IMG/VR virus record: IMGVR_UViG_3300035395_000183
Strand: one strand, 5' to 3'
Origin: an uncultured virus (IMG/VR IMGVR_UViG_3300035395_000183)
Lineage: Duplodnaviria > Heunggongvirae > Uroviricota > Caudoviricetes
DNA length: 64,000 nucleotides
In this document: positions 1 through 64,000 of the stretch, piece by piece
How positions within the stretch are numbered: position 1 is the first letter of the stretch
How the letters are laid out: every line of letters starts with the position of its first letter
The notes under the pieces: generated by a model
Seen by the model: the letters and a program-made list of their open reading frames with translations, nothing else
Told to the model about the DNA's origin: nothing
The model's database searches: none
Program-made: the position numbers and the translations under genes

Positions 1-97
1 TGGTATCATCCTGCAGATGATGGAAAAGACAATAAATTAGAAATTGATTTTGACAACATCAATGAAGCAATTGAAGAAGCACTAAAATTAATCTAAC

Positions 98-346
98 ATG
101 AAAAAAGATGAAGAAGCAGCATTTCCTTTAACACACGAAGGTTTAATAGGACACGATGCGCAAAATTACCCAATGTATGGCACAATAGTTGCTAAAGGAA
201 TGTCAATGCGATTCTATGCAGCATGTGCTGTTACACAAGGATTGCTTGCGGGAAATGAACTTAGTAAATATGTGATAGATCCAACAACAATTGTACAACA
301 AGCATATAAATTTGCTGACGAATTGTTAAAACAAGAAAACCAATGA
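98..346 (+). CDS. hypothetical phage protein
   Basis: 82-aa ORF with the common phage small-protein pattern AFP...GMSMRFYAA; ends in TGA overlapping the next ATG (ATGA). Confidence 0.7.
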   Translation: MKKDEEAAFPLTHEGLIGHDAQNYPMYGTIVAKGMSMRFYAACAVTQGLLAGNELSKYVIDPTTIVQQAYKFADELLKQENQ

Positions 347-1545
347 GAAAATTAATGAAAAGATTCAAATTAATTGAAGAATACCCTGGAAGTCCTAAAT
401 TAGGAGATGTAATTGAACCGTTAGTCAATCCAGGAAACACCAGTAAATATTGTTATATTATTGGTTCCCATGTATTGTCAGCAAAAGCAGTTGAGGATAA
501 TCCAAAGTTTTGGAAAGAATTAATTGAAGTTCCTGAATATGTGAAATGGGTGTCTAATGTTGGGGCATACTATTTTGGAAAACTTGTTACTGAGGATAAA
601 TTTGTAAATGGCAAAATCTTTAATACAAAGAAAGATGCTTTTCTTATGAATATGAGTTGGCAAGATGCTTTAACTCCCGAGCTTTATTCAAAGAATTTTA
701 TCCCCTCCACCAAAGAAGATTATGACTTACAAAACATCCCTGATTATACCGGGGTATGTTTTAAAAATTACGCTAATGATTTATATAGAATATCAAGTCT
801 TTTTGAAAAAGATAAAGTATTCTTAAACAGGGGGAATAAAAGATTACCTACACATTGGTACTTACGTGACGTGCATGAATTATTTAGTACTGGTAAATGG
901 ATACAAGTTCCTCTTGAAGAGTATGAAGAATTGTATTTTCCAAAACCAAAGGAATATGAAATTCTTTCTTATAAAAACACTTGGAAGGATTTATTCTCTC
1001 TTCATATCGACGGATTATACTACCATGAAAGTTGGCATATTAGTTGTCGCACTGGATTAAAATTAGATCAAAATGATATTAATTTTCACATCCATTCAAT
1101 AAAACGTCTTGCAGATGGTGTTGTTTTCACATTGGGGGATAAATTAACCGAAGGTGTAATTGAAAATATTCACATTGGAAAAGTAAATACAGGTATATTT
1201 ATTAATATGCCAAATTATATTGGATTACCTTTAGAAGAAGCTAAACATGCTCCTACTCCTTTGTTTATTACAGAAGATGGTGTAGGAATTAGAAAAGGAG
1301 ATTATTACCATGCTTATAATCCGAGAGTAGAAAATGTATGGACCACAAAATGTAATGAACGAACCCAACTTAGTAAAGGAATTTTAGCATTTTCAACTCT
1401 TGAATTAGCTAAAAATTACAAAGAATTACATAAACTTAGTTTTTCTAAAAAGCAAATTAAAGAGATTTTGGAATCAATTGCTACTCAATATGGTAGTGCG
1501 TATCAATACAAAATTGAATTAGAAAAGAGGTTTGGATTAGAATAA
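343..1545 (+). CDS. hypothetical protein
   Basis: 400-aa uninterrupted ORF, no recognised motif. Confidence 0.7.
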   Translation: MRKLMKRFKLIEEYPGSPKLGDVIEPLVNPGNTSKYCYIIGSHVLSAKAVEDNPKFWKELIEVPEYVKWVSNVGAYYFGKLVTEDKFVNGKIFNTKKDAFLMNMSWQDALTPELYSKNFIPSTKEDYDLQNIPDYTGVCFKNYANDLYRISSLFEKDKVFLNRGNKRLPTHWYLRDVHELFSTGKWIQVPLEEYEELYFPKPKEYEILSYKNTWKDLFSLHIDGLYYHESWHISCRTGLKLDQNDINFHIHSIKRLADGVVFTLGDKLTEGVIENIHIGKVNTGIFINMPNYIGLPLEEAKHAPTPLFITEDGVGIRKGDYYHAYNPRVENVWTTKCNERTQLSKGILAFSTLELAKNYKELHKLSFSKKQIKEILESIATQYGSAYQYKIELEKRFGLE

Positions 1546-1552
1546 AGAATAC

Positions 1553-1637
1553 GGAAGTGACCCGGCTGAATGAGGGAACACTCTTGAAAAGTGTTAACAG
1601 GTAAACTCTGTTGTGAGTTTGAGTCTCACTGCTTTCG
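1553..1637 (+). tRNA. tRNA-Ser (anticodon TGA)
   Basis: Anticodon arm ACACT-CTTGAAA-AGTGT, long variable arm AACAG..CTGTT, T-arm TGAG-TTTGAGT-CTCA, G73. Confidence 0.8.
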
Positions 1638-1890
1638 CAGTGCAGTCATGAGTGAGGTTCTTAACTTAGGACCAATACAAAGATAGTTAATGGTAGTCTT
1701 GCTGATAGGGATATCAGACTAACCAATTGCCATAAAACTCAGTGCTGTCCTGATACACTGTCAAAACAAAAGGAAAGTTGTTATCGGTACTTTTAATAAT
1801 TGCAACCGTTCGGGTCTAAGTAGTCGTCAGTATTTAGGGGTTCGCCAGAATCAGTCTGGTCTTTTTTTCAGTGGTTTTAAGCAAAAAACC

Positions 1891-1933
1891 AAAGCAACCC
1901 TATCTCTATTAGTACGGGATAGGCTTGCTTTTA
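1891..1933 (+). terminator. putative intrinsic terminator
   Basis: Hairpin AAAGCAACCCTATC..GATAGGCTTGCTTT followed by a T run. Confidence 0.5.
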
Positions 1934-1953
1934 AATTTAAAAAATAATAATTT

Positions 1954-2610
1954 ATGAGCTATATCTATTGCGTTACAAATACTGTAAATAATAAGAAATA
2001 TGTAGGAAAATCAGCGTATTCTTTAGAAAAAAGATGAAAAGAACATTGTAATGATTATAATAAGGAAAGATGTGAGAAACGACCATTGTATGATGCAATG
2101 TCTAAATATGGAATAGATAAATTTATACTTGAGTTACTAGAAGAATGTGATGAAATTAATTTATCGTCTGCGGAATCTTATTGAATAGAAACGTTAGAAA
2201 CATTTAAAGATGGATATAATGCAACTTTAGGAGGAGACGGATCTATCTTATTTGATTATCAATTAATTGTTAATACATTTAATACTGGATTAACTGTAAA
2301 AGCAACTGCTGAGAAAATAGGATGCTGTATTGACACTGTTAGAGATGTATTGCGATTATACAAAATTGATTCTTGTAAACATAGAACAATAAATACTTCA
2401 AAATCTATTAATCAACTAGATTTAAATGGAAAATATTTAAAAACTTTTAAATCAACAATGGAAGCAATTCAATGATTGTATGAAAATGGATATACTAAAA
2501 GTCCTAGTACTGGAAATAGTAGTCATTTAGGTCAAGTTGCTAATGGTAAGCAAAATACAGCTTATAAATTTAAATGAGAATGAACAAAAATTGGAGAAGA
2601 CAATCTGTAG
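1954..2610 (+). CDS. free-standing GIY-YIG homing endonuclease with C-terminal NUMOD1-like domain (TGA=Trp)
   Basis: Absent from the ORF track. Reads MSYIYCVTNTVNNKKYVGKS..KR*KEH..ESY*IE..GYNATLGGDG..TAYKFK*E*. In-frame TGA at 2035, 2182, 2473, 2575 and 2581, mostly at positions where this family has Trp; TAG stop at 2608-2610. Confidence 0.85.
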
Positions 2611-2678
2611 GGAATAGGGCTTGCCTGCTAAGCAATGCGTTCGCTTAGGCGAATTCGAATCGTAATCGAGTTTCTCCG
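2593..2678 (+). tRNA. tRNA-Ser (anticodon GCT)
   Basis: Acceptor GGAGAAG/TTTCTCC, anticodon arm TTGC-CTGCTAA-GCAA, long variable arm, G73. Confidence 0.8.
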
Positions 2679-2734
2679 CAAATTAAATCGCAACTTATTA
2701 ACTCAATCAATATAATAACAATTAAAACAAACGA

Positions 2735-3541
2735 ATGGAAACTAAAACAAGCATTGAAGAAAAAACATTGTTTTTTCATGGAAAATCAGCAGACGGAAGA
2801 CGTTTTACATTAGCAGCCAAATTTGTAGACGATGCTCTCTTACTTGGCATAGCTGTTTGTAGTAAAACTGACCAATTTATTAAACATGTTGGTCGCAAGA
2901 AAGCAGAGGGTCGACTCTTTTCGTATAATTTTAAAGGATGTACAATTTCATCATTGTATTCTGAAAAATTCTTTGAAGAATATGCAACAGAGCTTGGACT
3001 TGTTCAGGATTGGTTTGTAGGTAAAGAATTAAAGGTATTCATTACTGTAAGTCATAAAATTGAAGCCATGACATTTAAAGAAATTAAAACTTTGTTTAAC
3101 TTTCTTTACTAATGGATTACTTCTCATGGATAAATATAAATTATTCTTGGGGAAGTAAAAACAATAATCAGAAGCCTAAAGATCCGAATTCAAATTCAGC
3201 TTTACGGGGCTATGAACGAAGACTTGCTCAGCTTTTGGTACGGGAACAAACTCCAAGAGTAGTAGCAGAAATTAAAAAGTTGCATCAAAAAATTGAGGCA
3301 CAAAAAGAAAAAATACGAAAAAGAAATGAGAAAATACATAGTTCTTAAAAATTGGGACACAAATCAATACTACACTCATCGTTATCAGCGTTTTTGGTCT
3401 AAAGACATTGAAGCAGCTTATAAGTTTAACGAAGATGAGGAAGATGAAATTGAACGAATTCTACAAGAATATGAAGATCAGTTTGAACATGTATCTTTCT
3501 TAGTTCGTGAAACCATTTATCAATTAGACAAACATGACTAA
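2735..3541 (+). CDS. three small hypothetical proteins (2735-3112, 3112-3348, ~3326-3541)
   Basis: Closely packed ORFs with TAATG-type coupling. Confidence 0.6.
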
Positions 3542-3876
3542 AAAACTGCTAGGAAATTATACAAAACGTTTCTGTAAAGAACATGGTTCCTATTATGTTG
3601 TAGAAGGAAAGTCATTCCAATGTCCTAAATGTAAACAAGTAGAAAATGACAAAACAACGCGATCCAAACAGCAAACGCTCACAACGTAGAGCAAACAGAA
3701 ACTTTACAGCATCACGTCCTGAACGTAGAGCTGCTTCACGATTAGCATATGCAATGGGTGGTTATAATCCAAGCGATGTTAGTTGTACAAAACCCGGTGC
3801 TGTAAAGCATTGGTAATAATGCTTGCAGTTCTTAGCCTTTGGGTCTGCAGATAAAATATTAAAGCTCAAGGCAAAT

Positions 3877-3961
3877 TGAGGATTATTCCGTAAGTGGTAG
3901 CGGGCTTGACTGTAAATCAAGCGTCATTGTGACTCGGGTGGTTCGACTCCATCATCCTCAA
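3877..3961 (+). tRNA. tRNA-Tyr (anticodon GTA)
   Basis: Acceptor TGAGGAT/ATCCTCA, CTTGA-CTGTAAA-TCAAG, long variable arm, GGTTCGA T-loop. Confidence 0.9.
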
Positions 3962-3981
3962 CAAAACTAAATTAGACAAAT

Positions 3982-4377
3982 ATGTTTGAAAATGCAATAA
4001 ATTGAAAGAAACAAGGAGATATAGGCATGTGTTATGCGATAGCCTATTATTCCAAAATGGGATGAACAATATCCATTCCTATAACAGATTCACAAGATTA
4101 TGATTTAATAGTAGATACAGGTTCTTCATTACTTAAAGTTCAGGTCAAAACAACTAGTCAGATAGCACCAAGTGGTGCTTCAGTAGTTGCTTTAAGAACA
4201 AATGGAGGAAATAAAAGTGGCAGCACTAGTAAAAACTTTGATGAAAATGAAAGTGATTTGTTATTTGTTATGACTAATCAAGCGGAGTTCTTCTCTATTC
4301 CAAGAAAAGAGATTACAGCAGTCAGTTCAATTACTTTAAGCGAAAAATATTTGCCTTATAAAGTTACTTTATTATAA
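3982..4377 (+). CDS. PD-(D/E)XK homing endonuclease, I-Ssp6803I-like (TGA=Trp)
   Basis: Absent from the ORF track. MFENAIN*KKQGDIGMCYAIAYYSKMG*TISIPITDSQDYDLIVD..KVQVKTTS; TGA at 4003 and 4063; YDLIVD/VQVKT motif. Confidence 0.8.
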
Positions 4378-4422
4378 ATCCGTTACATTGAAACACTGTA
4401 GGTTCGAATTCTACCGGCGGTA
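4375..4422 (+). pseudogene. orphan 3' half of a type II tRNA (Leu- or Tyr-like)
   Basis: TAAATCCGT, long variable region, GTAGG-TTCGAAT-TCTAC T-arm, CGGCGGT-A; no matching 5' half found. Confidence 0.7.
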
Positions 4423-4428
4423 CTACAT

Positions 4429-4489
4429 GGAGTCTAACCTTGGGTTATTGGTTCGCGACCAAGAGAGGTTCGAATCCTCTCAGACTCCC
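4429..4489 (+). ncRNA. minimal tRNA-like element
   Basis: Perfect acceptor GGAGTCT/AGACTCC, T-arm GAGAGG-TTCGAAT-CCTCTC, mini D hairpin AACC-TTG-GGTT, arm TTGG-TTCGCGA-CCAA. Confidence 0.6.
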
Positions 4490-4616
4490 TAATTAATTCC
4501 ACTACGATATACGAACAAACATCATTAATCTGGTCGTTGAGGTCAAAATGTCAATTTAATAATTTAACAGCGGGATGATGCCCAAGTTAAAGCGGAATTA
4601 ATTTTTAATAAATGTT

Positions 4617-4898
4617 ATGAAAATCAAATTAAAAAACCTATTCTTAGGATTAAAAGAACAACTACCCTGGCGGAGAGCTTTTAGAAATTTTTTCATTACA
4701 GGCAATGCTTGGGGAATGTTTTATTTAAGTTCTCATCAACGTACCGATATTCAGAAAACAAAAGTAATGTACAACACTAAAGCTTCAGCATTAAAAGCTG
4801 CAGAAGCTATGAAAAAGAAACAAAATACGCATTTTAGTGTATATAAATGTATCTTTTGTGATGGATATCATCTTGGTAGAAACAGAGATAACAAATAA
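4617..4898 (+). CDS. hypothetical protein with C-terminal CxxC..H zinc-binding-like motif
   Basis: VYKCIFCDGYHLG. Confidence 0.6.
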   Translation: MKIKLKNLFLGLKEQLPWRRAFRNFFITGNAWGMFYLSSHQRTDIQKTKVMYNTKASALKAAEAMKKKQNTHFSVYKCIFCDGYHLGRNRDNK

Positions 4899-5377
4899 AG
4901 AAATACTGGCTATAAACATTACTTACTTCTAACTTGTCTGTAACACAAATCTTAGTAGTTTAATTTCCAGTTAACTTTTAAACAAACAATTATGGATTTA
5001 AAAAATCTTATAAAGGCTAATGAAATCCAATGGAATCTAAAAGAAATGTATGTGGATCGTTTATTACGTTGGTATCCCGATTACTTAATATTTAGATCTG
5101 CTCCACACCCTGAATATTTTGTATTTAGGTTAAAATCAGAAGAATGGTCAGAAGATCATTCTAATGATATATATATTCACTACACACAATTGTGTGATAT
5201 AACTATGTAATAAGAAGCTCTTCTAGCCTATAGCGGTGGAAGTAAAACTAAATAGATATCAGTAACGATCGAAACTGTTAATCTGCGGTCATATGTTGGC
5301 TTTGGTAATGTGTTGCACTCACAAGAAATTATCCACGTTTCTATTAATAAGTTAGCATCTATTAAGTAGAAACAATC

Positions 5378-5449
5378 GGTTCCCTAGTTCAGAGGCTAGA
5401 ATACTAGATTTGTAATCTTGAGACTACGGTTCGAGTCCGTGGGGAACCT
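5378..5449 (+). tRNA. tRNA-Thr (anticodon TGT), atypical acceptor
   Basis: Acceptor GGTTCCC/GGGAACC, anticodon loop TTTGTAA, T-arm TACGG-TTCGAGT-CCGTG. Confidence 0.75.
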
Positions 5450-5588
5450 CAAACAAATAAATTAAATAAAATCAAATGGAACTGAAATATGATGAAGCAC
5501 GAGATAAACCAGGATGTAATGTAACGATTTCTCCTGGATGTTTAGTAATTATAACAATAATCCTGTTACTTATAACATTACTTTAATT

Positions 5589-5984
5589 ATGACTTTACAA
5601 GAAAAAATTCAAGCAGACTTAACTGCAATTCCTATTAGAACAGAAAAAGAAACAAGAGAATTATTAAAAACTCTATTAGCTGAAATTAAACTTAAGAAAG
5701 GTAATACTCCATCTGATGATGAAGTGTTAGCTGTTGTTCGTAAGTTTAAAGAAAATGCTATTGAGTGTAATAATTTAACAGAAGTTCCTATTCTTGATGC
5801 ATACTTGCCAAAAATGTTATCAAGTAAAGAAATCTTTGATATTGTCAGTGGTATTATTGTATTAAATAATTTTACTACAACCAAAGATTTAGGGCAGATA
5901 ATGGCAAAACTTAAAGAACGTGCAGACTTTAATCAAATTGATAAGAAGTTTGCAAATACGGTAGCAAAAGATTTATTAACATAA
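5589..5984 (+). CDS. GatB/YqeY domain protein
   Basis: MTLQEKIQADL..LLAEIK..SDDEVLAVVRK..ILDAYLPKMLS..KDLGQIM matches the YqeY pattern. Confidence 0.75.
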   Translation: MTLQEKIQADLTAIPIRTEKETRELLKTLLAEIKLKKGNTPSDDEVLAVVRKFKENAIECNNLTEVPILDAYLPKMLSSKEIFDIVSGIIVLNNFTTTKDLGQIMAKLKERADFNQIDKKFANTVAKDLLT

Positions 5985-5990
5985 TAAGAT

Positions 5991-6017
5991 GCCTGATTGG
6001 TGGAATTGGTAGACACG
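5991..6017 (+). pseudogene. 5' fragment of a disrupted tRNA-Leu
   Basis: GCCTGAT-TG-GTGGAATTGGTAGACACG, a Leu-type D-arm; acceptor strand can pair with ATTGGGT at 6881-6887. Confidence 0.75.
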
Positions 6018-6020
6018 TAT

Positions 6021-6102
6021 GCTCTCGTGGCGTAATTGGTAGCCGTGTTAGTTTTAGGAACTAATGTCGAAAGACGTGCCGGTTCGATTCCGGCCGAGAG
6101 TA
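6021..6102 (+). tRNA. tRNA-Leu (anticodon TAG)
   Basis: GCTCTCG/CGAGAGT-A, TTAGT-TTTAGGA-ACTAA, variable arm GTC-GAAA-GAC. Confidence 0.9.
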
Positions 6103-6113
6103 CAACTTAATTA

Positions 6114-6551
6114 ATGAATATGAGAAATGACATCCTGGAAAGGAAAGAAGAGATTCTCCAATGAATTGCGGAGAATGAAACTAATGCCGAAATGGCAAGA
6201 AGATTGGAATGTAAAGTAGATACTTTAAAAGGATACTACAAAAAATGAGGAATTGAATATGGTGGTAATCAAGGAGCGAAGGGTAAAAAATCCAATCCTA
6301 AACGAAAAACTGCCGAAGAATTATCTCAGAATCCTATAACAAACTCTCATAGATTACGCTTAAGAATTCTTGAGGATGGAGTTAGAGAACACAGATGTGA
6401 ACAATGTGAAAATACTGAATGAATGGGAGAACCTATTCCTTTAGAATTACATCATATAGATGGTAATCATAATAACAATGATTTATCTAATATACAGTTA
6501 TTGTGTCCTAATTGTCATGCTCAAACAGACAATTTTTCAAACAAAAAATAA
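6114..6551 (+). CDS. HNH homing endonuclease (TGA=Trp)
   Basis: Absent from the ORF track. CEQCENTE*MGEPIPLELHHIDGNHNNNDLSNIQLLCPNCHAQT; TGA at 6162, 6246 and 6420, the last at the family's EW.G.PIPLELHH position. Confidence 0.9.
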
Positions 6552-6555
6552 AAAG

Positions 6556-6843
6556 ATGAAAAAACTAATTATAATACTTATGATGTTTTTTGCTTTCACA
6601 ACTTTGAAAGCTCAAAGTACAGTAGACACTGCTCAATGTAAATATGCAGAAATCAATAATTTACAAGGTATGCCTAATGTTGTAATAACATGGGCAGAAG
6701 GAGTTCAAAATACTCTTTTAAAACAAAAAACAATGTTAGATGCCTTGAATTTTATGTCTTTAAAAGGTTGGGAATTTGTATCATCATATGATACTAGATT
6801 TTCACAAGATATATTACATCATTGGATTATCAGACGTAAATAG
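6556..6843 (+). CDS. small secreted protein (signal peptide; DUF4177-like LN...GWEFVS motif)
   Basis: MKKLIIILMMFFAFTTLKAQ signal peptide; its TAG stop coincides with the anticodon of the tRNA remnant. Confidence 0.6.
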   Translation: MKKLIIILMMFFAFTTLKAQSTVDTAQCKYAEINNLQGMPNVVITWAEGVQNTLLKQKTMLDALNFMSLKGWEFVSSYDTRFSQDILHHWIIRRK

Positions 6844-6888
6844 GATCAAGTGCCGAAAGGTGTGTAGGTTCGAGTCCTACATTGGGTA
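6841..6888 (+). pseudogene. 3' fragment of disrupted tRNA-Leu(TAG)
   Basis: TAG-GA-TCAAG, variable arm GCC-GAAA-GGT, GTAGG-TTCGAGT-CCTAC, ATTGGGT-A. Confidence 0.8.
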
Positions 6889-7061
6889 CAAACATTAAAT
6901 AAATAAATTATGTTAAATAGAATAATACAAATACCTCTTTTACTTCTTGCGTTTATAATTCTAATAAGTGTAATAATTCCAATATTTTATTGGTTATTTA
7001 CTGGAGAGGATCCTGCGGATAAGTTTTGTGATGTTGTTGAACAAATCTTAGATATTGAAAT

Positions 7062-7400
7062 ATGGTAGATTTTCAACGATTACAAGCCCATTTAGACAAT
7101 GGCGAAATAGAGTATGTTATGTGCGCTGCTAATTGGATTGATGATGGAAAACATTATACTCATAAACCATTTAATATAAACACAGGAATTGTATTTAGTG
7201 GATGGAGACATGGTAGTATTTTTGAACAATCACAAATTGGATATCCATTTTATATGTATGGTGATAAAACAATACAAGGTTTTTTAACTACAAAGAATCG
7301 CTTTCTTAATAGAGAAGATGCTTTGGAATTAGTGAAAAGAATAGGACAATTAACTAAACCTTTAATTGGAGGAACATTAACAAGCGAGGATTTATGGTAA
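7062..7400 (+). CDS. conserved hypothetical phage protein
   Basis: CAANW..G.RH..QGFLTTKNRFLNREDA..LTSEDLW pattern. Confidence 0.65.
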   Translation: MVDFQRLQAHLDNGEIEYVMCAANWIDDGKHYTHKPFNINTGIVFSGWRHGSIFEQSQIGYPFYMYGDKTIQGFLTTKNRFLNREDALELVKRIGQLTKPLIGGTLTSEDLW

Positions 7401-7536
7401 CATTAATTTTAATCCTTTTTATCATAGTTTTTATTGAACATAGATTCAGTCCAAGATTTGATTACACACTTGAAAATTGGATTATTCTATGGTATGGTCC
7501 ACCTTCAAATAGACAATATATTAAACTAATAAAACT

Positions 7537-7878
7537 ATGAAAACACTTTTATGGCTAGATGATAGTCGAGATCCTTTTACATCTGATTGGTTAATTTTTA
7601 GTCCAATTAAACGACCCTTTCAAACTATATGGGTACAAAATTATGAGGATTTTTGTGATTGGTTAAGAACTAACGGCATTCCAGATGCAGTTTGTTTTGA
7701 TCATGATTTAGGCACAGAAACAACAGGATATGATGCTGCAAAGTTTCTTTGTGCTCAATGTGAGTTGTTAAATGTAGCAGTACCTCTGTATAGTATGCAA
7801 TCAGCAAATACCGTTGGTAGAGATAATATTAGGAGCTATATTGAAAATTTTAAACGATTTTCAGATATAGTTTATTAA
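7537..7878 (+). CDS. cyclic-phosphate-processing receiver-like domain protein
   Basis: LWLDDSRDP..VCFDHDLG..GYD..SAN.VG motif. Confidence 0.7.
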   Translation: MKTLLWLDDSRDPFTSDWLIFSPIKRPFQTIWVQNYEDFCDWLRTNGIPDAVCFDHDLGTETTGYDAAKFLCAQCELLNVAVPLYSMQSANTVGRDNIRSYIENFKRFSDIVY

Positions 7879-7883
7879 AATAA

Positions 7884-7957
7884 GCAGTAGTAGCTCAGTT
7901 GATTAGAGTGCTAGCCTTCCAAGCTGGATGTCGTGGGTTTGAACCCCACCTACTGCT
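7884..7957 (+). tRNA. tRNA-Gly (anticodon TCC)
   Basis: GCAGTAG/CTACTGC-T, CTAGC-CTTCCAA-GCTGG. Confidence 0.9.
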
Positions 7958-7959
7958 CT

Positions 7960-8033
7960 GTGTATGATCCCGAACTGGTCAAGGGGTTGGTTTGTGGTGC
8001 CAATATTAGAGGGTTCGAGTCCCTTCATACACC
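7960..8033 (+). tRNA. tRNA-His (anticodon GTG)
   Basis: GTGTATG/CATACAC-C73, TTGGT-TTGTGGT-GCCAA. Confidence 0.85.
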
Positions 8034-8082
8034 CAATTATTAAATAGTCGATATTATGAATGTATAAATTCATAGATAAAAA

Positions 8083-8169
8083 GGGTGGGTTGCTTTAGAG
8101 GCCGAAAAGTCCAGACTGTTAATCTGGTGAGTGAAAGCTCCATCGTAGGTTCGAATCCTACCCTGCCCT
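8083..8169 (+). tRNA. tRNA-Asn (anticodon GTT) with long variable arm
   Basis: GGGTGGG/CCTGCCC, CCAGA-CTGTTAA-TCTGG, variable arm GAG-TGAAAG-CTC. Confidence 0.8.
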
Positions 8170-8268
8170 CAAACATTAGTTTCCGTCAGTCCTTGGAATT
8201 TCAGTGCATAACTAAACGGAGTTAAATAAGAAGAATTAGGGCACATTACTTCTAACTAATGTTTAAAT

Positions 8269-8343
8269 TGCCCAGTGGTGTAATTGGTTAACACGTCTGG
8301 TTTTGAGCCAGAAGATGTCTAGGTTCGAGTCCTAGTTGGGCGA
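8269..8343 (+). tRNA. tRNA-Gln (anticodon TTG)
   Basis: TGCCCAG/TTGGGCG, TCTGG-TTTTGAG-CCAGA. Confidence 0.9.
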
Positions 8344-8346
8344 CAT

Positions 8347-8431
8347 GCTTGGGTGGCGGAATTGGTAGACGCGACGGACTTAAAATCCGTTTCTCATTGT
8401 GAGAGTGTGGGTTCGACTCCCATCCCGAGTA
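8347..8431 (+). tRNA. tRNA-Leu (anticodon TAA)
   Basis: GCTTGGG/CCCGAGT-A, ACGGA-CTTAAAA-TCCGT, long variable arm. Confidence 0.9.
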
Positions 8432-8439
8432 CAAGCAAT

Positions 8440-8470
8440 AGGAGAATCCAGTAATGGGTTCTCCTTTTTT
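8440..8470 (+). terminator. intrinsic terminator closing the tRNA cluster
   Basis: AGGAGAATCC-AGTAAT-GGGTTCTCCT followed by a T run. Confidence 0.8.
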
Positions 8471-8489
8471 ATTTTTTAATACTTAATAA

Positions 8490-9921
8490 ATGACAAAAAA
8501 AGAATTAATTCAATTAGCAAAACATCTATCTTTTAATTTAGAGTTAGATAGATTTAGTGATAGTGGTAGTCAAGGCCAAGAACATGTTAAAAGTCCTTTT
8601 ATACGATTCAGACATGAACTTGCGCCTAATCATGTTACCGATTACGCCGTTATTATTTATGAAGAGGAGTTATCTCCTGAAAGTAATGTTTATAATATAT
8701 TTGAACATGCATTGCGCACTGTAGGTATGTATCAAATGAAAGAATCATTTGGTAGATTGATGGGAATGTAACACTTTAAAAACTTAAAATCATGTCAGTA
8801 AGAACAACAGCCGATGAAAAATTAGATAGTGCAAGGGAACATCTTAAACAAGCTTACAAAGATTTATTAGTCTTTGCAGATGAAGATACTTGGGGTTATT
8901 CAGAATTTACAAATAGTTTTATTGAAAACATTATTGAAGTAACTTTTGAACTTCGGAAATTAAGAATTAAATTAACATAATGATTATTATTAAAGACTTA
9001 GATTTTGAAATGGAGCAGGTTAAATCTACTCCATTTTTTAATCTAAAATTGCCGACTATTGTCAATGAGGGAAAAGAAAATGAACGCATTGATATGAAGA
9101 TTGATGGGTATGGGATGCCTTTTGAAATATGTATACAAAAGATAGTAAGTTTTAAGTTATCAAAATTAACAGGTACATTTAAAGCAGTTGAATATATGGA
9201 TATGTATACAGCTGAAGTAGATAAACTTATTGATTTAGTAACATATATTTATAAAGCTCCTAAAACAGATAAAAAAGAAACTTCTGATGAAGATTCTGAT
9301 GAAGAAATTGAAGATGAAAATACTGAAATGGAGGAATAATGGAAATAATCGAAAAAGATTTTACTATTACAAATAATGGAGATTGTTGGACTCTTCATTG
9401 TTTAAAATCAAAGAAAGAATTAAAAGAAAATGCTAAAGAATCATATAGAATTGGTGGATATTTTACCAATATTTATAATGCATTACATGCAGCATTACAG
9501 TGGCGACAAGATAAAAAATATCCATTTTCTGAACCAATACCTGAATTTAAACGTGCTCTTAAAGATTATAGAACTGCAACTAATAAATTAAAATTTGCTT
9601 CAACAATGTTTTATGTTCCTATTTACTTATTTAAAAAAGCTGTTTTCGATGAAGATAGACGATTTCTCAATAGCAATTGATTCTGGAATCCTTATTGTTA
9701 CTTCTAAAAAGAATGTAACAGCAGACAATCTAAAAGAAATGAAAGATATAGTAGAACAAAGTATGGGTCGAAGATATTCATGTGGAATATATAGAGATGC
9801 TTTAGGATACTATGATGGATATGATTTCCAAAATGATATCTCGGTTTATTGCGGAACCTTAAATGAAAAAGCCGCAATTGAAAAAATTAAAAATTATAAA
9901 TTAATAAAAAATTTAGCATGA
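8490..9921 (+). CDS. run of five small hypothetical proteins (8490-8771, 8792-8980, 8980-9339, 9339-9680, ~9649-9921)
   Basis: Tightly packed, translationally coupled ORFs. Confidence 0.6.
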
Positions 9922-10050
9922 AAAAACTATTAATAAAATGGTTTGGCGCTATTTGGTTTTGTAAAATGTTTCATTCACGACATGGAATAAGTCCACATTA
10001 TTACTATTGTAATACTTGTAAACTAATGACCATAAAAACTCCATACAGTC

Positions 10051-10794
10051 TTGACACGAGCCCTCGATAAAATATCACTTCGCATAGTTGCAATTAGCGA
10101 CCTTCATGGACATTTGCCTGAAATTACTGAACCAGCGGACATTGCTTTAGTAGTAGGAGATATAATGCCTTTACGAATCCAATTTGATAGACCTGGCAGT
10201 AAACTTTGGTTAGAGACTGAATTTACACAATGGATAATGAATTTACCTGTTGATGAAGTCTTTTTGGTGGCTGGTAATCATGATGCTTATTTTGAAAGCA
10301 TTTCTAAAACAAATCTTGATATTTTTCTTCATGGTTGTAAGGGAAAGTTGAAATACCTAAGAAATGAACTTGGGGAGTATTTAGACTCTTATAGTTTTCG
10401 ATGGACAATTTTCGGAACTCCATATTGTCATATATACGGCAATTGGCCTTTTATGAGAACAGAGGAGTATATGAAAGAAAAATTCAAAGAAATACCTGAT
10501 AAAGTTGATATTATTATGTCGCATGATCCGCCATTTGCATTAGGAGATGCAGATGTGATATTAGATACTTCTCGTACATATGTTTTATCTTATGAACATT
10601 TAGGTAACCCTGCATTAGCAGATAGACTTATTAATGTTAATTATAAGTTATTAGTATGTGGACATATACATGGCGGCGATCATATCTTCAATACTTGGTT
10701 TAACTTAGTTAATGTAAGTTACTTGAATGAAGGATATAAACCATGTTACAATCCTTTTTACATAACAATTGAAAAAGAAATACCAAATGATTAG
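10051..10794 (+). CDS. metallophosphoesterase (calcineurin-like)
   Basis: SDLHG, GD, GNHD, SHDPP and GHIH motifs; start uncertain. Confidence 0.9.
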   Translation: MTRALDKISLRIVAISDLHGHLPEITEPADIALVVGDIMPLRIQFDRPGSKLWLETEFTQWIMNLPVDEVFLVAGNHDAYFESISKTNLDIFLHGCKGKLKYLRNELGEYLDSYSFRWTIFGTPYCHIYGNWPFMRTEEYMKEKFKEIPDKVDIIMSHDPPFALGDADVILDTSRTYVLSYEHLGNPALADRLINVNYKLLVCGHIHGGDHIFNTWFNLVNVSYLNEGYKPCYNPFYITIEKEIPND

Positions 10795-11105
10795 TATTAA
10801 AGAAGCAAAAGAAATCTCCTTAATAAAATGGAATGGAGAATTAAATGAAACTGAATATTTCAGTATTATTTCTAAATTAAACCCTAAAGCAAAGAACCAT
10901 TTTTATTGTGGTTTCTGTTTAAGACATGGTTATGGATATTCGTGTAATGAAGAAGCATGTATTCCCTGTGAAATAGCTCAAAGTGAAGCTGGATGTTGTT
11001 TAGAAAGTCATTCCCTATATGATCAGATAGAAAATGAGGGAATGTATTTTGATGAAAAACAAGAACTAATTAGACAATTTATCCAAATAATTGAAAATAT
11101 ACCTG

Positions 11106-11792
11106 ATGAAGAATAACACGGGAAAATCTTTAACAAACTGTAATATCTGGTTCACATCAGATACTCACTTCGGACATAAAAACATTTGTAGAGGAGTATC
11201 TGAGTGGAAAGATAAAGATACAACTGCAAGAAGTTTTGATACACTTGAAGCAATGAATTATTTCATAGTAAGGAATATTAATGCAGTCGTAATGCCTAAT
11301 GACATTTTATATCATTTAGGAGATTGGTCTTTTGGTGGTATTGAGAATATATGGAAGTTTAGACAACAAATAGCTTGTCGAAATATTCATTTAATCACTG
11401 GTAATCACGATGAACATATAAAAAAAAATAAAATTCTTCCGAATTGTTGGTGGTCTGATTCTGACATAATGTTAGATACAGACGAAGATGATGTTGGATT
11501 ACAAGTTTGCGCCGAATCTTTATTTACCTCAGTTCAAAATTATCTTGAATTATTACTTGATAAACAAACATTCGTTTTATCACATTATCCTGTTGAAGAA
11601 TGGTTTGATATGGATAGAAAAGGTGCTATACATTTACATGGTCATGTTCATCATAAATTTGATAAATGTGAAATGAATACAAAATATAGAAGAATGGATG
11701 TTGGAATAGACTGGGAAATGTTTAGACCATATTCACTTGAAGAAATAATGCGTATAATGAATAAACGTGAAAGAAAAAAACATACATCATAA
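11106..11792 (+). CDS. metallophosphoesterase (calcineurin-like)
   Basis: FTSDTHFGH, HLGD, GNHD, SHYP and HGHVH motifs. Confidence 0.9.
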   Translation: MKNNTGKSLTNCNIWFTSDTHFGHKNICRGVSEWKDKDTTARSFDTLEAMNYFIVRNINAVVMPNDILYHLGDWSFGGIENIWKFRQQIACRNIHLITGNHDEHIKKNKILPNCWWSDSDIMLDTDEDDVGLQVCAESLFTSVQNYLELLLDKQTFVLSHYPVEEWFDMDRKGAIHLHGHVHHKFDKCEMNTKYRRMDVGIDWEMFRPYSLEEIMRIMNKRERKKHTS

Positions 11793-12921
11793 TGTTACCA
11801 TATAAATTAGTAAAATTTGTTGAAGTTGATGATTGGGATAATCTTGTAACTGAAACATATGGAAAACCTTATAACTTTCAACAACAAGATGGTTGTAAAG
11901 AAAGACAAGTAGTAGATATCATAGTACCTACTAATGAAATAGATTATGAAACTGAAGACTATGAGGATGGTGATGAAGGAGTAAGTTTTAAAACTTGGCT
12001 TGAGAGAGATCCTAAAGAACCAATAGATGGTTCAGAATATGGATGGAGAGTTGCGTCATTCTGGGAAAGAGATTTCTATCCACATATTAATATGTTGATT
12101 AATGACTTACATGCAAAAGGTCTTCTTGAAGAAGGACAATATAAAATAAACATTGATTGGTAATGGATAAAGTACTTTATACTGAATTAATTAAATTATC
12201 AGGACAAAAAGGCTTTATGTCTTATGATAAATTAATCGGAGTTAAAGAACATTACTATCCAATGTGGATGGCAGAACTTCAAAAATGGTTAAGAGATAAA
12301 CATAATTGGTTTTTAGGAATAGAATGTGATTATAGATTTGATTATCATGGTTATAACATAGATTGTTCTGGAATTGATTTGTATGAAGCTAGCGAAATTG
12401 GAGGTAACCAATTTAGATATAATACTTATGAAGAAGCACTTGAAGTAGGTTTACTTAAATCACTAAAATTAATAAAACAATGACAAAAGCAGAATTACTA
12501 CAAAAATCACAAGAATCATTTGAGTTAGGAAGAACATTTCTTAATTCAGTAATTTCTTTAAGAGCATTACCACGAGAAGATGCTGATATTATTAATACAG
12601 CCTTTGAAGATCAAGATGAAGATTTTCTTCAATTAAGTAAAGATTTTCATCAATTAATGAAAGAATTAAATAATTATTAAAACCAAAACTATGTTTAACA
12701 GAGAAGAATTTATTAAAGACTCAAATGAAACTCTTATTGCGGCTAATCAATTTCTTACACTACTCGTTGCTTTAAGAAATAAATACAGCGATTATGAAGA
12801 TGCTATTGATGAATTGGAAGAAATTGGTGATGCAGAATTGACAGCTATTGATGATGCATTCGACACGGTTTTTGCCACTTTAATGGGCGAAGATTTCGAT
12901 AAAGAAGATGAAGAAGATTAA
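11792..12921 (+). CDS. four small hypothetical proteins (11792-12163, 12157-12483, 12480-12680, 12691-12921)
   Basis: Coupled ORFs; 12157-12483 is paralogous to 14186-14575. Confidence 0.6.
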
Positions 12922-12923
12922 CA

Positions 12924-13319
12924 ATGATAGAAATCTATGTTGATGGAGCTTATGCTTCAAGTAGGGATTTAGGTGGATGGGCATTTGTAGTATTAGACAA
13001 TGGAGAAAAAATTCATTCAGCATTTTATCCAGTTTCTAATACTACTAATAATAGAATGGAAATTCAGGCTGCATTAGAAGCATGTCTTTGGGCTAAGGAA
13101 CAAAACTACGATGAAATTACAATCTATTCGGACTCTATGTATGTAGTTGGTTCAATGAGAGTAGATATGAATTGGAAACGAAATAAAAATCTTGACTTAT
13201 GGGAAAAATTAGATGAAGCCGTTAAAGGTTTTCATGTTATTTTTCGTCATATAAAAGGTCATCAAGGAAACAAATGGAATGAACTATGTGATGCTCTAGC
13301 TGTACAAGCTACACTATAA
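12924..13319 (+). CDS. rnhA: ribonuclease HI
   Basis: IYVDGA, TTNNRMEI, YSDSMYV, N.DLW and HIKGHQGNKWNELCDALA motifs. Confidence 0.95.
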   Translation: MIEIYVDGAYASSRDLGGWAFVVLDNGEKIHSAFYPVSNTTNNRMEIQAALEACLWAKEQNYDEITIYSDSMYVVGSMRVDMNWKRNKNLDLWEKLDEAVKGFHVIFRHIKGHQGNKWNELCDALAVQATL

Positions 13320-13631
13320 AAATAATAAAATGCTAAAAGATCTAATAAAAATACCAATAAAACCAGTGGTTCTTACCTTTGAAGAAGCCACTAGAAATAA
13401 AGAAATTATTATCATTTATAATGATGATTCAATTGAAAATGCGTTTAATGATGATGGTTTTATAAACGATACGTTTATTCAATATTATGATAATCTAAAT
13501 CTTTTTTTAAAATATATAGGTTTTGATGAAAAAGATTTTGAGACCTCATTTAGTTATGATGTAGAACTAACAACATTATTACAAAAACATAATCCAGATA
13601 TTAAATTTATTTATTTAGCATCTCTATAACT

Positions 13632-14186
13632 ATGAATCAAAGAACCATAGTCGAAGAGAGAAGCAAGAATGTAATAGTTCTTGATGTCTTCTCAAAGTTA
13701 ATACAAGAACGTATAATATTTATTGATGATGTTATTGATGATGAATTAGCAAACGGAGTTATTGCTCAAATGCTGTATTTAGACTCAATAGGAACTGCAC
13801 CAATAGATATTTATATTAATACTCCAGGAGGAAGTATTCTTGATGGATTAGCAATATATGATGTTGCAAAATTACTTAAATCTCCTATCAAAACAATTTG
13901 TGTAGGAATGGCTGCAAGTATGGGAGCAATCCTTATGCTTATTGGTAAGGAAAGATGTGCTACTAAACATTCAAGGATAATGTTACATCAACCATCTAGT
14001 GCTATTAGAGGAACTGCCGATGATTTTCAAATTTATAATGATGAAATACAAAAATATAAAAAAGAATTGTATGATATTGTTGAGCAGAATACAACGTTAA
14101 CAAATGTTGAACAACTCTTTAAACTTGATACTTGGTATACTGCTGAAGAAGCATTACAATGTGGTCTTTTAACTAAAGTATTATAA
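13632..14186 (+). CDS. clpP: ClpP-family protease subunit
   Basis: DVFSKLIQERIIF, YINTPGGS, GMAASMG (Ser), IMLHQP (His), DTW (Asp). Confidence 0.95.
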   Translation: MNQRTIVEERSKNVIVLDVFSKLIQERIIFIDDVIDDELANGVIAQMLYLDSIGTAPIDIYINTPGGSILDGLAIYDVAKLLKSPIKTICVGMAASMGAILMLIGKERCATKHSRIMLHQPSSAIRGTADDFQIYNDEIQKYKKELYDIVEQNTTLTNVEQLFKLDTWYTAEEALQCGLLTKVL

Positions 14187-15742
14187 TGGAAGATCAATTG
14201 GTTTATTTTGAATTAGCTAAATTAGCTAAAGAAAAAGGATTTACAAAAGAAAATGGGTATGCTTGTAGATATGGGTGGGTATGTTATTATACTGCATTTA
14301 CAGGACAAATTTATACAGAAGATCCAAAGGAAATGTCTATGGATTCTTTAGGTAATGCTCATTTAATCGAAAGACCAACCCAATCACGACTTCAAAAATG
14401 GCTTCGTGATGTTTATAAACTTCATATTGAAATTAATAGGGATGAAGATATGTGGAAATATTCTCTATATGAATACTCTCACGGTAATAAACATATTCCA
14501 AGAGGATTTCCTCAATTTATTTCTTATGAAGAAGCATTAGAAGCAGGATTACTTGAAGCATTAAAACTAATTTAAAATGACACAAGAAGAGATAATTGAA
14601 GGTAATAAATTAATTGCTAAATTTATAGGATTTTATTTCAGAAATGAAAGTACTTGCCAACCTATACATGGTTGGATAACTGGATTATCTACTATGACTT
14701 ATAATCCAGACTTTTATTTAAAATTCCATTCCTCTTGGGATTGGTTAATGCCTGTTGTTGAGAAAATAAATAATATGAATGCAAGTATTAGTATTAATCC
14801 AGCTAATGTTTCTATTACTACTCATGTAATAGGTCATATTTTACAAGATGATTCTTATCACAAATATTATTTTTTCAAACCAAGTGGAGATAATTATACT
14901 CCCATTGAAGCAACATGGAATGCAGTAGTTGATTTTATTAAATGGTACAATGGAATTAGAGAACAAAATAGCAAAACTTCAGAAAAAACTTAAGCGAAAG
15001 ATTAAGTATATCAATAGGGGAGGTTGTATTCAATTTGCATACTATTTTAGTAAAACATTACGAGAGTTGAAAGTAGAACACAAAGTTGTTTTTATTGATG
15101 ATGAACCTATTTCTCTTACTTATAATGGTTTTATTCCTCCATCTCATGTTTTAATTCATATTCCTAATATTGGATATATTGATGGTCATGATTTATATCC
15201 TCGATTTGGAGATATACGAAATGAATACTTTGAAGAAGAGTATCAACGACATGTGAATATTAGCCTTAAAAAACTTAATAAGTTTAGAACTTCCTATAGT
15301 TGGAATCGAACTTATGACGCCCAAAAGCATAATAAAACTATTGAGCAAACTATAAATAAAACATTTAATGTATCAAGAAGAAATATATCATAATCGAAAT
15401 GGGGAATTAGTTTTAGTTAATAAATACAATTTCTTTGTTTATGAAGTGAGAATTTTTTGTCGTTATAAAGGATATTATGGTTTAATTAATGATGTTCATT
15501 ATTCTTCTAATGTTGTTATTCCTAATATTGTTAGTCGATTTAAGCGTGATGCTCATTCTGAAATATGTTGTAGCTTGTTAGCTGCCCCTATATCCTGGCT
15601 AATGGATAATGATTACATTTTATATGTAAAACCAGATAAAAAAATAATTGTTAAATCAAAATCTATAAAAAATGTCAAGCCGAAAACTACAATTGGTAAG
15701 TCCCGAAGTTGGACTCCTAATGGTCAAACAGATAGCACATGA
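14186..15742 (+). CDS. four hypothetical proteins (14186-14575, 14577-14993, ~14950-15393, 15368-15742)
   Basis: Coupled ORFs; 14577 carries the common phage motif FHSSWDWLMPVVEKI. Confidence 0.6.
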
Positions 15743-16175
15743 GCTAAAGAATTACAATCTTTATCAATCATATGCTAACTATTTTAGTGTTGAAGGTATT
15801 GTTGATTTAGATGTGTATTATCAAAGGAGAGCGATTGAAGAATATAATCATCATGAATGGGTGATGAAATATTTATCGGACGCTGATTTCAAATTCATGT
15901 ATCCTGCTATTGAGCAAAATACTGAAAAAGTTACTAATTACATGGATCCATTTACACAAACAGTGGATCGTGAGATTATGACGACTGAAATGATATATGC
16001 TATTTATGAGCAATGTCAAAAAGAAAAAGATTATATGACCTGCTCTTGGTTGTATGATAAATTAATTAAAGAACAAATTGAAGAAGAAAATGTTACTCGT
16101 ATGGCTCGGACTATTATGGAGGAAACATCTGATATTTTCTTAAGAGCAAAAAAAGTACTAAAATTACTAAACTAA
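15672..16175 (+). CDS. ferritin-like protein
   Basis: QIAHELKNYNLY, EEYNHH, E.MTT..I..IYE, DYMTCSWL..LIKEQIEEE ferroxidase-like pattern. Confidence 0.85.
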   Translation: MSSRKLQLVSPEVGLLMVKQIAHELKNYNLYQSYANYFSVEGIVDLDVYYQRRAIEEYNHHEWVMKYLSDADFKFMYPAIEQNTEKVTNYMDPFTQTVDREIMTTEMIYAIYEQCQKEKDYMTCSWLYDKLIKEQIEEENVTRMARTIMEETSDIFLRAKKVLKLLN

Positions 16176-16180
16176 TTATT

Positions 16181-18658
16181 ATGAGCTATTTAATTTATGA
16201 TGAAGACGGTGAATTAATTGATGTATTTCAATTTGATACTCCAGAAGAAATAAAAGCGTACAAGCATCTGAATCCTTCACATTCTATTGAATTAGCAGAC
16301 CCTGAATTGGAAGAGAGTCTTCTTTCTGATTCAGAGGGAGAAGAATTCTACTCTGATGAAGAGGATGATGAATTTCTTTAATGACCAAAAACACAGTACA
16401 TGCAAAATTATTAGCATTACGTGAAGGAACATACACTATGTATGTCTTTCAAGATTTAGACAATAATGCTTATATAATGTGTACAAGATTACCAAACTGG
16501 CAAGTCCCCGAGATTCAACTTGGGGACGCCGGTTTCTTAGAATATCAACACGTAATAGCTGGAGAAGAGTATTTTGACCCTGCACAGGAAAAAATGATAC
16601 AATACCTTTATACTAATGTTTATTTTATCAATTTTGTACAAAAGACAGATATTTTAAAAAATAATGAAATAATATTATAAGATATGAATACAATGCAAGA
16701 CCAATTGCAAGATGCGATTGACAAAAAAGGAGTTAATCTTAACTCTTTTGTTTGGAAAGGACATAAAGTTTTAGATGCCGATGGTAAATATAAACAATCG
16801 GAACAAAAATTAGTTACAATGAATGAACAAGAATTAAGAGCTTGTTATGAACATTGTAAAACCATGCTATTTAACAAGGATATGCAAAATCCTGGTCGTT
16901 ATTTAGTATTAGATACTATTGCTGATCAGCTTGACCGTTGTGGTGCTGAATTAGTATTAAGACACATTGAAGAAGAGCATGAATTAGGCAGATTTAGCCT
17001 AATGGAAATGATAAGTGCTTTTTTAACTGCTAATAAAGAAGTTTTAAAAAAAGAGTTAAAACCTACTTTAGATTTAGCTTTTGGAAGTTTACCAGATGAA
17101 TATCAAAAATTATCAATACATTTAGTCATGGACGGATGTTTAGATAGACTTGGAATTTTTAATAAAAAACATATTACTCGAACCTTTATCTTAAAACAAG
17201 GTATTTGGTTAACTCCTGCTGAATCTAAGGATTTAGTTGAATATGATGGAGTCGGTAATACAATTGACAGACTATTAGTAATTCGTGAGCGTTTAAATAT
17301 TAAAGATATTGAAAAACTTTATCTTAACGCAAAGGGATTAAATTATACACAAATGAGAGCTATGTTAAATATTAAACCTAATAAAAAATATAGGGATTTA
17401 ACTACTCTTCAATTACAAACTTTAAGAAATAGAATTTTATTCAATCTTGAAGAAACTGTAAAAGAACATATTACTGCTTGGGAACGTAGGATGGAAGAAA
17501 TTGAAATGGTTTTAGCATCGAAAGGAATTACAGCATGAAAAGATTTTTAATACATATTACTACTGCTTGGTGTGGAATGGACCAAGACTATACGGCTATC
17601 GCAGATAGTGAAGATGATTTGCAAAATGTTGCTCAATTATTAGCTTATGATAATTTTTCTGATTTTAATTGTTTAGAACAGGCAATTGAAGATGAATATC
17701 CTGATGTAGATTCGGACGATATTACAGAAGAAATGAAAGATGCTGTAATTGAAAACAAAGGAGATTATTATGGTTTTACTATTGAAGAATGGGATGAAAC
17801 TCGTCCTGATGAAGAGTGGGATTGGTATGAATTGGTATATGATGCTACTGATTCAGATGTTGAGGAAAAAAATAATGATAATGAAGTAGAAGAGGAGGAC
17901 GATAATGACGAAGTATAGAATATTTGCAGGATTAGGTGGAGGTTTTGGTGGCGCTCATGAAGTAGCTATTGAAGAACATGAAAATCTTGACGATGCAGAA
18001 GATTCAGCATATGAACATGCTTGTAATGAGTACGAATCTTATGGAGGAATGCATGGGTTATTTACTGAAGAAGAAGCACTTGATGAAAATCCTGAATTAA
18101 CAGAAAATGAATTAGCTGATATGGCTCTCGAAGATATGGAAAATTGGATTGAATATTGGGCTAAAGAATGTGTGGAAGGAGATGAAGACGATGAATAAAG
18201 AATTTATTGAACAAGAAGTTAATAAAAAATTAGTTGCGTTATTTTATAAACTAATAGCATTAACACCAATTAAAATCTCGAATAATTCTTTTTATTATAA
18301 ACTGAATGGAGAAATTTTTAAAGTTGAAATATCAAGTTTAAACGGGGAGAATTTTGGTTATAGATATCCAGAGGTACATTCTACAAATTCTGATTGGCAT
18401 ATACTTTCACATTATTTTAATAGTTCCAATGTTTGGAATTTTATTATAACCTTACCAAAAACTGAAGTCGATACAGAATCTTACAAGCAAAGACAATTAG
18501 AAGTTCCTTCTTTTGACGAAATCACCTTATTAGATATTAAGAAAAAATTATTGTTAGTTAAACAGCAATATGAATTTACATTACTAGATAAGTATTTGAA
18601 AAATTCAACTGATTCTGAAGATGATTTACTTAATTACGAGGCAAGCCCCATTATTTAG
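16181..18658 (+). CDS. six hypothetical proteins, several very acidic (16181, 16381, 16684, 17535, 17905, ~18191)
   Basis: Coupled ORFs upstream of the DNA polymerase. Confidence 0.6.
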
Positions 18659-20603
18659 TTCTTCGTTATTTAATATCATTTCTTTACAGGAAGGAATGAA
18701 TTTACTTGAACGTCTTGATGAGATTGCACTTGATACTGAAACTGAAGGATTAGATCCTTATACTAAAAAATTACTATTAATTCAATTAGGAAATGAAGAA
18801 TTTCAAGTACTTTTTGATATTAATAGTTATGGAGGAAATATTCCAGTTGAATTAAAGGCTTTTTTAAATGGATGTAGTTCATTATTTATTTTACAAAATG
18901 CTAAATTTGATTTAAAATTTTTATTTCATCAAGGTGTCATAATTAAAAAGATTTATGACACTATGCTTGCAGAAATTATTTTAACAAATGGATTACAATA
19001 TTCAGGTAGAGATTTGGCAACTCTAGCAATGAAATATGGGAAAATTTATCTTGACAAAAGTGTTAGGGGTGAACTTATTAATAGTGGTTTAAGTGACGCA
19101 GTTCTAAACTATGGAGCTCGTGATATTGCTTGTTTGCCCATTATCAAAGCAAAACAAATGGAAAAAGCTATTGAATTGAAACTTACCACTGCAATTCAAT
19201 TAGATAATTCATTTGTTGTACCATTGGCATATACTGAATATTGTGGAATTGGAATTGATCTTCCTCGTTGGCTTGAAAAGACTCGAAAGAATTTACTTGA
19301 AGCATTAGAATTAAAACTTCAACTTGAAGAAAAGCTTTGGCAAGATAAAAAATATAAGTATTTCTCCGGAATGCAGGATATGTTTACTGGAAAATACGAA
19401 TGTACAATTAATTGGGATTCTCCTAAACAAGTTATTGAACTCTTTAAAGATTACGGAATTAATGTAATTTTAAAGGATAAAGGCGAAAATAAAGAAACTA
19501 TTGATGCAAAGGTTTTGGAACCACAGAAAAAAAAGTTTGATATTATTCCTCCATATTTACAATATAAAGGAAAACAAAAAGAAGTGTCAACTTATGGCGA
19601 TAATTGGAAACGTTATATTAATCTAGTAACAGGTAGAATTCATACTACTTATCAACAATTAATGGATACCTCTAGATTGTCTAGTGGAAACAAACGTGAT
19701 GGAACTCCGAATTTACAGAATATTCCATCTGACGCTGAAACACGAGCTTGTTTTATTCCTGGTTTTGGTAATATTTTAATTGATGCTGATTATTCCTCAC
19801 AGGAACAAATAGTTCTTGCTAATTTTTCCGAAGAAGAAAATCTATTGAATTTTTATAAAAAGGGGTTTAAAGATATGCATAGTTATGTAGCTTTTTTAAT
19901 GTATGAAGATATAAGAAGGTGTTCTATTGAAGAACTTACTCCTGATAAACTTGATTATATTAAAAAAGAATATGCCGACAAACGTTTCTTAGCAAAGATT
20001 GCAGGTTTTAGTATTAATTATGGTGGCAACGGAAGTACAATTGCAAAAAATTGTAGTATTCCTGCTAAAGATGGCGAGTTTGTTTATAAATCTTATTTTG
20101 AGGCATTTCCTGGTTTAAAAGAATATTTTGATTTAGTTGCTGAAAGAGCATTTCATTTTGGTTATGTACAGTTTAACAATGTTACAAGAAGAAAATTCTT
20201 TTTTGATCAAGACGAGAATGATTATTTTCTCACCAAAGAAATGGTGGAGGATCCATATTTTTGGCAAACTCAAGCCAATCCTCGTGAACTTCAAAGACGA
20301 TATAATAAAGCAAAAAGTGATATTCAAAGACTTGCTCAGAATTATCCAATTCAAGGTACTTCTGCAGACATAACTAAATATGCTTGTATTCTATTTTTTA
20401 GTGAAATTTTGAAACGCAATTGGTGGCTTAAGGTTAAAATTGTTAATTTAGTGCATGATGAAATTCTTGTTGAATGTCCTATTGATATGATGGATGAAGT
20501 TAAAGAGGTATTGGTTAATAGTATGCAAGACGCTGGAAAGCCGTTTTGTAAAATTGTACCATTAAAAGCTGATGCAGTTCATGGTGATCATTGGGTTCAT
20601 TAA
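18621..20603 (+). CDS. polA: family A DNA polymerase with 3'-5' exonuclease
   Basis: DTET, QNAKFD, YDTML exonuclease motifs; TSRLSS, NLQNIP, DADYSSQE, RFLAKIAGFSINYG, NYPIQGTSAD and VHDE polymerase motifs. Confidence 0.95.
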   Translation: MIYLITRQAPLFSSSLFNIISLQEGMNLLERLDEIALDTETEGLDPYTKKLLLIQLGNEEFQVLFDINSYGGNIPVELKAFLNGCSSLFILQNAKFDLKFLFHQGVIIKKIYDTMLAEIILTNGLQYSGRDLATLAMKYGKIYLDKSVRGELINSGLSDAVLNYGARDIACLPIIKAKQMEKAIELKLTTAIQLDNSFVVPLAYTEYCGIGIDLPRWLEKTRKNLLEALELKLQLEEKLWQDKKYKYFSGMQDMFTGKYECTINWDSPKQVIELFKDYGINVILKDKGENKETIDAKVLEPQKKKFDIIPPYLQYKGKQKEVSTYGDNWKRYINLVTGRIHTTYQQLMDTSRLSSGNKRDGTPNLQNIPSDAETRACFIPGFGNILIDADYSSQEQIVLANFSEEENLLNFYKKGFKDMHSYVAFLMYEDIRRCSIEELTPDKLDYIKKEYADKRFLAKIAGFSINYGGNGSTIAKNCSIPAKDGEFVYKSYFEAFPGLKEYFDLVAERAFHFGYVQFNNVTRRKFFFDQDENDYFLTKEMVEDPYFWQTQANPRELQRRYNKAKSDIQRLAQNYPIQGTSADITKYACILFFSEILKRNWWLKVKIVNLVHDEILVECPIDMMDEVKEVLVNSMQDAGKPFCKIVPLKADAVHGDHWVH

Positions 20604-20635
20604 ACATTTATGCAATTTTATTCAAATATTATTTG

Positions 20636-20643
20636 TATCTTTG
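20636..20643 (+). promoter_or_regulatory. Bacteroidota-type -7 promoter element
   Basis: TATCTTTG matches TAnnTTTG, in the intergenic space upstream of the helicase. Confidence 0.6.
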
Positions 20644-20692
20644 TAATCCTTTCTCTTATAAATATAACAACTAACAATTATGATGTACAACA

Positions 20693-21994
20693 ATGACACG
20701 TGACGAAAGACAACAATTAGGAATTAAAAAATGAATACAAAATGGATGTAGAGGTACTTTACAATGGTGTACAGGGACAGGTAAAACTAGAGCTGCAATT
20801 ATTGGTATTAAAGCATTCCTAACAAAGAATCAAGGTAAAAAAATTGTAGTAATTGTTCCAACTGAATATTTAAAAATTCAATGGTATCAAGAACTTAGTA
20901 AATTTGGAATATTTGATTATGTACAAGTTGAAATTATTAATTCTGCAATTAAATCTTCAGAACGTATAGATTTCATCATTTTAGATGAAGTTCACAGAAT
21001 GGCTGCAGATACTTTTTATCAGATATTTGTACAGCGAAGACCTAAAGTTGTTCTTGGATTGTCTGCGACATTTAGTCGTTTAGATGGTAGACATGAATTA
21101 TTAAAGTCTTACTGTCCGGTAATTGATGTATTAAGTGTTAAAGAAGCCATTGAAAACAAATGGTTAGCTCCTTATAAAGAATATAAAGTATTAATTATGC
21201 CTGATGATATTGAAGTTTATAGGCAAGCTAATGCAGATTTTTTAAATGCTTTTGCTTATTTTGAAAATGATTTTAATCTTGCAATGAATTGTGTAGGCGG
21301 AATCAAAAAAAATAACAAAATAATAAAACCTTCACATTTTGTAAGGTATGAATATGCCCAACAACTTTGTACATTACCTTTATATCATCCACGATATAAA
21401 GATACTGTAAAAGGATTGCTTGCAGAAATCACTGCAATGGCATTTACTTGGAGTAGAGCATTACAAGTACGTAAAGGTTATGTAATGAACCATCCAAAAA
21501 AAGTTGAACTTGCACAACAGATTTTAAAAGCAAGACCAAATAAAAAAGCCATCACATTTTCAGCTACTATTAAACAAGCCGAAAAGATTGGTAATGGTTT
21601 AATAATTCATTCAGGTAAAACTAAGAAGAAAAATAGAATTACAATGGAAGAATTTGCTCCTATGAAAACAGGAGTGATTCATACTGCGAAAAGTCTTGAC
21701 GAAGGTGCTGATGTACCTGGTTTAAGTTTAGCAGTTATTCTATGTAATACTTCTTCTCAAACTCAAAAGACACAGCGATTAGGCCGTGTAATTAGGTATG
21801 AAGAAGGAAAGGAAGCTGAAGTATTTACTTTAGTAATTAAAGGAACCATGGAAGAAAGTTGGTTTAACACATCAATGGCTGGTAAAAATTATATTGAGAT
21901 TTCGGAAGAAGAATTGATTGATATTTTAGCAGGCGGAACTTCGGACAATCTTGTTAGAGAAGGAAAAGAAGTAGATGAATTATTTCGATTTTAA
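20693..21994 (+). CDS. superfamily 2 DNA helicase (one in-frame TGA at codon 14)
   Basis: MTRDERQQLGIKK*IQNGCRGTLQWCTGTGKT..DEVH..GLSAT..DEGADVP..QRLGRVIR. The track ORF starting at 20999 lacks Walker A and B, which lie in frame upstream. Confidence 0.9.
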
Positions 21995-22470
21995 TGACGT
22001 CAAACGAGAAATTTAAATTAAAAGGTAGGATATTCCTACGGTATGACTTTATCCCTGATAGAATGCGTATGCATTTTATTGAAACATGGGAATCATTACC
22101 TAAAATATCATTTGAAGATTATTTTGAATTAATATTAGCAGATCATGAATCTAATAAATGGTGGGTTAGTGCCCAATGTATTAAAAATAGTTATTATTTT
22201 TATACTCATGGTTATTTAGATACAAAACAACCTGCAAGGCTACCATTTTATCCTAATCAAATACTGGCAAAAATTACAGATGAAGTTAATGCTATGATTA
22301 ATTTTGAGACTTTTAAATAATTATGGAATTAACGATAAAACAACAATTTATACTTTTCATTTGGTTTATTTTTAAACCTAAAAAATGTATGAAATTTCAA
22401 GAAAAAGTATTGCAAGGAATGGCAGCAAAATTTGCTTACATTGAAGCATATAACTTTAAAAATTAAAACA

Positions 22471-22671
22471 ATGAGCGATTTTAAAATAAGACTCTTAGAA
22501 GAAAGAGATCAATTATTAGAAAGAACAAATAAATTAGATGCATTTTTAGATAGTGATACATTTGAAAATATAAGTGAATTTCAGGCTAATTTACTTCTTC
22601 TGCAATATGACCATATGTGCGATTATTTAGAATGTTTAAATCTTAGAATTGAAGATTTAGAGAATAATTGA
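22471..22671 (+). CDS. small coiled-coil protein, crAss001_48-like
   Basis: RLLEERDQL..KLDAFL..LLLLQY..M..Y...L..RI pattern. Confidence 0.55.
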   Translation: MSDFKIRLLEERDQLLERTNKLDAFLDSDTFENISEFQANLLLLQYDHMCDYLECLNLRIEDLENN

Positions 22672-22830
22672 GTAAAAGAACTTAATAATATTAAGATTCC
22701 AGAAGATTTTTTAGATTCTCTATAAATTTTAACAGATAAAAAATTAATAAACACGAATTACTACCCTACTATTAACAATCCCGTAACGGATATTAAACAC
22801 AACAGCTAAAGTAATTTAAAATACTACTTA

Positions 22831-23445
22831 ATGCAGCATTTTGAATTATCTTTGAAAGAAGAAATTAACATCTATATTAATAGTAGTCTAACACCAACTG
22901 AATTATTCATATTACGGTTATTATTTCTAGCAATCGACGGAGAACAAAAACATTTAATAAATTATCTAACTAACATATCAAACGGAAAACAATTACTAAG
23001 AAGCGTATTATTATCACTGTTAGAAAAAAAAGTAATAAATTCCACATTTAAAATACCGCAAGAAGGCGAGTCCTTAAACTATAAGAATATACCATTTAAT
23101 AAGAATTTCTTAAAAATGTATATTCGCGAGTCTAACGAAATAGGTAAAGAATTTTTTGATGCATATCCACCATTTATTAGTATTGGTGGAAAATTATGTA
23201 GCATTAAAAACTTTACTAAAGCAGGATTATTCTCTTTTGATGAATTTTGTATTTTTTATGCGAAACAATTGAAAAATGCAACAGCAACTCATGAACGAGT
23301 TATGGATGCCTTATTGTTTGCTAAAGAACAGAATTTAATCAATTATACTATCATTGAATTTATAGCTTCCAAAAAATGGGAAGAAATAGAATATATTCGT
23401 GGTAGTGGTAATGTAAATGGGTACAATAATAGCGAGTTATTGTAA
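22831..23445 (+). CDS. putative replication protein (initiator/helicase loader-like)
   Basis: Coupled to the DnaB-like gene; EFFDAYP motif; function inferred from position. Confidence 0.4.
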   Translation: MQHFELSLKEEINIYINSSLTPTELFILRLLFLAIDGEQKHLINYLTNISNGKQLLRSVLLSLLEKKVINSTFKIPQEGESLNYKNIPFNKNFLKMYIRESNEIGKEFFDAYPPFISIGGKLCSIKNFTKAGLFSFDEFCIFYAKQLKNATATHERVMDALLFAKEQNLINYTIIEFIASKKWEEIEYIRGSGNVNGYNNSELL

Positions 23446-24521
23446 TGGGAGTTAAAAGACTATTAGAAAATATTGAATCAGGTAAACAAGGAAAAAATAT
23501 CGGTATCAAAACTGGTATGTCAACATTAGATTCTGTAATATTCGGAATCCAAAGAAAATATTTATATACTATTGGTGCCGATACTGCTGGAGGTAAAACT
23601 TCATTTGCAGTTGATATATTTGTATATAACTTAATTAAGAATAGAGAAGATAGAAATATCGCTTTATTATATTATTCTTTTGAAATGTCAAGTGATATTT
23701 TATATGCAAAATTACTATCTCGTCGTATATTTGACGAATATGGTGAAGTTGTAACATATGAAGATATCCTATCCTTAACAAAACCTATCTCCAATGAGCA
23801 TGCAGCTCTTGTTGACAAAGCTACTCCATGGCTCCTTAGTTTAGAGAGCATGGTAACAATCTATGACAAGGCATTATCTCCTAATGGAATATATGCTACT
23901 TGCAAACAATGGCTAAAACGATTTGGCACATTTGAAGAAATTGCAGAACATAGAGAAGAATATATTGAAGATGATCCAAATCAATATAGGATAGTTATTA
24001 TAGATCACGTTGGACTTATTACAGGTCCTGGGTCTAAAAAAGAAAAGATTGATTTAACAACTGATTATTTAATTTCATTCAGGAATAAATGTAACGTAAC
24101 GGGTATATTTGTTCAACAATTAAATAGAAATGCAAAATCAATGGATCGAAAAACTAATGGATATGAACTTATCCAATTAGATGATTTTAAAGATACATCC
24201 GGCACAACCGATGCGTCTGAAGTCGTAATAGCATTATTTTTTCCATATAGAGAAAAAATTGCCAGATGTGAAGGCTATCCAATTCAAAATGTATTAAAGA
24301 AACGCTTCAGACTATGTCAAATTCTTAAGAATAGATATGGGCAAGCGGATGTTAATAAAGGATTATTATTTTATGGCGAAATAGGTATGTTCAGAGAATT
24401 ACCAAAACCTGAAGAAATAGGAGATTATGAACCATATCTTACACTACAAACGGAAGCACCACAGATTTTAAATATAATAGATGAGGAAGAATCAAGAGAA
24501 AATGATATATTTAAATTTTAA
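23445..24521 (+). CDS. dnaB: DnaB-like replicative helicase
   Basis: GADTAGGKTSF, SFEMS, IIDHVGL, QQLNR and LKNRYG motifs. Confidence 0.9.
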   Translation: MGVKRLLENIESGKQGKNIGIKTGMSTLDSVIFGIQRKYLYTIGADTAGGKTSFAVDIFVYNLIKNREDRNIALLYYSFEMSSDILYAKLLSRRIFDEYGEVVTYEDILSLTKPISNEHAALVDKATPWLLSLESMVTIYDKALSPNGIYATCKQWLKRFGTFEEIAEHREEYIEDDPNQYRIVIIDHVGLITGPGSKKEKIDLTTDYLISFRNKCNVTGIFVQQLNRNAKSMDRKTNGYELIQLDDFKDTSGTTDASEVVIALFFPYREKIARCEGYPIQNVLKKRFRLCQILKNRYGQADVNKGLLFYGEIGMFRELPKPEEIGDYEPYLTLQTEAPQILNIIDEEESRENDIFKF

Positions 24522-24523
24522 TT

Positions 24524-27005
24524 ATGGCAGACTTAATTGGAGTCGTAGGCAATGCAGGAAGTGGCAAATCTACTTCAATGAGGAATCTAAATCCAAAGAC
24601 AACTTTTATTATAAATGTAGCGGGTAAACCATTACCATTTAAAGGTTGGAAAAAGAGTTATACTCCTTTAACGCAAGACCCTACATCTAAAAAGTTTGTG
24701 GGCAATCTGTACAATACCGCAAATACTGCGCAGATTCTACAAATTTTAAAAATGATTGACAAACAAAGACCAGAGATCAAAGTAGTAGTTATTGAGGATG
24801 CTCAATATATTATGGCTTGAAAGGATTGAAATGAATTTTAGTGAATCCATGTTACAGTATAAGAATGTATGCGGAATTTATAAAATTATTTGCAATGATG
24901 CAGATTTTTATTTAGGAAGTTCTAAAAACATTCAACAAAGATTTTACAAACATAGAAATGAACTTCGAAAAGGAGTTCATAAAAATGAACATTTACAAAA
25001 TGCTTATAATAAGTATGGAGAAAAATGTTTTAATTTATTAATTGTAGAAATCTGTAATATAGATGAACAATATTTAAGAGAACAATATTATATTGATTTA
25101 TTACAACCCGTTTATAATAAAGAACGAGATGTTTTAACTCATATTCCAACTGAAGAAACTAAAATTAAATTATCAGAAGCTAATAAAAAATATTATGCAG
25201 ACCCTGAGAATTTAAAGAAACGATATAAAACTATATATCGTTTTAATAGTTTATTTGAAATTATTAATACTTATGAAGGAATTAAACCAAACATTGAAGC
25301 GTGAGCTGTAGAATTTGGAATAAAACCTGGAGGTGCTGATAAGGGAATTAACAGAGCTTTAGCAAGTGGTAAATTATATAAAGGTTCTTATTGATCATAC
25401 GATCAAAATTTCAAAGGCCCTACAGTTAGTAATAACTGTTAGCAAATTTGGTGAATTCAGGGAAACTCCGAAATGAGCAATTCAAAGGACAATCCTGAGC
25501 CAAGCCCTGTAAAGGGAAGGTGCAACGACTATCTCGAAAGAGAGTACACTCAAGTGAGTGGAAGCGCCAAACATCTTAATTAAGATGATGATATAGTCTA
25601 ATCTGTATAGGAATATACAGCAGCTAAGTAGCGGGTAGTGTTTAACGAGCACTATTGAATATAAATGTTTGAAGCTATGGAAAGATCCTCTGAAAAAGGG
25701 TAATAGAACATGCCCAAACCAATCTAATTGACGGGGATATCCTTAGAGTCTTTTTAACCAAGCAATGATAGTAATATACATTGTGGCTTTCACTAATTAT
25801 GAAAGGTATGGTAAAATAAAAAAGAATTGGACAATCCGCAGCTAAGCTTCCAAAATAAAATTGGAAGAAAGTTCAACGACTATCTCCGTGAAGGGGAGTA
25901 CATTAAAGCTATTTATAACTTTTTTGGAAATGGTTGGAATTTTTATAAAAATTATTCGCTATCTTTGTAAATTATAATTTAACAAAATAGCATATGGAAA
26001 AAATTAAAGGAAAAAGCAAAATGCCGGAATATACACAATGGAAATCTATGAAATCTAGATGTTATTCACCCTCGGCAACAAAAGGAAAGTATAAAGAGAA
26101 TAATATTCAAGTCAGCAATGATTGGAAAAATTCTTTTGAAACTTTTTATTCAGATATGGGAAATTGTCCTATAGGATTTACTTTAGAAAGACTTGATAAT
26201 CTCAAGGATTATTCTAAAGAAAATTGTATATGGGCAAATAGAGAAGACCAAAGTAAAAATCGGGAAGATTTTAACGATATTGTTACTTATAAGGATAAAA
26301 CTATGGTATTAAAAGACTGGGCTAAAGAATTGAATATTAAATATACAACACTTTATCAAAGAATTTATAGAAGTGGTTTATCTTTTGAAGAAGCTATACA
26401 ACAAGATCCATTTAAAAAATTAATATCTATTGGAGAAGAATCTAAAACTCTTAAACAATGGTGTGAATTCTATAATATGGAATTTGAATTAGTTAACAAT
26501 AGAATCTTTAAACATAAGTGGGAACCTATTGAAGCTTTAACTATTCCAAAAGGAATAAGAAGAACTAAAAATTAAGATATAGTCTGAACTTTATGGAAAC
26601 ATAAAGAGTTGCGTTTATACGCAGATTAACACAATTGATGAGAAATTTACTCAAATGGCAAATAACTTCTATTCAGTATTGAAAGAATCTATGGGCATGA
26701 GAAATGACTTAAAGGTATGTGTATTAGCACATTCCGAAAACATAGGGGATGCACTCAACCCTTCCTATAAATTAAAAACATTAGGAAAAATGATTGACAA
26801 CATGATTACTGTTGAGGGTTTATTTACTTATGTATTATTTACTACACTTATCAATGAACTTGAAGGTGGAATATCACATAAATTTATAACTCAATCTGAT
26901 GGTACAACTACTGCTAAAACTCCAATGGGATGTTTTGATAGTATGTTGATAGATAATGATTTACAATATGTAGTCGAGAAAATTGACGAATATAATGAAG
27001 GCTAA
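24524..27005 (+). CDS. AAA ATPase (Sak4/AAA_24-like), spliced from exons 24524-24817, 25668-25701 and 26638-27005
   Basis: GNAGSGKSTS; joining the exons gives EDAQYIMA|FEAMERSSEKG(Y)|EKFTQMANNF..TVEGLFTYVL..TAKTPMGCF, a continuous family-like sequence. Confidence 0.9.
24818..25667 (+). mobile_element. group I intron 1 with GIY-YIG ORF in the P1 loop
   Basis: 5' exon ends in U and intron ends in G; guide sequence TTTCAAAGGCC near 25409-25419 pairs with both exons; core GAATTCAGGGAA, AATCCTGAGCCAAG, GCAACGACTATC, GATATAGTCTAA. Confidence 0.9.
24831..25442 (+). CDS. intron-encoded GIY-YIG endonuclease (TGA=Trp)
   Basis: CGIYKI..FYLGSS..RFYKH..HLQNAYNKYG; reads through TGA at 25302 and 25392 (YKGSY*SY) to TAG. 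Confidence 0.85.
25960..25967 (+). promoter_or_regulatory. Bacteroidota-type -7 promoter element inside intron 2
   Basis: TATCTTTG about 26 nt upstream of the endonuclease ATG. Confidence 0.55.
25994..26575 (+). CDS. intron-encoded HNH-like homing endonuclease
   Basis: YTQWKSMKSRCY..FYSDMG..TLERLDNLKDYSKENCIWA plus two LK.W repeats; all six Trp codons are TGG. Confidence 0.85.
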   Translation: MEKIKGKSKMPEYTQWKSMKSRCYSPSATKGKYKENNIQVSNDWKNSFETFYSDMGNCPIGFTLERLDNLKDYSKENCIWANREDQSKNREDFNDIVTYKDKTMVLKDWAKELNIKYTTLYQRIYRSGLSFEEAIQQDPFKKLISIGEESKTLKQWCEFYNMEFELVNNRIFKHKWEPIEALTIPKGIRRTKN

Positions 27006-27583
27006 TGATTAAGGGAATAATTGTAACATTCGACTTTGATACAGAAACTGAACTTGTTTCCAATGTTCAATGTAATGTTGATGGTGTGGAAAAGAAAAAA
27101 AGAACAACTAAGCCAAAAGCAAAGGTAGAAGAAGAAATGGCAGCAGAGCCACTTATCACCAGAGAAGAAACTAAGTTGGTCTTTAATAACAGAGCTGTAG
27201 CTGATATGGAACTTGCTTATGAGGACCGTATTATAATTAAATGGGAAAAATCTAAGGATAAGAAAACAATGTTTCCAATTATTGGAACCGACATTGCTTT
27301 TGGAGAAGAGGGTGCAGGTAATAAAGTTACTAAAACTAATACAGTTGGATTTAAAGGTAAACAGAATGTAGTTCTACAAGAATTAGGTGCTGTATTTACA
27401 ATTGATCCATATGTAACAGATAAGTATCCGGACGGAGTCTGGAAATTAATTTCTACAACAAATGCGACATCATCTAAGACTTTAGAGGATGCAATCAAAG
27501 TAGTTGAAAAAGTAGAAGCAGATATTATTACAGAAAAAGATGAAGATATGGAAATAAATCCATTACTATTTACACTATTATAA
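27005..27583 (+). CDS. hypothetical protein
   Basis: 192-aa ORF in the replication module. Confidence 0.65.
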   Translation: MIKGIIVTFDFDTETELVSNVQCNVDGVEKKKRTTKPKAKVEEEMAAEPLITREETKLVFNNRAVADMELAYEDRIIIKWEKSKDKKTMFPIIGTDIAFGEEGAGNKVTKTNTVGFKGKQNVVLQELGAVFTIDPYVTDKYPDGVWKLISTTNATSSKTLEDAIKVVEKVEADIITEKDEDMEINPLLFTLL

Positions 27584-27592
27584 TATACACTA

Positions 27593-28309
27593 ATGAACAA
27601 TTTTTCATTTAACGCAACAGCAGGCGCATCTCAAAGTACAGCAAAACCTCGATTAGCAGGTAATAACATTTATGACGTAAAATTTGACGGATGTGAAGTC
27701 CAGGATATTGTTGGGGTAAAAGATCCTACTATGACCTATAAAGTTTTGAAATTGAAATTCTCTAACGAAGATGGTACCTTTGAACATACCGTGTTTGAAC
27801 CACGTGCAGAAGATTTCGATCGTAGGGTTTCAGATTACAACAACCCAAAAACAGGGAAAGTTGATAAAATACCACAAGCATCAAATGTAGAAAGCATGAT
27901 GCTACTTTTTAAACACGTTATTGATTCAGTTGATCCTGCAACAGCAGAAAAAATTGATAAAAAACAAACTAGCTTAGGCGCAGCTAATTGGGATGACCTT
28001 AGAACCTTAATCGTTAAGATTCTAGACGCTAAAAAAGGTGCTCCCGCAAGAATCAAATTGATGAAAAACAGCAAAACTGGAGAAGCAACTTTCCCAGGAT
28101 TTTTCACAGGTTTAACAAAGGAGGGTGTTCCTTATGTTAAAAACAACTTTATTGGACCAAAAGTATCCTTCTCAACTTATGAAATGAAAAAAATAAGTGA
28201 TGAAGCTTCAGCTAAACCTACAAAAGCTACTGAATTTGCTTTGGCTCCACCTGAACCAGAAAGCCAGGACGATCTTGTATTAAATTTTAATGTAAGCTCA
28301 GAAATATAG
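27593..28309 (+). CDS. putative single-stranded DNA-binding protein
   Basis: Lies between the Sak4-like ATPase and primase; beta-rich N-terminus and acidic tail; inference only. Confidence 0.45.
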   Translation: MNNFSFNATAGASQSTAKPRLAGNNIYDVKFDGCEVQDIVGVKDPTMTYKVLKLKFSNEDGTFEHTVFEPRAEDFDRRVSDYNNPKTGKVDKIPQASNVESMMLLFKHVIDSVDPATAEKIDKKQTSLGAANWDDLRTLIVKILDAKKGAPARIKLMKNSKTGEATFPGFFTGLTKEGVPYVKNNFIGPKVSFSTYEMKKISDEASAKPTKATEFALAPPEPESQDDLVLNFNVSSEI

Positions 28310-28325
28310 TTTGTAGTTTCCTTAT

Positions 28326-29342
28326 ATGTATAATTTAGAAGTACCTATAAGGATAACAAAAGAACTTTTACTTTCTAAATCATGGACTCAAGAAACTTAT
28401 TTTGAGCATTATTTAGGAATACCAGTAAAAAAAGGATTGTTTTGCAGTCCTGCTATCATACGTAAAGATAATAAGCCGACCTGTTCTTTCTATAAGGGAA
28501 AAAATGGTCTTTTAAAATATAAAGATTTTGCTGGACCTACATTTGATTTTGTTGGTGCAGTAATGCACATTTTTGATTGTACTTATTATAATGCACTTCA
28601 AATTATTGCGCATGACTTTGGTTTTAAATCTATAAAGGATAGACCAATTAATCCTCCAAAAATGGAGTACTCGGGATACGAATTACAGGAAACCGAGAAA
28701 GCTAAAATTCAAGTGGAAATTCAAGAATTTACACAAAAAGAATTGGATTGGTGGTTAGCGTTTAGCATATCTTTGAAAACTTTAAATAAGTTTAAAGTCT
28801 TTTCAATTAAATCAGTATTTTTAAATGGTAATTACTTTACAAGTTCCTCCGCCTCTTCCCCAATTTATGGGTATTATGGCGGAGAAACTAGTGATGGTGA
28901 TGAGTTATGGAGGCTCTATATGCCTACGAAACTTAAATATAGGTTTCTTAGTAATTGGAATGCCACCATGATTCAAGGGGCAAAACAATTACCAAAAAGT
29001 GGAGAGTTTATTGTTATTACTAAATCTTTAAAAGATGTAATGGCATTATATGAATTTGGAATTATAGCTATAGCTCCTAATTCAGAGAATCTATTTGTAA
29101 CAGATGCCCAATACGCAAAATTAAAGCAAAAATTTAAAGATATTTATCTATTGTATGATAGAGATTTACCCGGTGTTAAATCTGCAAATAAAATTAGAAA
29201 GCAATTCAAAGACTTAAAAGTTTTATTGATGCCAAAGGTAAAAGATTTTACAGATTATGTAAAAAAATATGGAACATTAAAAACATTTAAATTAATTGAC
29301 GAATGGCTGGAAAAAAGACAGACGCAGCAGCAACATGAGTAG
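28326..29342 (+). CDS. DNA primase (crAss-type DnaG/TOPRIM)
   Basis: SP..RKDNKPTCSFY, ITKSLKDVM, APNSE, YDRDLPG and KDFTD motifs. Confidence 0.85.
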   Translation: MYNLEVPIRITKELLLSKSWTQETYFEHYLGIPVKKGLFCSPAIIRKDNKPTCSFYKGKNGLLKYKDFAGPTFDFVGAVMHIFDCTYYNALQIIAHDFGFKSIKDRPINPPKMEYSGYELQETEKAKIQVEIQEFTQKELDWWLAFSISLKTLNKFKVFSIKSVFLNGNYFTSSSASSPIYGYYGGETSDGDELWRLYMPTKLKYRFLSNWNATMIQGAKQLPKSGEFIVITKSLKDVMALYEFGIIAIAPNSENLFVTDAQYAKLKQKFKDIYLLYDRDLPGVKSANKIRKQFKDLKVLLMPKVKDFTDYVKKYGTLKTFKLIDEWLEKRQTQQQHE

Positions 29343-29752
29343 ACGAAACTCAAGAAGTTGAAGTAAAACCAAAAAAGAAACGCTCAGGATCCTATTCTAA
29401 AACAAAAGGATCTACTTATGAACGACAAATAGTTAATGAATTAAAAGAATTAACAGGTAATGAAAATATATGTACCGCAAGAAGTGAATCTAAGAAATTA
29501 GATGATATGAAAATAGATATTTCAGATCCTGATAAAGTTTTACCTTGTTATTTTCAAACTAAGAAAACTCAAACAACTCCGAGTGTTAAAAAGATTAACG
29601 CCGAGGTTGGATTAACGGATAGGCCGTTATGTATTCTTTGGAATATACAAGTTAAAAAAGAAGGAAATGTAAATATTACTTCGGAAGGTGAATATGCAAT
29701 TATTCCAAAACAATTTTTTTATGAATTACTAGAACACCTTATTAACGCATAG
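29303..29752 (+). CDS. Holliday-junction resolvase-like PD-(D/E)XK nuclease (one in-frame TGA at codon 12)
   Basis: MAGKKTDAAAT*VDETQ..SKTKGSTYERQIVNEL..SKKLDDMKIDI..FQTKK. The track ORF starting at 29507 lacks the KG..YER motif. Confidence 0.75.
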
Positions 29753-29786
29753 TAATCAAAATTTAACACAAATTTAAATTAACAAG

Positions 29787-30290
29787 ATGAGAATTCATTT
29801 AGATGTTGATGATGTAGTATTAGCCTGGCATGAGGCTTATATCAAAAAATACAATTTACCCATGCCAACAAATTGGATACCATACGATGAAATTAAAGAC
29901 CATTTAGCAGAATTGAAGAAAGACAAATCGTTTTGGCTAAGTCTTGAGGTTAAACACTCTCCTAATTTTCAGCCTGCTGGTTATGTATCAGCACGCGGCG
30001 TCCCTATACAATGGACCAAAGACGTTATGAAATTAAGAAAGATTCCTGGCAGAAGCAAAATAAAACATGTGGGGTGGGGAGAAAGCAAAATGGATGTTTT
30101 AAAATCATTGGGATGTGAACTATTTGTTGATGATAAATATGAAACATTTCTTGAATGTCACAAACATGGAATTCCATGTCTATTGATGGATACTCCACAA
30201 AATCGTCATCATCAAACGAATCTTCGTATTTATGATTTAAAGATTGAAACTATAATGCAAAAATTTAAGTTATGGAAGTCTATACGTTAG
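29787..30290 (+). CDS. HAD-family 5'(3')-nucleotidase-like protein
   Basis: LDVDDVV, VSAR, K, FVDDK, and P.N motifs. Confidence 0.8.
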   Translation: MRIHLDVDDVVLAWHEAYIKKYNLPMPTNWIPYDEIKDHLAELKKDKSFWLSLEVKHSPNFQPAGYVSARGVPIQWTKDVMKLRKIPGRSKIKHVGWGESKMDVLKSLGCELFVDDKYETFLECHKHGIPCLLMDTPQNRHHQTNLRIYDLKIETIMQKFKLWKSIR

Positions 30291-30797
30291 AAGAGAAAGA
30301 TGGATGTCTAATAGGCGTCTTTGATAGCATTGCAACTATTAGAGAATTTTATCGAGAAGATGATAGTGAATTTCCTGAAAGGTATATTATGACTGACGAA
30401 GAGTATAAACTTAATTTAGAAGAAGAGGAAATTTATGCATGTCTTACTAAAGTATTTACTCGTTTTTCATTCCAAGACCTAGAACCAAAAGTAAGTTCAA
30501 CAATAACAATGTTATGACAACAATATATCTTGTTACTTGCTCTGAAAGTTATTTCCATAATTATCAACCTCCGTTTGATGATATTATATACGGTTTCTAT
30601 TTAGATCTACAAGCTATTAAATTTGACTTTCAATGTCATGGTGAAGAGTCGTGGGAATCACTTGAAAATCTTAATTTTAAAGAAACCCAAGAATGGCTAG
30701 ATAAAAGTGGATTAAAACTTTCAATCGTATCTGCATATTCCTACGCAGATATGCAAAAAATAGATTTAGTAAATACAAATGACATACTTATGCTTTA

Positions 30798-31844
30798 ATG
30801 GCAGAAATTAAAATAGTACCAGGTTCTATTCAGTTAATTAAAATGACTGATGCCGAGTACTTTAGTGCAAAATACAAAGATTATATATCCAACTCAAAAC
30901 TTGGAACTATAAATCCAGATGAAGATGGCTCGCCAGAAAAATATGCAGCAGGAATAAAAAGTGCCTATTCAGAATCATTTGAATTAGGTTCAGCAATTCA
31001 TGCTATGCTTTTACAACCTGACTCGTATCATATTGCAAAAATAAATAAACCAACAGGTAAGTTAGGTTTATGGGCAGAAGAAGTTTTTCAATTAAGACAA
31101 CAAGGGCTTCCAATTATTCAAGCCACCACATTAGCCTCTTATAACGTTGACTACTATGCCAATAAATTTTCTGCTGCTCGATTAAGAACAGCAATTAAAG
31201 GTTCTTTAAAATTCTTTCTTGAAAGAAGAAAATTTGAAGGAGAATTAGATAAACAAACTTTGTTCTTATCTGCACCAATGCAGTTTAAATTTGAACAATG
31301 TATGTTAGGAATAGCTTCAAATCCAAAAATTGATGAAACTTTATACCCTCAAGGTTTATTAGGTCCTATTGAGTATTTTAATGAGTATGCTATCTTATGT
31401 GAACTTGAATTTATTGATGAAGTTACGGGAGTAATTACAAAAGTAAAATTCAAAGCTAAATTAGATAATTTTACTCTTAATCATGAAACTTGTACATTTA
31501 CTTTAAATGATTTAAAAAGTTCAGGTAAACCTGTAGCTTATTTCATGGGTAATAATGTTAAAGTAACTAGAGAATCTGGCGAAACTGCTGTTGAATGGTG
31601 GGATGGTTCATTTCAGAAATATCATTACAATCGACAAATCGCAATATACCTTTGGTTGCTAAATGCAACTTTAAAAGAACTCTATGGATATGAGTATACA
31701 CCAAAAGCAAATATGGTAGTTATTGAAACTGTTCCAGAGTTTACAAGTAAGGTGTATCCAATTAGTAATAAACATATTCAATCTGGATTAGCTGAATTTA
31801 AAAAACTATTAACACTCGTTGTGGAATGGATGCAGTCAAAATAA
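30798..31844 (+). CDS. PD-(D/E)XK exonuclease (RecE/ExoVIII-like)
   Basis: ISNSKL, LGSAIHAMLLQP, KAKLD..NDLKS and YNRQIAIY motifs. Confidence 0.8.
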   Translation: MAEIKIVPGSIQLIKMTDAEYFSAKYKDYISNSKLGTINPDEDGSPEKYAAGIKSAYSESFELGSAIHAMLLQPDSYHIAKINKPTGKLGLWAEEVFQLRQQGLPIIQATTLASYNVDYYANKFSAARLRTAIKGSLKFFLERRKFEGELDKQTLFLSAPMQFKFEQCMLGIASNPKIDETLYPQGLLGPIEYFNEYAILCELEFIDEVTGVITKVKFKAKLDNFTLNHETCTFTLNDLKSSGKPVAYFMGNNVKVTRESGETAVEWWDGSFQKYHYNRQIAIYLWLLNATLKELYGYEYTPKANMVVIETVPEFTSKVYPISNKHIQSGLAEFKKLLTLVVEWMQSK

Positions 31845-32196
31845 TGGATTTAGCAAATCAAATTAATAAACTAAGCTATGAAGAAAAACAAGACATATAT
31901 CAAAGGGTTTTTTCGTTAGGTAGTTTAACTTCAGACGAGATGAATGATAGATTAATTCTTATCTCTTTAGTAGCTTTAGTTTATCAAAAAATGAAATTAC
32001 AAGATAAAAATGTGACACCAATAACAGTACTTTTAAAAATAACTGGTGAGAAAGATAAAAACTCAAGTTATTATCAGTTCTTAGAAACATTGGCTATTAT
32101 AGCACAAGATTTTTCTTATGATGTCAAAAAAATCGATACTTGTGGATTTAAAACTTCTCAAGAAATTATTAATAAAATAAAAGACCTTTTAAATAC

Positions 32197-33108
32197 ATGG
32201 ATACCGTTTTAAATGATATAAATGATACTTATCCGGAAGAACTACTTGATGATAGTTATATATTATCATTATGGGTTAAAGAGAAAAGTGTAGTAAGACC
32301 ATCTGGAGAGATTAAAGTTTCTGCTACATTAGAACCTGGTGTTTATACCGTAGAATTTGACCGCGATTTAGGCATATTTTGCCAAAAAATGACAACTCCT
32401 TCAGATGAATTGTTTGTATTTAGTGACTCCGTAGCTGAATCAGTTTTACGCGAAATTGATTTATTTTGGGATAAACGCGAATTATACAAGCAGAATAAAC
32501 TTATGCATAAAAGAGGAATCTTGTTAGAAGGATTTCCTGGAACAGGAAAGACTGCTTTGATTACTCAAATATCTAATAAGATTATTGAAAAAGGAGGTGT
32601 CGTATTTAAGGTGTCAGGCTTTAATAATTTGAATCATTATGTAACGTTTATTCGTACAGCATTCAGAAAGATACAGCCGGAAACACCTATTATTACAATT
32701 TTAGAAGATATTAACCAATATGCTCAAGTTGAGTCAGAATTACTAGATTTTCAAGATGGTAAAACTCATATTGATCACCATATTATTATTGCTACTTCTA
32801 ACAACACCGACGAAATTCCGGATTCATTTTTACGACCAAGTAGAATTGATTTACGAATAGAAGTTGGATATCCAACTGCACGGACTCGCAGAGAATATTT
32901 TCAATTTAAAAACGTTCCTGAAGATCAAATTGAACAATTAGTTCTTCAAACTGAGGAATGTTCTTTAGCCGATTTAAAAGAGGTTTACATTTGTGTTTTT
33001 CTTTTAAATTACACTTTAAGTGATGCTCTGGCTAAAATTCTTAAACCAAGAGATAGGAGGGACTATTCTCATAAAGCTCGTAGAGGTCCGAAAATTGGTT
33101 TATCATAA
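32197..33108 (+). CDS. AAA+ ATPase
   Basis: KRGILLEGFPGTGKT, ILEDI, ATSN and RPSRID motifs. Confidence 0.9.
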   Translation: MDTVLNDINDTYPEELLDDSYILSLWVKEKSVVRPSGEIKVSATLEPGVYTVEFDRDLGIFCQKMTTPSDELFVFSDSVAESVLREIDLFWDKRELYKQNKLMHKRGILLEGFPGTGKTALITQISNKIIEKGGVVFKVSGFNNLNHYVTFIRTAFRKIQPETPIITILEDINQYAQVESELLDFQDGKTHIDHHIIIATSNNTDEIPDSFLRPSRIDLRIEVGYPTARTRREYFQFKNVPEDQIEQLVLQTEECSLADLKEVYICVFLLNYTLSDALAKILKPRDRRDYSHKARRGPKIGLS

Positions 33109-33145
33109 AAATACAAAGGAGTGCTTTTTTTCAAAAAAATAGCAG

Positions 33146-33153
33146 TACCTTTG
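33146..33153 (+). promoter_or_regulatory. Bacteroidota-type -7 promoter element
   Basis: TACCTTTG upstream of the ORF at 33221. Confidence 0.55.
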
Positions 33154-33220
33154 TGGAACAAATCAGATGAAATATACGCATAGATGAGAAATATTAAAAT
33201 TTTTAAATGAAGAATGCATT

Positions 33221-33925
33221 ATGAAAAGTGTAGAAGCACAAGGTTACAGTAAAGAAAAAGCGTTAGAAACAACAGGTTTAGACGTAGAATTAGACAGATT
33301 GAAAAACGCTACATTGGCGTGGAAAAAAGCAGGCTCGCCCGTAGGTACTAAAGCCATTAATACTTTTATGGAAAAGTACATTAAAGAAAAGAAAGCCGTT
33401 GGAGCATATGTAGTTATCGAAGCTGCAGCAGACGACACACGCTTACGTCCTTACAATGTAATCAATGAAACTACAATTGGAAAACGTAAATCAACCACAA
33501 CTTATCAGATTAAAGAAGCTGAATTGGTAGTTAAATTCCACACAGAAACAAAAACTGTTGTTGATAAAGAAACTGGCGAAGAAAAGGTAGTTGAATTCCA
33601 AAGTCCTTACAAAAAAGAAGTTATCGAAGTTGAAGTAGATGTTCTTGATGAAGAAGGCGTAAAAACAGGGGAAAAAGTTACTAAATTTAAAGAAGTAGAA
33701 ATTCCTCAAGTAAAAGTACTTTCAAAAGGAGCTGTTGAAGCTACCGCTGAAAAGAAAGATCAAGCTCTTAAACTTATGAAAGACTTGATTGAAGCAAACA
33801 AAAAAGATTACGTTATTGAAATCGTAAAAGAAATCACTGATGGACAGAAATATGCTGGCTACGGTCAATATACTCCTTCCAAATCAGCTAAACTTGGAAA
33901 ATTTATTTTCTTCGTTCAGGAGTAA
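33221..33925 (+). CDS. hypothetical Lys/Glu-rich protein, apparently monocistronic
   Basis: 234-aa ORF flanked by a promoter element and a terminator. Confidence 0.75.
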   Translation: MKSVEAQGYSKEKALETTGLDVELDRLKNATLAWKKAGSPVGTKAINTFMEKYIKEKKAVGAYVVIEAAADDTRLRPYNVINETTIGKRKSTTTYQIKEAELVVKFHTETKTVVDKETGEEKVVEFQSPYKKEVIEVEVDVLDEEGVKTGEKVTKFKEVEIPQVKVLSKGAVEATAEKKDQALKLMKDLIEANKKDYVIEIVKEITDGQKYAGYGQYTPSKSAKLGKFIFFVQE

Positions 33926-34005
33926 TCCTTTAAGTAAGTGGCGGCCACTAATACGCCTGCTTTACAGAATCTTTTAGTCGTCAATCGCAGGACGTTAAAC
34001 TAAAT

Positions 34006-34040
34006 AAAAAGGCTGCTGAAGAAATTCAGTAGCCTTTTTT
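34006..34040 (+). terminator. intrinsic terminator
   Basis: AAAAAGGCTGCTGAA-GAAA-TTCAGTAGCCTTTTT. Confidence 0.8.
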
Positions 34041-34091
34041 CTTTTTTAATTAACAATTACTAACAGCGTAACAGCTTATAAAATTTATTGA

Positions 34092-35660
34092 ATGGAAGAT
34101 AATTCAAAACTTGAACTAGAAGATATTATACAACCCAATTTATCAAAGACAGACAAAGATTATCTTAAGAAAATATGTACAAGTACTCATTTTAGTTTAA
34201 CAACTAAGATGGATATTTTAACTGCTTATTTTTCTAAGACCGAGGAAGAGATAAATACATTGATTAATCAGTTTGATTATTCGTTAACAGAATCAGATTT
34301 TTCAGCAGCGAAATCTCATAAACTAAAAGATAGTAAAAGATATATTATATCCAGTGCTCAAAATGCAAGTCCAGTTAATCTTAAATTCTTAAAGAATATT
34401 GAAGCCTACGCAGATTTTATTAATGCTGAAATCGGAATTATTGCAACACGCTATAAAAACCCCACATCTCAGTTCAAAGATGAAGATGTTTGGGCTTCGG
34501 AAGTGCAACCTTATTTAACTGCAAATCGTCAGTTTTTGCACAAAGATTTATTACTTTTATCTGATTTAAAAGTACAAGCAACTTCTCCAAATCCGACTAA
34601 TGGAATTGAATTATTTGGAGATAATGCTTCAGTAATAGTTGGAGCTCCTCGTATCGAAATGAGAACAGTTCCGGTATTACCAACACAAAAACAAAAGTTT
34701 CTTTATTCAACAGGTACTACTACTATTCCTAATTTTACTGATTCCGTTGCAGGTGGTAAAGCAGAAGCACATCATTCATATGGTTTCGTAATAGTAGAAA
34801 TAGAAAGTGAAGAAGTAGTTCACATGAGAAGTGTATCTGCTGATTCAGAAGGTAATTTTAACGATTTAATTTATCGCGTTGAAGATGGTAAACTTTCACA
34901 TGAAGTTGTTGATTGTATGGTTTGGGGAGATAGTCATTTTGCTCAAAAAGATGATGATGTTACTAATGCGTTTAGAGGTATTTGTGGAGCATTGGGTGTA
35001 ACAACTAGTGTTTTACATGATGTATTTGATTCAAAATCTTTAAATGTACACAATGAAAAAGATTTTATTACAAAACACATGCTCTGGAAAACTGGAGGAG
35101 ATGATTTACAACAAGAACTTGATCAAATGTATACTGAATTAGATTGGTTTGACGAAAATATGCAGAAAACTATTGTTGTTTCTTCTAATCATGATGATAT
35201 GCTTGATAGAGCAATGAAACAAGGAGATTGGAGAAATAATCTTAAAAATGCCGAATTGTTTTTGGATATGTTAAAATTAACATTATCATTAAAAGCAGAA
35301 AATGGTATCATTCCTTACTATATTAACGAGAGATATAATCATGTTCATGCCTTAGGCACAGATGATTCATATGTATTACATGGAGTAGAAGTAGGAATGC
35401 ATGGACATAAAGGTCCAAATGGTTCAAAAGGAAATATACAATCTTTCTCTAGATTATCACAGAAAACAATTATTGGACATTCTCATTCTCCGGCTATACG
35501 TTGGGGTTGTTATCAGGTAGGACTTACCTGTGGAATGGAACATGGTTATAATACAGGATTAACAAGTTGGGCTTATGCTTCTTGTACTTTGAATAAACAT
35601 GGAAAACGTCAAATGATTATACTAAACAAAGACACATTAACTTACACAACACTTTATTAA
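34092..35660 (+). CDS. metallophosphoesterase-fold protein resembling T5 A1 nuclease
   Basis: RYIISSAQN..; WGDSH, LHDVFD, SNHDD, MHGH and GHSHSP motifs. Confidence 0.7.
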   Translation: MEDNSKLELEDIIQPNLSKTDKDYLKKICTSTHFSLTTKMDILTAYFSKTEEEINTLINQFDYSLTESDFSAAKSHKLKDSKRYIISSAQNASPVNLKFLKNIEAYADFINAEIGIIATRYKNPTSQFKDEDVWASEVQPYLTANRQFLHKDLLLLSDLKVQATSPNPTNGIELFGDNASVIVGAPRIEMRTVPVLPTQKQKFLYSTGTTTIPNFTDSVAGGKAEAHHSYGFVIVEIESEEVVHMRSVSADSEGNFNDLIYRVEDGKLSHEVVDCMVWGDSHFAQKDDDVTNAFRGICGALGVTTSVLHDVFDSKSLNVHNEKDFITKHMLWKTGGDDLQQELDQMYTELDWFDENMQKTIVVSSNHDDMLDRAMKQGDWRNNLKNAELFLDMLKLTLSLKAENGIIPYYINERYNHVHALGTDDSYVLHGVEVGMHGHKGPNGSKGNIQSFSRLSQKTIIGHSHSPAIRWGCYQVGLTCGMEHGYNTGLTSWAYASCTLNKHGKRQMIILNKDTLTYTTLY

Positions 35661-35661
35661 A

Positions 35662-36693
35662 ATGAAAGTACAAATAGAAAATGATTATTCTGTTTTAACA
35701 ACAAAAATTGAACAAAGAACTTACCGTGACTCTTTAGAGACAATTTTAGATTATTTTAAAGAAAATATAGATGGTGAAACATTTAGTTCAGAATCAAATT
35801 TACTTGAGTGTTTTACTGATTATGTTCGAGATTCTTTTGAATTACCTGATTTAAAACACGATGAAGAATTTGAAGATTATTCTATTGATTTACGAATATT
35901 GAATTGGAATGAAATTTTTCCTGAACTAACTTATTTAATAGTTCCCGAAGAAGAAAAATCTTGTTGTTCCTCTTTTAGTCAATATTATGGTTATAAATAT
36001 TGTCCAACTTGTGGAGAAAGATTGTAATATGGAAAACTATCTTTTAATTAAGGCAGATTATAATGATGGTGATTACGATTTGTGTATGACCAGCATTACT
36101 GATAATGAAATTGAACTTATTCGACCTATAGTAGCCGCCATTAAAGCAAATAATGGCCATTACTATAATCGAGAATTTGCAGATTCATCTTGTAGTGCAA
36201 AGATATCATATGGACATTTTGAAGGATTTGAATTTTTCGATGAATGTACTCCGCTTGGAGAATCAGAATGTCCTGGAATTCATACAATTAAATCTGTACA
36301 GATAATAACTATTTTAGAACAATTATTATAATGGAAAAAACTTATCACGTATTAAAAGTATACGATTATAAAGGTGGAGAATTAGGTACTAATCTTAATT
36401 TATCCTATGAAGATCTGATTGAAGATTTAGTTGAAACTCTTCACCTTTATGATTATGCGTATGATCAAGATTATGATTCTGACGAAGATCGTAATGCAAG
36501 AGAACCTCAGATTTTAAGAGATGGATTAGCATCAGGAGCATTACAATCTTGGATTGATGAACATAGTTCAATTTATGCAGGAGGAGATATTTGTATGTCT
36601 TTATATGAATGTGAAAATAACATTATGTCAGAAATTGATGTAACAGATGAAATGCTTATAGAAGCGGTTGAATTGTATTTAGCAAGATTATAA
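35662..36693 (+). CDS. three acidic hypothetical proteins
   Basis: Coupled ORFs; the first ends in a YCPTCG zinc ribbon. Confidence 0.6.
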
Positions 36694-37454
36694 TGGATCA
36701 ATTAACAATACAAGAATTATTTAAAGGAAAAAGTACCTTAATTAAAAATAAGGAGTTTTTCCCTACTAAAACATATGTAGAACCTTTCATTGAAAGGATG
36801 TCTGCATTTACTCAAGATTTTAGGATTCAGGTGAAATTACCTGATCAAATGACTTTTAATAAAGATGCTCAAGATACAACTTTTAATCGAGTTTTAATTC
36901 AAGCAGTTTTACCGCAAAAGTATACAATAGATAATCACGAAGAAGTAATAGGATTTCTTTATGGCATTGATGTAAAGAAACCAGTAGTTAAAATCTACAG
37001 AGGTTATCTTAATTCAGCATGTACTAATCTATGTGTATTTAATCCATCGTGGTTAAATGTACAGGACCTACTTCCTGGAGACCCCATTGATTTTAAACCA
37101 ATTCAATCATTAATGGAATACACTAATGATTTTGCAGTTGGTTTAGAAAAACTAAAATCTACCTATATAGATAGAAATTTACGCACTCAATATCTAGGTG
37201 AATGGGTAGATTACGCATTAAGAGAATCACAAGACTATGGATTTGGTAAAGTAAAGATTGCAGTTAGTACTCCAGTTGATGCTTATAAACAATTATTTAT
37301 AGATTCTGAAAGTGATTACTATATTCCTGAAGGTATTGATCCTTCAATGTATGATGTTTATAATAGCTTTACTCAAATCGTTACTGATGATAAGAAAGAT
37401 ATTATGAATAAATTCGAGAAGACCATGATTATTAATCGTTTATTGAAAGTATAA
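36693..37454 (+). CDS. DUF932-like conserved phage protein
   Basis: G..N.ACTNLCVF and S.YDVYN.FT patterns. Confidence 0.5.
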   Translation: MDQLTIQELFKGKSTLIKNKEFFPTKTYVEPFIERMSAFTQDFRIQVKLPDQMTFNKDAQDTTFNRVLIQAVLPQKYTIDNHEEVIGFLYGIDVKKPVVKIYRGYLNSACTNLCVFNPSWLNVQDLLPGDPIDFKPIQSLMEYTNDFAVGLEKLKSTYIDRNLRTQYLGEWVDYALRESQDYGFGKVKIAVSTPVDAYKQLFIDSESDYYIPEGIDPSMYDVYNSFTQIVTDDKKDIMNKFEKTMIINRLLKV

Positions 37455-39629
37455 TGATAACTTGGAAAGATTTAGAAGTGTTTATGTCAGATATGACTGA
37501 ACAACAAAAAGAACAAAGAGTTGTTCTTATTGATTATGTGACTGGTTTAATAACTAACATTGATGCAGTTGTATTAGTAGAAGAAACAGTTCATTATAGT
37601 TGGGAAGGATTAACAGAAGAATCAGAAACAGAGAATTTTTCTGAAGAAGAACTTGGGAAATTTATTCTTTCAATAGATGATTCTGTTTATGAAGGTGAAA
37701 TGGCTTTAATTGTACAATAATGGAAAGAGAAACAATTGATTTATCTAATATTGAAGATCTTCATAGTACCTGTTGGGGAGAAAGTATTTGTGATAATGAT
37801 TCTGATATAATTATCTATGAATTTGTAGATAGTCGAATTATAGATGTAGATTTAGAAAAATGTTATAAAACTATGGAAATAGTTGTACAGCGAGTTTCTG
37901 ATAAAAAATATTTTAAATTTGAGTATGATTATTCATACCATTGGCAATCCGATGAAGTAATAGCAGAAGAAGTATTCCCTAAAGAAGTAACCATAACAAT
38001 TTATGAATAAAGAAATTTTAATAAGAAGGTTTGATCAACCTACTGATATTTATATCTGCGGGTGTGATTTTCGAGATGAAACTCAAACATTTGCGATTAC
38101 AGATGATGAGGCTCCATTAAACATTAGTGATGGACTTAACAATAATGTAATAGATACATCAGGTTTTGTATTTATTTTAACAGTAGCAGAGTTAAAAGAA
38201 TTAGCTCCTAAAATGGATGATCCGTTTGGAACAATTCAGTTTGTTGAAAATTATAAAGGTGATATTAAATTAGTAATTCCTGAGGATTGTGATTTTGAAT
38301 TTGAACCAGATTTTGATCCACTTGAATATTTTATGTATCAAGTTACTGAATCTGATAGCGGTGAATGGGATAGTAATGAAATTTATCTTCGATTAGATCC
38401 TCATCCTTATAATAGTTATCTTCGTTATAATCAACCTTTTGAAGCTAAAATAATACAAAATTTATTATATAAACATGAGTAAAAAATTTGCAGTAGGTTA
38501 TATGGATTTTTTTAATAACGATTTAGTTATTGAAATTATTAATGCAGAAAATTGGAAAGATGCCTTATTTAAACATTCTAAATTATGTCGAGAAACGGAT
38601 GAAACTGATGAAATATATCAGTCTTATTTTGGAAATACATTGGCAGATGCTAAAATATATGCATTTAATTGTGATATGATGATAGATGTAATTGAAATCT
38701 ATGAAGACGAGATTTAAATTTATTAGTAAAGAATTTTATTGGGGACATGAAGAGTTATTAGAAGATTTTACTCTTGTAGATAATCCTTTGCCTTATCAAA
38801 ATTTACCTGATGGAGAATATATGATACGAGGTTCATCAAAAGGACATCGTAAAGAATATTGGAAGCATGAAGACTGTTGGTATCTAGTTTCAGATGTTAA
38901 AGAAGATAATGGACATTATTATTGTGATTCGCGTACTTATATGTTGTTTCCAATGTTGTCTGAACGAGAATGGAGTAATATTGAAAAAGTCGGATGGAAA
39001 CGACTTAATAAAGTTTGGCAGCGACATTTAATGGGTTATCAACATTGGAAAGATATGCATCGAATGATACTTGGTATTAAACTCGACTCATATAAATTTA
39101 ATAAGCGATTTAATGAAGATTCTTAAAGTTATTTATGATGAAAATACAAAATATATTCTAGATATAGTTAATAGTATAACAACTAAATTATATATAGAAT
39201 CATATGATGCAGAACATTATAAAGAAAAGAAAAAAGCAATTCCTATATTGACAAGACATGGTACAACAAATGTACCACTTCTTGTCTTTGAGGATGAAAA
39301 TTTGGACGAATATGCAGCTATCTGGAGTGAATCAAACCCAGATTGGTTAGCAGAAATTAATAAGATATTAAATGAGTAATTTTATTGAAATTACAGATGA
39401 TCAAATTCAAAAATTAACAACTAATCGTCTTTTAAATATTTTTAGAAAAAATAGAAAGTATCTTTTTCATGAATTAAATAATCATGGCTTTGATACTTCT
39501 GATAATGGAAATAACATTAATTGGAATATGGTTAATGATGAATTGTATCATCATAAAGAGTATAATGGTATTTCTTATTTGAATGATAAAATTAAGGAAG
39601 AACTAAATAAAAGAAAATTAAATGAGTAA
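37454..39629 (+). CDS. seven small hypothetical proteins
   Basis: Coupled ORFs; ~39113-39379 may be a Cys-less thioredoxin-like fold (NVPLLVF). Confidence 0.55.
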
Positions 39630-42198
39630 AGAAGAACAATATTTTGCAGGAGATGAATTAGCTTATGATGCTTGGAAATCTAAGTACCAACTTGGTTCTG
39701 AAACTCTTGATGAGTTTTTTGAAAGAATTGCTCGTGAGTTTGCAAGATTAGATAATTTTAAAAATGCAATTGATTCCATTTCTGAAGAACAATACAATGA
39801 TCTTTCAGATTATGGAAAATTACGAATTGGAACTGATAGGTATCGAAGATTTCTTGATTTATTTCAAGATTTTAAATATATAATTCCTGGAGGTTCAGTT
39901 CTTGCTGGAATAGGCAGTGGAAAACCGGTTTCTTTATCGAATTGTTTTGTAATACCAACAGGTGATTCGATAGGTGAAATTTTTGATACTGCAAGAGAAA
40001 TGGCAGAAATTTACAAACGTCGTGGTGGAGTAGGAGATGATTTATCATCTATCCGTCCTGCAGGAGCTGATGTAAATAATGCTGCAAAAACAACTGGCGG
40101 AGTAGTTCCTTTTATGGAATTATTTAGTCAAACAACTAATACCATTGGTCAAGATGGTAGACGTGGTGCTTTAATGTTAAGTTTAGATATTAGACATCCA
40201 GACAGTCCTAGTTTTATTGAAATTAAACAAAATCTTACAAAAGTAACAGGAGCCAATGTATCAGTTCGATTAAATAACGAATTTATGCAAGCTGTTAAAG
40301 AAGACACTGATTATATATTAAGATGGCCTTGTGATCACTCATCTAAATGGTTTCTTGATAGTACTATAACATCTTTAAATTATAATGAGTTAATAGAACT
40401 TAATAATGATTTAGATACTTATAAAGTATATGTTAAAAAGATTAAAGCAAAAGAATTATGGGAAACTATAATTCATTGTGCTTGGAATACTGCTGAACCA
40501 GGTATATTATTTTGGGATAACATTATTAATAATGATCCTGCAAGTGTATATCCGGAATTTAGAGCAATCTCAACAAATCCTTGTGGTGAGATACCATTAT
40601 CAGCTTATGATAGTTGTAGATTAATTGCTACTAATTTATATGGAATTGTTGATAATCCATTTACAGACAATGCTCAAATTAATGAAGATAAAGCATATAA
40701 AATCTTTTATGAAGCTCAAATTATTGGTGATATTCTTGTTGATTTGGAAATTGAAGCGGTTAAAAATATTATGTCTATTACTAAAGGAAAAGAGCGAGAC
40801 TTATGGTTTAATATTTTAAACATTGGACAAATAGGTCGTCGAACTGGTGTTGGTATAACTGCACTTGCAGACATGTTAGCAGCATTAGGTTCTAATTTTG
40901 TAAATCCTGAATTAGTAGAAAAAGTTATGCATTTAAAAATGCGTGCTGAACTTGATGCAACAATTGATTTAGCAATTATTAATGGACCATTCCCTGCTTA
41001 TAATGTAGATAATGAATGGATTAACGCTAATGAAACTGATCCAGGTATTGCAATTGCACAAAATGAATTTTATCATCAACTAAGACAAAATTTTCCTTTA
41101 CAATGTAAACGAATGCTTAAATGGGGACGTCGTAATATTTCTTGGAGTACTATTGCGCCAACAGGTACAATTAGTATTCAAGCAGGAGTATCATCCGGTG
41201 GCGAAACTACATTTAGTATTTATTATGTTCGTAGAAAAAAATGTAATACAGGAGAAACTCCCGATTTCATAGATCAAAATGGAGTTGGATTTAAGAATTA
41301 TAATGTAGTTCATGGAACATTTAAGAAGTGGTTAAATATATTCTGTAATCTTACTAATGAAATGATTGAAGATTTATCTACAGAAAAATTAGATGAATTA
41401 ATTTTAAATTCTCCTTGGCATAATAATACTGCTCCAGATATTTTACCTTTTGATAGAGTTAAAATACAAGCTACATTACAAAAATATACTACTCATTCAA
41501 TTAGTTCTACTATAAATCTTCCTAAAGAAGCAACTGAAGAAGATATTGCTACTATTTATATGGAGGCGTCTAAACAAGGTTGTAAAGGAATTACTGTTTA
41601 TCGTGATGGTAGTCGTACTGGAATTCTTGTTAAACATGAAGAAACTCCAAAATTTGATAATATACGTCCTGAAAAATTAGACTGTAAAGTTCTAAGATTT
41701 AAGAATGAGGATAAAAAGAATTGGATTTCATTTGTTGGTATTTATAATAACAAAGCGTATGAAATTTTTACTGGTATTAATGATTTAGATGAATTACCAA
41801 TTCCATCTTATATTGAAGAAGGAATGATTGTAAAAGTAATTTTACCAGAAGGTTCGCGATATGATTTTTCATATGTGGATAAATATGGTTATGTTAATAC
41901 AGTCGGAGGTTTAAATCGAGTATTTAATAAAGAGTATTGGAATTATGCAAGATTTGTATCGGCATTGTTAAGACAAGAAACTCCAATTGAACAAGTAATC
42001 AAAGTAGTAGATGGTTTAACATTTACTAATAAAGGCATGAATAGTTTTCAAGCAGGACTTATTCGTTCTATGAAAGCTTTTATTCCTAACGGAACGGCTG
42101 CTTTAGGTGCAGTGTGTGAAAATTGTGGCAGTCATAATATTATTTATGAAGGCGGGTGTATGATTTGTAGAGATTGTGGGAGCTCACATTGTGGATAA
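39622..42198 (+). CDS. nrdJ: class II (adenosylcobalamin-dependent) ribonucleotide reductase
   Basis: PGGSVL, LSNCFV, RRGGVG, GRRGALM, TNPCGE, TIAPTGT, SISSTINLP and GITVYRDGSR motifs; C-terminal zinc ribbon; no small subunit nearby. Confidence 0.9.
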   Translation: MSKEEQYFAGDELAYDAWKSKYQLGSETLDEFFERIAREFARLDNFKNAIDSISEEQYNDLSDYGKLRIGTDRYRRFLDLFQDFKYIIPGGSVLAGIGSGKPVSLSNCFVIPTGDSIGEIFDTAREMAEIYKRRGGVGDDLSSIRPAGADVNNAAKTTGGVVPFMELFSQTTNTIGQDGRRGALMLSLDIRHPDSPSFIEIKQNLTKVTGANVSVRLNNEFMQAVKEDTDYILRWPCDHSSKWFLDSTITSLNYNELIELNNDLDTYKVYVKKIKAKELWETIIHCAWNTAEPGILFWDNIINNDPASVYPEFRAISTNPCGEIPLSAYDSCRLIATNLYGIVDNPFTDNAQINEDKAYKIFYEAQIIGDILVDLEIEAVKNIMSITKGKERDLWFNILNIGQIGRRTGVGITALADMLAALGSNFVNPELVEKVMHLKMRAELDATIDLAIINGPFPAYNVDNEWINANETDPGIAIAQNEFYHQLRQNFPLQCKRMLKWGRRNISWSTIAPTGTISIQAGVSSGGETTFSIYYVRRKKCNTGETPDFIDQNGVGFKNYNVVHGTFKKWLNIFCNLTNEMIEDLSTEKLDELILNSPWHNNTAPDILPFDRVKIQATLQKYTTHSISSTINLPKEATEEDIATIYMEASKQGCKGITVYRDGSRTGILVKHEETPKFDNIRPEKLDCKVLRFKNEDKKNWISFVGIYNNKAYEIFTGINDLDELPIPSYIEEGMIVKVILPEGSRYDFSYVDKYGYVNTVGGLNRVFNKEYWNYARFVSALLRQETPIEQVIKVVDGLTFTNKGMNSFQAGLIRSMKAFIPNGTAALGAVCENCGSHNIIYEGGCMICRDCGSSHCG

Positions 42199-42402
42199 TG
42201 TTCTCGATATTTTAGACAATGAATTAAGAGATGCTTTTATGTTTGGAAACAAATCGTTTATTGTAATGAATGCAGCAACTTCATATGCTATAATAAATGA
42301 AACTGCTCCTAATATTTTTAACAGCACTACTTTAGCACGATATGAAAACATGGAAGTTTTGATATCAGAATCTTTACAAGATAATGAATTTAGAATTGGA
42401 TA

Positions 42403-42900
42403 ATGGCAGAACGATTAGAAAGTGATTTTTATCCTACTCCATTATATAGTTTAAAACCGTTACTAGACCGAGTAGATTTTACTAATGTTAACTCATTTTT
42501 AGAACCTTGTAGAGGAGATAGTAGGATTATTGATTTAATTCCCTGTAAAACAAAATATTGGGCTGAAATAAGAGATGGAATAGATTATTTAACTACTTCA
42601 TTTCCTGCAATAGATTTAATTATTACTAATCCTCCATTTTCTATATCTTTAGAATTTATTCAGAAAAGTTTAACAGAAGCTAAAACTATTTGTTACCTGC
42701 AAAGATTAAACTGGTTAGGTAGTCAGAAAAGAAAAGATTTTTGGAATGATAATATCCCTGATAAATTATTTATCCTATCAAAAAGACCCCAATTTAAAAA
42801 AGAATTAGGTTTGGGAGGAGGAACTGATAGTACAGAATATGCTTGGTTTATTTGGGATAAATTAGGTATTATAAAAGGTAAACATTTAGAAATATTTTAA
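42403..42900 (+). CDS. amino (N6-A/N4-C) DNA methyltransferase
   Basis: DFYPTP, LEPCRG, ITNPPF and TDSTEYAWFIW motifs. Confidence 0.85.
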   Translation: MAERLESDFYPTPLYSLKPLLDRVDFTNVNSFLEPCRGDSRIIDLIPCKTKYWAEIRDGIDYLTTSFPAIDLIITNPPFSISLEFIQKSLTEAKTICYLQRLNWLGSQKRKDFWNDNIPDKLFILSKRPQFKKELGLGGGTDSTEYAWFIWDKLGIIKGKHLEIF

Positions 42901-43449
42901 TATGCAATTAGTTATTGAGGATAAAGTATATGATTTAATTGAAATTCCTTATGATACTTATGTTCAGTATACTTATAAAGAAACTATGCCTGAACCACAT
43001 AAGTATTTTTCAGAATTAGAACCAGATGATAATTTTGACTACATGCATTATGCTAATTTTGAAACAACTTATTATAAGTCTATTAAAATTAATAGTAAAT
43101 TTTATTATCCTAAATTAGTAGAAAATGTCGTATAACGAAGTAGAAGGAGATTGGACTATTATACAGCAGATAATTCAAAAAGAACTTAAAGACTGTAATG
43201 TTACAGTCCTAATATACAACGAATAATGATAATTTATTTCACAGAAGAAGATTTAGTATCTTTTGGAGAATACATGGTATCTCCACAACGCACACAAATG
43301 GTTAGAGATAGGCCAAATCCTGATGGTATTCCACTTAATGCAAGGCTTACCATAGTATATGATGCCGATTTAACAAATTGGGCACATTTGGCAAATACTA
43401 ACAAACAAATAGATAATGAAATTAATAACCCTTCTAAAGTAATCAATTA

Positions 43450-43959
43450 ATGATCGTAGAAGTTATAAATAAATCTGCAAATCCATTACCAGTGTATGCA
43501 AAACCTGGGGATGCAGGAATGGACTTAATGGCTGATTTTTCAGAACCAATATCAGATAAATACCTTTATGGAGCTGCTTTCGATGAAGTAAGGCAAGTTC
43601 TATTGATTTTTTCAGGAGGAAGAGCACTAGTTCCAACTAATCTATATACTGCCATACCTGATGGATATGAAGCACAAATAAGACCAAGAAGTGGATTAGC
43701 TCTTAAAGAAGGAATAACCGTTTTAAATACCCCTGGCACAATAGATGCCGGATATCGTAATGCATGGGGAGTAGTATTAATTAATCTTTGTGATGATGTA
43801 TTTGAAGTAAAACATGGTGATCGAATTGCACAAGTAGTTTTAAATAAATTTGAAACAATTGAATGGAATCCTGTATCAGTTTTATCAGAAACAGAACGAG
43901 GCAAAGGTGGTTTTGGACATACAGATGAAATGAAACGTGAAGCAAGTAATGTTAGTTAA
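43450..43959 (+). CDS. dut: dUTPase
   Basis: [26 protein letters not shown] and RGKGGFGHT motifs. Confidence 0.95.
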
Positions 43960-44735
43960 AATAACGAAACAATGGGAACAAAATTAGAAAGTTTAGTGAA
44001 GATTTTAGGAGACTCTGTTGAACAAGAAATCTTGGATAAATTAATCTTGGATTATTACATAGATCAAAATGTAACAGATTTTATCACAGATGAAGGTGAG
44101 TATCAAGTGCTTACACAAGAAGAACAAGATGAATTATTATATGATGCAGCCGAAGGTTTGTATGCTGATTATGAATCCAAATTATTGGAATTGATTGAAA
44201 GAATGTATTCACAGGATCGAGAGAAATTAGCAATTCTAGCTCGATCTATTGATGAAGAAAAAGCAATTCAATCAATTGCTAACGAATTGGACTATGAGGA
44301 AGAGTATGGTAAAACAATGATTGGGTCTGATCGTATTTATGCAGTATTTACCAATGAGCATATTTAAAAAATATAGATATTTAGGAATTGTAAGTCCAGA
44401 GGTTCCCGTAACTTGGGAGCCTCTAATCTTAGAAATGCTAGTATCTATTGAAAAACTTGTAAAACCCCGACATTATCCAAGATTTGTTTTGAATTTTTTT
44501 GCGGACAGACATGAATATATCCTTGAACAAAAGGCTTATTTTTCACAGATTAAACAAAAATTTGGTTCATTACGTGTATATGGACAGTATATTCCAGAAG
44601 TGCAAAAAATTATTGATTCTGCGGAATTACTATGTAATAATACCTGTGAATTTTGTGGACGACAAGGAACAAGTCATATCATGGTAAAAGGTTGGGTTAG
44701 AAATTTATGTGGAACGTGTAAAGAGGAGAAGAAAA

Positions 44736-45914
44736 ATGGTATTAATATCTGAGATAGTACTTGTAACAAGAAATGCTAGAGATAAAATCCAAGTAATTAT
44801 TGCTTCTTTAAATCAGGATGGAAATTCATTTTTAATCAATAGAAGTACTGGACAATATCAAGGCAAAATGACAGATCAACCCGAGCTTACAATAGCAAAA
44901 GGTAAAGCAAAACGATCTGTAATACAACAAGCGGAATTAGAATTTAATAGTATTATCAATAAATATATGGATAAAGGTTATAAGAAATTATCAACTTTAA
45001 CTCCTATGAAATTTGATGATATTAAACCATCAGCATTAGATTTGTTAGTACCTAGTATGAAAAGTGACCAAGCAGGTAACTTAAAACCTATGTTAGCAAA
45101 ATCATCTGATAAATGTCAAAACTCTGTTTTACAGAAACCAATGTGGTGTAGCCGAAAATTAAACGGCGTTCGCTGTATGGTTAAATGGAATGAGGAAATT
45201 GATGAACCAATTACTGTAAGTCGCGGAGGTAAAAACTATGATGTTTCTGCTCAAATTATTATAGCAGAATTAGCTGAATATCTATCTGAAAATCCAAACA
45301 TTGTATTTGATGGAGAATTATATGTTCATGGACAATTTCTTCAAAAAATATCTGGGATAGCAAGATTAGAAACTTGGGAACCTCGATGTGAATCATTAGA
45401 GTATTGGGTATATGATTTAGCTATACCTGATAAAACTTTTGAAGAACGCTTAGAAATCCTAAAAGATTTAGAAGAACATTTTAAAGACTCTAAGAAAATT
45501 AAAATTCAAGAGCATGTTCTTACAAATAGTTGGGAACAAATTCAAAGACTCCATGATAAATGGGTATTAGATGGCTTTGAAGGATTAGTAGCTCGTAAAC
45601 CAGATAAAGAATATGAGTTTGGTAAACGTGGCTCTACTATGATTAAAGTCAAAATGTATCAAGAGGATGAATTTGAAATCATTGATTATGCAGAAAAGCT
45701 AAGAGATGAAGACTTTTGTTTTATCTTACAAACTAAAGAAGGAATAGTTTTTGAAGCTAAACCTATTGGAACTCGTGAAATGAAAGCTGAATACATTGAA
45801 GATATGGATAATATCATTGGAAAAATGGGTACTGTAAAGTATTTTGAATTTTCTGAAGACGGAACTCCATTACAAGCAATATTTCAAGCAGTAAGATATG
45901 ATTTGGATAAGTAA
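44736..45914 (+). CDS. ATP-dependent DNA ligase
   Basis: PMLAK, RKLNGVR, FDGELY, FEGLVAR and KVK motifs. Confidence 0.9.
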   Translation: MVLISEIVLVTRNARDKIQVIIASLNQDGNSFLINRSTGQYQGKMTDQPELTIAKGKAKRSVIQQAELEFNSIINKYMDKGYKKLSTLTPMKFDDIKPSALDLLVPSMKSDQAGNLKPMLAKSSDKCQNSVLQKPMWCSRKLNGVRCMVKWNEEIDEPITVSRGGKNYDVSAQIIIAELAEYLSENPNIVFDGELYVHGQFLQKISGIARLETWEPRCESLEYWVYDLAIPDKTFEERLEILKDLEEHFKDSKKIKIQEHVLTNSWEQIQRLHDKWVLDGFEGLVARKPDKEYEFGKRGSTMIKVKMYQEDEFEIIDYAEKLRDEDFCFILQTKEGIVFEAKPIGTREMKAEYIEDMDNIIGKMGTVKYFEFSEDGTPLQAIFQAVRYDLDK

Positions 45915-46221
45915 ACAAGAATATTTACTATTTCTTAAATTATGTCAATTATTAGAAATCGAAGAATATAAAAAATTATGGACATGCCTTATTTAAGTTT
46001 AGTGACTTTTCAATTTTCTCAGGAAGGTAATACTGATGGTTCTACAGGTCTTCCTGAAACGGATGGTTGTGAAGAACTCATTGTAGAAATGCAAAGTGCT
46101 CCAGGTTCACTAATGGATTCTCCTGGTTATTTAGTTTTGCGAACTAGAACTGGATGGAGTATCAATGAACCCGAAGATTTAACATCGGTACTAAAATATG
46201 TAACAAATCTTTTTAAACAAA

Positions 46222-47574
46222 ATGAACAAACCAAAAAATGAAAATTATGCAGCAGTGGTTGTAGAGATTAAAACTCTACTTCCACTTGCTAATTGTGATA
46301 ATGTACAAGCTGCAATTATTATGGGAAACCAAGTAATTGTAGATAAAAGAGTGCAAGCGGGGGCTATTGGATTGTATTTTCCATTAGAAACACAACTATC
46401 AGAGCCTTATTTAAAGGCAAATAATCTGTATAGAAAACCTGAATTAAATGCTGATCAAACTCAAAAAGGTTATTTTGAAGAAAATGGTCGTATTCGTTGT
46501 GTAAAATTTAGAGGAAATAAATCGGAAGGTTTATTCATGCCCCTACAATCTCTTGATTTTACTCCCACGAGCTTTGCTGATTTAAGACTTGGAGATTGCT
46601 TTGACGAAATGGATGGAATCGAAATCTGTAGAAAGTATGTAATTAAAAAACATAATACTCCAGGTACTCCGGGCTCTAAAAAGGACAAACAGAGTAAAAA
46701 GTATGAAAGTAAACTTGTAGAGAATCAATTTAGATTTCATCAAGATACATCAATGCTTTATAAGAATATTCATAGAATTAATCCTGATTCTTTAATTAGT
46801 ATAACTTATAAATTACATGGAACATCGGGAATTAGTTCTTATGTTTTATGTAAGCGACATATACCTATGCGAGAAAAAATTGGAGCATTTTTCCATAATC
46901 TATATACTAATATTACTACATTTGGTAAACAACGTTTTAGGTTAGAAACAACACAATATGACTATTTATTTGCTTCTCGTAAAGTTATTAAGAATGAACA
47001 GCTAAATCCAAATGCGGAACACTTTTATGATGCTAATATTTGGGAATATGCCCATGATCAATTAAAAATGCATCTACAAAAAGGAATGACTTTTTATTAT
47101 GAAATTGTTGGTTATATGCCATCAGGATTAATGATTCAAAAAGATTATGATTATGGCTGTAATGTAGGTTTACATAAAGCATATATTTATCGTATTACTT
47201 ACACAAATACCGATGGTAAAGTATTTGAATTTAGTGCAAAACAAGTTCAAGATTTCTGTAAAAAGAATGGATTAAATGCTGTTCCTCAATTGTATTATGG
47301 ATTTGCTAAAGATTTTTTACACTTTCAAATAACAACAGAACAAGATTCTGAATTTTATTTAAATGATTGGAGAAATACTTTTTTAGAATATTTAAAACAA
47401 CAATATAATGAAAAAGATTGTTATATTTGTAAAACTAAAGTACCTGAAGAAGGAGTAGTTATTCGTATTGAAGAGAATGATTTTGAAGCATATAAAGCTA
47501 AATCAAATGCTTTTTACGAAAGAGAAACTAAATTGTTAGATAAAGGTGAATCAAATATTGAAGATGATAATTAA
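46222..47574 (+). CDS. RNA ligase (Rnl2/DRB0094-like) with N-terminal OB domain
   Basis: KFRGNKSEGL, TYKLHGTS, YEIVG, EEGVVIR and YKAK motifs. Confidence 0.85.
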   Translation: MNKPKNENYAAVVVEIKTLLPLANCDNVQAAIIMGNQVIVDKRVQAGAIGLYFPLETQLSEPYLKANNLYRKPELNADQTQKGYFEENGRIRCVKFRGNKSEGLFMPLQSLDFTPTSFADLRLGDCFDEMDGIEICRKYVIKKHNTPGTPGSKKDKQSKKYESKLVENQFRFHQDTSMLYKNIHRINPDSLISITYKLHGTSGISSYVLCKRHIPMREKIGAFFHNLYTNITTFGKQRFRLETTQYDYLFASRKVIKNEQLNPNAEHFYDANIWEYAHDQLKMHLQKGMTFYYEIVGYMPSGLMIQKDYDYGCNVGLHKAYIYRITYTNTDGKVFEFSAKQVQDFCKKNGLNAVPQLYYGFAKDFLHFQITTEQDSEFYLNDWRNTFLEYLKQQYNEKDCYICKTKVPEEGVVIRIEENDFEAYKAKSNAFYERETKLLDKGESNIEDDN

Positions 47575-48034
47575 AAACTATTAATAATTTATATTATGAA
47601 ATTACAACAACTTTTTACAGTAGAAATTGAAGATGATGATATGTTAGGATATATCAATAACATGCAAGATTGTGATGACTTAGAAAATTTTGATACTTTA
47701 GATGAAGTTCCAGATGAACTAATTTATTATATGCTTGATAGATACCTTGTATTTGAAGAAATCTTCTATGAGGAATATACTTATGAACCTCTTGACATTA
47801 CAATTGTAAAATAATGGACATATTAAATGCAAGACCCGAAGACATGAGCTTCGAGGAATATAAAGATCAACTTAAGTTTCAAAAAGCCTGGATTAAAAAT
47901 CATAAACAAGGCAGATTGTTTTATTTAGCATCAGAAATTTTATATGTTCCGGAAGATACAACAAGACGTTTTGGATATCCTCAAACTTATTCTGGATATA
48001 TTGGCAACACTGCTGAATTAAAATATCCAATATA

Positions 48035-49162
48035 ATGACGAAGATTAGTGCAAAAATAGTTGCGGATAGTATAGATGTACGAGGGAATCGAATTACCTCG
48101 TACATTCTTACTTATCCAAGAATGATCCATGCAGAAGTTATGACGCATAGGATGTTTAGCAGAAATGCAGCAAGCTCACGAGCTATACCATTTGACCGAA
48201 TGATTAAAATGATTAAAGAAGATCCTTTCATTCCAATTGCATGGCAAGAAGATCATCCTGGAATGCAAGGTGTTAAATACTTAGATCCAGGTTTTGCTAT
48301 GCAAGCGAAGCAAGAATGGTTAATAGCTCGTGATAATGCCGTACTTATGGCAGAACAAATGAGCATAAATACTCATGTTACAAAACAACTTTGTAACCGA
48401 TTAGTTGAGCCATTTATGTGGTATACTTGTTTAGTTACTGCAACTGAATATTATAATTTCTTTGACCTTCGCTCACCGAAATATCAATTTCCTTTATTTG
48501 GAGATAGAATATTTAAAAGTAAAATTGATGTTACAAAAGAAACTCATTTTTCAAATTCTTTATCTGATATTGATTGGTTATTAGCTAGTAAATCAGGAGC
48601 AGAAATACATATTCAAGCATTAGCGGAAGCAATGTGGGATGCTCATAATGAATCTCGGCCTCAATTACTAGAACCAGGAGAATGGCATATTCCTTTTGGT
48701 GATAAAATGAATTCAGAAAGTATTGCACAAGCAATTGGATTTAAAACATCAGATTATGATTGGTATAATAAAGAATTGTGGAGTAGAATTAAAATTGCTA
48801 CTGCTCGTGCTGCCCGATTATCGTATTTAACTTTTGATGGTGAAATTAATTATCAAAAAGATATTAAATTACATGATGATTTATTTACAAATAAACATAT
48901 GTCGCCATTTGAACATGCTGCACAATGTATGTCTGAATTACAATATTTTTCATTTGTTAAAGGAGAATATCCTACAACTGAAGACCAATGGGGTATTGTT
49001 AATTATGAAAAGTATCCTATTATTAAAAAACCTATGTTTGAGAATGAAATAATTGGAGAAAATCCAAATAATGGAAATTTGCATGGATGGTGTAATAATT
49101 TTAGAGGATTTATTCCTTATAGATATATAATTGAAAATTCAAAAAATAATATCAATGAATAA
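48035..49162 (+). CDS. thyX: FAD-dependent thymidylate synthase
   Basis: THRMFSRNAASSRAIP, KQLCNR, NFFDLR and HMSPFEH motifs. Confidence 0.85.
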   Translation: MTKISAKIVADSIDVRGNRITSYILTYPRMIHAEVMTHRMFSRNAASSRAIPFDRMIKMIKEDPFIPIAWQEDHPGMQGVKYLDPGFAMQAKQEWLIARDNAVLMAEQMSINTHVTKQLCNRLVEPFMWYTCLVTATEYYNFFDLRSPKYQFPLFGDRIFKSKIDVTKETHFSNSLSDIDWLLASKSGAEIHIQALAEAMWDAHNESRPQLLEPGEWHIPFGDKMNSESIAQAIGFKTSDYDWYNKELWSRIKIATARAARLSYLTFDGEINYQKDIKLHDDLFTNKHMSPFEHAAQCMSELQYFSFVKGEYPTTEDQWGIVNYEKYPIIKKPMFENEIIGENPNNGNLHGWCNNFRGFIPYRYIIENSKNNINE

Positions 49163-49177
49163 AAACGATTTCAAGCT

Positions 49178-49483
49178 ATGTTAGAATCAGGATTAAAAGC
49201 TGATAGATATAATGAAGGAAAACCTAAATGGTCTTTAGTTCATTATGAAAGTCTAGTTCCAATGATTCGAGTTCTTGAATATGGCTGTCTAAAATATGCT
49301 CCATTTAATTGGCAAAAACCAATGGATACAATGGAAATTCTAGAATCAATGCAAAGACATTTAGCTGCATTATTTGATGGAGAAATCTATGATAGTGAAT
49401 CAGGAGTTTCTCATATGGGTCATATTCAATGTAATGCAATGTTTTATAATTATCACATGAACAAAAAGAATAGCAATGAATAG
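49178..49483 (+). CDS. dATP/dGTP diphosphohydrolase-domain protein (DUF5664-like)
   Basis: GKPKWSLV..VLEYGCLKYAPFNW..MQRHL..GE..DSESGVSHMGH..CNAMF. Confidence 0.8.
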   Translation: MLESGLKADRYNEGKPKWSLVHYESLVPMIRVLEYGCLKYAPFNWQKPMDTMEILESMQRHLAALFDGEIYDSESGVSHMGHIQCNAMFYNYHMNKKNSNE

Positions 49484-49946
49484 TTACATATTAGTTGAAT
49501 GGCCAGAAGTTCAAGACTTAATGGAAGAATCATGGTTTAACGATGAAGCTATATTAAATGTTTGGATGCCTAGTGCTTATTTTATTCCTGAAAATCGAAT
49601 TATAAATAATCAATACATTTTAGAAAAATGTGAAGAATTAGCTAAACAACTTGAATCAACTGAAGAAGATGAAACTTATATTTATGAAGAATGGGAATCA
49701 GGAAATCCGTTTGAAGGAGGCATGAATGTCTTTGAATCTATTCTAAATCTAAAACTTACTTTATAATGAAGTGCAAAGCGAAATTTAAATTTAATGGAGG
49801 AAATCCAGTAATGTTGTGCTCACATTGTAGTACAATTATTAAATATTCAAATGTTTTTACTGAGGATGAGTGGTTGGCTGCTAAAGGAGAGAAGAAAATT
49901 CCAGGAGAACTTTGTGATTCTTGTGAAGAAAAACGATTATACAAAA

Positions 49947-50372
49947 ATGAATAATAAGCAAAAAATTATATTATTGAAAGGTTTGCCCGCTAGTGGTAAA
50001 TCAACTTGGGCAAAAGAATTTTGTTTTAGAAATCCAACTTATATTAGGATTAATAAAGACGATATTAGGGATTTATTAGGAAGTCCAGTATTTAATAACA
50101 AATTTGAAGATGCAGTATTAGATATTCAACGCAAAATGGGAATTACTATCCTTGACACTGGAAAATCAATTGTTATTGATGATACGAATTTTGCGAAAAA
50201 ACACTATACTTTTTGGAGCCAAATTGCCTCCGCAAGGGGAATAATAATTGATGTAATAAACTTTGATGTTCCAGTCGAAGAATGTATCGAGCGAGATTCC
50301 AAGCGTGTCAAACCGGTTGGAAAAGCCGCTATTTTGAACATGTATCAAAAATACATTCTAAATAATGAATAA
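49947..50372 (+). CDS. polynucleotide kinase-like P-loop protein (kinase domain only)
   Basis: GLPASGKSTWA, RINKDDIR, VIDDTN and ECIERDSKR motifs. Confidence 0.85.
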   Translation: MNNKQKIILLKGLPASGKSTWAKEFCFRNPTYIRINKDDIRDLLGSPVFNNKFEDAVLDIQRKMGITILDTGKSIVIDDTNFAKKHYTFWSQIASARGIIIDVINFDVPVEECIERDSKRVKPVGKAAILNMYQKYILNNE

Positions 50373-50686
50373 TAATTTTAATCTCAAAATAGATGAATAA
50401 AGAATTAATACAACGTTTATTAGCTTCGAATACAGTAACATCACAAGATTTAAATGAATTTATTTCTCAATATACTTTTAGTAAGTTAAATCGACATATT
50501 ACAGGTGAAGAATTACAAGGAATAAGTCAATTGATTCAGATGGGTATGTTTAATCTTAGATATGCAGTTATAGAAGCTGCTACTGATTTAAAATTAAATG
50601 TTATGTCTGCATTTGATAAAAATGGAAATATTCTTAAAACATATGTTTATGAAGATTTTCCTGAAAAGAAAATTGAAGACTAATAG

Positions 50687-50732
50687 AAAAGGGGAACTTA
50701 CATCATTTGATGTGGGTTCCCCTATTTTTTTT
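50687..50732 (+). terminator. intrinsic terminator ending the early/middle block
   Basis: AGGGGAACTTACATCA-TT-TGATGTGGGTTCCCCT followed by a T run. Confidence 0.8.
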
Positions 50733-50766
50733 TCTTATTTTTGTATTTTATCTTAGATTTTATTTA

Positions 50767-50774
50767 TACTTTTG
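50767..50774 (+). promoter_or_regulatory. Bacteroidota-type -7 promoter element
   Basis: TACTTTTG upstream of the muramidase gene. Confidence 0.5.
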
Positions 50775-50800
50775 TAGATTAAATAATTAAAAATAATTCT

Positions 50801-51511
50801 ATGGAAAATACATTCGCATCATTTAAACCTATAACATTAAATCCTAATCCTTCTAAAGAAGAAATTCAGCAAGAATACTTTAATAGTAATAATGATTACT
50901 TAGATAAAGATATTAGCAGTATATTAGGAATAAGTTTATCTCCTGCAACTTCTGCAACTCCTGCTCCTCAAGAAATTAAATCTGAAAAGAAATATAATAT
51001 TAGGGAGTTATTAGATGAAAATCCTCCGGAAACATTAACTGCTTCTGTTAAGTCTAAAAATACTTCTATAAAGCCTAAAAATAAAAAAGAATTTCTTCAA
51101 ATATATTCTCCAATGGCAGAAGAAGCATCTAAAAAACTAAATATTCCTAAAGACTATTTATTAGCTCAAATTGCTTTAGAAACCGGATGAGGTGAACATA
51201 CTCCTGGTAATAATGTTGGAGGTATAAAAGCATTTGCTTCCTGAAAAGGACCTAAACAAATCCTTAAAACTAAAGAGAAAGGAAAAAATGGTTTAGAAGA
51301 TAGAATGGAACCATTTAGAATGTATAATTCAATAGAAGAAGGTTTTGCAGATTATGTTAATTTATTATCAACTAGTAATAAATTTAAAAGTATCGTGGGA
51401 ATTTCAGATCCATATCAAGCTGCTCAAATTATTGGAAAAAGTGGATATGCCACTGGAGATAACTATGGTACAATAATACAAAATCTAATAAAAGAAGTTC
51501 AACAAATCTAA
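50801..51511 (+). CDS. GH73 (FlgJ-like) peptidoglycan hydrolase (TGA=Trp)
   Basis: Two track ORFs join: LAQIALETG*GE..NNVGGIKAFAS*KG..FRMYNSIEEGFADY..GYATGDNY; TGA at 51188 and 51242 fall at conserved Trp positions. Confidence 0.9.
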
Positions 51512-51526
51512 TGTTTATAAAATAAG

Positions 51527-51571
51527 ATACCCCTCTACTGCTTAATTGCGGTAGAGGGGTATTTTTTTTTT
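51527..51571. terminator. probable bidirectional terminator between convergent gene blocks
   Basis: ATACCCCTCTACTGC-TTAATT-GCGGTAGAGGGGTAT with a T run on + and an A-rich flank upstream. Confidence 0.8.
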
Positions 51572-51573
51572 GA

Positions 51574-54500
51574 TTACTTCTTAAACACTTCAGCAGCACC
51601 AATATTTCTTGTCATAACATCCATAATTTCTCTATCTCCAGAGATAGAATCTCATATATCTGTTGACATTTTTTTACTTCAAGATAAGAAGACAGGTTCT
51701 GTATTAACAGCTCCTAACGTACTTTGTCATACATTATATTCATTTAAAACTTTATTATTAACTCTTCCTGTTAAATTTAATAATGAACCTGATAAACCGT
51801 CAGTACCTTTTTCTGCAATTAATTGATCTATTATAGCTTTCATAATACCAAGCATTATAAAAATTAATCCAGCATCAGCTAAAGCAAATAAAGCACGTCT
51901 ATTTCTTTCTTCACTATTTTTAATATGAGTAAAATCCAATTTTACAACATCACGTAATGTTCCTACTACAGAATACCAAAGTCCTTCATATGGAGAACCT
52001 TCTCATTTCATTACTGGATCTCCTGTATCTTGATCAGTAGTTTCAGTTGTAATTGTTCCATCATCATGTTCAACTGTTTTAAAGTATTGTAATACTTTTT
52101 TACCATCAACAATTAAATAGTCTTGTACAACTTTACCCATAGGACTTTCATCTCTATGTTGTTCATCAATAGGTTTAGCAAATCACATTTTCATTTTTCC
52201 AGGCCAAAATTGCATAAATTGTAATCAGGTCATTCCTCATCACGTATTATTAGCTTGAGATTGAGCATCTTTATCATAATAACCATATGCCATATCAGTA
52301 AAGGATTTCATACTTGTTCTCTCCGTTTCTGAATATGCTTTATTAATTATATCTTTTTCTGAAAAAGTATCTTTACCATATTCTTTATTTAGCATATTTT
52401 GTAATAACAAATATCTTTGACGTTGTTGATTATATTTAACATCATTAGTTGATGCGATAAATTCATTTCCTTTTTGATATTTGTCTCGATTTTTAAAATA
52501 ATATTCAAAACGTTTATCTTTTGTTGGATCATAAGTAAATACTCCATCAACTAATGAATGAGCTTCATAACTTCCATCATGAATCATTTTAGCAAGAAAA
52601 ATCGATAATCTATTATAATAATCAGGAATTGTATTACACATATATAAATATCGACCTGTTCCTCTAAGCATACCTCGTCTATCAGATTGAGATTTTTTTG
52701 CAATAGTATTAACGTCCATATTGGCAAATCTATAATATCTATTTAAATCATCAATTAAATTAAATTCAGATGAAAACTTATTATCAATAGTCATTAACTT
52801 GTGATAAGCTTTAGTTAAATCGCCAATTGTAAATTGATCTTTTCCATAAATTTGAGTAGCAGCTAAAGATATTCCTTTAAATACTCCAATAGTCATTTCT
52901 TTTACTAAAGATGTTATTTTGAAACCTAACATAGCAGGAGTTGAAATTGCTTTAACTAAACCGGCTACTTTAGCAAAATCTTTAAACTCTTCATCAATAA
53001 CTGGTTCATCAAAAATAGATAATTTCATTTGATTAGTAATATACTCTAATTGATTGGAGATATCTTCATTATTTTTACCGGCTGATAATTTCATCCATCA
53101 TATAAAAGAATTAATGATTGGAAGTTTTTTATCATATTCATTTTTTCTAATTTTACTAAAAGCAATTCGATGTGCAATAGTATCTAAATTTCATTCAAAA
53201 TAATTTATTGAATGTTTTTCAATACCTTTAGCTACATACTCAGGAGTTTGTCTAGCATATACATCATACATTTCATAAAATCCTAAATTTTGAGCCTCCA
53301 AAGCTGCCAAATCATCTTTAGTTAATTCACGATTATCAATATAATCATTAAATTCATGAAAATATGATGATAATTTTTCTTTTCAAAGTTTTCCTGGAGT
53401 AGTAAAGATATCACCAAATCTAGTAACTTCTTCTCTTCTAATTAATGGCATTCTAAAATATTCTTCACTTTCTAAAGCATCTTTTATTTTATTATTAGTC
53501 ATTAATGATTTTATATTTTTACTATCTAACTTTGCAATTTCTGAATCTGGAATTTGTAATTTATGTGCATTTATAATTAACAATAAATTTTGTAGGTATT
53601 CTCGCTCATGATCCTCTAATGCATTAAGATTATCTAACACATAAGGATTTTTAGTTCTAAATTCTTTAGATACTTTTTGATTTATATCATGTAATCATAA
53701 ATTTTCATGCTTTGTTTGAGTTTCACCAATAATATTACGAGAAAATCCACTGAAATTAATTTCTTTATAGAATTTTTTAGTATTTCAAGCAATTTGTTCT
53801 GATGCCTTCAACATTTTTTCTCCAATATGTTGATTTGTCATAGCCATAATTTTATTAATACTATGTAAATCTTTTGATGCTACTCAATCTGGAGTAGTTC
53901 ATAACAATCCCTGAGTAATTCCTTGAATACGTTGACGTTCTTTATTATATTTTTCCTGATGATCACTAAATAATACGGCAATTAAACTTTTGAAATCAGA
54001 AAAACCTAAACTATATTTAGACATTCGTTGATAATCATCAGCAAATTCCATTTGACCTTTTGAAGCAATAACTACTTGTAAAAGTGCAATTAGTACTTCT
54101 TTTGGATCATTGAAATCAACTACTCCTTTCATTGTTTTATCTCGATATCCAACAAATCCAGGGGAATTAAACAACTCTCTTTGAACTTCAATTAAAGCTT
54201 CTACATCTAATAAATCTAAATTTGTATCACTAATATTTTTAAAAACTCTTTCAACATCTTCTTTATTTGTTCCATTAAAATTTCTTAAATTAGTAGTTAA
54301 GTTATATAAAGCAATATCCTCAATTGAAGCTACATTTTTTTCACTTAATTTTAATTCTTTTCTTAATGATTCTTTTAAAGACATTTGTTCTTTAAATTCA
54401 ACAAACTTACTAAAACAATTTTTAGGATAAGTTTGCATATTTAATGGATTATAAATTATAATTTGTGCTATTTTATCATTTTTAACAGAAACATCTGATG

Positions 54501-56238
54501 TAGGAATTAATATATCTTTAAATTCATTTAAAAATAAAAAAGTTTTTAAAAATTCTAAATCTCCATATGTTTTTCCATCAATATGACTTGATGCATCAAA
54601 TTGATTTATAGATAAACTAATAACATTAATGTTTCCATTTAATTTATTTTTTAAAACAACTAAACCAAAAGCAATTGCTTCAGGAATTTCAGTTACTACA
54701 TCTCAATCATCATTTAAATATTCGGTTAATAAATGATTGATAGTTAAATCCTTTTGTAAATCATATGAATTTGTTTTAACTGGAATTTTACTTTTAATAG
54801 CTGATATAATAGCATCCTTTAAAATAGAGACATTTCGATTAGTTTGAGTTTTTACATGGTCAACATATAATTTAATTTTTTTTCTAAACTCTTCTTCTGT
54901 ATCCGATTCAATATAACCTTTTTTTAATCCTGAAATTCCCTCAAAGTTATTTCATTTAATCCATTTCTTGTCTTTTTCATAACGTTTTCTTGCATTTTCT
55001 ACAATTTTTTCTACATCAAAATCTTCAAGTCCTGTTTCTATTTTATATTGATTTCCAAGTAAATCAGATAATTGCCCTTTTAATTTATATTCTCTATCTG
55101 GATTATAATCTGCAATTACTTTTCTAGGAATGAGTTTATTTGCTTTTTGAGTTATTGCTCCAGTTGAATTTAAACCACTATTATTTTCAGTTCCTCTATC
55201 TACAATCTTTTCAACACTTATACTACCTGGATTTCCAAGAGTTTCTAAATGTATAGGAATTACATATAATCGAGTTTGATCTATATTAATATGTAATCCT
55301 AATAATTGTCTATATAAAGCTAATTGTCAATCTAAAGTTAACTTTTTAGCTGTATCTCATTTCTGATATTTAGTTTTAGAAATTTTAATTTCAAATATAT
55401 GTGCATTTCCTGATGTATCAACAGCTACTAAGTCAAGTTTTCCTTTTAATCCTCTTTTTCCACTTGAAATCTTTGAATCCTCACCTCAAATATCAATTGG
55501 TGTTTTAAATTTATCTCCATCAGTCATTATCATAATTTCACTAATAAGATACCCTTGTCCTTGAACCTGAGAAATAACATTTGTTACTATTTCATTAATC
55601 TTTTTAGTTCAATCATTTGTAGAATAGTTACCAAGTAATTCTGAGTTTGCTGGATCAGATAAAAATCGATCAATAAGTTTACTATATTCTTTATCTTGTA
55701 TTTTTAAAGAAATAATATTATGTAAAAATGTACCAAAATCCTTTGTCTTTTCTTCGATTTCTCGAATATTATAATATTCATTTAAAAGAGTTATTAATCT
55801 ACTTAAAGGAATATTTTTTAATTCATCAAAAGTTGAAATGTATTCTAGTAATTTTTCATCATATTTTAATCCGGATATGTTTTCTGTTGGAGAAATATTT
55901 TGAACTCGGTCTAAGTTTTCTTTTATAAAATAGTAAACTCTATTTTTTTCAATAATTTCTGGAGCTAAAATTCCTTTTTCTTTTGTTTCAATTCCTAAAG
56001 AATTATATAAACCTGGATGTGGAGTTGTAATAAACTCTGTTACGATTTCATTGTCAGAGGCAGTATAATCTGAAACTTTAACTACATTTAAAATCTTATT
56101 AATTGTACTTTTTTGAATCTCTTCTTTACTATAAATTTTATCATTTTTTAATTGATAGTTGGCTTCAAAAAATTTAGTAATTAAAGTTTGTATGTCGTTT
56201 ATCTTTTCTCCATCTTTGTAATAATAGCAATTTGTCAT
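51574..56238 (-). CDS. giant virion cargo/RNAP-associated protein with RecB-type PD-(D/E)XK domain, 1554 aa (TGA=Trp)
   Basis: Track fragments ending at 55609, 53899, 53383, 52240 and 51727 share one frame and all stop at TGA; motifs FGTFLH..GKLDLVAVD..IFEIK..*QLALY; TAA stop at 51574-51576. Confidence 0.85.
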
Positions 56239-56239
56239 T

Positions 56240-59200
56240 TTATGAACAATTTAAAGTTATGTTATTTTCATTTAATCAAGTTCTCATAGCTGGTTCTGTT
56301 ACAATTAGACTCAAGTTATATAAAGCATGACTAGAATCTCCTTTTGGTATATCAAATAAATCCATTAAAGGAGTATTTAATAATTCTACTGGATTTTCAG
56401 TATTATCTATTTCATATAATGGATTTACATCAGTTATAATACTTTTTAATCCATTTACAAAAGTTTGAAGATTCTCAAAGTTTTTAATAAAATCTTCTTT
56501 ATTAGCAATTTTTGCAGATACAAATTTAACAAATATTTCTTCAGCTTCAGTAACATTGATACTATCTATATCAGTAAGATTTAGTGTTGAATCTTGTAAA
56601 ACTGATTTAATAAAATCATTATAAATTTCAGGATGTTTATAGCGTAATGGGATTAAAAATACATGTAAAAACTCATGAATTACATCTTCCGTTGTTCCAA
56701 TTTTATCACTAATTAAAATTGATAAATTTTGTTCTCCATTTTCATCTATGGACGAAATAGCAGCATGTTGACCTTCCGTAAATATAGATGAATGCGAAAT
56801 TAATTTAATTGGAATGTTTAAGTCTTTAGTATATTGCTTAAATGAATCAATTAATAAATTAATAGCTTTATTTGTTTTAGTTCGATTTTCTACTTTATTT
56901 TCAACTAATTTATTGGCTTCTTTAAAAGCTGGTTTTATTTTTGTATTACCTACTTGTAAATATAATTTTGCTATTCTTTCTTTCAATAATTCCTCTGCGG
57001 ATAACGTTATTTCATGTGTAATTATTTTACCTTCAGGCGAGAATTTATTAAGATGTGCTTTAACAATATCTCCATCTACACTTATAATTCGATAAATGTT
57101 TCTATCAATTCAATCTTTATTAGTTTTATGTTGTAGTGCAAAATAAGTTCCAGGTTGAATAATATTTAAATCTGATTTTGTTTGAAAATCTAATTTAGCA
57201 AATCCAGGAATTACTACTAAAGATGTTAAATTACGTTCATATAAATTAGATTCTTGACCTTGTAAAGCTTCTCTTCTAACAAAGATCTTTGAATTAGATT
57301 TTTGATTTAAAACTTTTAATAATTCTTTTGTAAAATCTAAATCATCACTATTTATATGATTAATATCTTTATATTGTCCAATATTTAGATAATTTCCTGG
57401 TAATATAGAAGCTGAAGCTCTAGCTTCTTCTGATAAAGTCTTTGGAATAACATAACGTACTTCTACTTCTCATTTAGAATCTTCAATGGCTTCTTTAAAT
57501 TCTACTTTTCAACTATTAGCTCTTGTTGTAAATAAAGTATAGTTTGAAGTAATATTTCGATTTGTAAAGAATTGTAAATCTGATTTATTTTCTTTAATAT
57601 AATCCATTGATTTAATAACTCTATCACTTAGATTTTCATCATATGTTAGAATTTTTTTATCGGATAAAACTTCACCAAATCGTTTCTTTCCATTATCTGT
57701 AAATGTAAAAAAGTCTCCTTCTTGTGCTAATGTTGAATCTTGAAATGATGACATTGTTGCAGCAGAACGTCCTAAATTTTCTGATTCTTTTTTTATTTGT
57801 CTAATATCAGTATCTGTTAAATGTCGAATACTATTTCTAATACCTTGTAAGCCTTCTTTTGGAAAAGCTTTAATTATATAATGATTTTTTTTGACATCTT
57901 CTACATAAGAATATACATTATTTGCATCAACAAATAAAATACTTTTATAGAATTTATGTGTTTTTCCTTGATATAAAAATAAATCTCCAGCAGTTAAATC
58001 ATTACTATTATTAACTTCAGCAAAAGATTTATAATTATCAGTTTTTGATCTTTCTTCGGCTTTAATTAATTCAAGTAATTTATATGATGTGAATGATCTT
58101 ATTTTAGAATAATATATATGTTCAGATTTTGTTACTTTTCCAGATGTTTTTTCCACGGTTAATTGACCAGGATAAATACCTAAAAGTAAATCATTTCCAA
58201 CAGTATCACCTTTACTTAAAAAAGGTTTTATAATTTTATGACTTAAAGGAGTATCTAATTTAATATGAGCTCCTTCTAATTTTAAAACTGATTGTCCTGA
58301 TTCTCCTATTCTATATTCTGCAATTGGCTCTTCTCTCTTACGAAAAGTAAGTTCCCCAGCTTTAAATGTGTTGTTAACATATTTAATTTCTCCAAATGAA
58401 TTTTTAATAACTCCATAAATTGCAACTTGATTATTGGGACGTTTATATATACCTGTAACTAAACCATATGTTCCTTCTGAACCTTCCGGAAATTTTACAA
58501 TATCTTTATTTACAATAATATTTTCAAGAGCATTTTCATATAAATTATCGAAAATTGTTTCAGATGGAGCAAAATACATATTTTTATTAGTAGTTTCTAA
58601 TTCAAAGAAAGAAAGTTGTCTTTCCTTAAATTCTTTTTCTACTTGTAATTCATTTTCTACAAACTGAATATCTTGTAATTGTTTAAATAAATTATCTTTT
58701 CCATATGAATTAGGATGTAGTTGTCAAAATAATGATTTTATAGCCTTAATAAGTCCTACTGTATCTGGATTAATTGTTTTAGCTACTAATGTTAAAATCT
58801 GATTAATTTGAGATACAGTTTTTGCATCTGTAGCTTTAGTCAACATTTTTTCAAACGTAGATGGAATAATTTTATTTTCTACAATTGTGCCACGAAAAAA
58901 AGTTTGAATATCAAATGTATTTATATCAAAAGTCTTATCTTCTTTTAAAATACTTACTAAACTTTCAATATTTACTTTAGTAGCTTCTCTTTTAAATAAT
59001 CCTAAAAATAAAGATAAATCATCATCTGTTTCATAAATAACAACATCATCAGTACTTCAAGCTTTTCCTATAAATGAATCATTTACTGAATATAATAAAT
59101 GCGAATCATTATTTTTAAAATGTTTTACATTTAACGTAGATAATAATAATTGAAGATTTTCTGTAATTTCTGTATTAAAATAATTTTGTAAATTTTCTAA

Positions 59201-59692
59201 ATTTTTAGATTTAATTCTATCTTTTTCTTCTTTTAATGTTGTTGTTCCTAAAACTCCGACAACACCTAAGCCTTTAAAATAATTTAAATCTCTTTTCTTT
59301 AATAACTTTGCTTTTAAACTTTTAACCTTCTCATTTACTTCGCCTTTCTTTGTTCCCTCTCAAATATAATTTTTAATAGCTTGTTCAATATTTGCATACG
59401 TGCCCGATTCTATTATTAATTTATTAACAGTTTGATATAGATTATCAATTTCAGAACTTTTTTTAATTATATTTTTAAGAACTGTTTGATGTATTTTAAA
59501 AGAGGTTTCTTCAGTAATTAAATCTGCCAATTTGGCTAATATTTTATCTTTTTTCTCAACGTTTTCTTCTGCATTATAGCTATTGAAAAGCTCATCTATT
59601 TTTGGATTTTGTCCATCAAGATTATTAAAACTAGTGGAGAGTTCTATGACATCTCCACTAGGTAATTTTAACAAATATTTACATTTTGCCAT
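56240..59692 (-). CDS. giant virion cargo protein with C-terminal zincin-like HExxH motif, 1150 aa (TGA=Trp)
   Basis: Fragments ending at 59360, 57509 and 56276 share one frame and stop at TGA; VIHEFLH motif; TAA stop at 56240-56242. Confidence 0.85.
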
Positions 59693-59695
59693 AAT

Positions 59696-62600
59696 TTAAC
59701 ATTCAAATTTAATTATAAATCCTTTACTTTTAATCAATTGAATTACTTCATGTAATTCTGCTCATCCTTTTTTAACTTCCGGGGTTTCTGTCATAGAGGT
59801 AACAATTACGAAATCTCCATTACTAGAATTTAACTCACTTCCTAAACCTTTGATTGCTAAGGAACCTTGTTTATGTAAAGAATAAAAAAGTAAATCATTT
59901 TCTAATTCTGTTTTTATTTTTTTTCTAAGTTCTAATATTTTTAATTTATCTTCATTTCGTTGAGCAAGTAAGTACTCTGGATCGCGAGATAATTCTTTTT
60001 CCAAATCATATAAATTTAATTCTCCACTATCAATTTTAGAAGAAAACATTACATAATCATAACCTAAAGAATCTTCTTCTTTAATATAATCCTCAAATAA
60101 TGGAGTTAAACGTAATGCACCATAACGCTCATTATTTAATGTTAGATTATAGATATAAAATAAATCTCTTCATTTTACTAAATTATTTTGTGTATTTTTT
60201 ACTAATGTATTTGTATCATGAGAAATATCTAATTCATTAAAAGCTTTTATTAATTTCTGTGCTTTGTCTTTAGTTACAGCATTATTAATAGCACTTAAAG
60301 GAAATGTTGATGTAATACCTTGAGTTTTAATTCCTAAAATATTTCTAATATTAGTTTGAACTTTTAACGAATCTAATAATATATTAGATTTAGTTTGTAA
60401 CATTGGAAGTAAAATACTTTCCATTAATCGCTTAAAGTTTGCAATTCCAAAATTAGTATCTAATGTAATAATAGTATTTTCTGTATCAGTTTCATTAACT
60501 AATATTGAATTATCATTTATATACTTGGCATTTCGAGCGTTATCAGATGTATATACTCTAAAATTATTTATTTTAGTTAACCCAGCATCAAAGTTCATAC
60601 TATTTACTTTTCGTAATAATTCAGTAACATTAAATGAATACTTTTTCAGTTCATCAGTTTTTAATCATTCACTAATTAATCTAATATCAATTCCTGCTAA
60701 TCCTTTTGAAATAATATTATCAGTAATTTTTGGATAAAATGATGGATTGCCAAATTGATTTACAATATTTGAAGAATTAGATACTATTCGATGAGAATTT
60801 TCACGAATTGTAGTTTTAATTAACGAAAACGCTGTATTATATTTAACAGATGATTTTAATAAAATCTCATGTGTTAATGCTAATCCATTAATCATTTCTC
60901 TAAAATGAGGCAAATCATCTATTACATCAAATATATTAAAAGTACTTTTTATTAAATTATAATACTCTTTAGTAGCTTCTCTATACAGAACATTTTCAGG
61001 TTTAAAATAGATTTGAAAATCAAAATTTCCTCCAATAATATTTAACTGGCCTGCTTTTAATAAAGTCTTTTTTACATAAGCTACATCAAGACTTGCATCT
61101 AAAGAAGTATTATATTTAAAAATTAATCCAATTAATTTATCTAATTTAGTATTAGCTTCTGCTACTTTAACTAAATCTTTTGAATCCTTATTATTCATTC
61201 AAAAATTTAAATCAGCAACGTTATTTGAAAATACATGATTTTCTCTTGCATAAACCGCTGTTTCAAAGTTAGATAAATATTTGTTAATTTCTTGAATATT
61301 TGCTGATGTTTTTTGGTTAACAGATAAAAATTTAGCTAATACTTTAACTTCTTGTGCCCCTTGAAAAATTTCTTTTAATGTTTTAGCATTTTGGACCTTT
61401 TCAGGATTTTCATCACCGTATTCTTTAATCAATTTAGTAAAAATAGTAGCTACTACTGGTTTTTTAGGATTAAAAAAAGCATTTACTTCCAATGCATCAA
61501 TAACATCTTCCATAACATCATTAGTCATAATATTTGCAACTTGTGTAGGAGTAAATCCAAGAATCATCAAATAAATATGCATAGATGCTAATTCAACATT
61601 TGCATTAATTTTAGCCATAAGTAACTCTTTTGCATTATCGGTAGCAGCACTAGTAAAACCAGATAAAGCTAAGGCAGCATTAGTTCTTCTTAATTCAAAA
61701 TCTCCAATAGATTTTTGTAAAGATGTAATTTGTTTTTGTTGAATATTCACATCCGCAATCATTCCAAGTTTATAAGGTGTTACTACACCGTTATTAATAA
61801 AATTGAATTGTTTTGAAAATGTTTTATTACTCTGTCGTAAAGCATCAGCTTTATTTTCAAAGAAGTTATTAAAATAACTATTATAATATGTACTTAATGC
61901 AAAAAATGCTTTTAATCCATTTGCTGCAATACCTACATCATCTTTACCAACTGCAGCATCTCGTTGTTGTTTATACATACTAAACATATCATACATAGAT
62001 AAAATCGTTGGAGGTTTAGTCTTTTTACTTAAAGCTTCTTTAGCAGCTTGGTGCCAATCATCAATATTAATTGGTGTATTTGCTAATAAATAATTACTTG
62101 GTGATGAAATAACTTGTTTAATTGTGGACGCTGTAAGATTTTTTAATGATTCATTATTATATAAATGTTTTTTATTTTTATTAAAATTGTTTAATATAAC
62201 AACAAATCCTTTTAATAACTCTTCATTGCCATTAATTGAAATTCCTGTAGTAATAGGAGGATGATTTTTTTCTGATAATTGTTTAACATTTACATTATTA
62301 ATTTTTCGCAAAATTGTATTCAAAACTTTTAATTGTTCTGCTGAAAATTCATTAAATGCTAATGAAGGATTAGCATAAAATTTAATAAAATCCTCTGTTA
62401 AATCTAGCCCTCCTTCAACTAATTCTACAATTGTAGCATTTGGTAAAGGTAGTTTTTCTAACTCATGTAATTGTTCAATAGATGAATAATTATCAATAGA
62501 TCCTCAGGTATTAAATTGTCCATTACCTGAGAAACTACTTCCTAAAATATATGCTTTATCAATATCAAAGTCAGAACCTTGTAATCAAATTTGTCAGATA

Positions 62601-64000
62601 GATACATAAGCATCATTTGATTTCGTTTTAAGGTATGCTACATTTTTCATTTCCATAAACGATTGCATAGATTGTGATGGAATACGAGCAGCTACAAATT
62701 CATGAGATTTTTCTCAAGAGGCATACATTTTTTTACCTAATTGAGAAATAATACTATTTTTATTTAACAAAAATCATTTATCCTTTATAGATTTATCTCC
62801 AATAGAATAACCAGAAAACTTTGAAAACTCCTGTAAAGTTAAACTATTAAAACTAATTCGTCTAGATTTAAATGATGGGGCAGCTACTTTTTCAGTTTTT
62901 CTTTCTGCTATTTTTGCAGCTGTTTCTGTATCCTCTACTTCTTCAAACAAATCAAATTTGTTATTCATTAAAGGAATAAAACTTCTAATATTTCCTTTAA
63001 ATGATTTAATTAAATCTTTTAAATTTTGATCAAAATCTTTAACTTTATTAGTATGAGTTTCTTTTCCTAATTTAAATGATGCAACTGCTTTAATATAAAT
63101 AACTTCTTTTCCATTTTCCATCCTTATACTTACATTTTTAGTATCAGGGATTGTATATAGAATCTCTCCTTTTTGATTTCTTCTAACAAAACGTTGATTA
63201 ACTCCATCCTCTTCCATTGGATGTTCTAGAGTAATATTTAAACTATAATCATTTCCAGGAAGATTATCAGTGTATTTAACATATATTGGAGAATCATAAT
63301 TGTTTAAATATAATTTAATATCAGCAACTGTACTATCATCATGAAAATCTTTTTCTAATAATTTCTCAAAATATGCAGAACCTTGCTGTTTAATTTCATA
63401 CATTGAATCCTCAAAGTTACGATTAAATTTAGATTGATAAATATCTCCTAAAATTAATTCAGCTGCATTAAATTTATAATTTGTAATTAATGAACTATTA
63501 GAATCATCATATAATTGTTGCACATCAGAAAATATTGCATTGAAATTATCAGTTTTAAATAAACCTACTTTATTATTAAATTTGGTTGTAATATCAACAG
63601 GATTCATTACTCTATTAGTTTCTAATAACTCTAAGTTTCTTTGAGTCCATTTATTTAATAAAGTGTTTAATAATTTAGCTGTTTCTTCTAATTTAGTAGT
63701 TAAACTAATAAATAAATCAAATCCTGTAAAATCTTTAAAGAAATTAGATAAAATAATATAATCTGTAGATGTTTGATCAATTACTTTTCTATTTTTTAAA
63801 TCATCAATAATTTCATTTAATTTATATCTTAAACGTACAGAATCAAAGTCAAATACATTTTTTTGAATTCCATTAACTACATATGTAATTTCAGAAGGTT
63901 TTAAATCTCTTGGTTTATTTATAATTTTAGTTATTGGTTCACTAGTTTTAGTTCCTTTATATTTATAATATAATCCAGGATTAAATAATGTTTTAATCAT
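59696..64000 (-). CDS. crAss-type virion DNA-dependent RNA polymerase, catalytic subunit, 5'-truncated by the window edge (TGA=Trp)
   Basis: Fragments ending at 62774, 61199, 60665, 60170 and 59762 share one frame; FVAARIPSQSMQSFM..VSI*QI*LQGSDFDIDK (DFDID at 62558-62572), VGKDDVGIAANG, SAATDNAKELL. Confidence 0.9.

What the first reader, a model, noticed from the sequence alone, without database searches (positions are those of the whole stretch)
5991..6888. Endonuclease cassette that splits a tRNA gene and supplies a replacement isoacceptor
Seen, in order: 5' part of a tRNA-Leu (5991-6017), a complete but divergent tRNA-Leu(UAG), an HNH gene, a secreted-protein gene, then the 3' part of a tRNA-Leu beginning exactly at the TAG anticodon (6841-6888). 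The outer acceptor strands GCCTGAT/ATTGGGT can pair (with G-U wobbles), and only about 7 nt (5' anticodon stem and loop start) are missing. Inference: an ~820-bp intron-less element inserted at the anticodon arm of the resident tRNA-Leu(UAG), restored function with its own cleavage-resistant copy, and carries a cargo gene. Free-standing endonucleases in phage tRNA regions are known (T4 SegB), but I do not know this destroy-and-replace layout with cargo as a described element.
Basis: partly seen in the sequence, partly recalled or inferred. Interest (0 to 1): 0.8.

Follow-up and report, generated by a model that had tools for sequence, protein, structure and literature searches.

The report
Nuclease-plus-spare-tRNA cassette splitting a tRNA gene
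A selfish DNA-cutting-enzyme gene that travels with its own leucine tRNA gene sits inside this phage's older leucine tRNA gene and has broken it, and a close relative in nature still has the unbroken gene.

Summary
Window 5991-6017 and 6841-6888 are the two ends of one tRNA-Leu(UAG) gene. Between them lie a complete, different tRNA-Leu(UAG) (6021-6102), an HNH endonuclease gene read with TGA=Trp (6114-6551) and a small orphan secreted-protein gene (6556-6843).

- **Empty site found.** In run X5 a contig 95.6% identical to the upstream gene passes from 6017 straight to 6841. It carries exactly seven other letters there, CTTGATT, the predicted missing anticodon-stem strand.
- **Same layout in a relative.** A distant relative (L044, 73% neighbour protein) has the same arrangement without the secreted-protein gene, so that gene is a local add-on.
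- **Family tied to tRNA-Leu.** Of 80 viral loci, 37 have an intact tRNA-Leu(UAG) just after the HNH gene and 10 just before it. In 14 the gene lies inside a group I intron at U34|A35 of tRNA-Leu(UAA). Split halves recur in several lineages.
- **No ribozyme is present.**

Best reading: an intron-less homing cassette that breaks the resident gene at the intron site and brings a spare. Cleavage specificity and tRNA function are inferred, not shown. This scan has noted the same layout on other DNA, and my searches found no paper describing it.

The parts
5991..6017 (+). 5' part (positions 1-26) of the resident, now broken, tRNA-Leu(UAG) gene
   Evidence: Sequence. Leu-tRNA profile positions 1-30, E 0.0032. 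28 of 28 nt identical to L044. Continuous with the 3' part in the X5 contig.
6018..6020 (+). 3-nt remnant of the linker between the 5' part and the inner tRNA (L044 has tRNA positions 27-33 plus a 13-nt linker here)
   Evidence: Alignment of window and L044 shows a 17-nt gap in the window.
6021..6102 (+). complete inner tRNA-Leu(UAG), the presumed working replacement
   Evidence: ARAGORN. Rfam tRNA 51.4 bits. 64 of 82 nt identical to L044's copy, with compensatory stem changes.
6114..6551 (+). HNH homing-endonuclease gene, 145 aa, N-terminal helix-turn-helix plus C-terminal HNH/zinc-finger; read with TGA=Trp (3 TGA, 0 TGG)
   Evidence: Translation. Pfam HNH and HTH. 73/53/59% identity to L044, a T5-like and a crAss-like homologue, with invariant C95 C98 H114 N126 C131 C134 H135.
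6556..6843 (+). orphan small secreted-protein gene (95 aa), lineage-specific add-on inside the insert; its stop codon TAG is the resident anticodon
   Evidence: ORF and sequence. Only one homologue, 96% identical, among 5.8 billion proteins. Absent from L044. Uses TGG three times and no TGA.
6841..6888 (+). 3' part (positions 34-73: anticodon, 3' anticodon stem, variable arm, T arm, acceptor strand, discriminator A) of the resident tRNA-Leu(UAG)
   Evidence: Sequence. Leu-tRNA profile positions 35-83, E 2.7e-7. 39 of 47 nt identical to L044. Right side of the X5 joint.

Best explanation
An 823-bp cassette (6018-6840) sits in the anticodon arm of a resident phage tRNA-Leu(UAG) gene. It consists of a complete, different tRNA-Leu(UAG), a free-standing HNH homing-endonuclease gene and, in this lineage only, an orphan secreted-protein gene.

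Proposed mechanism, with the status of each step:
1. The HNH enzyme recognises uninterrupted tRNA-Leu genes of co-infecting relatives around the anticodon loop. This is the site where its intron-borne kin are inserted. (Inferred.)
2. It cuts or nicks there. (Inferred.)
3. The break is repaired from the cassette-bearing genome. The two tRNA halves serve as exon-like homology arms. (Inferred.)
4. Nothing splices the insert out, so the resident gene is destroyed. (Shown: no ribozyme, 7 nt lost here.)
5. The cassette's own tRNA-Leu(UAG) takes over decoding. It differs at all five anticodon-stem pairs and in the D stem. (Function inferred from compensatory evolution; resistance to cleavage inferred.)
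6. The split target can no longer be cut, which makes the carrier immune. (Follows from the structure.)

The enzyme is written with TGA for Trp, like the phage's late genes. It is therefore probably made only when TGA is read as sense. (Inferred.)
For: - **Presence/absence polymorphism at the exact site.** The X5 contig (341 nt, depth 5.61) lies on 5723-6017 with 13 differences. It then joins to 6841 with the 7 letters CTTGATT, which restore a 5-bp stem with TCAAG and a 7-nt loop TTTAGGA. Window-identical contigs occur in the same run.
- **Same layout in L044.** The cassette is old there: HNH 73% aa identity, 4-fold sites 13 of 23 identical. The arms are better kept (28/28 and 39/47) than any shared working tRNA (55-79%). 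This fits arms renewed from working alleles by repeated homing.
- **A close relative lacks the cassette while a distant one has it.** That pattern indicates horizontal spread.
- **Family association.** Of 40 viral loci with any tRNA starting within 150 nt after the HNH, 37 have Leu(TAG). 10 of 80 have Leu(TAG) just before it.
- **Intron kin at the same site.** 14 of 80 carry the gene inside a group I intron at U34|A35 of tRNA-Leu(UAA).
- **Split halves in other lineages.** The break lies at profile positions 26-37 / 35-58 in L058, L059, L120 and L129 (both halves) and in at least 14 loci with one half.
- **Co-varying halves.** In L058 the acceptor and anticodon-stem halves differ in sequence from the window's but are complementary to each other.
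- **No ribozyme**.
- **Inner tRNA under structural constraint**.
- **Known precedent.** T4 SegB recognises a tRNA motif and drives inheritance of its tRNA region (PMC2330249, abstract and passages).
Against: - No cleavage or homing was tested. The target site is inferred from relatives.
- The empty-site allele rests on one short assembled contig at depth 5.6, with 37 nt on its right side, laid at an 85% threshold. It stops inside the T arm.
- The layout with the tRNA before the HNH is polyphyletic in the HNH tree.
- Some 3' pieces (L122, L103/104) could come from decay of a downstream tRNA after duplication (L119 has two intact copies), not from insertion.
- Function of the inner tRNA rests on covariation between two sequences.
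- No RNA data exist.
- No intact allele was found in IMG/VR or in 185,579 species genomes by exact search.
Confidence: 0.8

Rival explanations
1. Passive relic. The halves and the extra tRNA arose by ordinary duplication, illegitimate recombination and decay in a fast-changing tRNA array. The HNH gene is only a neighbour and plays no part in making or spreading the layout.
For: - Phage tRNA arrays here are full of debris: a 3' tRNA piece at 4378-4423, a 60-nt tRNA-like stretch at 4429-4488, and further orphan T arms in G001.
- crAss-like contigs show a series from two intact Leu(TAG) (L119), to a T-arm remnant only (L122, L103/104), to nothing (L068/70). This reads as decay after duplication.
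Against: - The HNH family is next to or inside a tRNA-Leu gene in 60 of 80 loci, across unrelated phage groups.
- Breaks cluster at the anticodon loop, the insertion site of the intron-borne kin.
- Both halves flank exactly HNH plus tRNA in 6 loci.
- The site is polymorphic between close relatives.
Confidence: 0.1
2. Working split or intron-bearing tRNA. The outer halves are still expressed and joined, by splicing or by processing plus ligation, or they serve as a tRNA-like frame for the HNH transcript. On this view they are conserved by selection on RNA.
For: - The halves are more conserved between window and L044 (28/28, 39/47) than working tRNAs (55-79%) or 4-fold sites (42 of 71).
- The T stem of the 3' half differs by two compensatory pairs.
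- In L058 the outer gene is complete apart from loop positions 32-33.
Against: - The window lacks positions 27-33, so no anticodon stem can form.
- No group I or other intron model matches, and there is no room for a ribozyme.
- Other lineages keep only one half.
- L059 and L044 have stem mismatches.
- Renewal of the arms by homing explains the conservation without any RNA function.
Confidence: 0.05
3. Degenerate intron. The resident gene once carried a group I intron with this HNH gene, as in the intron-bearing relatives. The ribozyme was later lost, and a neighbouring tRNA was drawn in.
For: The same HNH family lies in group I introns at U34|A35 of tRNA-Leu(UAA) in 14 of 80 loci. The break in L044 falls within one nucleotide of that site.
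Against: - The intron-borne HNHs form one well-supported clade (14 rows, 100/99) that excludes window, L044, L058 and L059.
- No trace of intron core sequence remains on either side of the HNH ORF.
- The model needs several extra steps to place a whole foreign tRNA between the 5' exon and the ORF.
Confidence: 0.05

Closest known systems
Intron-less homing by free-standing homing endonucleases in phage tRNA regions: T4 SegB (GIY-YIG); PMC2330249 (abstract and passages read); review PMC3984707 (passages)
   Same: - The endonuclease gene lies among phage tRNA genes.
- Its target is a tRNA gene sequence.
- The gene is present or absent between close relatives.
- It spreads together with flanking tRNA genes.
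- The ORF abuts or overlaps a tRNA, so tRNA processing may limit expression.
   Different: - SegB is GIY-YIG, lies between genes and breaks none.
- Here an HNH enzyme sits inside a tRNA gene, destroys it and brings a whole replacement gene.
- Activity is shown for SegB and not for this enzyme.
T5 tRNA-region HNH endonucleases F-TflI, F-TflII, F-TflIV (Akulenko et al. 2004; the paper was not held, and is known here only from citations in PMC2330249 and PMC5714182)
   Same: Full-length homologues (44-53% identity) lie in the tRNA regions of T5, BF23 and T5-like Salmonella phages. In SIA3lw the ORF ends inside an intact tRNA-Leu(UAG).
   Different: - Which F-Tfl enzyme, if any, corresponds to this protein could not be checked.
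- The T5-like copies examined here do not split a tRNA gene with both halves kept.
Group I intron in the anticodon loop of tRNA-Leu(UAA) (cyanobacteria and plastids; recalled) and its phage forms carrying this HNH family
   Same: - Same kind of host gene.
- Same insertion site to within one nucleotide.
- Same endonuclease family: 14 of 80 loci.
- Exon-like halves on both sides.
   Different: There is no ribozyme, so no splicing. Gene function is covered by a second gene carried in the insert instead of by RNA repair.
Integrase-borne islands and prophages that insert in tRNA genes and carry a copy of the displaced tRNA end (for example the tRNA-Leu attB of Cluster J mycobacteriophages, PMC3706429, passages)
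   Same: A mobile element lands in a tRNA gene, often in or near the anticodon loop, and makes good the damage with tRNA sequence that it brings.
   Different: - No integrase and no att repeats.
- A whole, unrelated tRNA gene is supplied, not a duplicated 3' end.
- Spread is by break repair, not site-specific recombination.

Membership tests
HNH (His-Me finger) endonuclease, Pfam PF01844 | Profile match above the curated cut-off | tested here: met
   24.3 bits against 21.4, E 3.6e-5, residues 95-137.
HNH (His-Me finger) endonuclease, Pfam PF01844 | Catalytic His/Asn/His and the two CxxC zinc pairs kept | tested here: met
   C95, C98, H114, N126, C131, C134 and H135 are invariant in the 4-sequence alignment. 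Assigning roles to these residues is from recall.
Free-standing homing endonuclease gene (intron-less homing) | Gene present in one genome and absent at the same site in a close relative | tested here: met
   X5 contig, 95.6% identical upstream, joins 6017 to 6841 with 7 other letters.
Free-standing homing endonuclease gene (intron-less homing) | Enzyme cleaves the endonuclease-less allele near the insertion site | not testable with these tools
   Needs protein and substrate. Inferred only from intron-borne kin inserted at U34|A35.
Free-standing homing endonuclease gene (intron-less homing) | Carrier allele is not a target | tested here: inconclusive
   The sequence spanning positions 26-34 no longer exists in the window. 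Whether the inner tRNA gene escapes cutting is unknown.
Free-standing homing endonuclease gene (intron-less homing) | Non-reciprocal transfer in mixed infection | not testable with these tools
   The phage is uncultured. The only indirect sign is that cassette presence disagrees with relatedness.
Group I intron | Ribozyme core detectable and room for it | tested here: not met
   No Intron_gpI match in window 3500-9000 at E<=10, nor in L044, L058 or L059 at gathering score. The insert is filled by the tRNA and the ORFs.
tRNA (inner gene 6021-6102) | Cloverleaf model match and stems kept by compensatory change | tested here: met
   Rfam 51.4 bits and ARAGORN. There are 2 double changes in the acceptor stem and 3 in the anticodon stem against L044.
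tRNA (outer gene, halves 5991-6017 and 6841-6888) | Complete cloverleaf | tested here: not met
   Positions 27-33 are absent and 823 nt are inserted. No tRNA call spans the halves.
T5 F-Tfl endonucleases | Sequence kinship with the T5 tRNA-region HNH genes | tested here: inconclusive
   46.5% identity over 98% of the query to T5 ORF070, and 44.8% to BF23 hegA. Which of these is F-TflI, II or IV could not be read.

The most novel reading that the evidence does not exclude
This is a third way for a homing endonuclease to live inside a conserved gene. It is neither an intron or intein that repairs the product, nor an intergenic free-stander. It is a 'spare-part' cassette that destroys the gene and carries a whole replacement.

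- The broken halves act as homology arms.
- They are renewed from working alleles at each homing event, which is why they are better conserved (28/28 and 39/47 nt) than the phage's working tRNAs.
- The same enzyme family has moved between the intron-borne form and the spare-tRNA form, and across phage orders: T5-like, crAss-like and this TGA-recoded phage.
Probability: 0.5. Interest if true: 0.8.

Novelty: new variant of a known kind. Interest (0 to 1): 0.68.

Why it matters
Homing endonucleases are thought to persist in conserved genes only when an intron or intein hides them, or else to sit between genes. A cassette that breaks its target and pays the cost with a spare gene would be another stable strategy.

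It would also help explain three things:
- why phage tRNA arrays hold so many duplicated and broken tRNA-Leu genes;
- how whole tRNA genes move between unrelated phages;
- why automatic annotation misses these genes (the homologues in SIA3lw and cr126_1 are unannotated).

Here both alleles, full and empty, occur in one natural sample, so the proposed homing is directly testable. The enzyme family may also offer nucleases aimed at a defined tRNA gene sequence.

Tried and rejected
- **Exact scans for the outer tRNA.** The 48-nt 3' piece, the 27-nt 5' piece and the 27-nt T-arm/acceptor piece in viral contigs gave 0 hits each. The 26-nt 5' piece in genome contigs gave 0.
- **Motif scan.** An IUPAC motif of the variable arm and T arm gave 22 hits. 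All were intact Leu tRNAs of other phages, and none had the GCCTGAT acceptor.
- **Relatives of the upstream YqeY-like protein in viral contigs:** none.
- **Relatives of the downstream protein in viral contigs.** 10 loci at 62-70% identity, with no tRNA within 4 kb. Their records hold few tRNAs and a CUA suppressor, so they do not bear on the site.
- **Best match of both outer halves to any of the 70 collected Leu tRNAs:** 43 of 75, so no intact look-alike.
- **Group I intron reading:** rejected.
- **Promoter and terminator scan of 5300-7200.** 12 promoter-like sites against 10.3 expected, and only minus-strand terminator-like sites. Not informative, and Bacteroidota-type promoters are not covered.
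- **Cargo protein.** One near-identical homologue only. Pfam gave a sub-threshold hit on the signal peptide alone.
- **HNH against solved structures:** no match at E<=0.01.
- **RNA:** no RNA holder listed.
- **Whole-contig tRNA census through L043:** record not held. The window's own assembly is not held either, so whether the phage carries a UCA suppressor tRNA stays open.
- **Akulenko 2004:** not held.
- my first translation was out of frame by one base and was redone.
- **YqeY row:** it used a wrong frame for L044 and is disregarded.
- **Literature.** Searches for a description of this layout found none. Subscription journals are mostly not in the library.

Full report
**What is in the window.** The window is AT-rich phage DNA (29.5% G+C). 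A tRNA array spans at least 3877-8432 (8 tRNAs). The array continues upstream in the nearest held record G001, which is 100% identical over 5400-7500.

At the finding the sequence reads in this order:
- the end of a YqeY-like gene (Pfam 1.2e-11);
- 5991-6017, positions 1-26 of a type II tRNA (acceptor strand, D arm);
- three bases;
- 6021-6102, a complete tRNA-Leu(UAG) (ARAGORN; Rfam 51.4 bits);
- 6114-6551, an ORF;
- 6556-6843, a second ORF;
- 6841-6888, positions 34-73 of a tRNA-Leu(UAG).

The last piece starts with the anticodon TAG, which doubles as the stop codon of the second ORF.

A profile built from 70 distinct phage Leu tRNAs places the two pieces at profile positions 1-30 (E 0.0032) and 35-83 (E 2.7e-7). 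The outer acceptor strands pair at all seven positions, three by G-U. G1-U72 is also a trait of the two working Leu tRNAs of this phage.

**The endonuclease and the genetic code.** Read with TGA as Trp, 6114-6551 gives a 145-aa protein. It has a helix-turn-helix-like N-terminus and an HNH domain above Pfam's cut-off.

It is 73% identical to the homologue in L044. It is 53% identical to an unannotated ORF of a T5-like Salmonella phage and 59% identical to one of crAss-like phage cr126_1. The zinc-binding cysteines and catalytic His/Asn/His are invariant. Two of the three TGA codons fall on invariant Trp that the other phages write as TGG.

TGA is not a defect, because the phage uses it as a sense codon:
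- Three frames of 1152-1559 codons on the minus strand are open only under that reading (37 TGA, 6 TGG).
- A glucosaminidase has TGA in its conserved Gly-Trp-Gly stretch.
- All four endonuclease genes of the window use TGA for every Trp (12 TGA, 0 TGG).
- By contrast, 58 plus-strand ORFs use 184 TGG, and 8 of them stop at TGA.

The endonuclease is therefore written like a late gene. No UCA tRNA was found in the DNA I could scan.

**A syntenic relative with the same layout.** A metagenome contig (L044) encodes the downstream protein at 73% identity. It has the same order of tRNAs: Thr, Leu(UAG), Gly, His, Asn, Gln, Leu(UAA).

At the site it has:
- the same 5' piece, 28 of 28 nt identical;
- this piece runs on through positions 27-33;
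- a 13-nt linker;
- an inner tRNA-Leu(UAG);
- the HNH gene (4 TGA);
- directly after its stop codon, the 3' piece.

There is no secreted-protein gene and no small membrane ORF. So the 7-nt loss in the window is part of a secondary 17-nt deletion, and the 'cargo' is a later addition. It is an orphan, with one 96%-identical homologue among 5.8 billion proteins. It uses TGG, unlike the HNH gene.

The two inner tRNAs are 64 of 82 nt identical. They differ by two double changes in the acceptor stem and three in the anticodon stem, all of which keep pairing. This argues that the inner tRNA works.

**The empty site.** Contigs of four public runs labelled microbial mat metagenome were laid on 5000-8000. 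Run X5 is from a different study than the likely source run.

In X5 a 341-nt contig (depth 5.61) matches 5723-6017 with 13 differences, all in the YqeY-like gene. It then continues at 6841. It skips 823 nt and carries exactly seven other letters, CTTGATT.

CTTGA is the complement of the 3' stem strand TCAAG, and TT completes a 7-nt loop TTTAGGA.

The same run also holds low-depth contigs identical to the window (records 25, 26, 29, 30), so both alleles occur in one sample.

Limits of this evidence:
- it is one short assembled contig;
- 37 nt lie on its right side;
- it ends inside the T arm;
- the threshold was 85%.

Two other joints were reported. One has 23 other letters and looks like a different Leu tRNA. 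The other (6912 to 7537) shows that the X5 relative differs downstream as well.

**The enzyme family is tied to tRNA-Leu genes.** A scan of IMG/VR with the four-protein alignment found 267 relatives, of which the best 80 were kept. ARAGORN on these 80 gave the following:
- Of 40 loci with any tRNA starting within 150 nt after the HNH match, 37 are tRNA-Leu(UAG), one is Leu(GAG) and two are Ser(UGA).
- 10 of 80 have tRNA-Leu(UAG) ending within 150 nt before it.

In the T5-like and crAss-like records the ORF's stop lies inside the intact tRNA.

In 14 of the 80 the gene lies inside a group I intron of a tRNA-Leu(UAA) gene. The exon ends sit at profile positions 35 and 36, that is U34|A35 (read from sequence; tabulated). 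Rfam's intron model passed its cut-off only in L126, where the ORF does not interrupt the intron.

Leu-profile hits were counted when they did not overlap a called tRNA, had E<=0.1 and lay within 700 nt. By that count, both halves flank HNH plus an intact Leu(UAG) in:
- the window, L044 and L059;
- L058, where the 5' half was accepted by eye (profile E 1.5);
- L120 and L129, in mirror order (half, HNH, tRNA, half).

One half remains in L132, L122, L103, L104, L064, L065, L069, L087, L136, L121, L097, L080, L082 and L084.

In L058 the outer halves have a different acceptor sequence from the window's but are complementary to each other. The HNH stop codon there is the anticodon TAG.

**What the tree says.** 75 of 84 HNH rows were used; 9 shorter than 120 aa were dropped, and L103/104 are frame-shifted long branches.
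- The intron-borne genes form one clade (14 rows, 100/99).
- Window and L044 pair (99/94).
- The layout with the tRNA before the HNH appears in at least three places, mixed with the tRNA-after layout.

So layouts have changed repeatedly. Some 3' remnants in crAss-like contigs may be decay products of a second downstream copy (L119 has two intact copies) and not insertion scars. That route cannot explain a 5' half placed upstream of a foreign inner tRNA, as in the window, L044, L058 and L059.

**How it most likely works.**

Shown:
- an insertion/absence polymorphism exactly in the anticodon arm;
- no ribozyme;
- a second tRNA under structural constraint;
- a family-wide tie to tRNA-Leu and to the intron site.

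Inferred:
- the enzyme recognises intact tRNA-Leu genes near the anticodon loop and breaks them;
- repair copies the cassette, using the halves as arms;
- the inner gene escapes, because all five anticodon-stem pairs and the D stem differ;
- the inner gene takes over decoding.

One result fits repeated homing better than a single old insertion. Between window and L044 the cassette is old: HNH 4-fold sites are 13 of 23 identical, and three genes together give 42 of 71. Working tRNAs are 55-79% identical. Yet the halves are 28/28 and 39/47 identical, with two compensatory T-stem pairs.

Arms that are partly re-derived from working alleles at each transfer would look like this. Selection on the halves as RNA is the alternative, but the window's missing stem strand argues against it.

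**Comparison with what is known.** Intron-less homing and SegB's action on tRNA genes are established (PMC2330249, abstract and passages; PMC3984707, passages).

A 2026 paper reports that SegB is widely linked to tRNAs without preference for isotype and can amplify tRNA genes (PMC13096335, abstract and section 10).

HNH genes in the T5 tRNA region are known as F-TflI, II and IV. That paper was not held, so I know it only from citations.

I found no paper describing an endonuclease-plus-tRNA cassette that splits a tRNA gene. The library lacks most subscription journals.

This scan's own earlier notes report the same layout in at least six other genomes, and the intron form in two. I read them after my own analysis, and they agree with it. 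They are unchecked notes, not independent evidence.

**Verdict.** It is a new variant of intron-less homing. The case here is unusually strong because the empty allele was found.

Noticed in passing
window 3877-4427: A second case of the same kind with another enzyme family. An intact tRNA-Tyr (3877-3962) is followed by a PD-(D/E)XK endonuclease gene at 3982-4377 (Pfam PDDEXK_5 6.8e-21; PDB 2OST 9.3e-9; 2 TGA, 0 TGG). Its stop codon TAA runs straight into the 3' part of a type II tRNA (4378-4423, Leu profile positions 39-83, E 0.011). The only viral relative found (L160, 45%) lies between tRNA-Arg and tRNA-Tyr and overlaps the Tyr gene's start.
   Followed up: partly
window 51574-64000 (minus strand), 1954-2610, 24831-25442, 50801-51511: The phage reads TGA as Trp in part of its genes. 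Three giant minus-strand frames are open only under that reading (37 TGA, 6 TGG). A glucosaminidase and all four homing-endonuclease genes use it (12 TGA, 0 TGG). Plus-strand ORFs use 184 TGG, and 8 of 58 stop at TGA. No UCA tRNA was seen in the DNA scanned.
   Followed up: partly
window 4429-4488: A 60-nt tRNA-like stretch with a 7-bp acceptor stem and a good T arm but no D arm or standard anticodon arm (weak tRNA-Sec model hit, 24.8 bits). It may be a tRNA with an internal deletion.
   Followed up: no
L021 1316-1593, L028/L032 (records G002, G003): Distant relatives that carry a CUA suppressor tRNA have tRNA genes of 85-99 nt with 26-35 extra bases at the anticodon arm. ARAGORN misses them; Rfam scores them at 28.8-41.4 bits.
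   Followed up: no
window 7062-7400 and 7537-7878: The protein of 7062-7400 has no Pfam family. Its homologues lie next to tRNA genes in several unrelated phage contigs (L050-L053). Its neighbour 7537-7878 is a cyclic-phosphate-processing receiver domain (cREC_REC, 7.5e-21). This may be a link to tRNA or RNA repair.
   Followed up: no
L125-L128, L131, L133: The HNH gene lies convergent to a minus-strand tRNA that carries an ORF-less group I intron (Rfam Intron_gpI 55.4 bits in L126). This is a further layout of the same family.
   Followed up: partly
L098, L099, L107, L111, L117, L120: HNH genes of this family in other phages carry 2-3 in-frame TAG codons. The endonuclease genes seem to adopt whichever stop codon their phage has recoded.
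   Followed up: no
L056 1504-1965 and L057 1477-1932: The full-length HNH homologues of Salmonella phage SIA3lw and crAss-like phage cr126_1 are not annotated in the public records. Both ORFs end inside the following tRNA-Leu(UAG) gene.
   Followed up: yes

Follow-up and report, generated by a model that had tools for sequence, protein, structure and literature searches.

In TGA- and TAG-recoded phages, stop-codon recoding has been proposed to hold back the expression of late, lysis and intron-endonuclease genes (accessible text of Borges et al., 10.1101/2021.08.26.457843, and of Yutin et al. 2021, PMC7886860). The accessible part of the former also argues for an in-frame recoded stop in a homing (intron) endonuclease lying in an early gene of TGA-recoded Agate phages. 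Within their accessible text, both papers report variable recoding of replication genes and describe no single 5′-proximal gate codon, and our literature search found no paper on a single 5′-proximal recoded stop serving as the gate of a replication gene. As far as these accessible texts go, the gate concept is already published, and the helicase proposed here is a further instance of it, in one branch of a phage family.

The window, by which we mean the whole 64,000-nucleotide stretch analysed (uncultured virus IMG/VR IMGVR_UViG_3300035395_000183; 29.5% GC), resembles the recoded phages of those two reports, to the extent of their accessible text, in joining a standard-code replication block to a TGA-rich structural block, in the opal suppressor tRNA found here in the complete relatives G004 and G008, in the use of TGA to write a lysis enzyme and homing endonucleases, and in a recoded stop within an early-region gene that would withhold the product until the code switch. 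It differs from what is accessible there in that the gene concerned is a replication-module helicase, that one codon is involved, upstream of Walker A, and that the rest of the gene uses TGG, apparently under selection. The plus strand from position 1 to ~51.5 kb carries eight tRNA genes, an A-family DNA polymerase, the helicase, a DnaB-like helicase and a primase, together with a Sak4-like gene, ribonucleotide reductase (RNR), dUTPase, DNA and RNA ligases, thymidylate synthase and polynucleotide kinase. The features that define the two blocks are as follows.

1954..2610, plus strand: GIY-YIG homing endonuclease gene, five TGA and no TGG (PHROG 7168, 1.8e-27)
3877..8432, plus strand: cluster of eight tRNA genes, none with anticodon TCA
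6114..6551, plus strand: HNH homing endonuclease gene, three TGA and no TGG (PHROG 10822, 7.2e-28)
18621-20603, plus strand: DNA polymerase, no in-frame TGA
23445-24521, plus strand: DnaB-like helicase, no in-frame TGA
28326-29342, plus strand: primase, no in-frame TGA
50801..51511, plus strand: glucosaminidase (endolysin-like), the last gene of the plus block, two TGA and no TGG (PHROG 3513, 4e-37, spanning both TGAs; Pfam Glucosaminidase, 1.4e-24)
51574..64000, minus strand: TGA-recoded block of three giant ORFs (1554, 1150 and >1434 aa) that are open only if TGA is a sense codon; 37 TGA, 6 TGG

The 73 plus-strand ORFs contain 205 TGG and lack internal TGA altogether, with TGA serving as the stop codon of 10 of them; the three minus-strand ORFs hold 6 TGG and 37 internal TGA and all end in TAA, with TGA making up 86% of the tryptophan codons of these late genes. 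The early and replication genes are readable in the standard code, with family matches that include the polymerase, primase, DnaB-like helicase, RNR and ligases. The sequence-only reading had placed the helicase in a standard-code region among replication genes devoid of in-frame TGA. The second part holds for the polymerase, the DnaB-like helicase and the primase. The first part is upheld by the 205 TGG and absence of TGA in the 73 ORFs and has to be qualified, since the plus block is not wholly free of TGA: four genes besides the helicase (starting at 1954, 6114, 29303 and 50801) carry homology-backed in-frame TGA, each accepted on a family match across the TGA or on relatives. Apparent N-terminal TGA codons in the plus-strand ORFs 33167, 42107 and 49691 were rejected as mis-called upstream starts, as homology to G004 begins after the TGA, no homolog exists or a downstream ATG fits. 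The phage is TGA-to-Trp recoded, as judged from the giant ORFs, which stops would break up if TGA were not sense, and from the alignment of helicase codon 14 with tryptophan in relatives and in XPB. Hints that the host uses the standard code are indirect: TGA is excluded from the early ORFs and used as their stop, and the terminase of the relative G004 matches phages of Bacteroidota hosts (see below).

The helicase gene and its immediate surroundings comprise the following features.

20632..20646, plus strand: motif ~45 nt 5′ of the helicase ATG, common to the window, L002 and L006 and similar in L012 (alignment)
20693..21994, plus strand: XPB/Rad25-like SF2 helicase gene with a 433-aa product when TGA is translated as Trp (Pfam, PHROG and PDB profile matches)
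20732..20734, plus strand: in-frame opal codon, codon 14, at an invariant Trp (family alignment; same TGA in G001, L001, L057 and L002)
20771..20788, plus strand: Walker A, TGTGKT, residues 27-32, 3′ of the TGA (translation; XPB alignment)
20999..21001, plus strand: first in-frame ATG/GTG/TTG past the TGA; initiation at this codon would leave Walker A out of the product (table 11 ORF 20999..21994, 331 aa)

The reading frame runs from the ATG at 20693 to a TAA ending at 21994 and is interrupted once, by the TGA at 20732-20734; with this codon translated as Trp the product is 433 aa long. We confirmed the earlier observation that the remaining tryptophan codons, five in number (codons 25, 64, 157, 253 and 390), are all TGG. 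We also confirmed that the ATG at 20693 is the sole usable start before Walker A: under table 11 no in-frame ATG, GTG or TTG lies between the TGA and Walker A, and the next one, the ATG at 20999, opens an ORF of 331 aa that starts well 3′ of this motif. Codon 14 falls within the Pfam ResIII match (residues 6-129). The anticipated conservation of tryptophan at this position is seen in an alignment of seven helicase family members, where Trp14 is invariant, and extends to a Trp of Archaeoglobus XPB (2fwr) with which it pairs. Upstream of the TGA, an R..RQ..G..KW stretch is conserved across the family and aligns to XPB, which indicates that the N-terminus is coding. Selenocysteine at codon 14 was ruled out, as the column is Trp in all relatives. 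It is therefore well supported by the logic of the sequence that a full-length helicase, with its N-terminal motif and Walker A, requires decoding of the TGA as Trp, from which it follows that helicase synthesis should depend on the code switch. The motif at 20632..20646 resembles the Bacteroidota promoter element TAnnTTTG; it is not repeated above chance in the window (17 matches against 13.35 expected), and a search for promoters and terminators around the helicase gave 38 promoter-like sites against 36.1 expected and nothing usable.

The translated protein contains the motifs GTGKT, DEVH, SAT and QRLGRVIR distributed over two RecA-like domains, and it matches ResIII (4.6e-19), Helicase_C (6.9e-12) and ERCC3_RAD25_C (5.2e-7) in Pfam and the DNA helicase family PHROG 16 (6.7e-42). 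In a search of the PDB with the family profile, its best solved relatives are archaeal XPB/Rad25 proteins (2fwr and 6p66 at E 2.8e-27), and XPBII is matched at 4e-26 in an alignment that spans both helicase domains. Compared with archaeal XPB/Rad25 (2fwr, 6p66, 6p4f and 5tnu), both domains align, along with Walker A, DExH, SAT, QRxGR and the codon-14 Trp. The phage protein differs in opening directly with the first helicase domain: residue 6 of the phage sequence pairs with XPB residue 96-97, which leaves no space for the N-terminal damage-recognition domain of XPB. The position of the XPB ‘RED’ motif reads R-L-D in the alignment.

The sequence-only reading had likened the protein to T4 UvsW, which, like it, is an SF2 helicase of a large virulent phage; UvsW is expressed late and switches the replication mode. 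UvsW of T4 is controlled by a late promoter; here the candidate control would be a single codon. Querying the PDB with the protein or with the family profile brought up 19-20 sequences at E <= 0.001, UvsW not among them, and the analogy finds no support in sequence: on these matches the helicase looks XPB/Rad25-like rather than UvsW-like. A late role on branched DNA, as for UvsW, might fit a code-gated helicase and nuclease, and we treat the analogy as functional speculation.

We put the probability at roughly 0.6 that the opal codon of the helicase acts as a gate or delay tied to the code switch through tRNA(UCA), as an expression of a family habit. As long as TGA is read as stop, ribosomes would release a 13-residue peptide and no helicase; once a tRNA(UCA) opal suppressor is active, the same mRNA would yield the full 433-aa XPB-like helicase. 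Helicase output would be delayed, reduced or both relative to its TGA-free neighbours, the polymerase, the DnaB-like helicase and the primase. The 5′ placement would make early termination cheap and avoid truncated helicase fragments. The change from TGG to TGA would date from the ancestor shared by the window lineage and L002, and codon 14 would be one instance of a habit of placing a single 5′ opal codon in selected DNA-processing genes of the standard-code block, of which gene 29303 (described below) may be a conserved example. For the window lineage we infer the suppressor, the timing and any selective benefit.

A more ambitious version, which we entertain tentatively and consider doubtful, holds that single opal codons within the first ~25 codons form a selected codon-level timer, and that enzymes acting on branched or replicating DNA thereby make up a temporal class of their own, later than ‘middle’ and earlier than ‘late’. 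Its members would be the XPB-like helicase in the window clade and the 29303-type nuclease-like gene across the family. The codon would be kept as TGA rather than the amino acid as Trp, its position at the 5′ end would limit the cost of early termination to a short peptide, and the gene body would keep TGG as the protein would be made while suppression is still rising.

The family distribution of codon 14 bears on the alternative of tolerated drift, according to which TGG changed to TGA by chance under the AT pressure of a 29.5% GC genome and has no timing role, either because suppressor activity already suffices by the time the helicase mRNA is translated or because little helicase is needed. 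We regard this as unlikely, and several observations speak in its favour. We compared 33 related contigs with at least 49% aa identity in which codon 14 is covered; they come from two collections that may overlap, so they do not represent 33 independent lineages. Codon 14 is TGG in 29 of them and TGA in the other four, namely G001, L001 (99% aa identity), L057 (100%) and L002 (77%), all in one clade formed by the window lineage and L002. The TGG group includes the recoded G004, and G008, both complete and both with a tRNA(tca). The expectation that recoded relatives use TGA at this site therefore fails, an outcome that the sequence-only reading had itself named as speaking against it, and a site-specific gate common to recoded relatives is not supported by the alignment. 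Since 29 of 33 contigs have TGG, the helicase needs no gate in the phage family, and the TGA could be a tolerated accident. In a clade at ~40% identity, TGA occurs throughout the helicase and the whole replication module. This clade seems, from its codon usage, to be recoded throughout, and its many TGAs in the helicase and neighbouring genes show that TGA in the helicase is not special in itself. Replication genes also vary in their use of the alternative code in the accessible text of Borges et al. (10.1101/2021.08.26.457843).

Closer relatives give a more restricted picture. No TGA is found in the aligned polymerase, 22831-type gene or DnaB-like gene across all relatives at or above 52% identity. 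The helicase of L014/G003 contains exactly one TGA, at a different Trp 5′ of Walker A (position 23), and five contigs combine TGA in the 29303-type gene with a helicase that uses TGG only. By a rough count across lineages, the enrichment of TGA in the helicase (~2 TGA in ~65 Trp codons, versus 0 in ~75 in neighbouring genes) is not significant, and the N-terminal bias consists of two events among ~6 Trp positions, a chance of ~1 in 9.

The divergence between the window and L002 allows selection on individual codons to be gauged. Their helicase genes are 75.5% identical in DNA, with 59 of 116 four-fold sites agreeing (JC distance 0.80). At the third base of Lys, Glu and Gln codons (n=66), the window/L002 pairs are A/A in 45 cases, A/G in 12, G/A in 7 and G/G in 2. 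All five TGG codons are kept, as is the TGA at codon 14. Retention of an A-ending state is the neutral expectation, given that A-ending codons dominate and persist (45/66 A/A), so that persistence of the TGA does not by itself prove selection for it, in line with drift. Retention of all five TGG codons while G-ending synonymous codons decayed (2/66 kept) argues against drift and indicates that TGA is selected against in the gene body and tolerated at codon 14. The 205 TGG versus no TGA in the 73 neighbouring ORFs likewise points to strong selection against TGA in this block. The pattern fits translation of the helicase during incomplete suppression, hence a delay or dimmer and not a fully late gene. 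The earlier statement that the gene behaves as a late gene is accordingly too strong: five retained TGG codons, set against the 86% TGA of the late genes, make the helicase look intermediate rather than late.

Further evidence against drift comes from a small gene downstream.

29303..29752, plus strand: small conserved gene, 149 aa, weakly nuclease-like, with one TGA at codon 12 (29336-29338) (PHROG 244; relatives)

Its ATG lies inside the 3′ end of the primase gene, and there is no ATG, GTG or TTG between its TGA and the conserved core. We compared the window with 39 related loci, of which L104 (core not covered), L105 (interrupted) and L110 and L111 (29-39% identity) were dropped; 36 sequences were evaluable at or above 55% identity, with 24 distinct N-terminal leaders. 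A single TGA occurs 9-17 codons after the ATG in 15 of these 24 leaders (26 of the 36 sequences); one leader is ambiguous and eight have none. The start is conserved as M-A-[RKG]-K-K and the residues flanking the TGA are variable. None of the 24 leaders has TGG or any Trp in the place of the TGA, where three lineages have Leu (L075-L077) or Ser (L098). No canonical start (ATG/GTG/TTG) separates the TGA from the core in 10 of the 15 TGA-bearing leaders. By alignment, the 29303-type gene thus conserves the codon and not the amino acid, which is what a gate predicts, and its TGA, never TGG, in 15 distinct leaders speaks against drift. We take this as indirect support for a gate in the helicase.

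Conservation of this TGA cannot be put down to overlap with the primase gene: in seven distinct leaders the primase stop follows the TGA by 4 nt, and in seven others it precedes the TGA by 8-48 nt. A frameshift from the primase into the 29303 frame was rejected on the latter seven lineages and on the frame of the slippery A-run, which is the wrong one. For the single Trp conserved inside the 29303-type gene, most lineages use TGG and five use TGA; three of these five lack the N-terminal TGA. A nuclease function of the product is weakly indicated by matches to the RusA-like PHROG 244 (2.4e-6, a weak match) and to Pfam PDDEXK_15 (2.2e-4; 21.6 bits, below the cut-off of 27). An AF2 model has a pLDDT of 62 and a disordered leader (residues 1-36); with this model Foldseek against pdb returned nothing at E <= 0.001, and VIA wide gave no clear match (best Z 3.3; PvuII Z 3.1). 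A PDB profile search with the product returned nothing relevant.

A gate at codon 14 would depend on an opal suppressor. No tRNA(tca) was found in the window or in G001, an 83,099-bp record that is 99.945% identical to the window and rated 48% complete; G001 was searched with the Rfam tRNA model (17 matches), with ARAGORN at default settings, with a lower threshold on the first 6 kb and, over its full length, with introns allowed. The helicase of G004 (213,486 bp, rated 100% complete) is 62% identical to that of the window, and this genome is recoded, its cover by long ORFs rising from 58% to 75% once TGA is taken as sense. It has one tRNA(tca), at 30014-30087 on the minus strand, opposite to the strand of the helicase and ~4-4.5 kb in from the head of the minus-strand structural block; its 24 other tRNAs are located separately, on the plus strand. 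In G008 (172,188 bp, rated 100% complete) the layout is the same, and the tRNA(tca) occupies 60008-60081 of the minus strand. By analogy, we infer that the window lineage has a tRNA(UCA) gene beyond the available sequence, which would be expressed along with the minus block; this timing follows from gene order in two relatives, G004 and G008.

The best named matches of the terminase large subunit (TerL) of G004 are crAss-like TerL proteins (28-30% identity, E down to 1e-51; TerL of G004 alone), and it matches phages of Bacteroidota hosts at 27-30%. These matches loosely indicate membership of the phage in Crassvirales. In genome size (141 to 213 kb), in their introns and in TGA recoding, these phages are reminiscent of the Zeta group, as described in the accessible text of Yutin et al. 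2021 (PMC7886860). The phage sequences come from microbial-mat metagenomes and not from the gut.

Leaky expression, in which enough helicase would be made early through near-cognate reading of UGA by host tRNA-Trp or from a non-canonical start, such that the codon dims rather than gates, appears quite improbable. Low-level read-through of UGA by bacterial tRNA-Trp is established and counts in its favour. The five retained TGG codons suggest translation during incomplete suppression, and ATA is the codon next after the TGA in both the window and L002. These points are countered by the lack of any ATG, GTG or TTG before Walker A, by the loss of the conserved, XPB-aligned R..RQ..G..KW stretch from any product starting past codon 14, and by the exclusion of TGA from 73 other ORFs, which efficient read-through would not have left in place.

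An artefact or a dead gene, that is, a sequencing or assembly error or a pseudogene, is hardly credible: a lone in-frame stop close to a start codon frequently reflects an error or a start called in the wrong place, and such integrase cases were judged artefacts in the accessible text of Borges et al. (10.1101/2021.08.26.457843), but the identical TGA is shared by the window, G001, L001, L057 and L002 and recurs in contigs of four runs from at least two studies, and the ORF is intact, with all motifs, at 77% aa identity (334 of 433 residues between the window and L002). L057 is a 141.7-kb metagenome contig whose helicase is 100% identical to that of the window. The four runs are public microbial-mat metagenomes (X1, X3, X4 and X5, of which X3-X5 belong to another study than the probable source), and their assembled contigs, as opposed to raw reads, show no differing letter at 20732-20734. 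The base that the sequence-only reading relied on is thus found in four other contigs and in contigs of four runs, and the opal codon is genuine and not a sequence error. One of these runs represents a variant strain with other SNPs near the helicase TGA.

If the codon works as a gate, the helicase and gene 29303 would be natural one-codon reporters of the time of the code switch, the published timing model for recoded phages would become directly measurable, and phages could retime one gene within an operon while leaving transcription untouched. The consequences for annotation are immediate. Table 11 calls the helicase as a 331-aa fragment without Walker A, and table 4 reads 10 of 73 early genes through true TGA stops, so that neither table on its own annotates this genome correctly.

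The gene encoding the XPB/Rad25-like SF2 helicase is broken by insertions in many relatives, and these recur at two sites, one inside the GKT of the Walker A motif and the other after codon 363. The insertions span approximately 0.4-1.4 kb, a length estimated from the positions of the matching segments, and are probably introns. The helicase copy of the window is free of any interruption. The related contigs carrying the recurrent insertions are as follows.

Helicase insertions in related contigs
After codon 30: L009, L010, L020, L125, L128, L130 and L133
After codon 363: L134-L138

In the related contig L105, the small, weakly nuclease-like gene corresponding to window 29303..29752 (+) is likewise broken, immediately 5′ of a conserved YER motif, and the sequence of this junction is similar to that of the helicase insertions in relatives.

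Within the window itself, the gene for a Sak4-like annealing protein, recognized by its match to PHROG 2872, is found in two separate parts (24524-27005), between which lie two endonuclease ORFs and a group I intron.

Split Sak4-like gene of the window
24524-24820, Sak4-like N-terminal part (PHROG 2872 positions 1-88)
24792-25304, GIY-YIG endonuclease ORF
25379-25620, group I intron (Rfam RF00028, 110 bits)
25994-26575, HNH endonuclease ORF
26655-27005, Sak4-like C-terminal part (PHROG 2872 positions 106-212)

The DNA polymerase gene of record G002, which belongs to the L002 lineage, matches in two pieces in different frames (5545-7517) that join at residues 126-129, a pattern suggestive of either a frameshift or small insertion in the gene, or an error in sequencing.

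TGA serves as the terminal stop in 10 of the 73 plus-strand (early/middle) ORFs of the window, with the next TAA or TAG located 2-45 codons downstream. Such ORFs would gain short C-terminal extensions once the code has switched.

Examples of TGA-ending ORFs of the window
98-346, plus strand
9339-9680, plus strand
16684-17538, plus strand
45978-46241, plus strand

The recoded 1554-aa giant ORF at 51574-56238 on the minus strand harbors a PD-(D/E)XK nuclease domain close to its N-terminus (Pfam PDDEXK_1, 2.9e-7), and family searches with PHROG and Pfam returned no match for the remaining two giant ORFs of the window.

Two tRNA calls were also made. Approximately 2.8 kb upstream of the window start, and hence outside it, the near-identical record G001 carries a tRNA-like gene with anticodon TGG and a long variable arm (5040-5124), which scores 43 bits with the Rfam model and was missed by ARAGORN at default settings. 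ARAGORN also called a candidate tRNA with anticodon TTA, of the ochre-reading type, at 651-734 in a relative's contig (L148, record G010).

Follow-up and report, generated by a model that had tools for sequence, protein, structure and literature searches.

A conserved early recoded stop codon as a probable translational gate on an Hjc-like nuclease of a TGA-recoded crAss-like phage

Introduction

The closest described system is the model of Borges et al. (bioRxiv 10.1101/2021.08.26.457843), in which recoded stop codons of gut phages are proposed to act as a timing brake on late and lysis genes. In the accessible part of that preprint, the host is taken to read the standard code, genes carrying recoded stops are blocked before the code switch, and an early gene's intron homing endonuclease is named as held back. 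The statistic used there, for the same part of the text, retrieves families in which the recoded codon is favoured above CAA/CAG or TGG and yields lysis and tail genes; one of four crAss-like families is labelled “of unknown function,” and this unnamed family may be the nuclease gene described here. TGA-to-Trp or TAG-to-Gln recoding, mostly in late genes, is also described in the consulted sections of Yutin et al. 2021 (PMC7886860) and of a paper on Zeta crAss-like phages (PMC12386605), together with code switches over short distances, suppressors that are not always found, and large genomes with introns and tRNA blocks. Those sections mention neither the nuclease studied here nor an N-terminal single-codon pattern, and the words “resolvase” and “nuclease” have 0 occurrences in the Zeta paper. 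A literature search combining stop codon recoding with Holliday junction in phage found no paper, and a broader one gave nothing on the topic among the matches listed.

A single codon tying a gene's translation to a tRNA that arrives late is known from the bldA/TTA control of Streptomyces, where one rare codon makes translation depend on a late-available tRNA. That system uses a sense codon and a developmental tRNA of the host, whereas the phage gate proposed below would use a stop codon and a viral suppressor. For enzymes of branched DNA, a rationale for delay comes from T4, as far as the accessible text of PMC3016281 goes: endonuclease VII (gp49) does its work very late, at the packaging step, and is able to cleave forks that are blocked, and UvsW is made from a late promoter. 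The likeness to our locus would lie in the late clearing of branched DNA at packaging, whereas control of the T4 enzymes is transcriptional and that of our phage would reside in a recoded stop. T4 endonuclease VII is an HNH-type enzyme, with a fold unrelated to that of the phage nuclease. Control in T4 is reportedly also exerted through mRNA structure, which is attributed to Barth et al. 1988.

Results

Genetic code of the phage

The analysed stretch of 64,000 nucleotides (hereafter the window) belongs to a TGA-recoded crAss-like phage. Two features define its recoded part:

51574..64000, minus strand: late block, whose giant ORFs stay open only if their TGAs (21, 7, and 9) are read through
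50801..51511, plus strand: glucosaminidase (lysis) gene with two TGAs decoded as Trp, the last plus-strand ORF of at least 90 codons before the late block

When TGA was read as sense, ORF cover between 50 and 64 kb of the window increased from 0.47 and 0.89 to 0.96 and 1.00. The late block contains 37 TGA and 6 TGG codons for Trp (39 and 6 with the lysis gene). From the comparison of aligned codons, TGA is read as Trp in this phage, because the second Trp codon of the nuclease (W113) is TGG in 16 and TGA in 4 of 20 lineages and W14 of a helicase is TGA in the window and TGG in relatives. The code of the relatives was judged by ORF cover; a terminase Pfam search for the same purpose matched 0 of 5 records. 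The genome is AT-rich and biased toward A-ending codons, which make up 74% of K, E, and Q codons.

Neither the window nor the near-identical 83-kb record G001, which represents about 48% of a genome, yielded an opal suppressor tRNA. The 17 tRNA-like matches recovered there comprise 14 named by ARAGORN, two read from Rfam alignments (GCA and UGG), and a weak one that is GUC at best (by eye). The complete relative G011 encodes a tRNA(CUA) at 84.7 kb (Rfam, 44 bits) and the complete relative G008 a tRNA(UCA) at 161 kb (ARAGORN), which is Sec-like at 38 bits, under the cut-off of 47; both, as candidate suppressors, stand away from the main tRNA arrays.

Frame and start of the nuclease gene

The features of the locus are as follows:

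28326..29342, plus strand: primase gene (Toprim), sharing its last 40 nt with the beginning of the nuclease gene and ending in a TAG (29340-29342) right next to the TGA
29303..29752, plus strand: nuclease gene of 149 codons (P0001), PD-(D/E)XK and Hjc-like, read whole only if TGA is Trp
29303..29305, plus strand: start ATG, inside the primase codons GAA TGG; relatives have an ATG at the homologous place
29303..29383, plus strand: leader, residues 1-27, with a basic stretch, an acidic stretch with Trp, and a basic arm; predicted to be disordered
29336..29338, plus strand: in-frame TGA at codon 12, the proposed gate, decoded as Trp; TGA in 20 of 20 related lineages, TGG in 0
29420..29563, plus strand: catalytic core codons E40 (29420-29422), D72 (29516-29518), Q85 (29555-29557), and K87 (29561-29563), invariant in 19 sequences
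29639..29641, plus strand: second Trp codon, W113, TGG in the window and TGA in some relatives

The coordinates confirmed the frame proposed in the initial annotation, opening at ATG 29303 with one TGA at codon 12: it terminates at TAG 29750-29752, and the TGA is the sole in-frame stop before it. The same annotation correctly described the other Trp codon as TGG and the absence of any other in-frame ATG ahead of the KG..YER motif; in this motif and in D..QTK, residues Y39, E40, D72, Q85, and K87 proved invariant across 19 aligned relatives. The first ATG, GTG, or TTG located 3' of the TGA is, under table 11, ATG 29507, past E40, and a start there (Met69) entails the loss of Y39 and E40. From 29339 up to the YER motif the frame is also devoid of CTG, ATT, ATC, and ATA (by eye). 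A non-ATG start downstream of 29338, raised in the initial annotation as a possible objection, was thus not found, and the gene needs TGA read-through.

Residues 1-22 of the leader have pLDDT below 50 in the predicted structure, and family profiles align the nuclease only from residue 27-32 onward. The leader Trp is the single conserved residue of the leader. It had been supposed that this Trp was unlikely to be needed; this view did not hold, since the Trp and its acidic context are conserved, the Trp being encoded by TGG in the TAG-recoded clade.

We considered a frameshift from the primase and rejected it: the run at 29311-29317 (A AAA AAG) is already in the nuclease frame, a -1 shift out of the primase frame would still hit the TGA, and no plausible slip site was seen between the TGA and the primase stop, which together read TGAGTAG (all by eye). 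A search of 29290-29420 for an RNA structure at the leader, either SECIS-like or stimulating read-through, gave a z-score of -0.80, with 39 of 200 shuffles folding equally well. Between primase and nuclease, promoter-like sites numbered 9 against 13.9 expected, in a scan that does not cover Bacteroidota promoters, and terminator-like sites 2 against 1.4 expected, with nothing outstanding. From the 40-nt overlap, we assume that the two genes are co-transcribed.

Identity of the nuclease

The product of 29303..29752 is, from its sequence and predicted model, a PD-(D/E)XK nuclease. It presents the E ... D ... (D/E/Q)xK pattern on an alpha-beta-beta-beta-alpha-beta core (helix 38-51; strands 83-89, 109-118, and 125-133; helix 136-148), and the top fold matches of the model were all PD-(D/E)XK nucleases. 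The best was the archaeal Hjc 1gef (Z 5.8, rmsd 3.7, 91 residues aligned), followed among Hjc/Hje structures by 1ob8 (Z 5.4), 2wcw (Z 5.0), and 1hh1 (Z 4.6), values for which the tool itself notes that Z below 8 may mean only a common arrangement. The Hjc matches reached an E-value of about 0.1 in Foldseek against the PDB, where no match at 0.001 or better was obtained, and a sequence search of solved structures returned nothing relevant (best E 0.64).

Archaeal Hjc/Hje and the phage protein share a small PD-(D/E)XK domain, roughly 120 residues long, with E...D...(E/Q)xK; Hjc/Hje are the best fold matches across residues 36-148, and a symmetric dimer is predicted for the phage protein. They differ in that identity is only 9-15% (Z 4.6-5.8), Gln replaces Glu in the last motif, and the phage protein has an additional N-terminal basic/acidic leader or, in the TAG clade, an additional domain of 55 residues. 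The predicted homodimer scored 0.81 against 0.00 for the best of 3 controls, with partner pLDDT of at least 82 and contacts agreeing to at least 98%; it was modelled from the protein of the window only, and such a pass may reflect memory of solved Hjc-like dimers. Of proteins with solved structures, 21 of 30 pairs and 0 of 23 single chains attained the mark used.

Pfam PF24608 (PDDEXK_15, phage putative PDDEXK endonuclease) matched over profile positions 2-69 of 164 with 21.6 bits (E 2.2e-4), short of its gathering cut-off of 27 bits, and precomputed matches to it occurred in 5 of the 120 homologues listed out of 237. By sequence, the nuclease is at best a fringe member of that family. A match to phrog_244, labelled RusA family, covered residues 27-97 (E 2.4e-6); no RusA chain figured among the listed fold matches, and the label looks like a functional name rather than a statement of fold. 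The description “resolvase-like” given in the initial annotation therefore stands in part: it is in line with Hjc as the top fold match, with the predicted dimer, and with the PHROG label, but the fold match is weak. Judging from the models, the nuclease is most likely a dimeric Hjc-type cutter of branched DNA or Holliday junctions.

The leader codon in TGA-recoded relatives

The leader Trp codon was TGA, and never TGG, in all 20 lineages compared, so that the absence of a conserved early TGA in relatives, which would have spoken against a role for it, was not what we observed. Pairwise nucleotide identity among 15 of these lineages is 0.58-0.85. Their 148 flanking ORFs contain 373 TGG and 11 TGA codons; the 11 lie in 4 dubious ORFs or are true stops, and the flanking replication genes hold no credible TGA. 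The leader pattern exceeds chance because TGA stands at 20 of 20 leader sites against the 373 TGG of the flanking genes. The lineage counts are not independent events because ancestry is shared, and a column test is weak by itself, 1 of 30 conserved K/E/Q control columns being equally extreme (without any G-ending codon).

The ATG-TGA-domain frame is kept in relatives, and no usual start codon occurs between the TGA and the motif in the window and 10 other lineages. In 9 of 15 lineages the codon that follows the TGA is overlapped by the primase TAG (TGAGTAG). The TGA is retained in six loci whose primase stop lies 8-31 nt off (L008, L015, L016, L019, L026, and L039) and in L027 and L029, where a search within 150 nt of the motif revealed no upstream gene end; the overlap is thus unnecessary for the TGA. 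The leader Trp is widespread among the 26 homologues read, and part of the conservation may therefore serve the residue itself.

The gate is not universal among recoded relatives, some having none. In L028, L031, and L032 the leader TGA is absent and a TGA stands at an internal Trp instead. L005/L006 and L007 have TTA (Leu) at the leader site and lack the TGA, though their phage is TGA-recoded, and in two further subgroups no gate was seen. The automatic leader script wrongly called L038, L106, L197, and L198 “early” through chance upstream ATGs and missed 16 loci; the other classes were assigned by reading.

An early TAG in amber-recoded relatives

In the TAG-recoded clade, 17 of 19 lineages place a TAG within codons 3-7 of the long-type nuclease orthologue, and the remaining two have internal TAGs only. 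In the 11 clusters parsed by script, the early TAG is the only TAG, against 6-10 CAA/CAG codons; the script covered 17 of 35 long-type loci and the other classes were read. The short-type L195 begins MDKQ-TAG. Among the genomes, G006 and G011 are TAG-recoded, as is G005, whose nuclease has no TAG. The conserved flanking genes of the clade are TAG-free, its primase-nuclease spacing is about 0.5-1.1 kb, and the leader Trp, spelled TGG, is kept with its acidic residues. The initial annotation had favoured a regulatory role for the early stop, and amber-recoded relatives carry an early TAG in its place. The occurrence of an early TAG in amber-recoded and an early TGA in opal-recoded relatives supports a selected translational gate.

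The helicase and other early recoded stops

The same gate had been suggested for a second gene:

20693..21994, plus strand: SF2 helicase with a TGA at codon 14 (20732-20734), upstream of Walker A; the TGA is not conserved

Here the suggestion failed. W14 is encoded by TGA only in the near-copy of the window, L042, and in L043, and by TGG in 5 other distinct sequences (9 loci); the helicase contains no TAG in four amber-recoded genomes. We also scanned 9 further early-stop ORFs in G008 and G011 as candidates for a wider class of N-terminal gates and upheld none: in 3 the family match begins well past the stop, which points to over-extended starts, and 6 had no match.

Discussion

We favour, with fair but not high confidence, the reading that the early recoded stop is a translational gate delaying the Hjc-type nuclease to the late phase. 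For the timing of the nuclease, the release of the short peptide, the suppressor trigger, and the substrate, we infer the following course. The gene stands directly behind the primase, within the standard-code replication block, and its translation would begin at ATG 29303. With the standard reading of the host, the ribosome would halt at the UGA of codon 12 and release an 11-residue peptide, and the nuclease would be absent. Once UGA-reading machinery is active (presumably an opal suppressor tRNA, as the late genes need), codon 12 would be read as Trp and the full-length nuclease produced. The gate would make the nuclease a late product, available when branched DNA needs clearing for packaging. 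That relatives keep an early stop near the start suggests that the phage probably withholds the nuclease until the late code switch. With 21 TGAs in one late ORF, suppression must be efficient in the late phase, and the single nuclease TGA would then act mainly before the switch.

The timing-brake idea of the initial annotation is already known in kind from Borges et al. As in their model, the late ORFs of our phage read TGA as sense, the nuclease needs read-through, and the recoded codon is kept over the sense codon. In contrast to the genes of the accessible part of their preprint, the nuclease belongs to the replication block and has a single recoded codon at its start with standard codons elsewhere, a layout that their statistic, as given there, would not flag. 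The proposed gate would be an instance of their timing model, with a gene class and a layout that are new relative to that part of the paper.

The stops could instead be tolerated without function, the nuclease being late for other reasons, such as a late promoter of its own, and the early site being an accident of ancestry. The AT-rich genome, the predominance of TGA among Trp codons of late genes, the possibility that the leader TGA is one old event inherited by all, and the relatives that do well without it are compatible with such drift. However, drift predicts that the second Trp codon should also be mostly TGA, whereas it is mostly TGG, and in the TAG clade TAG accounts for just 1 of some 7-11 Gln codons and is placed at codons 3-7 in nearly all lineages. 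Two codon types and at least 3 separate sites imply a repeated origin, and we regard mere tolerance as unlikely.

To a similar degree we doubt that the stop limits dose rather than timing, with partial read-through keeping the amount of a harmful nuclease permanently small. Forks can be cut by structure-selective nucleases (PMC3016281, in its accessible part), and one early stop would yield a harmless short peptide and no truncated enzyme; nevertheless, late ORFs with 7-21 TGAs imply near-complete late suppression, under which one TGA costs little late yield. This explanation overlaps with the gate model.

It is much less probable that conservation concerns the Trp residue, or else the primase end within the overlap, with TGA just as the spelling of Trp. 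The TAG clade does keep the Trp followed by acidic residues, as TGG, and the TGAGTAG overlap is frequent, but TGG would suit the residue equally and occurs in none of the 20 lineages, in contrast to the neighbouring genes, where Trp is TGG throughout; the TGA is also retained where the primase does not overlap, and the stop of the TAG clade lies elsewhere. Least credible of all is a wrong start or a dead gene, the leader being untranslated and the protein beginning downstream or the gene being broken: profiles match only past the leader, distant relatives begin right ahead of the motif (e.g., MANRNRTAGHNYERQ), and other “early recoded stops” of G008 and G011 are over-extended starts, yet usual start codons are missing between TGA and motif, the frame is conserved with its ATG, a sense codon lets the leader be read through in L005 and L007, and the catalytic residues are invariant.

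Returning to the translational gate, we advance a broader version of it more tentatively, as something that could be true but on which we would not insist: the single N-terminal recoded stop may be a portable switch that evolved repeatedly in opal-recoded (codons 4-18) and amber-recoded (codons 3-7) crAss-like phages, licensing a fork-cutting Hjc-like nuclease after the code switch. Its recurrence with TGA or TAG follows the code of each phage, and the delay would have a biological reason in that an enzyme that cuts junctions is of use for packaging but a hazard while the DNA is being replicated. The idea of recoding as a timer has so far been based mainly on genes rich in recoded stops; in the nuclease the entire effect would fall on one codon of one small gene in an otherwise standard-code operon. 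If the gate exists, this gene would serve as the cleanest one-codon reporter found in nature for when the phage changes the code in the host cell, and a one-base change or the 27-codon leader would offer a simple experimental handle on the timing and completeness of the switch.

For annotation, table 11 shortens the nuclease to 81 codons or misses the gene. The phage of the window also has introns and tRNA blocks, as in large crAss-like genomes, and the record of L176 is 99% identical to it.

The Phage and Its Genetic Code

The primase region of the window is similar to annotated primases of the crAss-like phages cr118_1, cr55_1, and cr1_1. A near-identical viral record (G001, 83 kb) is rated 48% complete, so the whole genome should measure about 170 kb; from this size, a group I intron and tRNA blocks, we infer a place among the large "Zeta" crAss-like phages (PMC7886860, PMC12386605). 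The plus strand, from 1 to ~51.5 kb, carries tRNAs and replication genes almost all readable in the standard code, and the minus strand (51,574-64,000) three giant frames interrupted by 21, 7, and 9 TGAs unless these are read through. TGA means Trp in this phage: 16 lineages write the second Trp of the nuclease as TGG and 4 as TGA, W14 of an SF2 helicase (20693-21994) is a TGA codon here and TGG in relatives, and the late-block frames with the lysis gene contain 39 TGA vs. 6 TGG codons.

The Nuclease Gene

The gene studied here lies directly behind the primase gene (28326-29342):

29303-29752, + strand: nuclease frame of 149 codons, from ATG 29303 to the stop TAG at 29750-29752
29336-29338, + strand: its sole in-frame TGA, codon 12

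The first 40 nt of the nuclease gene lie within the end of the primase frame, whose stop TAG (29340-29342) sits next to the TGA, and the other Trp of the nuclease (W113) is a TGG codon in the window. All facts stated on this frame in the initial annotation were confirmed. As for a true start downstream of the TGA, no usual one occurs before ATG 29507, the first table-11 start, from which Y39 and E40 would be lost; reading by eye, the stretch from the TGA to the nuclease motif also has no in-frame CTG, ATT, ATC, or ATA.

In Pfam, PDDEXK_15 matched residues 32-96 at 21.6 bits, below its cut-off of 27, and in PHROGs the match (E 2.4e-6) was to phrog_244, labeled "RusA-like Holliday junction resolvase". 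Across 19 aligned relatives, Y39, E40, D72, Q85, and K87 were invariant, reproducing the E...D...(E/Q)xK pattern of PD-(D/E)XK nucleases. The AlphaFold model (mean pLDDT 77) was confident from residue 30 onward and disordered at residues 1-22. Foldseek returned no match to it at E 0.001 or better; in a structural search against representatives, archaeal Hjc/Hje resolvases took ranks 1, 3, 4, and 6 over residues 36-148 (1gef, 1ob8, 2wcw, and 1hh1, with Z scores of 5.8, 5.4, 5.0, and 4.6, a range rated middling by the tool), rank 2 being a mitoribosomal chain (Z 5.5). A two-copy model of residues 28-149 scored 0.81 vs. 0.00 for the best of 3 controls, with partner pLDDT of at least 82 and contact agreement of at least 98%, a mark reached by 21/30 proteins solved as pairs and 0/23 solved as single chains; this predicted pairing may owe its pass to likeness to solved Hjc dimers. 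Because of the catalytic pattern, the family matches, the fold ranking, and the two-copy model, we call the product an Hjc-like PD-(D/E)XK nuclease, and we infer that it has resolvase activity.

The Early Stop Follows the Code of the Phage

Relatives were gathered from viral contigs, metagenome contigs, and GenBank phages, and each leader was read; a lineage was a distinct leader or a domain less than 90% identical (L093 has the same leader as L008). Among relatives of the window's short-leader type, the leader Trp was TGA in 20 lineages and TGG in none, so that a lack of conserved early TGA in relatives, which would have spoken against the gate, was not observed; a further, partial one (L039) also had TGA. 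The codon number ranged from 4 to 18 and the surrounding leader was highly variable (pairwise nucleotide identity 0.58-0.85 among 15 lineages). The leader TGA does not depend on the primase overlap: the primase stop was 8-31 nt away in six cases (L008, L015, L016, L019, L026, and L039), and L027 and L029 showed no upstream gene end up to 150 nt from the motif.

It is possible that the recoded stop is merely allowed, drifting under tolerance. As a control we used conserved Lys/Glu/Gln columns, whose codons likewise end in A or G and share the same ancestry: 1/30 lacked any G-ending codon which, taken alone, is modest evidence for selection on TGA. The contrast with flanking genes is stronger evidence for its retention, Trp being TGG 373 times in 148 flanking ORFs from 20 lineages, with 11 TGAs, all of them in four ORFs, which were chance frames overlapping others, variable inserts, or the real ends of genes.

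In another set of orthologues, from TAG-recoded phages, the gene order is the same (primase, nuclease, a 167-178 aa gene, and a ~345 aa gene); reading TAG raises the ORF cover of G006 from 0.37 to 0.77 and that of G011 from 0.39 to 0.73. These long-type nucleases have ~55 extra N-terminal residues, and in 17/19 lineages the gene starts with M-(1-5 residues)-TAG, the TAG being at codons 3-7. In the 11 clusters parsed by script, it was the sole TAG vs. 6-10 CAA/CAG; in L001, L002, L203, L204, L208, and L211 it was read by eye, L204, L208, and L211 having one further internal TAG each. The two without early TAG, L205 and L212, have 2 and 4 internal TAGs. There was no alternative start in the 80 codons after the TAG of L101. 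A short-leader relative (L195) begins MDKQ-TAG and one with a different N-terminal domain (L157) MAK-TAG. The conserved flanking genes of this clade are TAG-free, the 23 TAGs found in 9/67 flanking ORFs being mostly in variable inserts. With early TGA in opal relatives and early TAG in amber ones, this nuclease gene thus has, convergently, a single early recoded stop whose kind follows the phage's own code.

The ~55-residue domain (L101 1312-1866, L001 2860-3429) had no Pfam match; its pattern presumably resembles a small DNA-binding helix-turn-helix of homing-endonuclease type. In L157, a Cys-rich domain takes its place. An ORF of 130 codons with unassigned function in G011 (38802-39194, - strand) begins M-K-K-TAG like the nuclease; it could be another gated gene, or its start may have been called too far upstream.

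Exceptions and the Helicase

The early gate is not universal among recoded relatives. In L005/L006 and L007 the leader site is TTA (Leu) and TGA is absent, and a 740-codon frame with 7 TGAs indicates that their contig is TGA-recoded despite the ungated nuclease. G005 is TAG-recoded (ORF cover 0.43 to 0.75) with a TAG-free nuclease. No credible gate was found in the G005 subgroup (six clusters), L035, L192, and a distant short group (four clusters), the code being known for a minority of them. L028, L031, and L032 lack the leader TGA and have TGA at an internal Trp.

The leader Trp, with acidic neighbors, is kept at the protein level in at least 18 of 26 homologues read, and is TGG within E-W-[VILA]-[DE] in the TAG clade. 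The initial argument that Trp is unlikely to be needed in the leader therefore fails, and selection for the Trp residue itself is a possible explanation; TGG-to-TGA at a tolerated Trp would simply be the easiest route to an opal gate.

The helicase had been proposed to carry the same gate. Its codon-14 TGA must be read to include the Walker A motif, and is otherwise seen only in L042, which is near-identical to the window, and in L043; W14 is TGG in L044, L045, L046, L047/48/49/56, and L052/53, in L055 it is the following Trp that is coded TGA, the N-terminus is missing from L050, L051, and L054, and the helicase of four amber-recoded genomes has no TAG. Since the TGA is rarely kept, the proposal is not supported for the helicase. 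In G008 (47719-50092) this gene is interrupted near the N-terminus, with ~1.1 kb between residues 42 and 30-204; the interruption, also seen in L050 and L051, is likely an intron or a mobile insert.

A Proposed Translational Gate

We favor, with some reserve, a translational gate as the role of the early recoded stop. Before the code switch the ribosome would terminate at codon 12; afterward Trp would be inserted there and the nuclease made. Late frames with up to 21 TGAs need efficient late read-through, so a single TGA would matter mainly before the switch. The stop could possibly limit dose, but this same read-through favors timing over dose. By analogy, T4 endonuclease VII, which acts during packaging and is able to cut blocked forks, and the late-made T4 UvsW (PMC3016281) would supply a rationale for delaying the nuclease.

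In two complete relatives, G011 and G008, the suppressor that matches the recoded stop (the first two entries below) is located away from the main tRNA arrays:

G011 84701-84777 (84.7 kb), + strand: amber suppressor tRNA(CUA), Rfam 44 bits
G008 161242-161337 (161 kb), - strand: long-arm Sec-like tRNA(UCA), ARAGORN; Rfam tRNA-Sec 38 bits, cut-off 47
G008 24197-24271, + strand: amber suppressor tRNA(CUA), within a tRNA array

The G011 suppressor stands alone where the late block borders its neighbors, on the late-gene strand; the remaining 23 tRNAs are on the opposite strand, most in two arrays. G008, which is TGA-recoded, has tRNA(CUA) although TAG is not visibly recoded; two suppressors of this kind, as in G008, are reported in PMC12386605. 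Among 17 tRNA-like hits in the 83 kb of G001, none reads UGA.

Recoded stops as a timing brake were already proposed by Borges et al. (bioRxiv 10.1101/2021.08.26.457843). That work names lysis and tail families, plus an intron homing endonuclease located within an early gene; one of its four crAss-like families is of unknown function and might be this one. Their statistic is preference for the recoded codon, which the one-in-ten pattern of the nuclease would not trigger. Our literature searches found no paper linking recoding with a junction nuclease.

Other TGA-Containing Frames

The TGA at codon 7 of the extended frame 33167-33925 (+) was considered as a gate and rejected, being most likely upstream of the true start, ATG 33221. 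The group I intron (25379-25620, +; Rfam RF00028, full length, 110 bits) lies between ORFs 24792-25304 and 25994-26575, and the in-frame TGAs around it indicate that it probably splits a gene. Three ORFs of the tRNA block (1954-2610, 3982-4377, and 6114-6551, +) have 5, 2, and 3 TGAs that must be read through to keep them open. A 204-codon ORF of G008 (31912-32526) has TGAs at codons 28 and 77, matching places in window 1954-2610, which suggests a TGA-rich, possibly mobile gene conserved in the early block. An 81-codon ORF (30272 to 30517) has TGA as its final codon, overlapping the start of the next ORF (30514) in the string ATGA, so TGA is also a true stop within the standard-code block.
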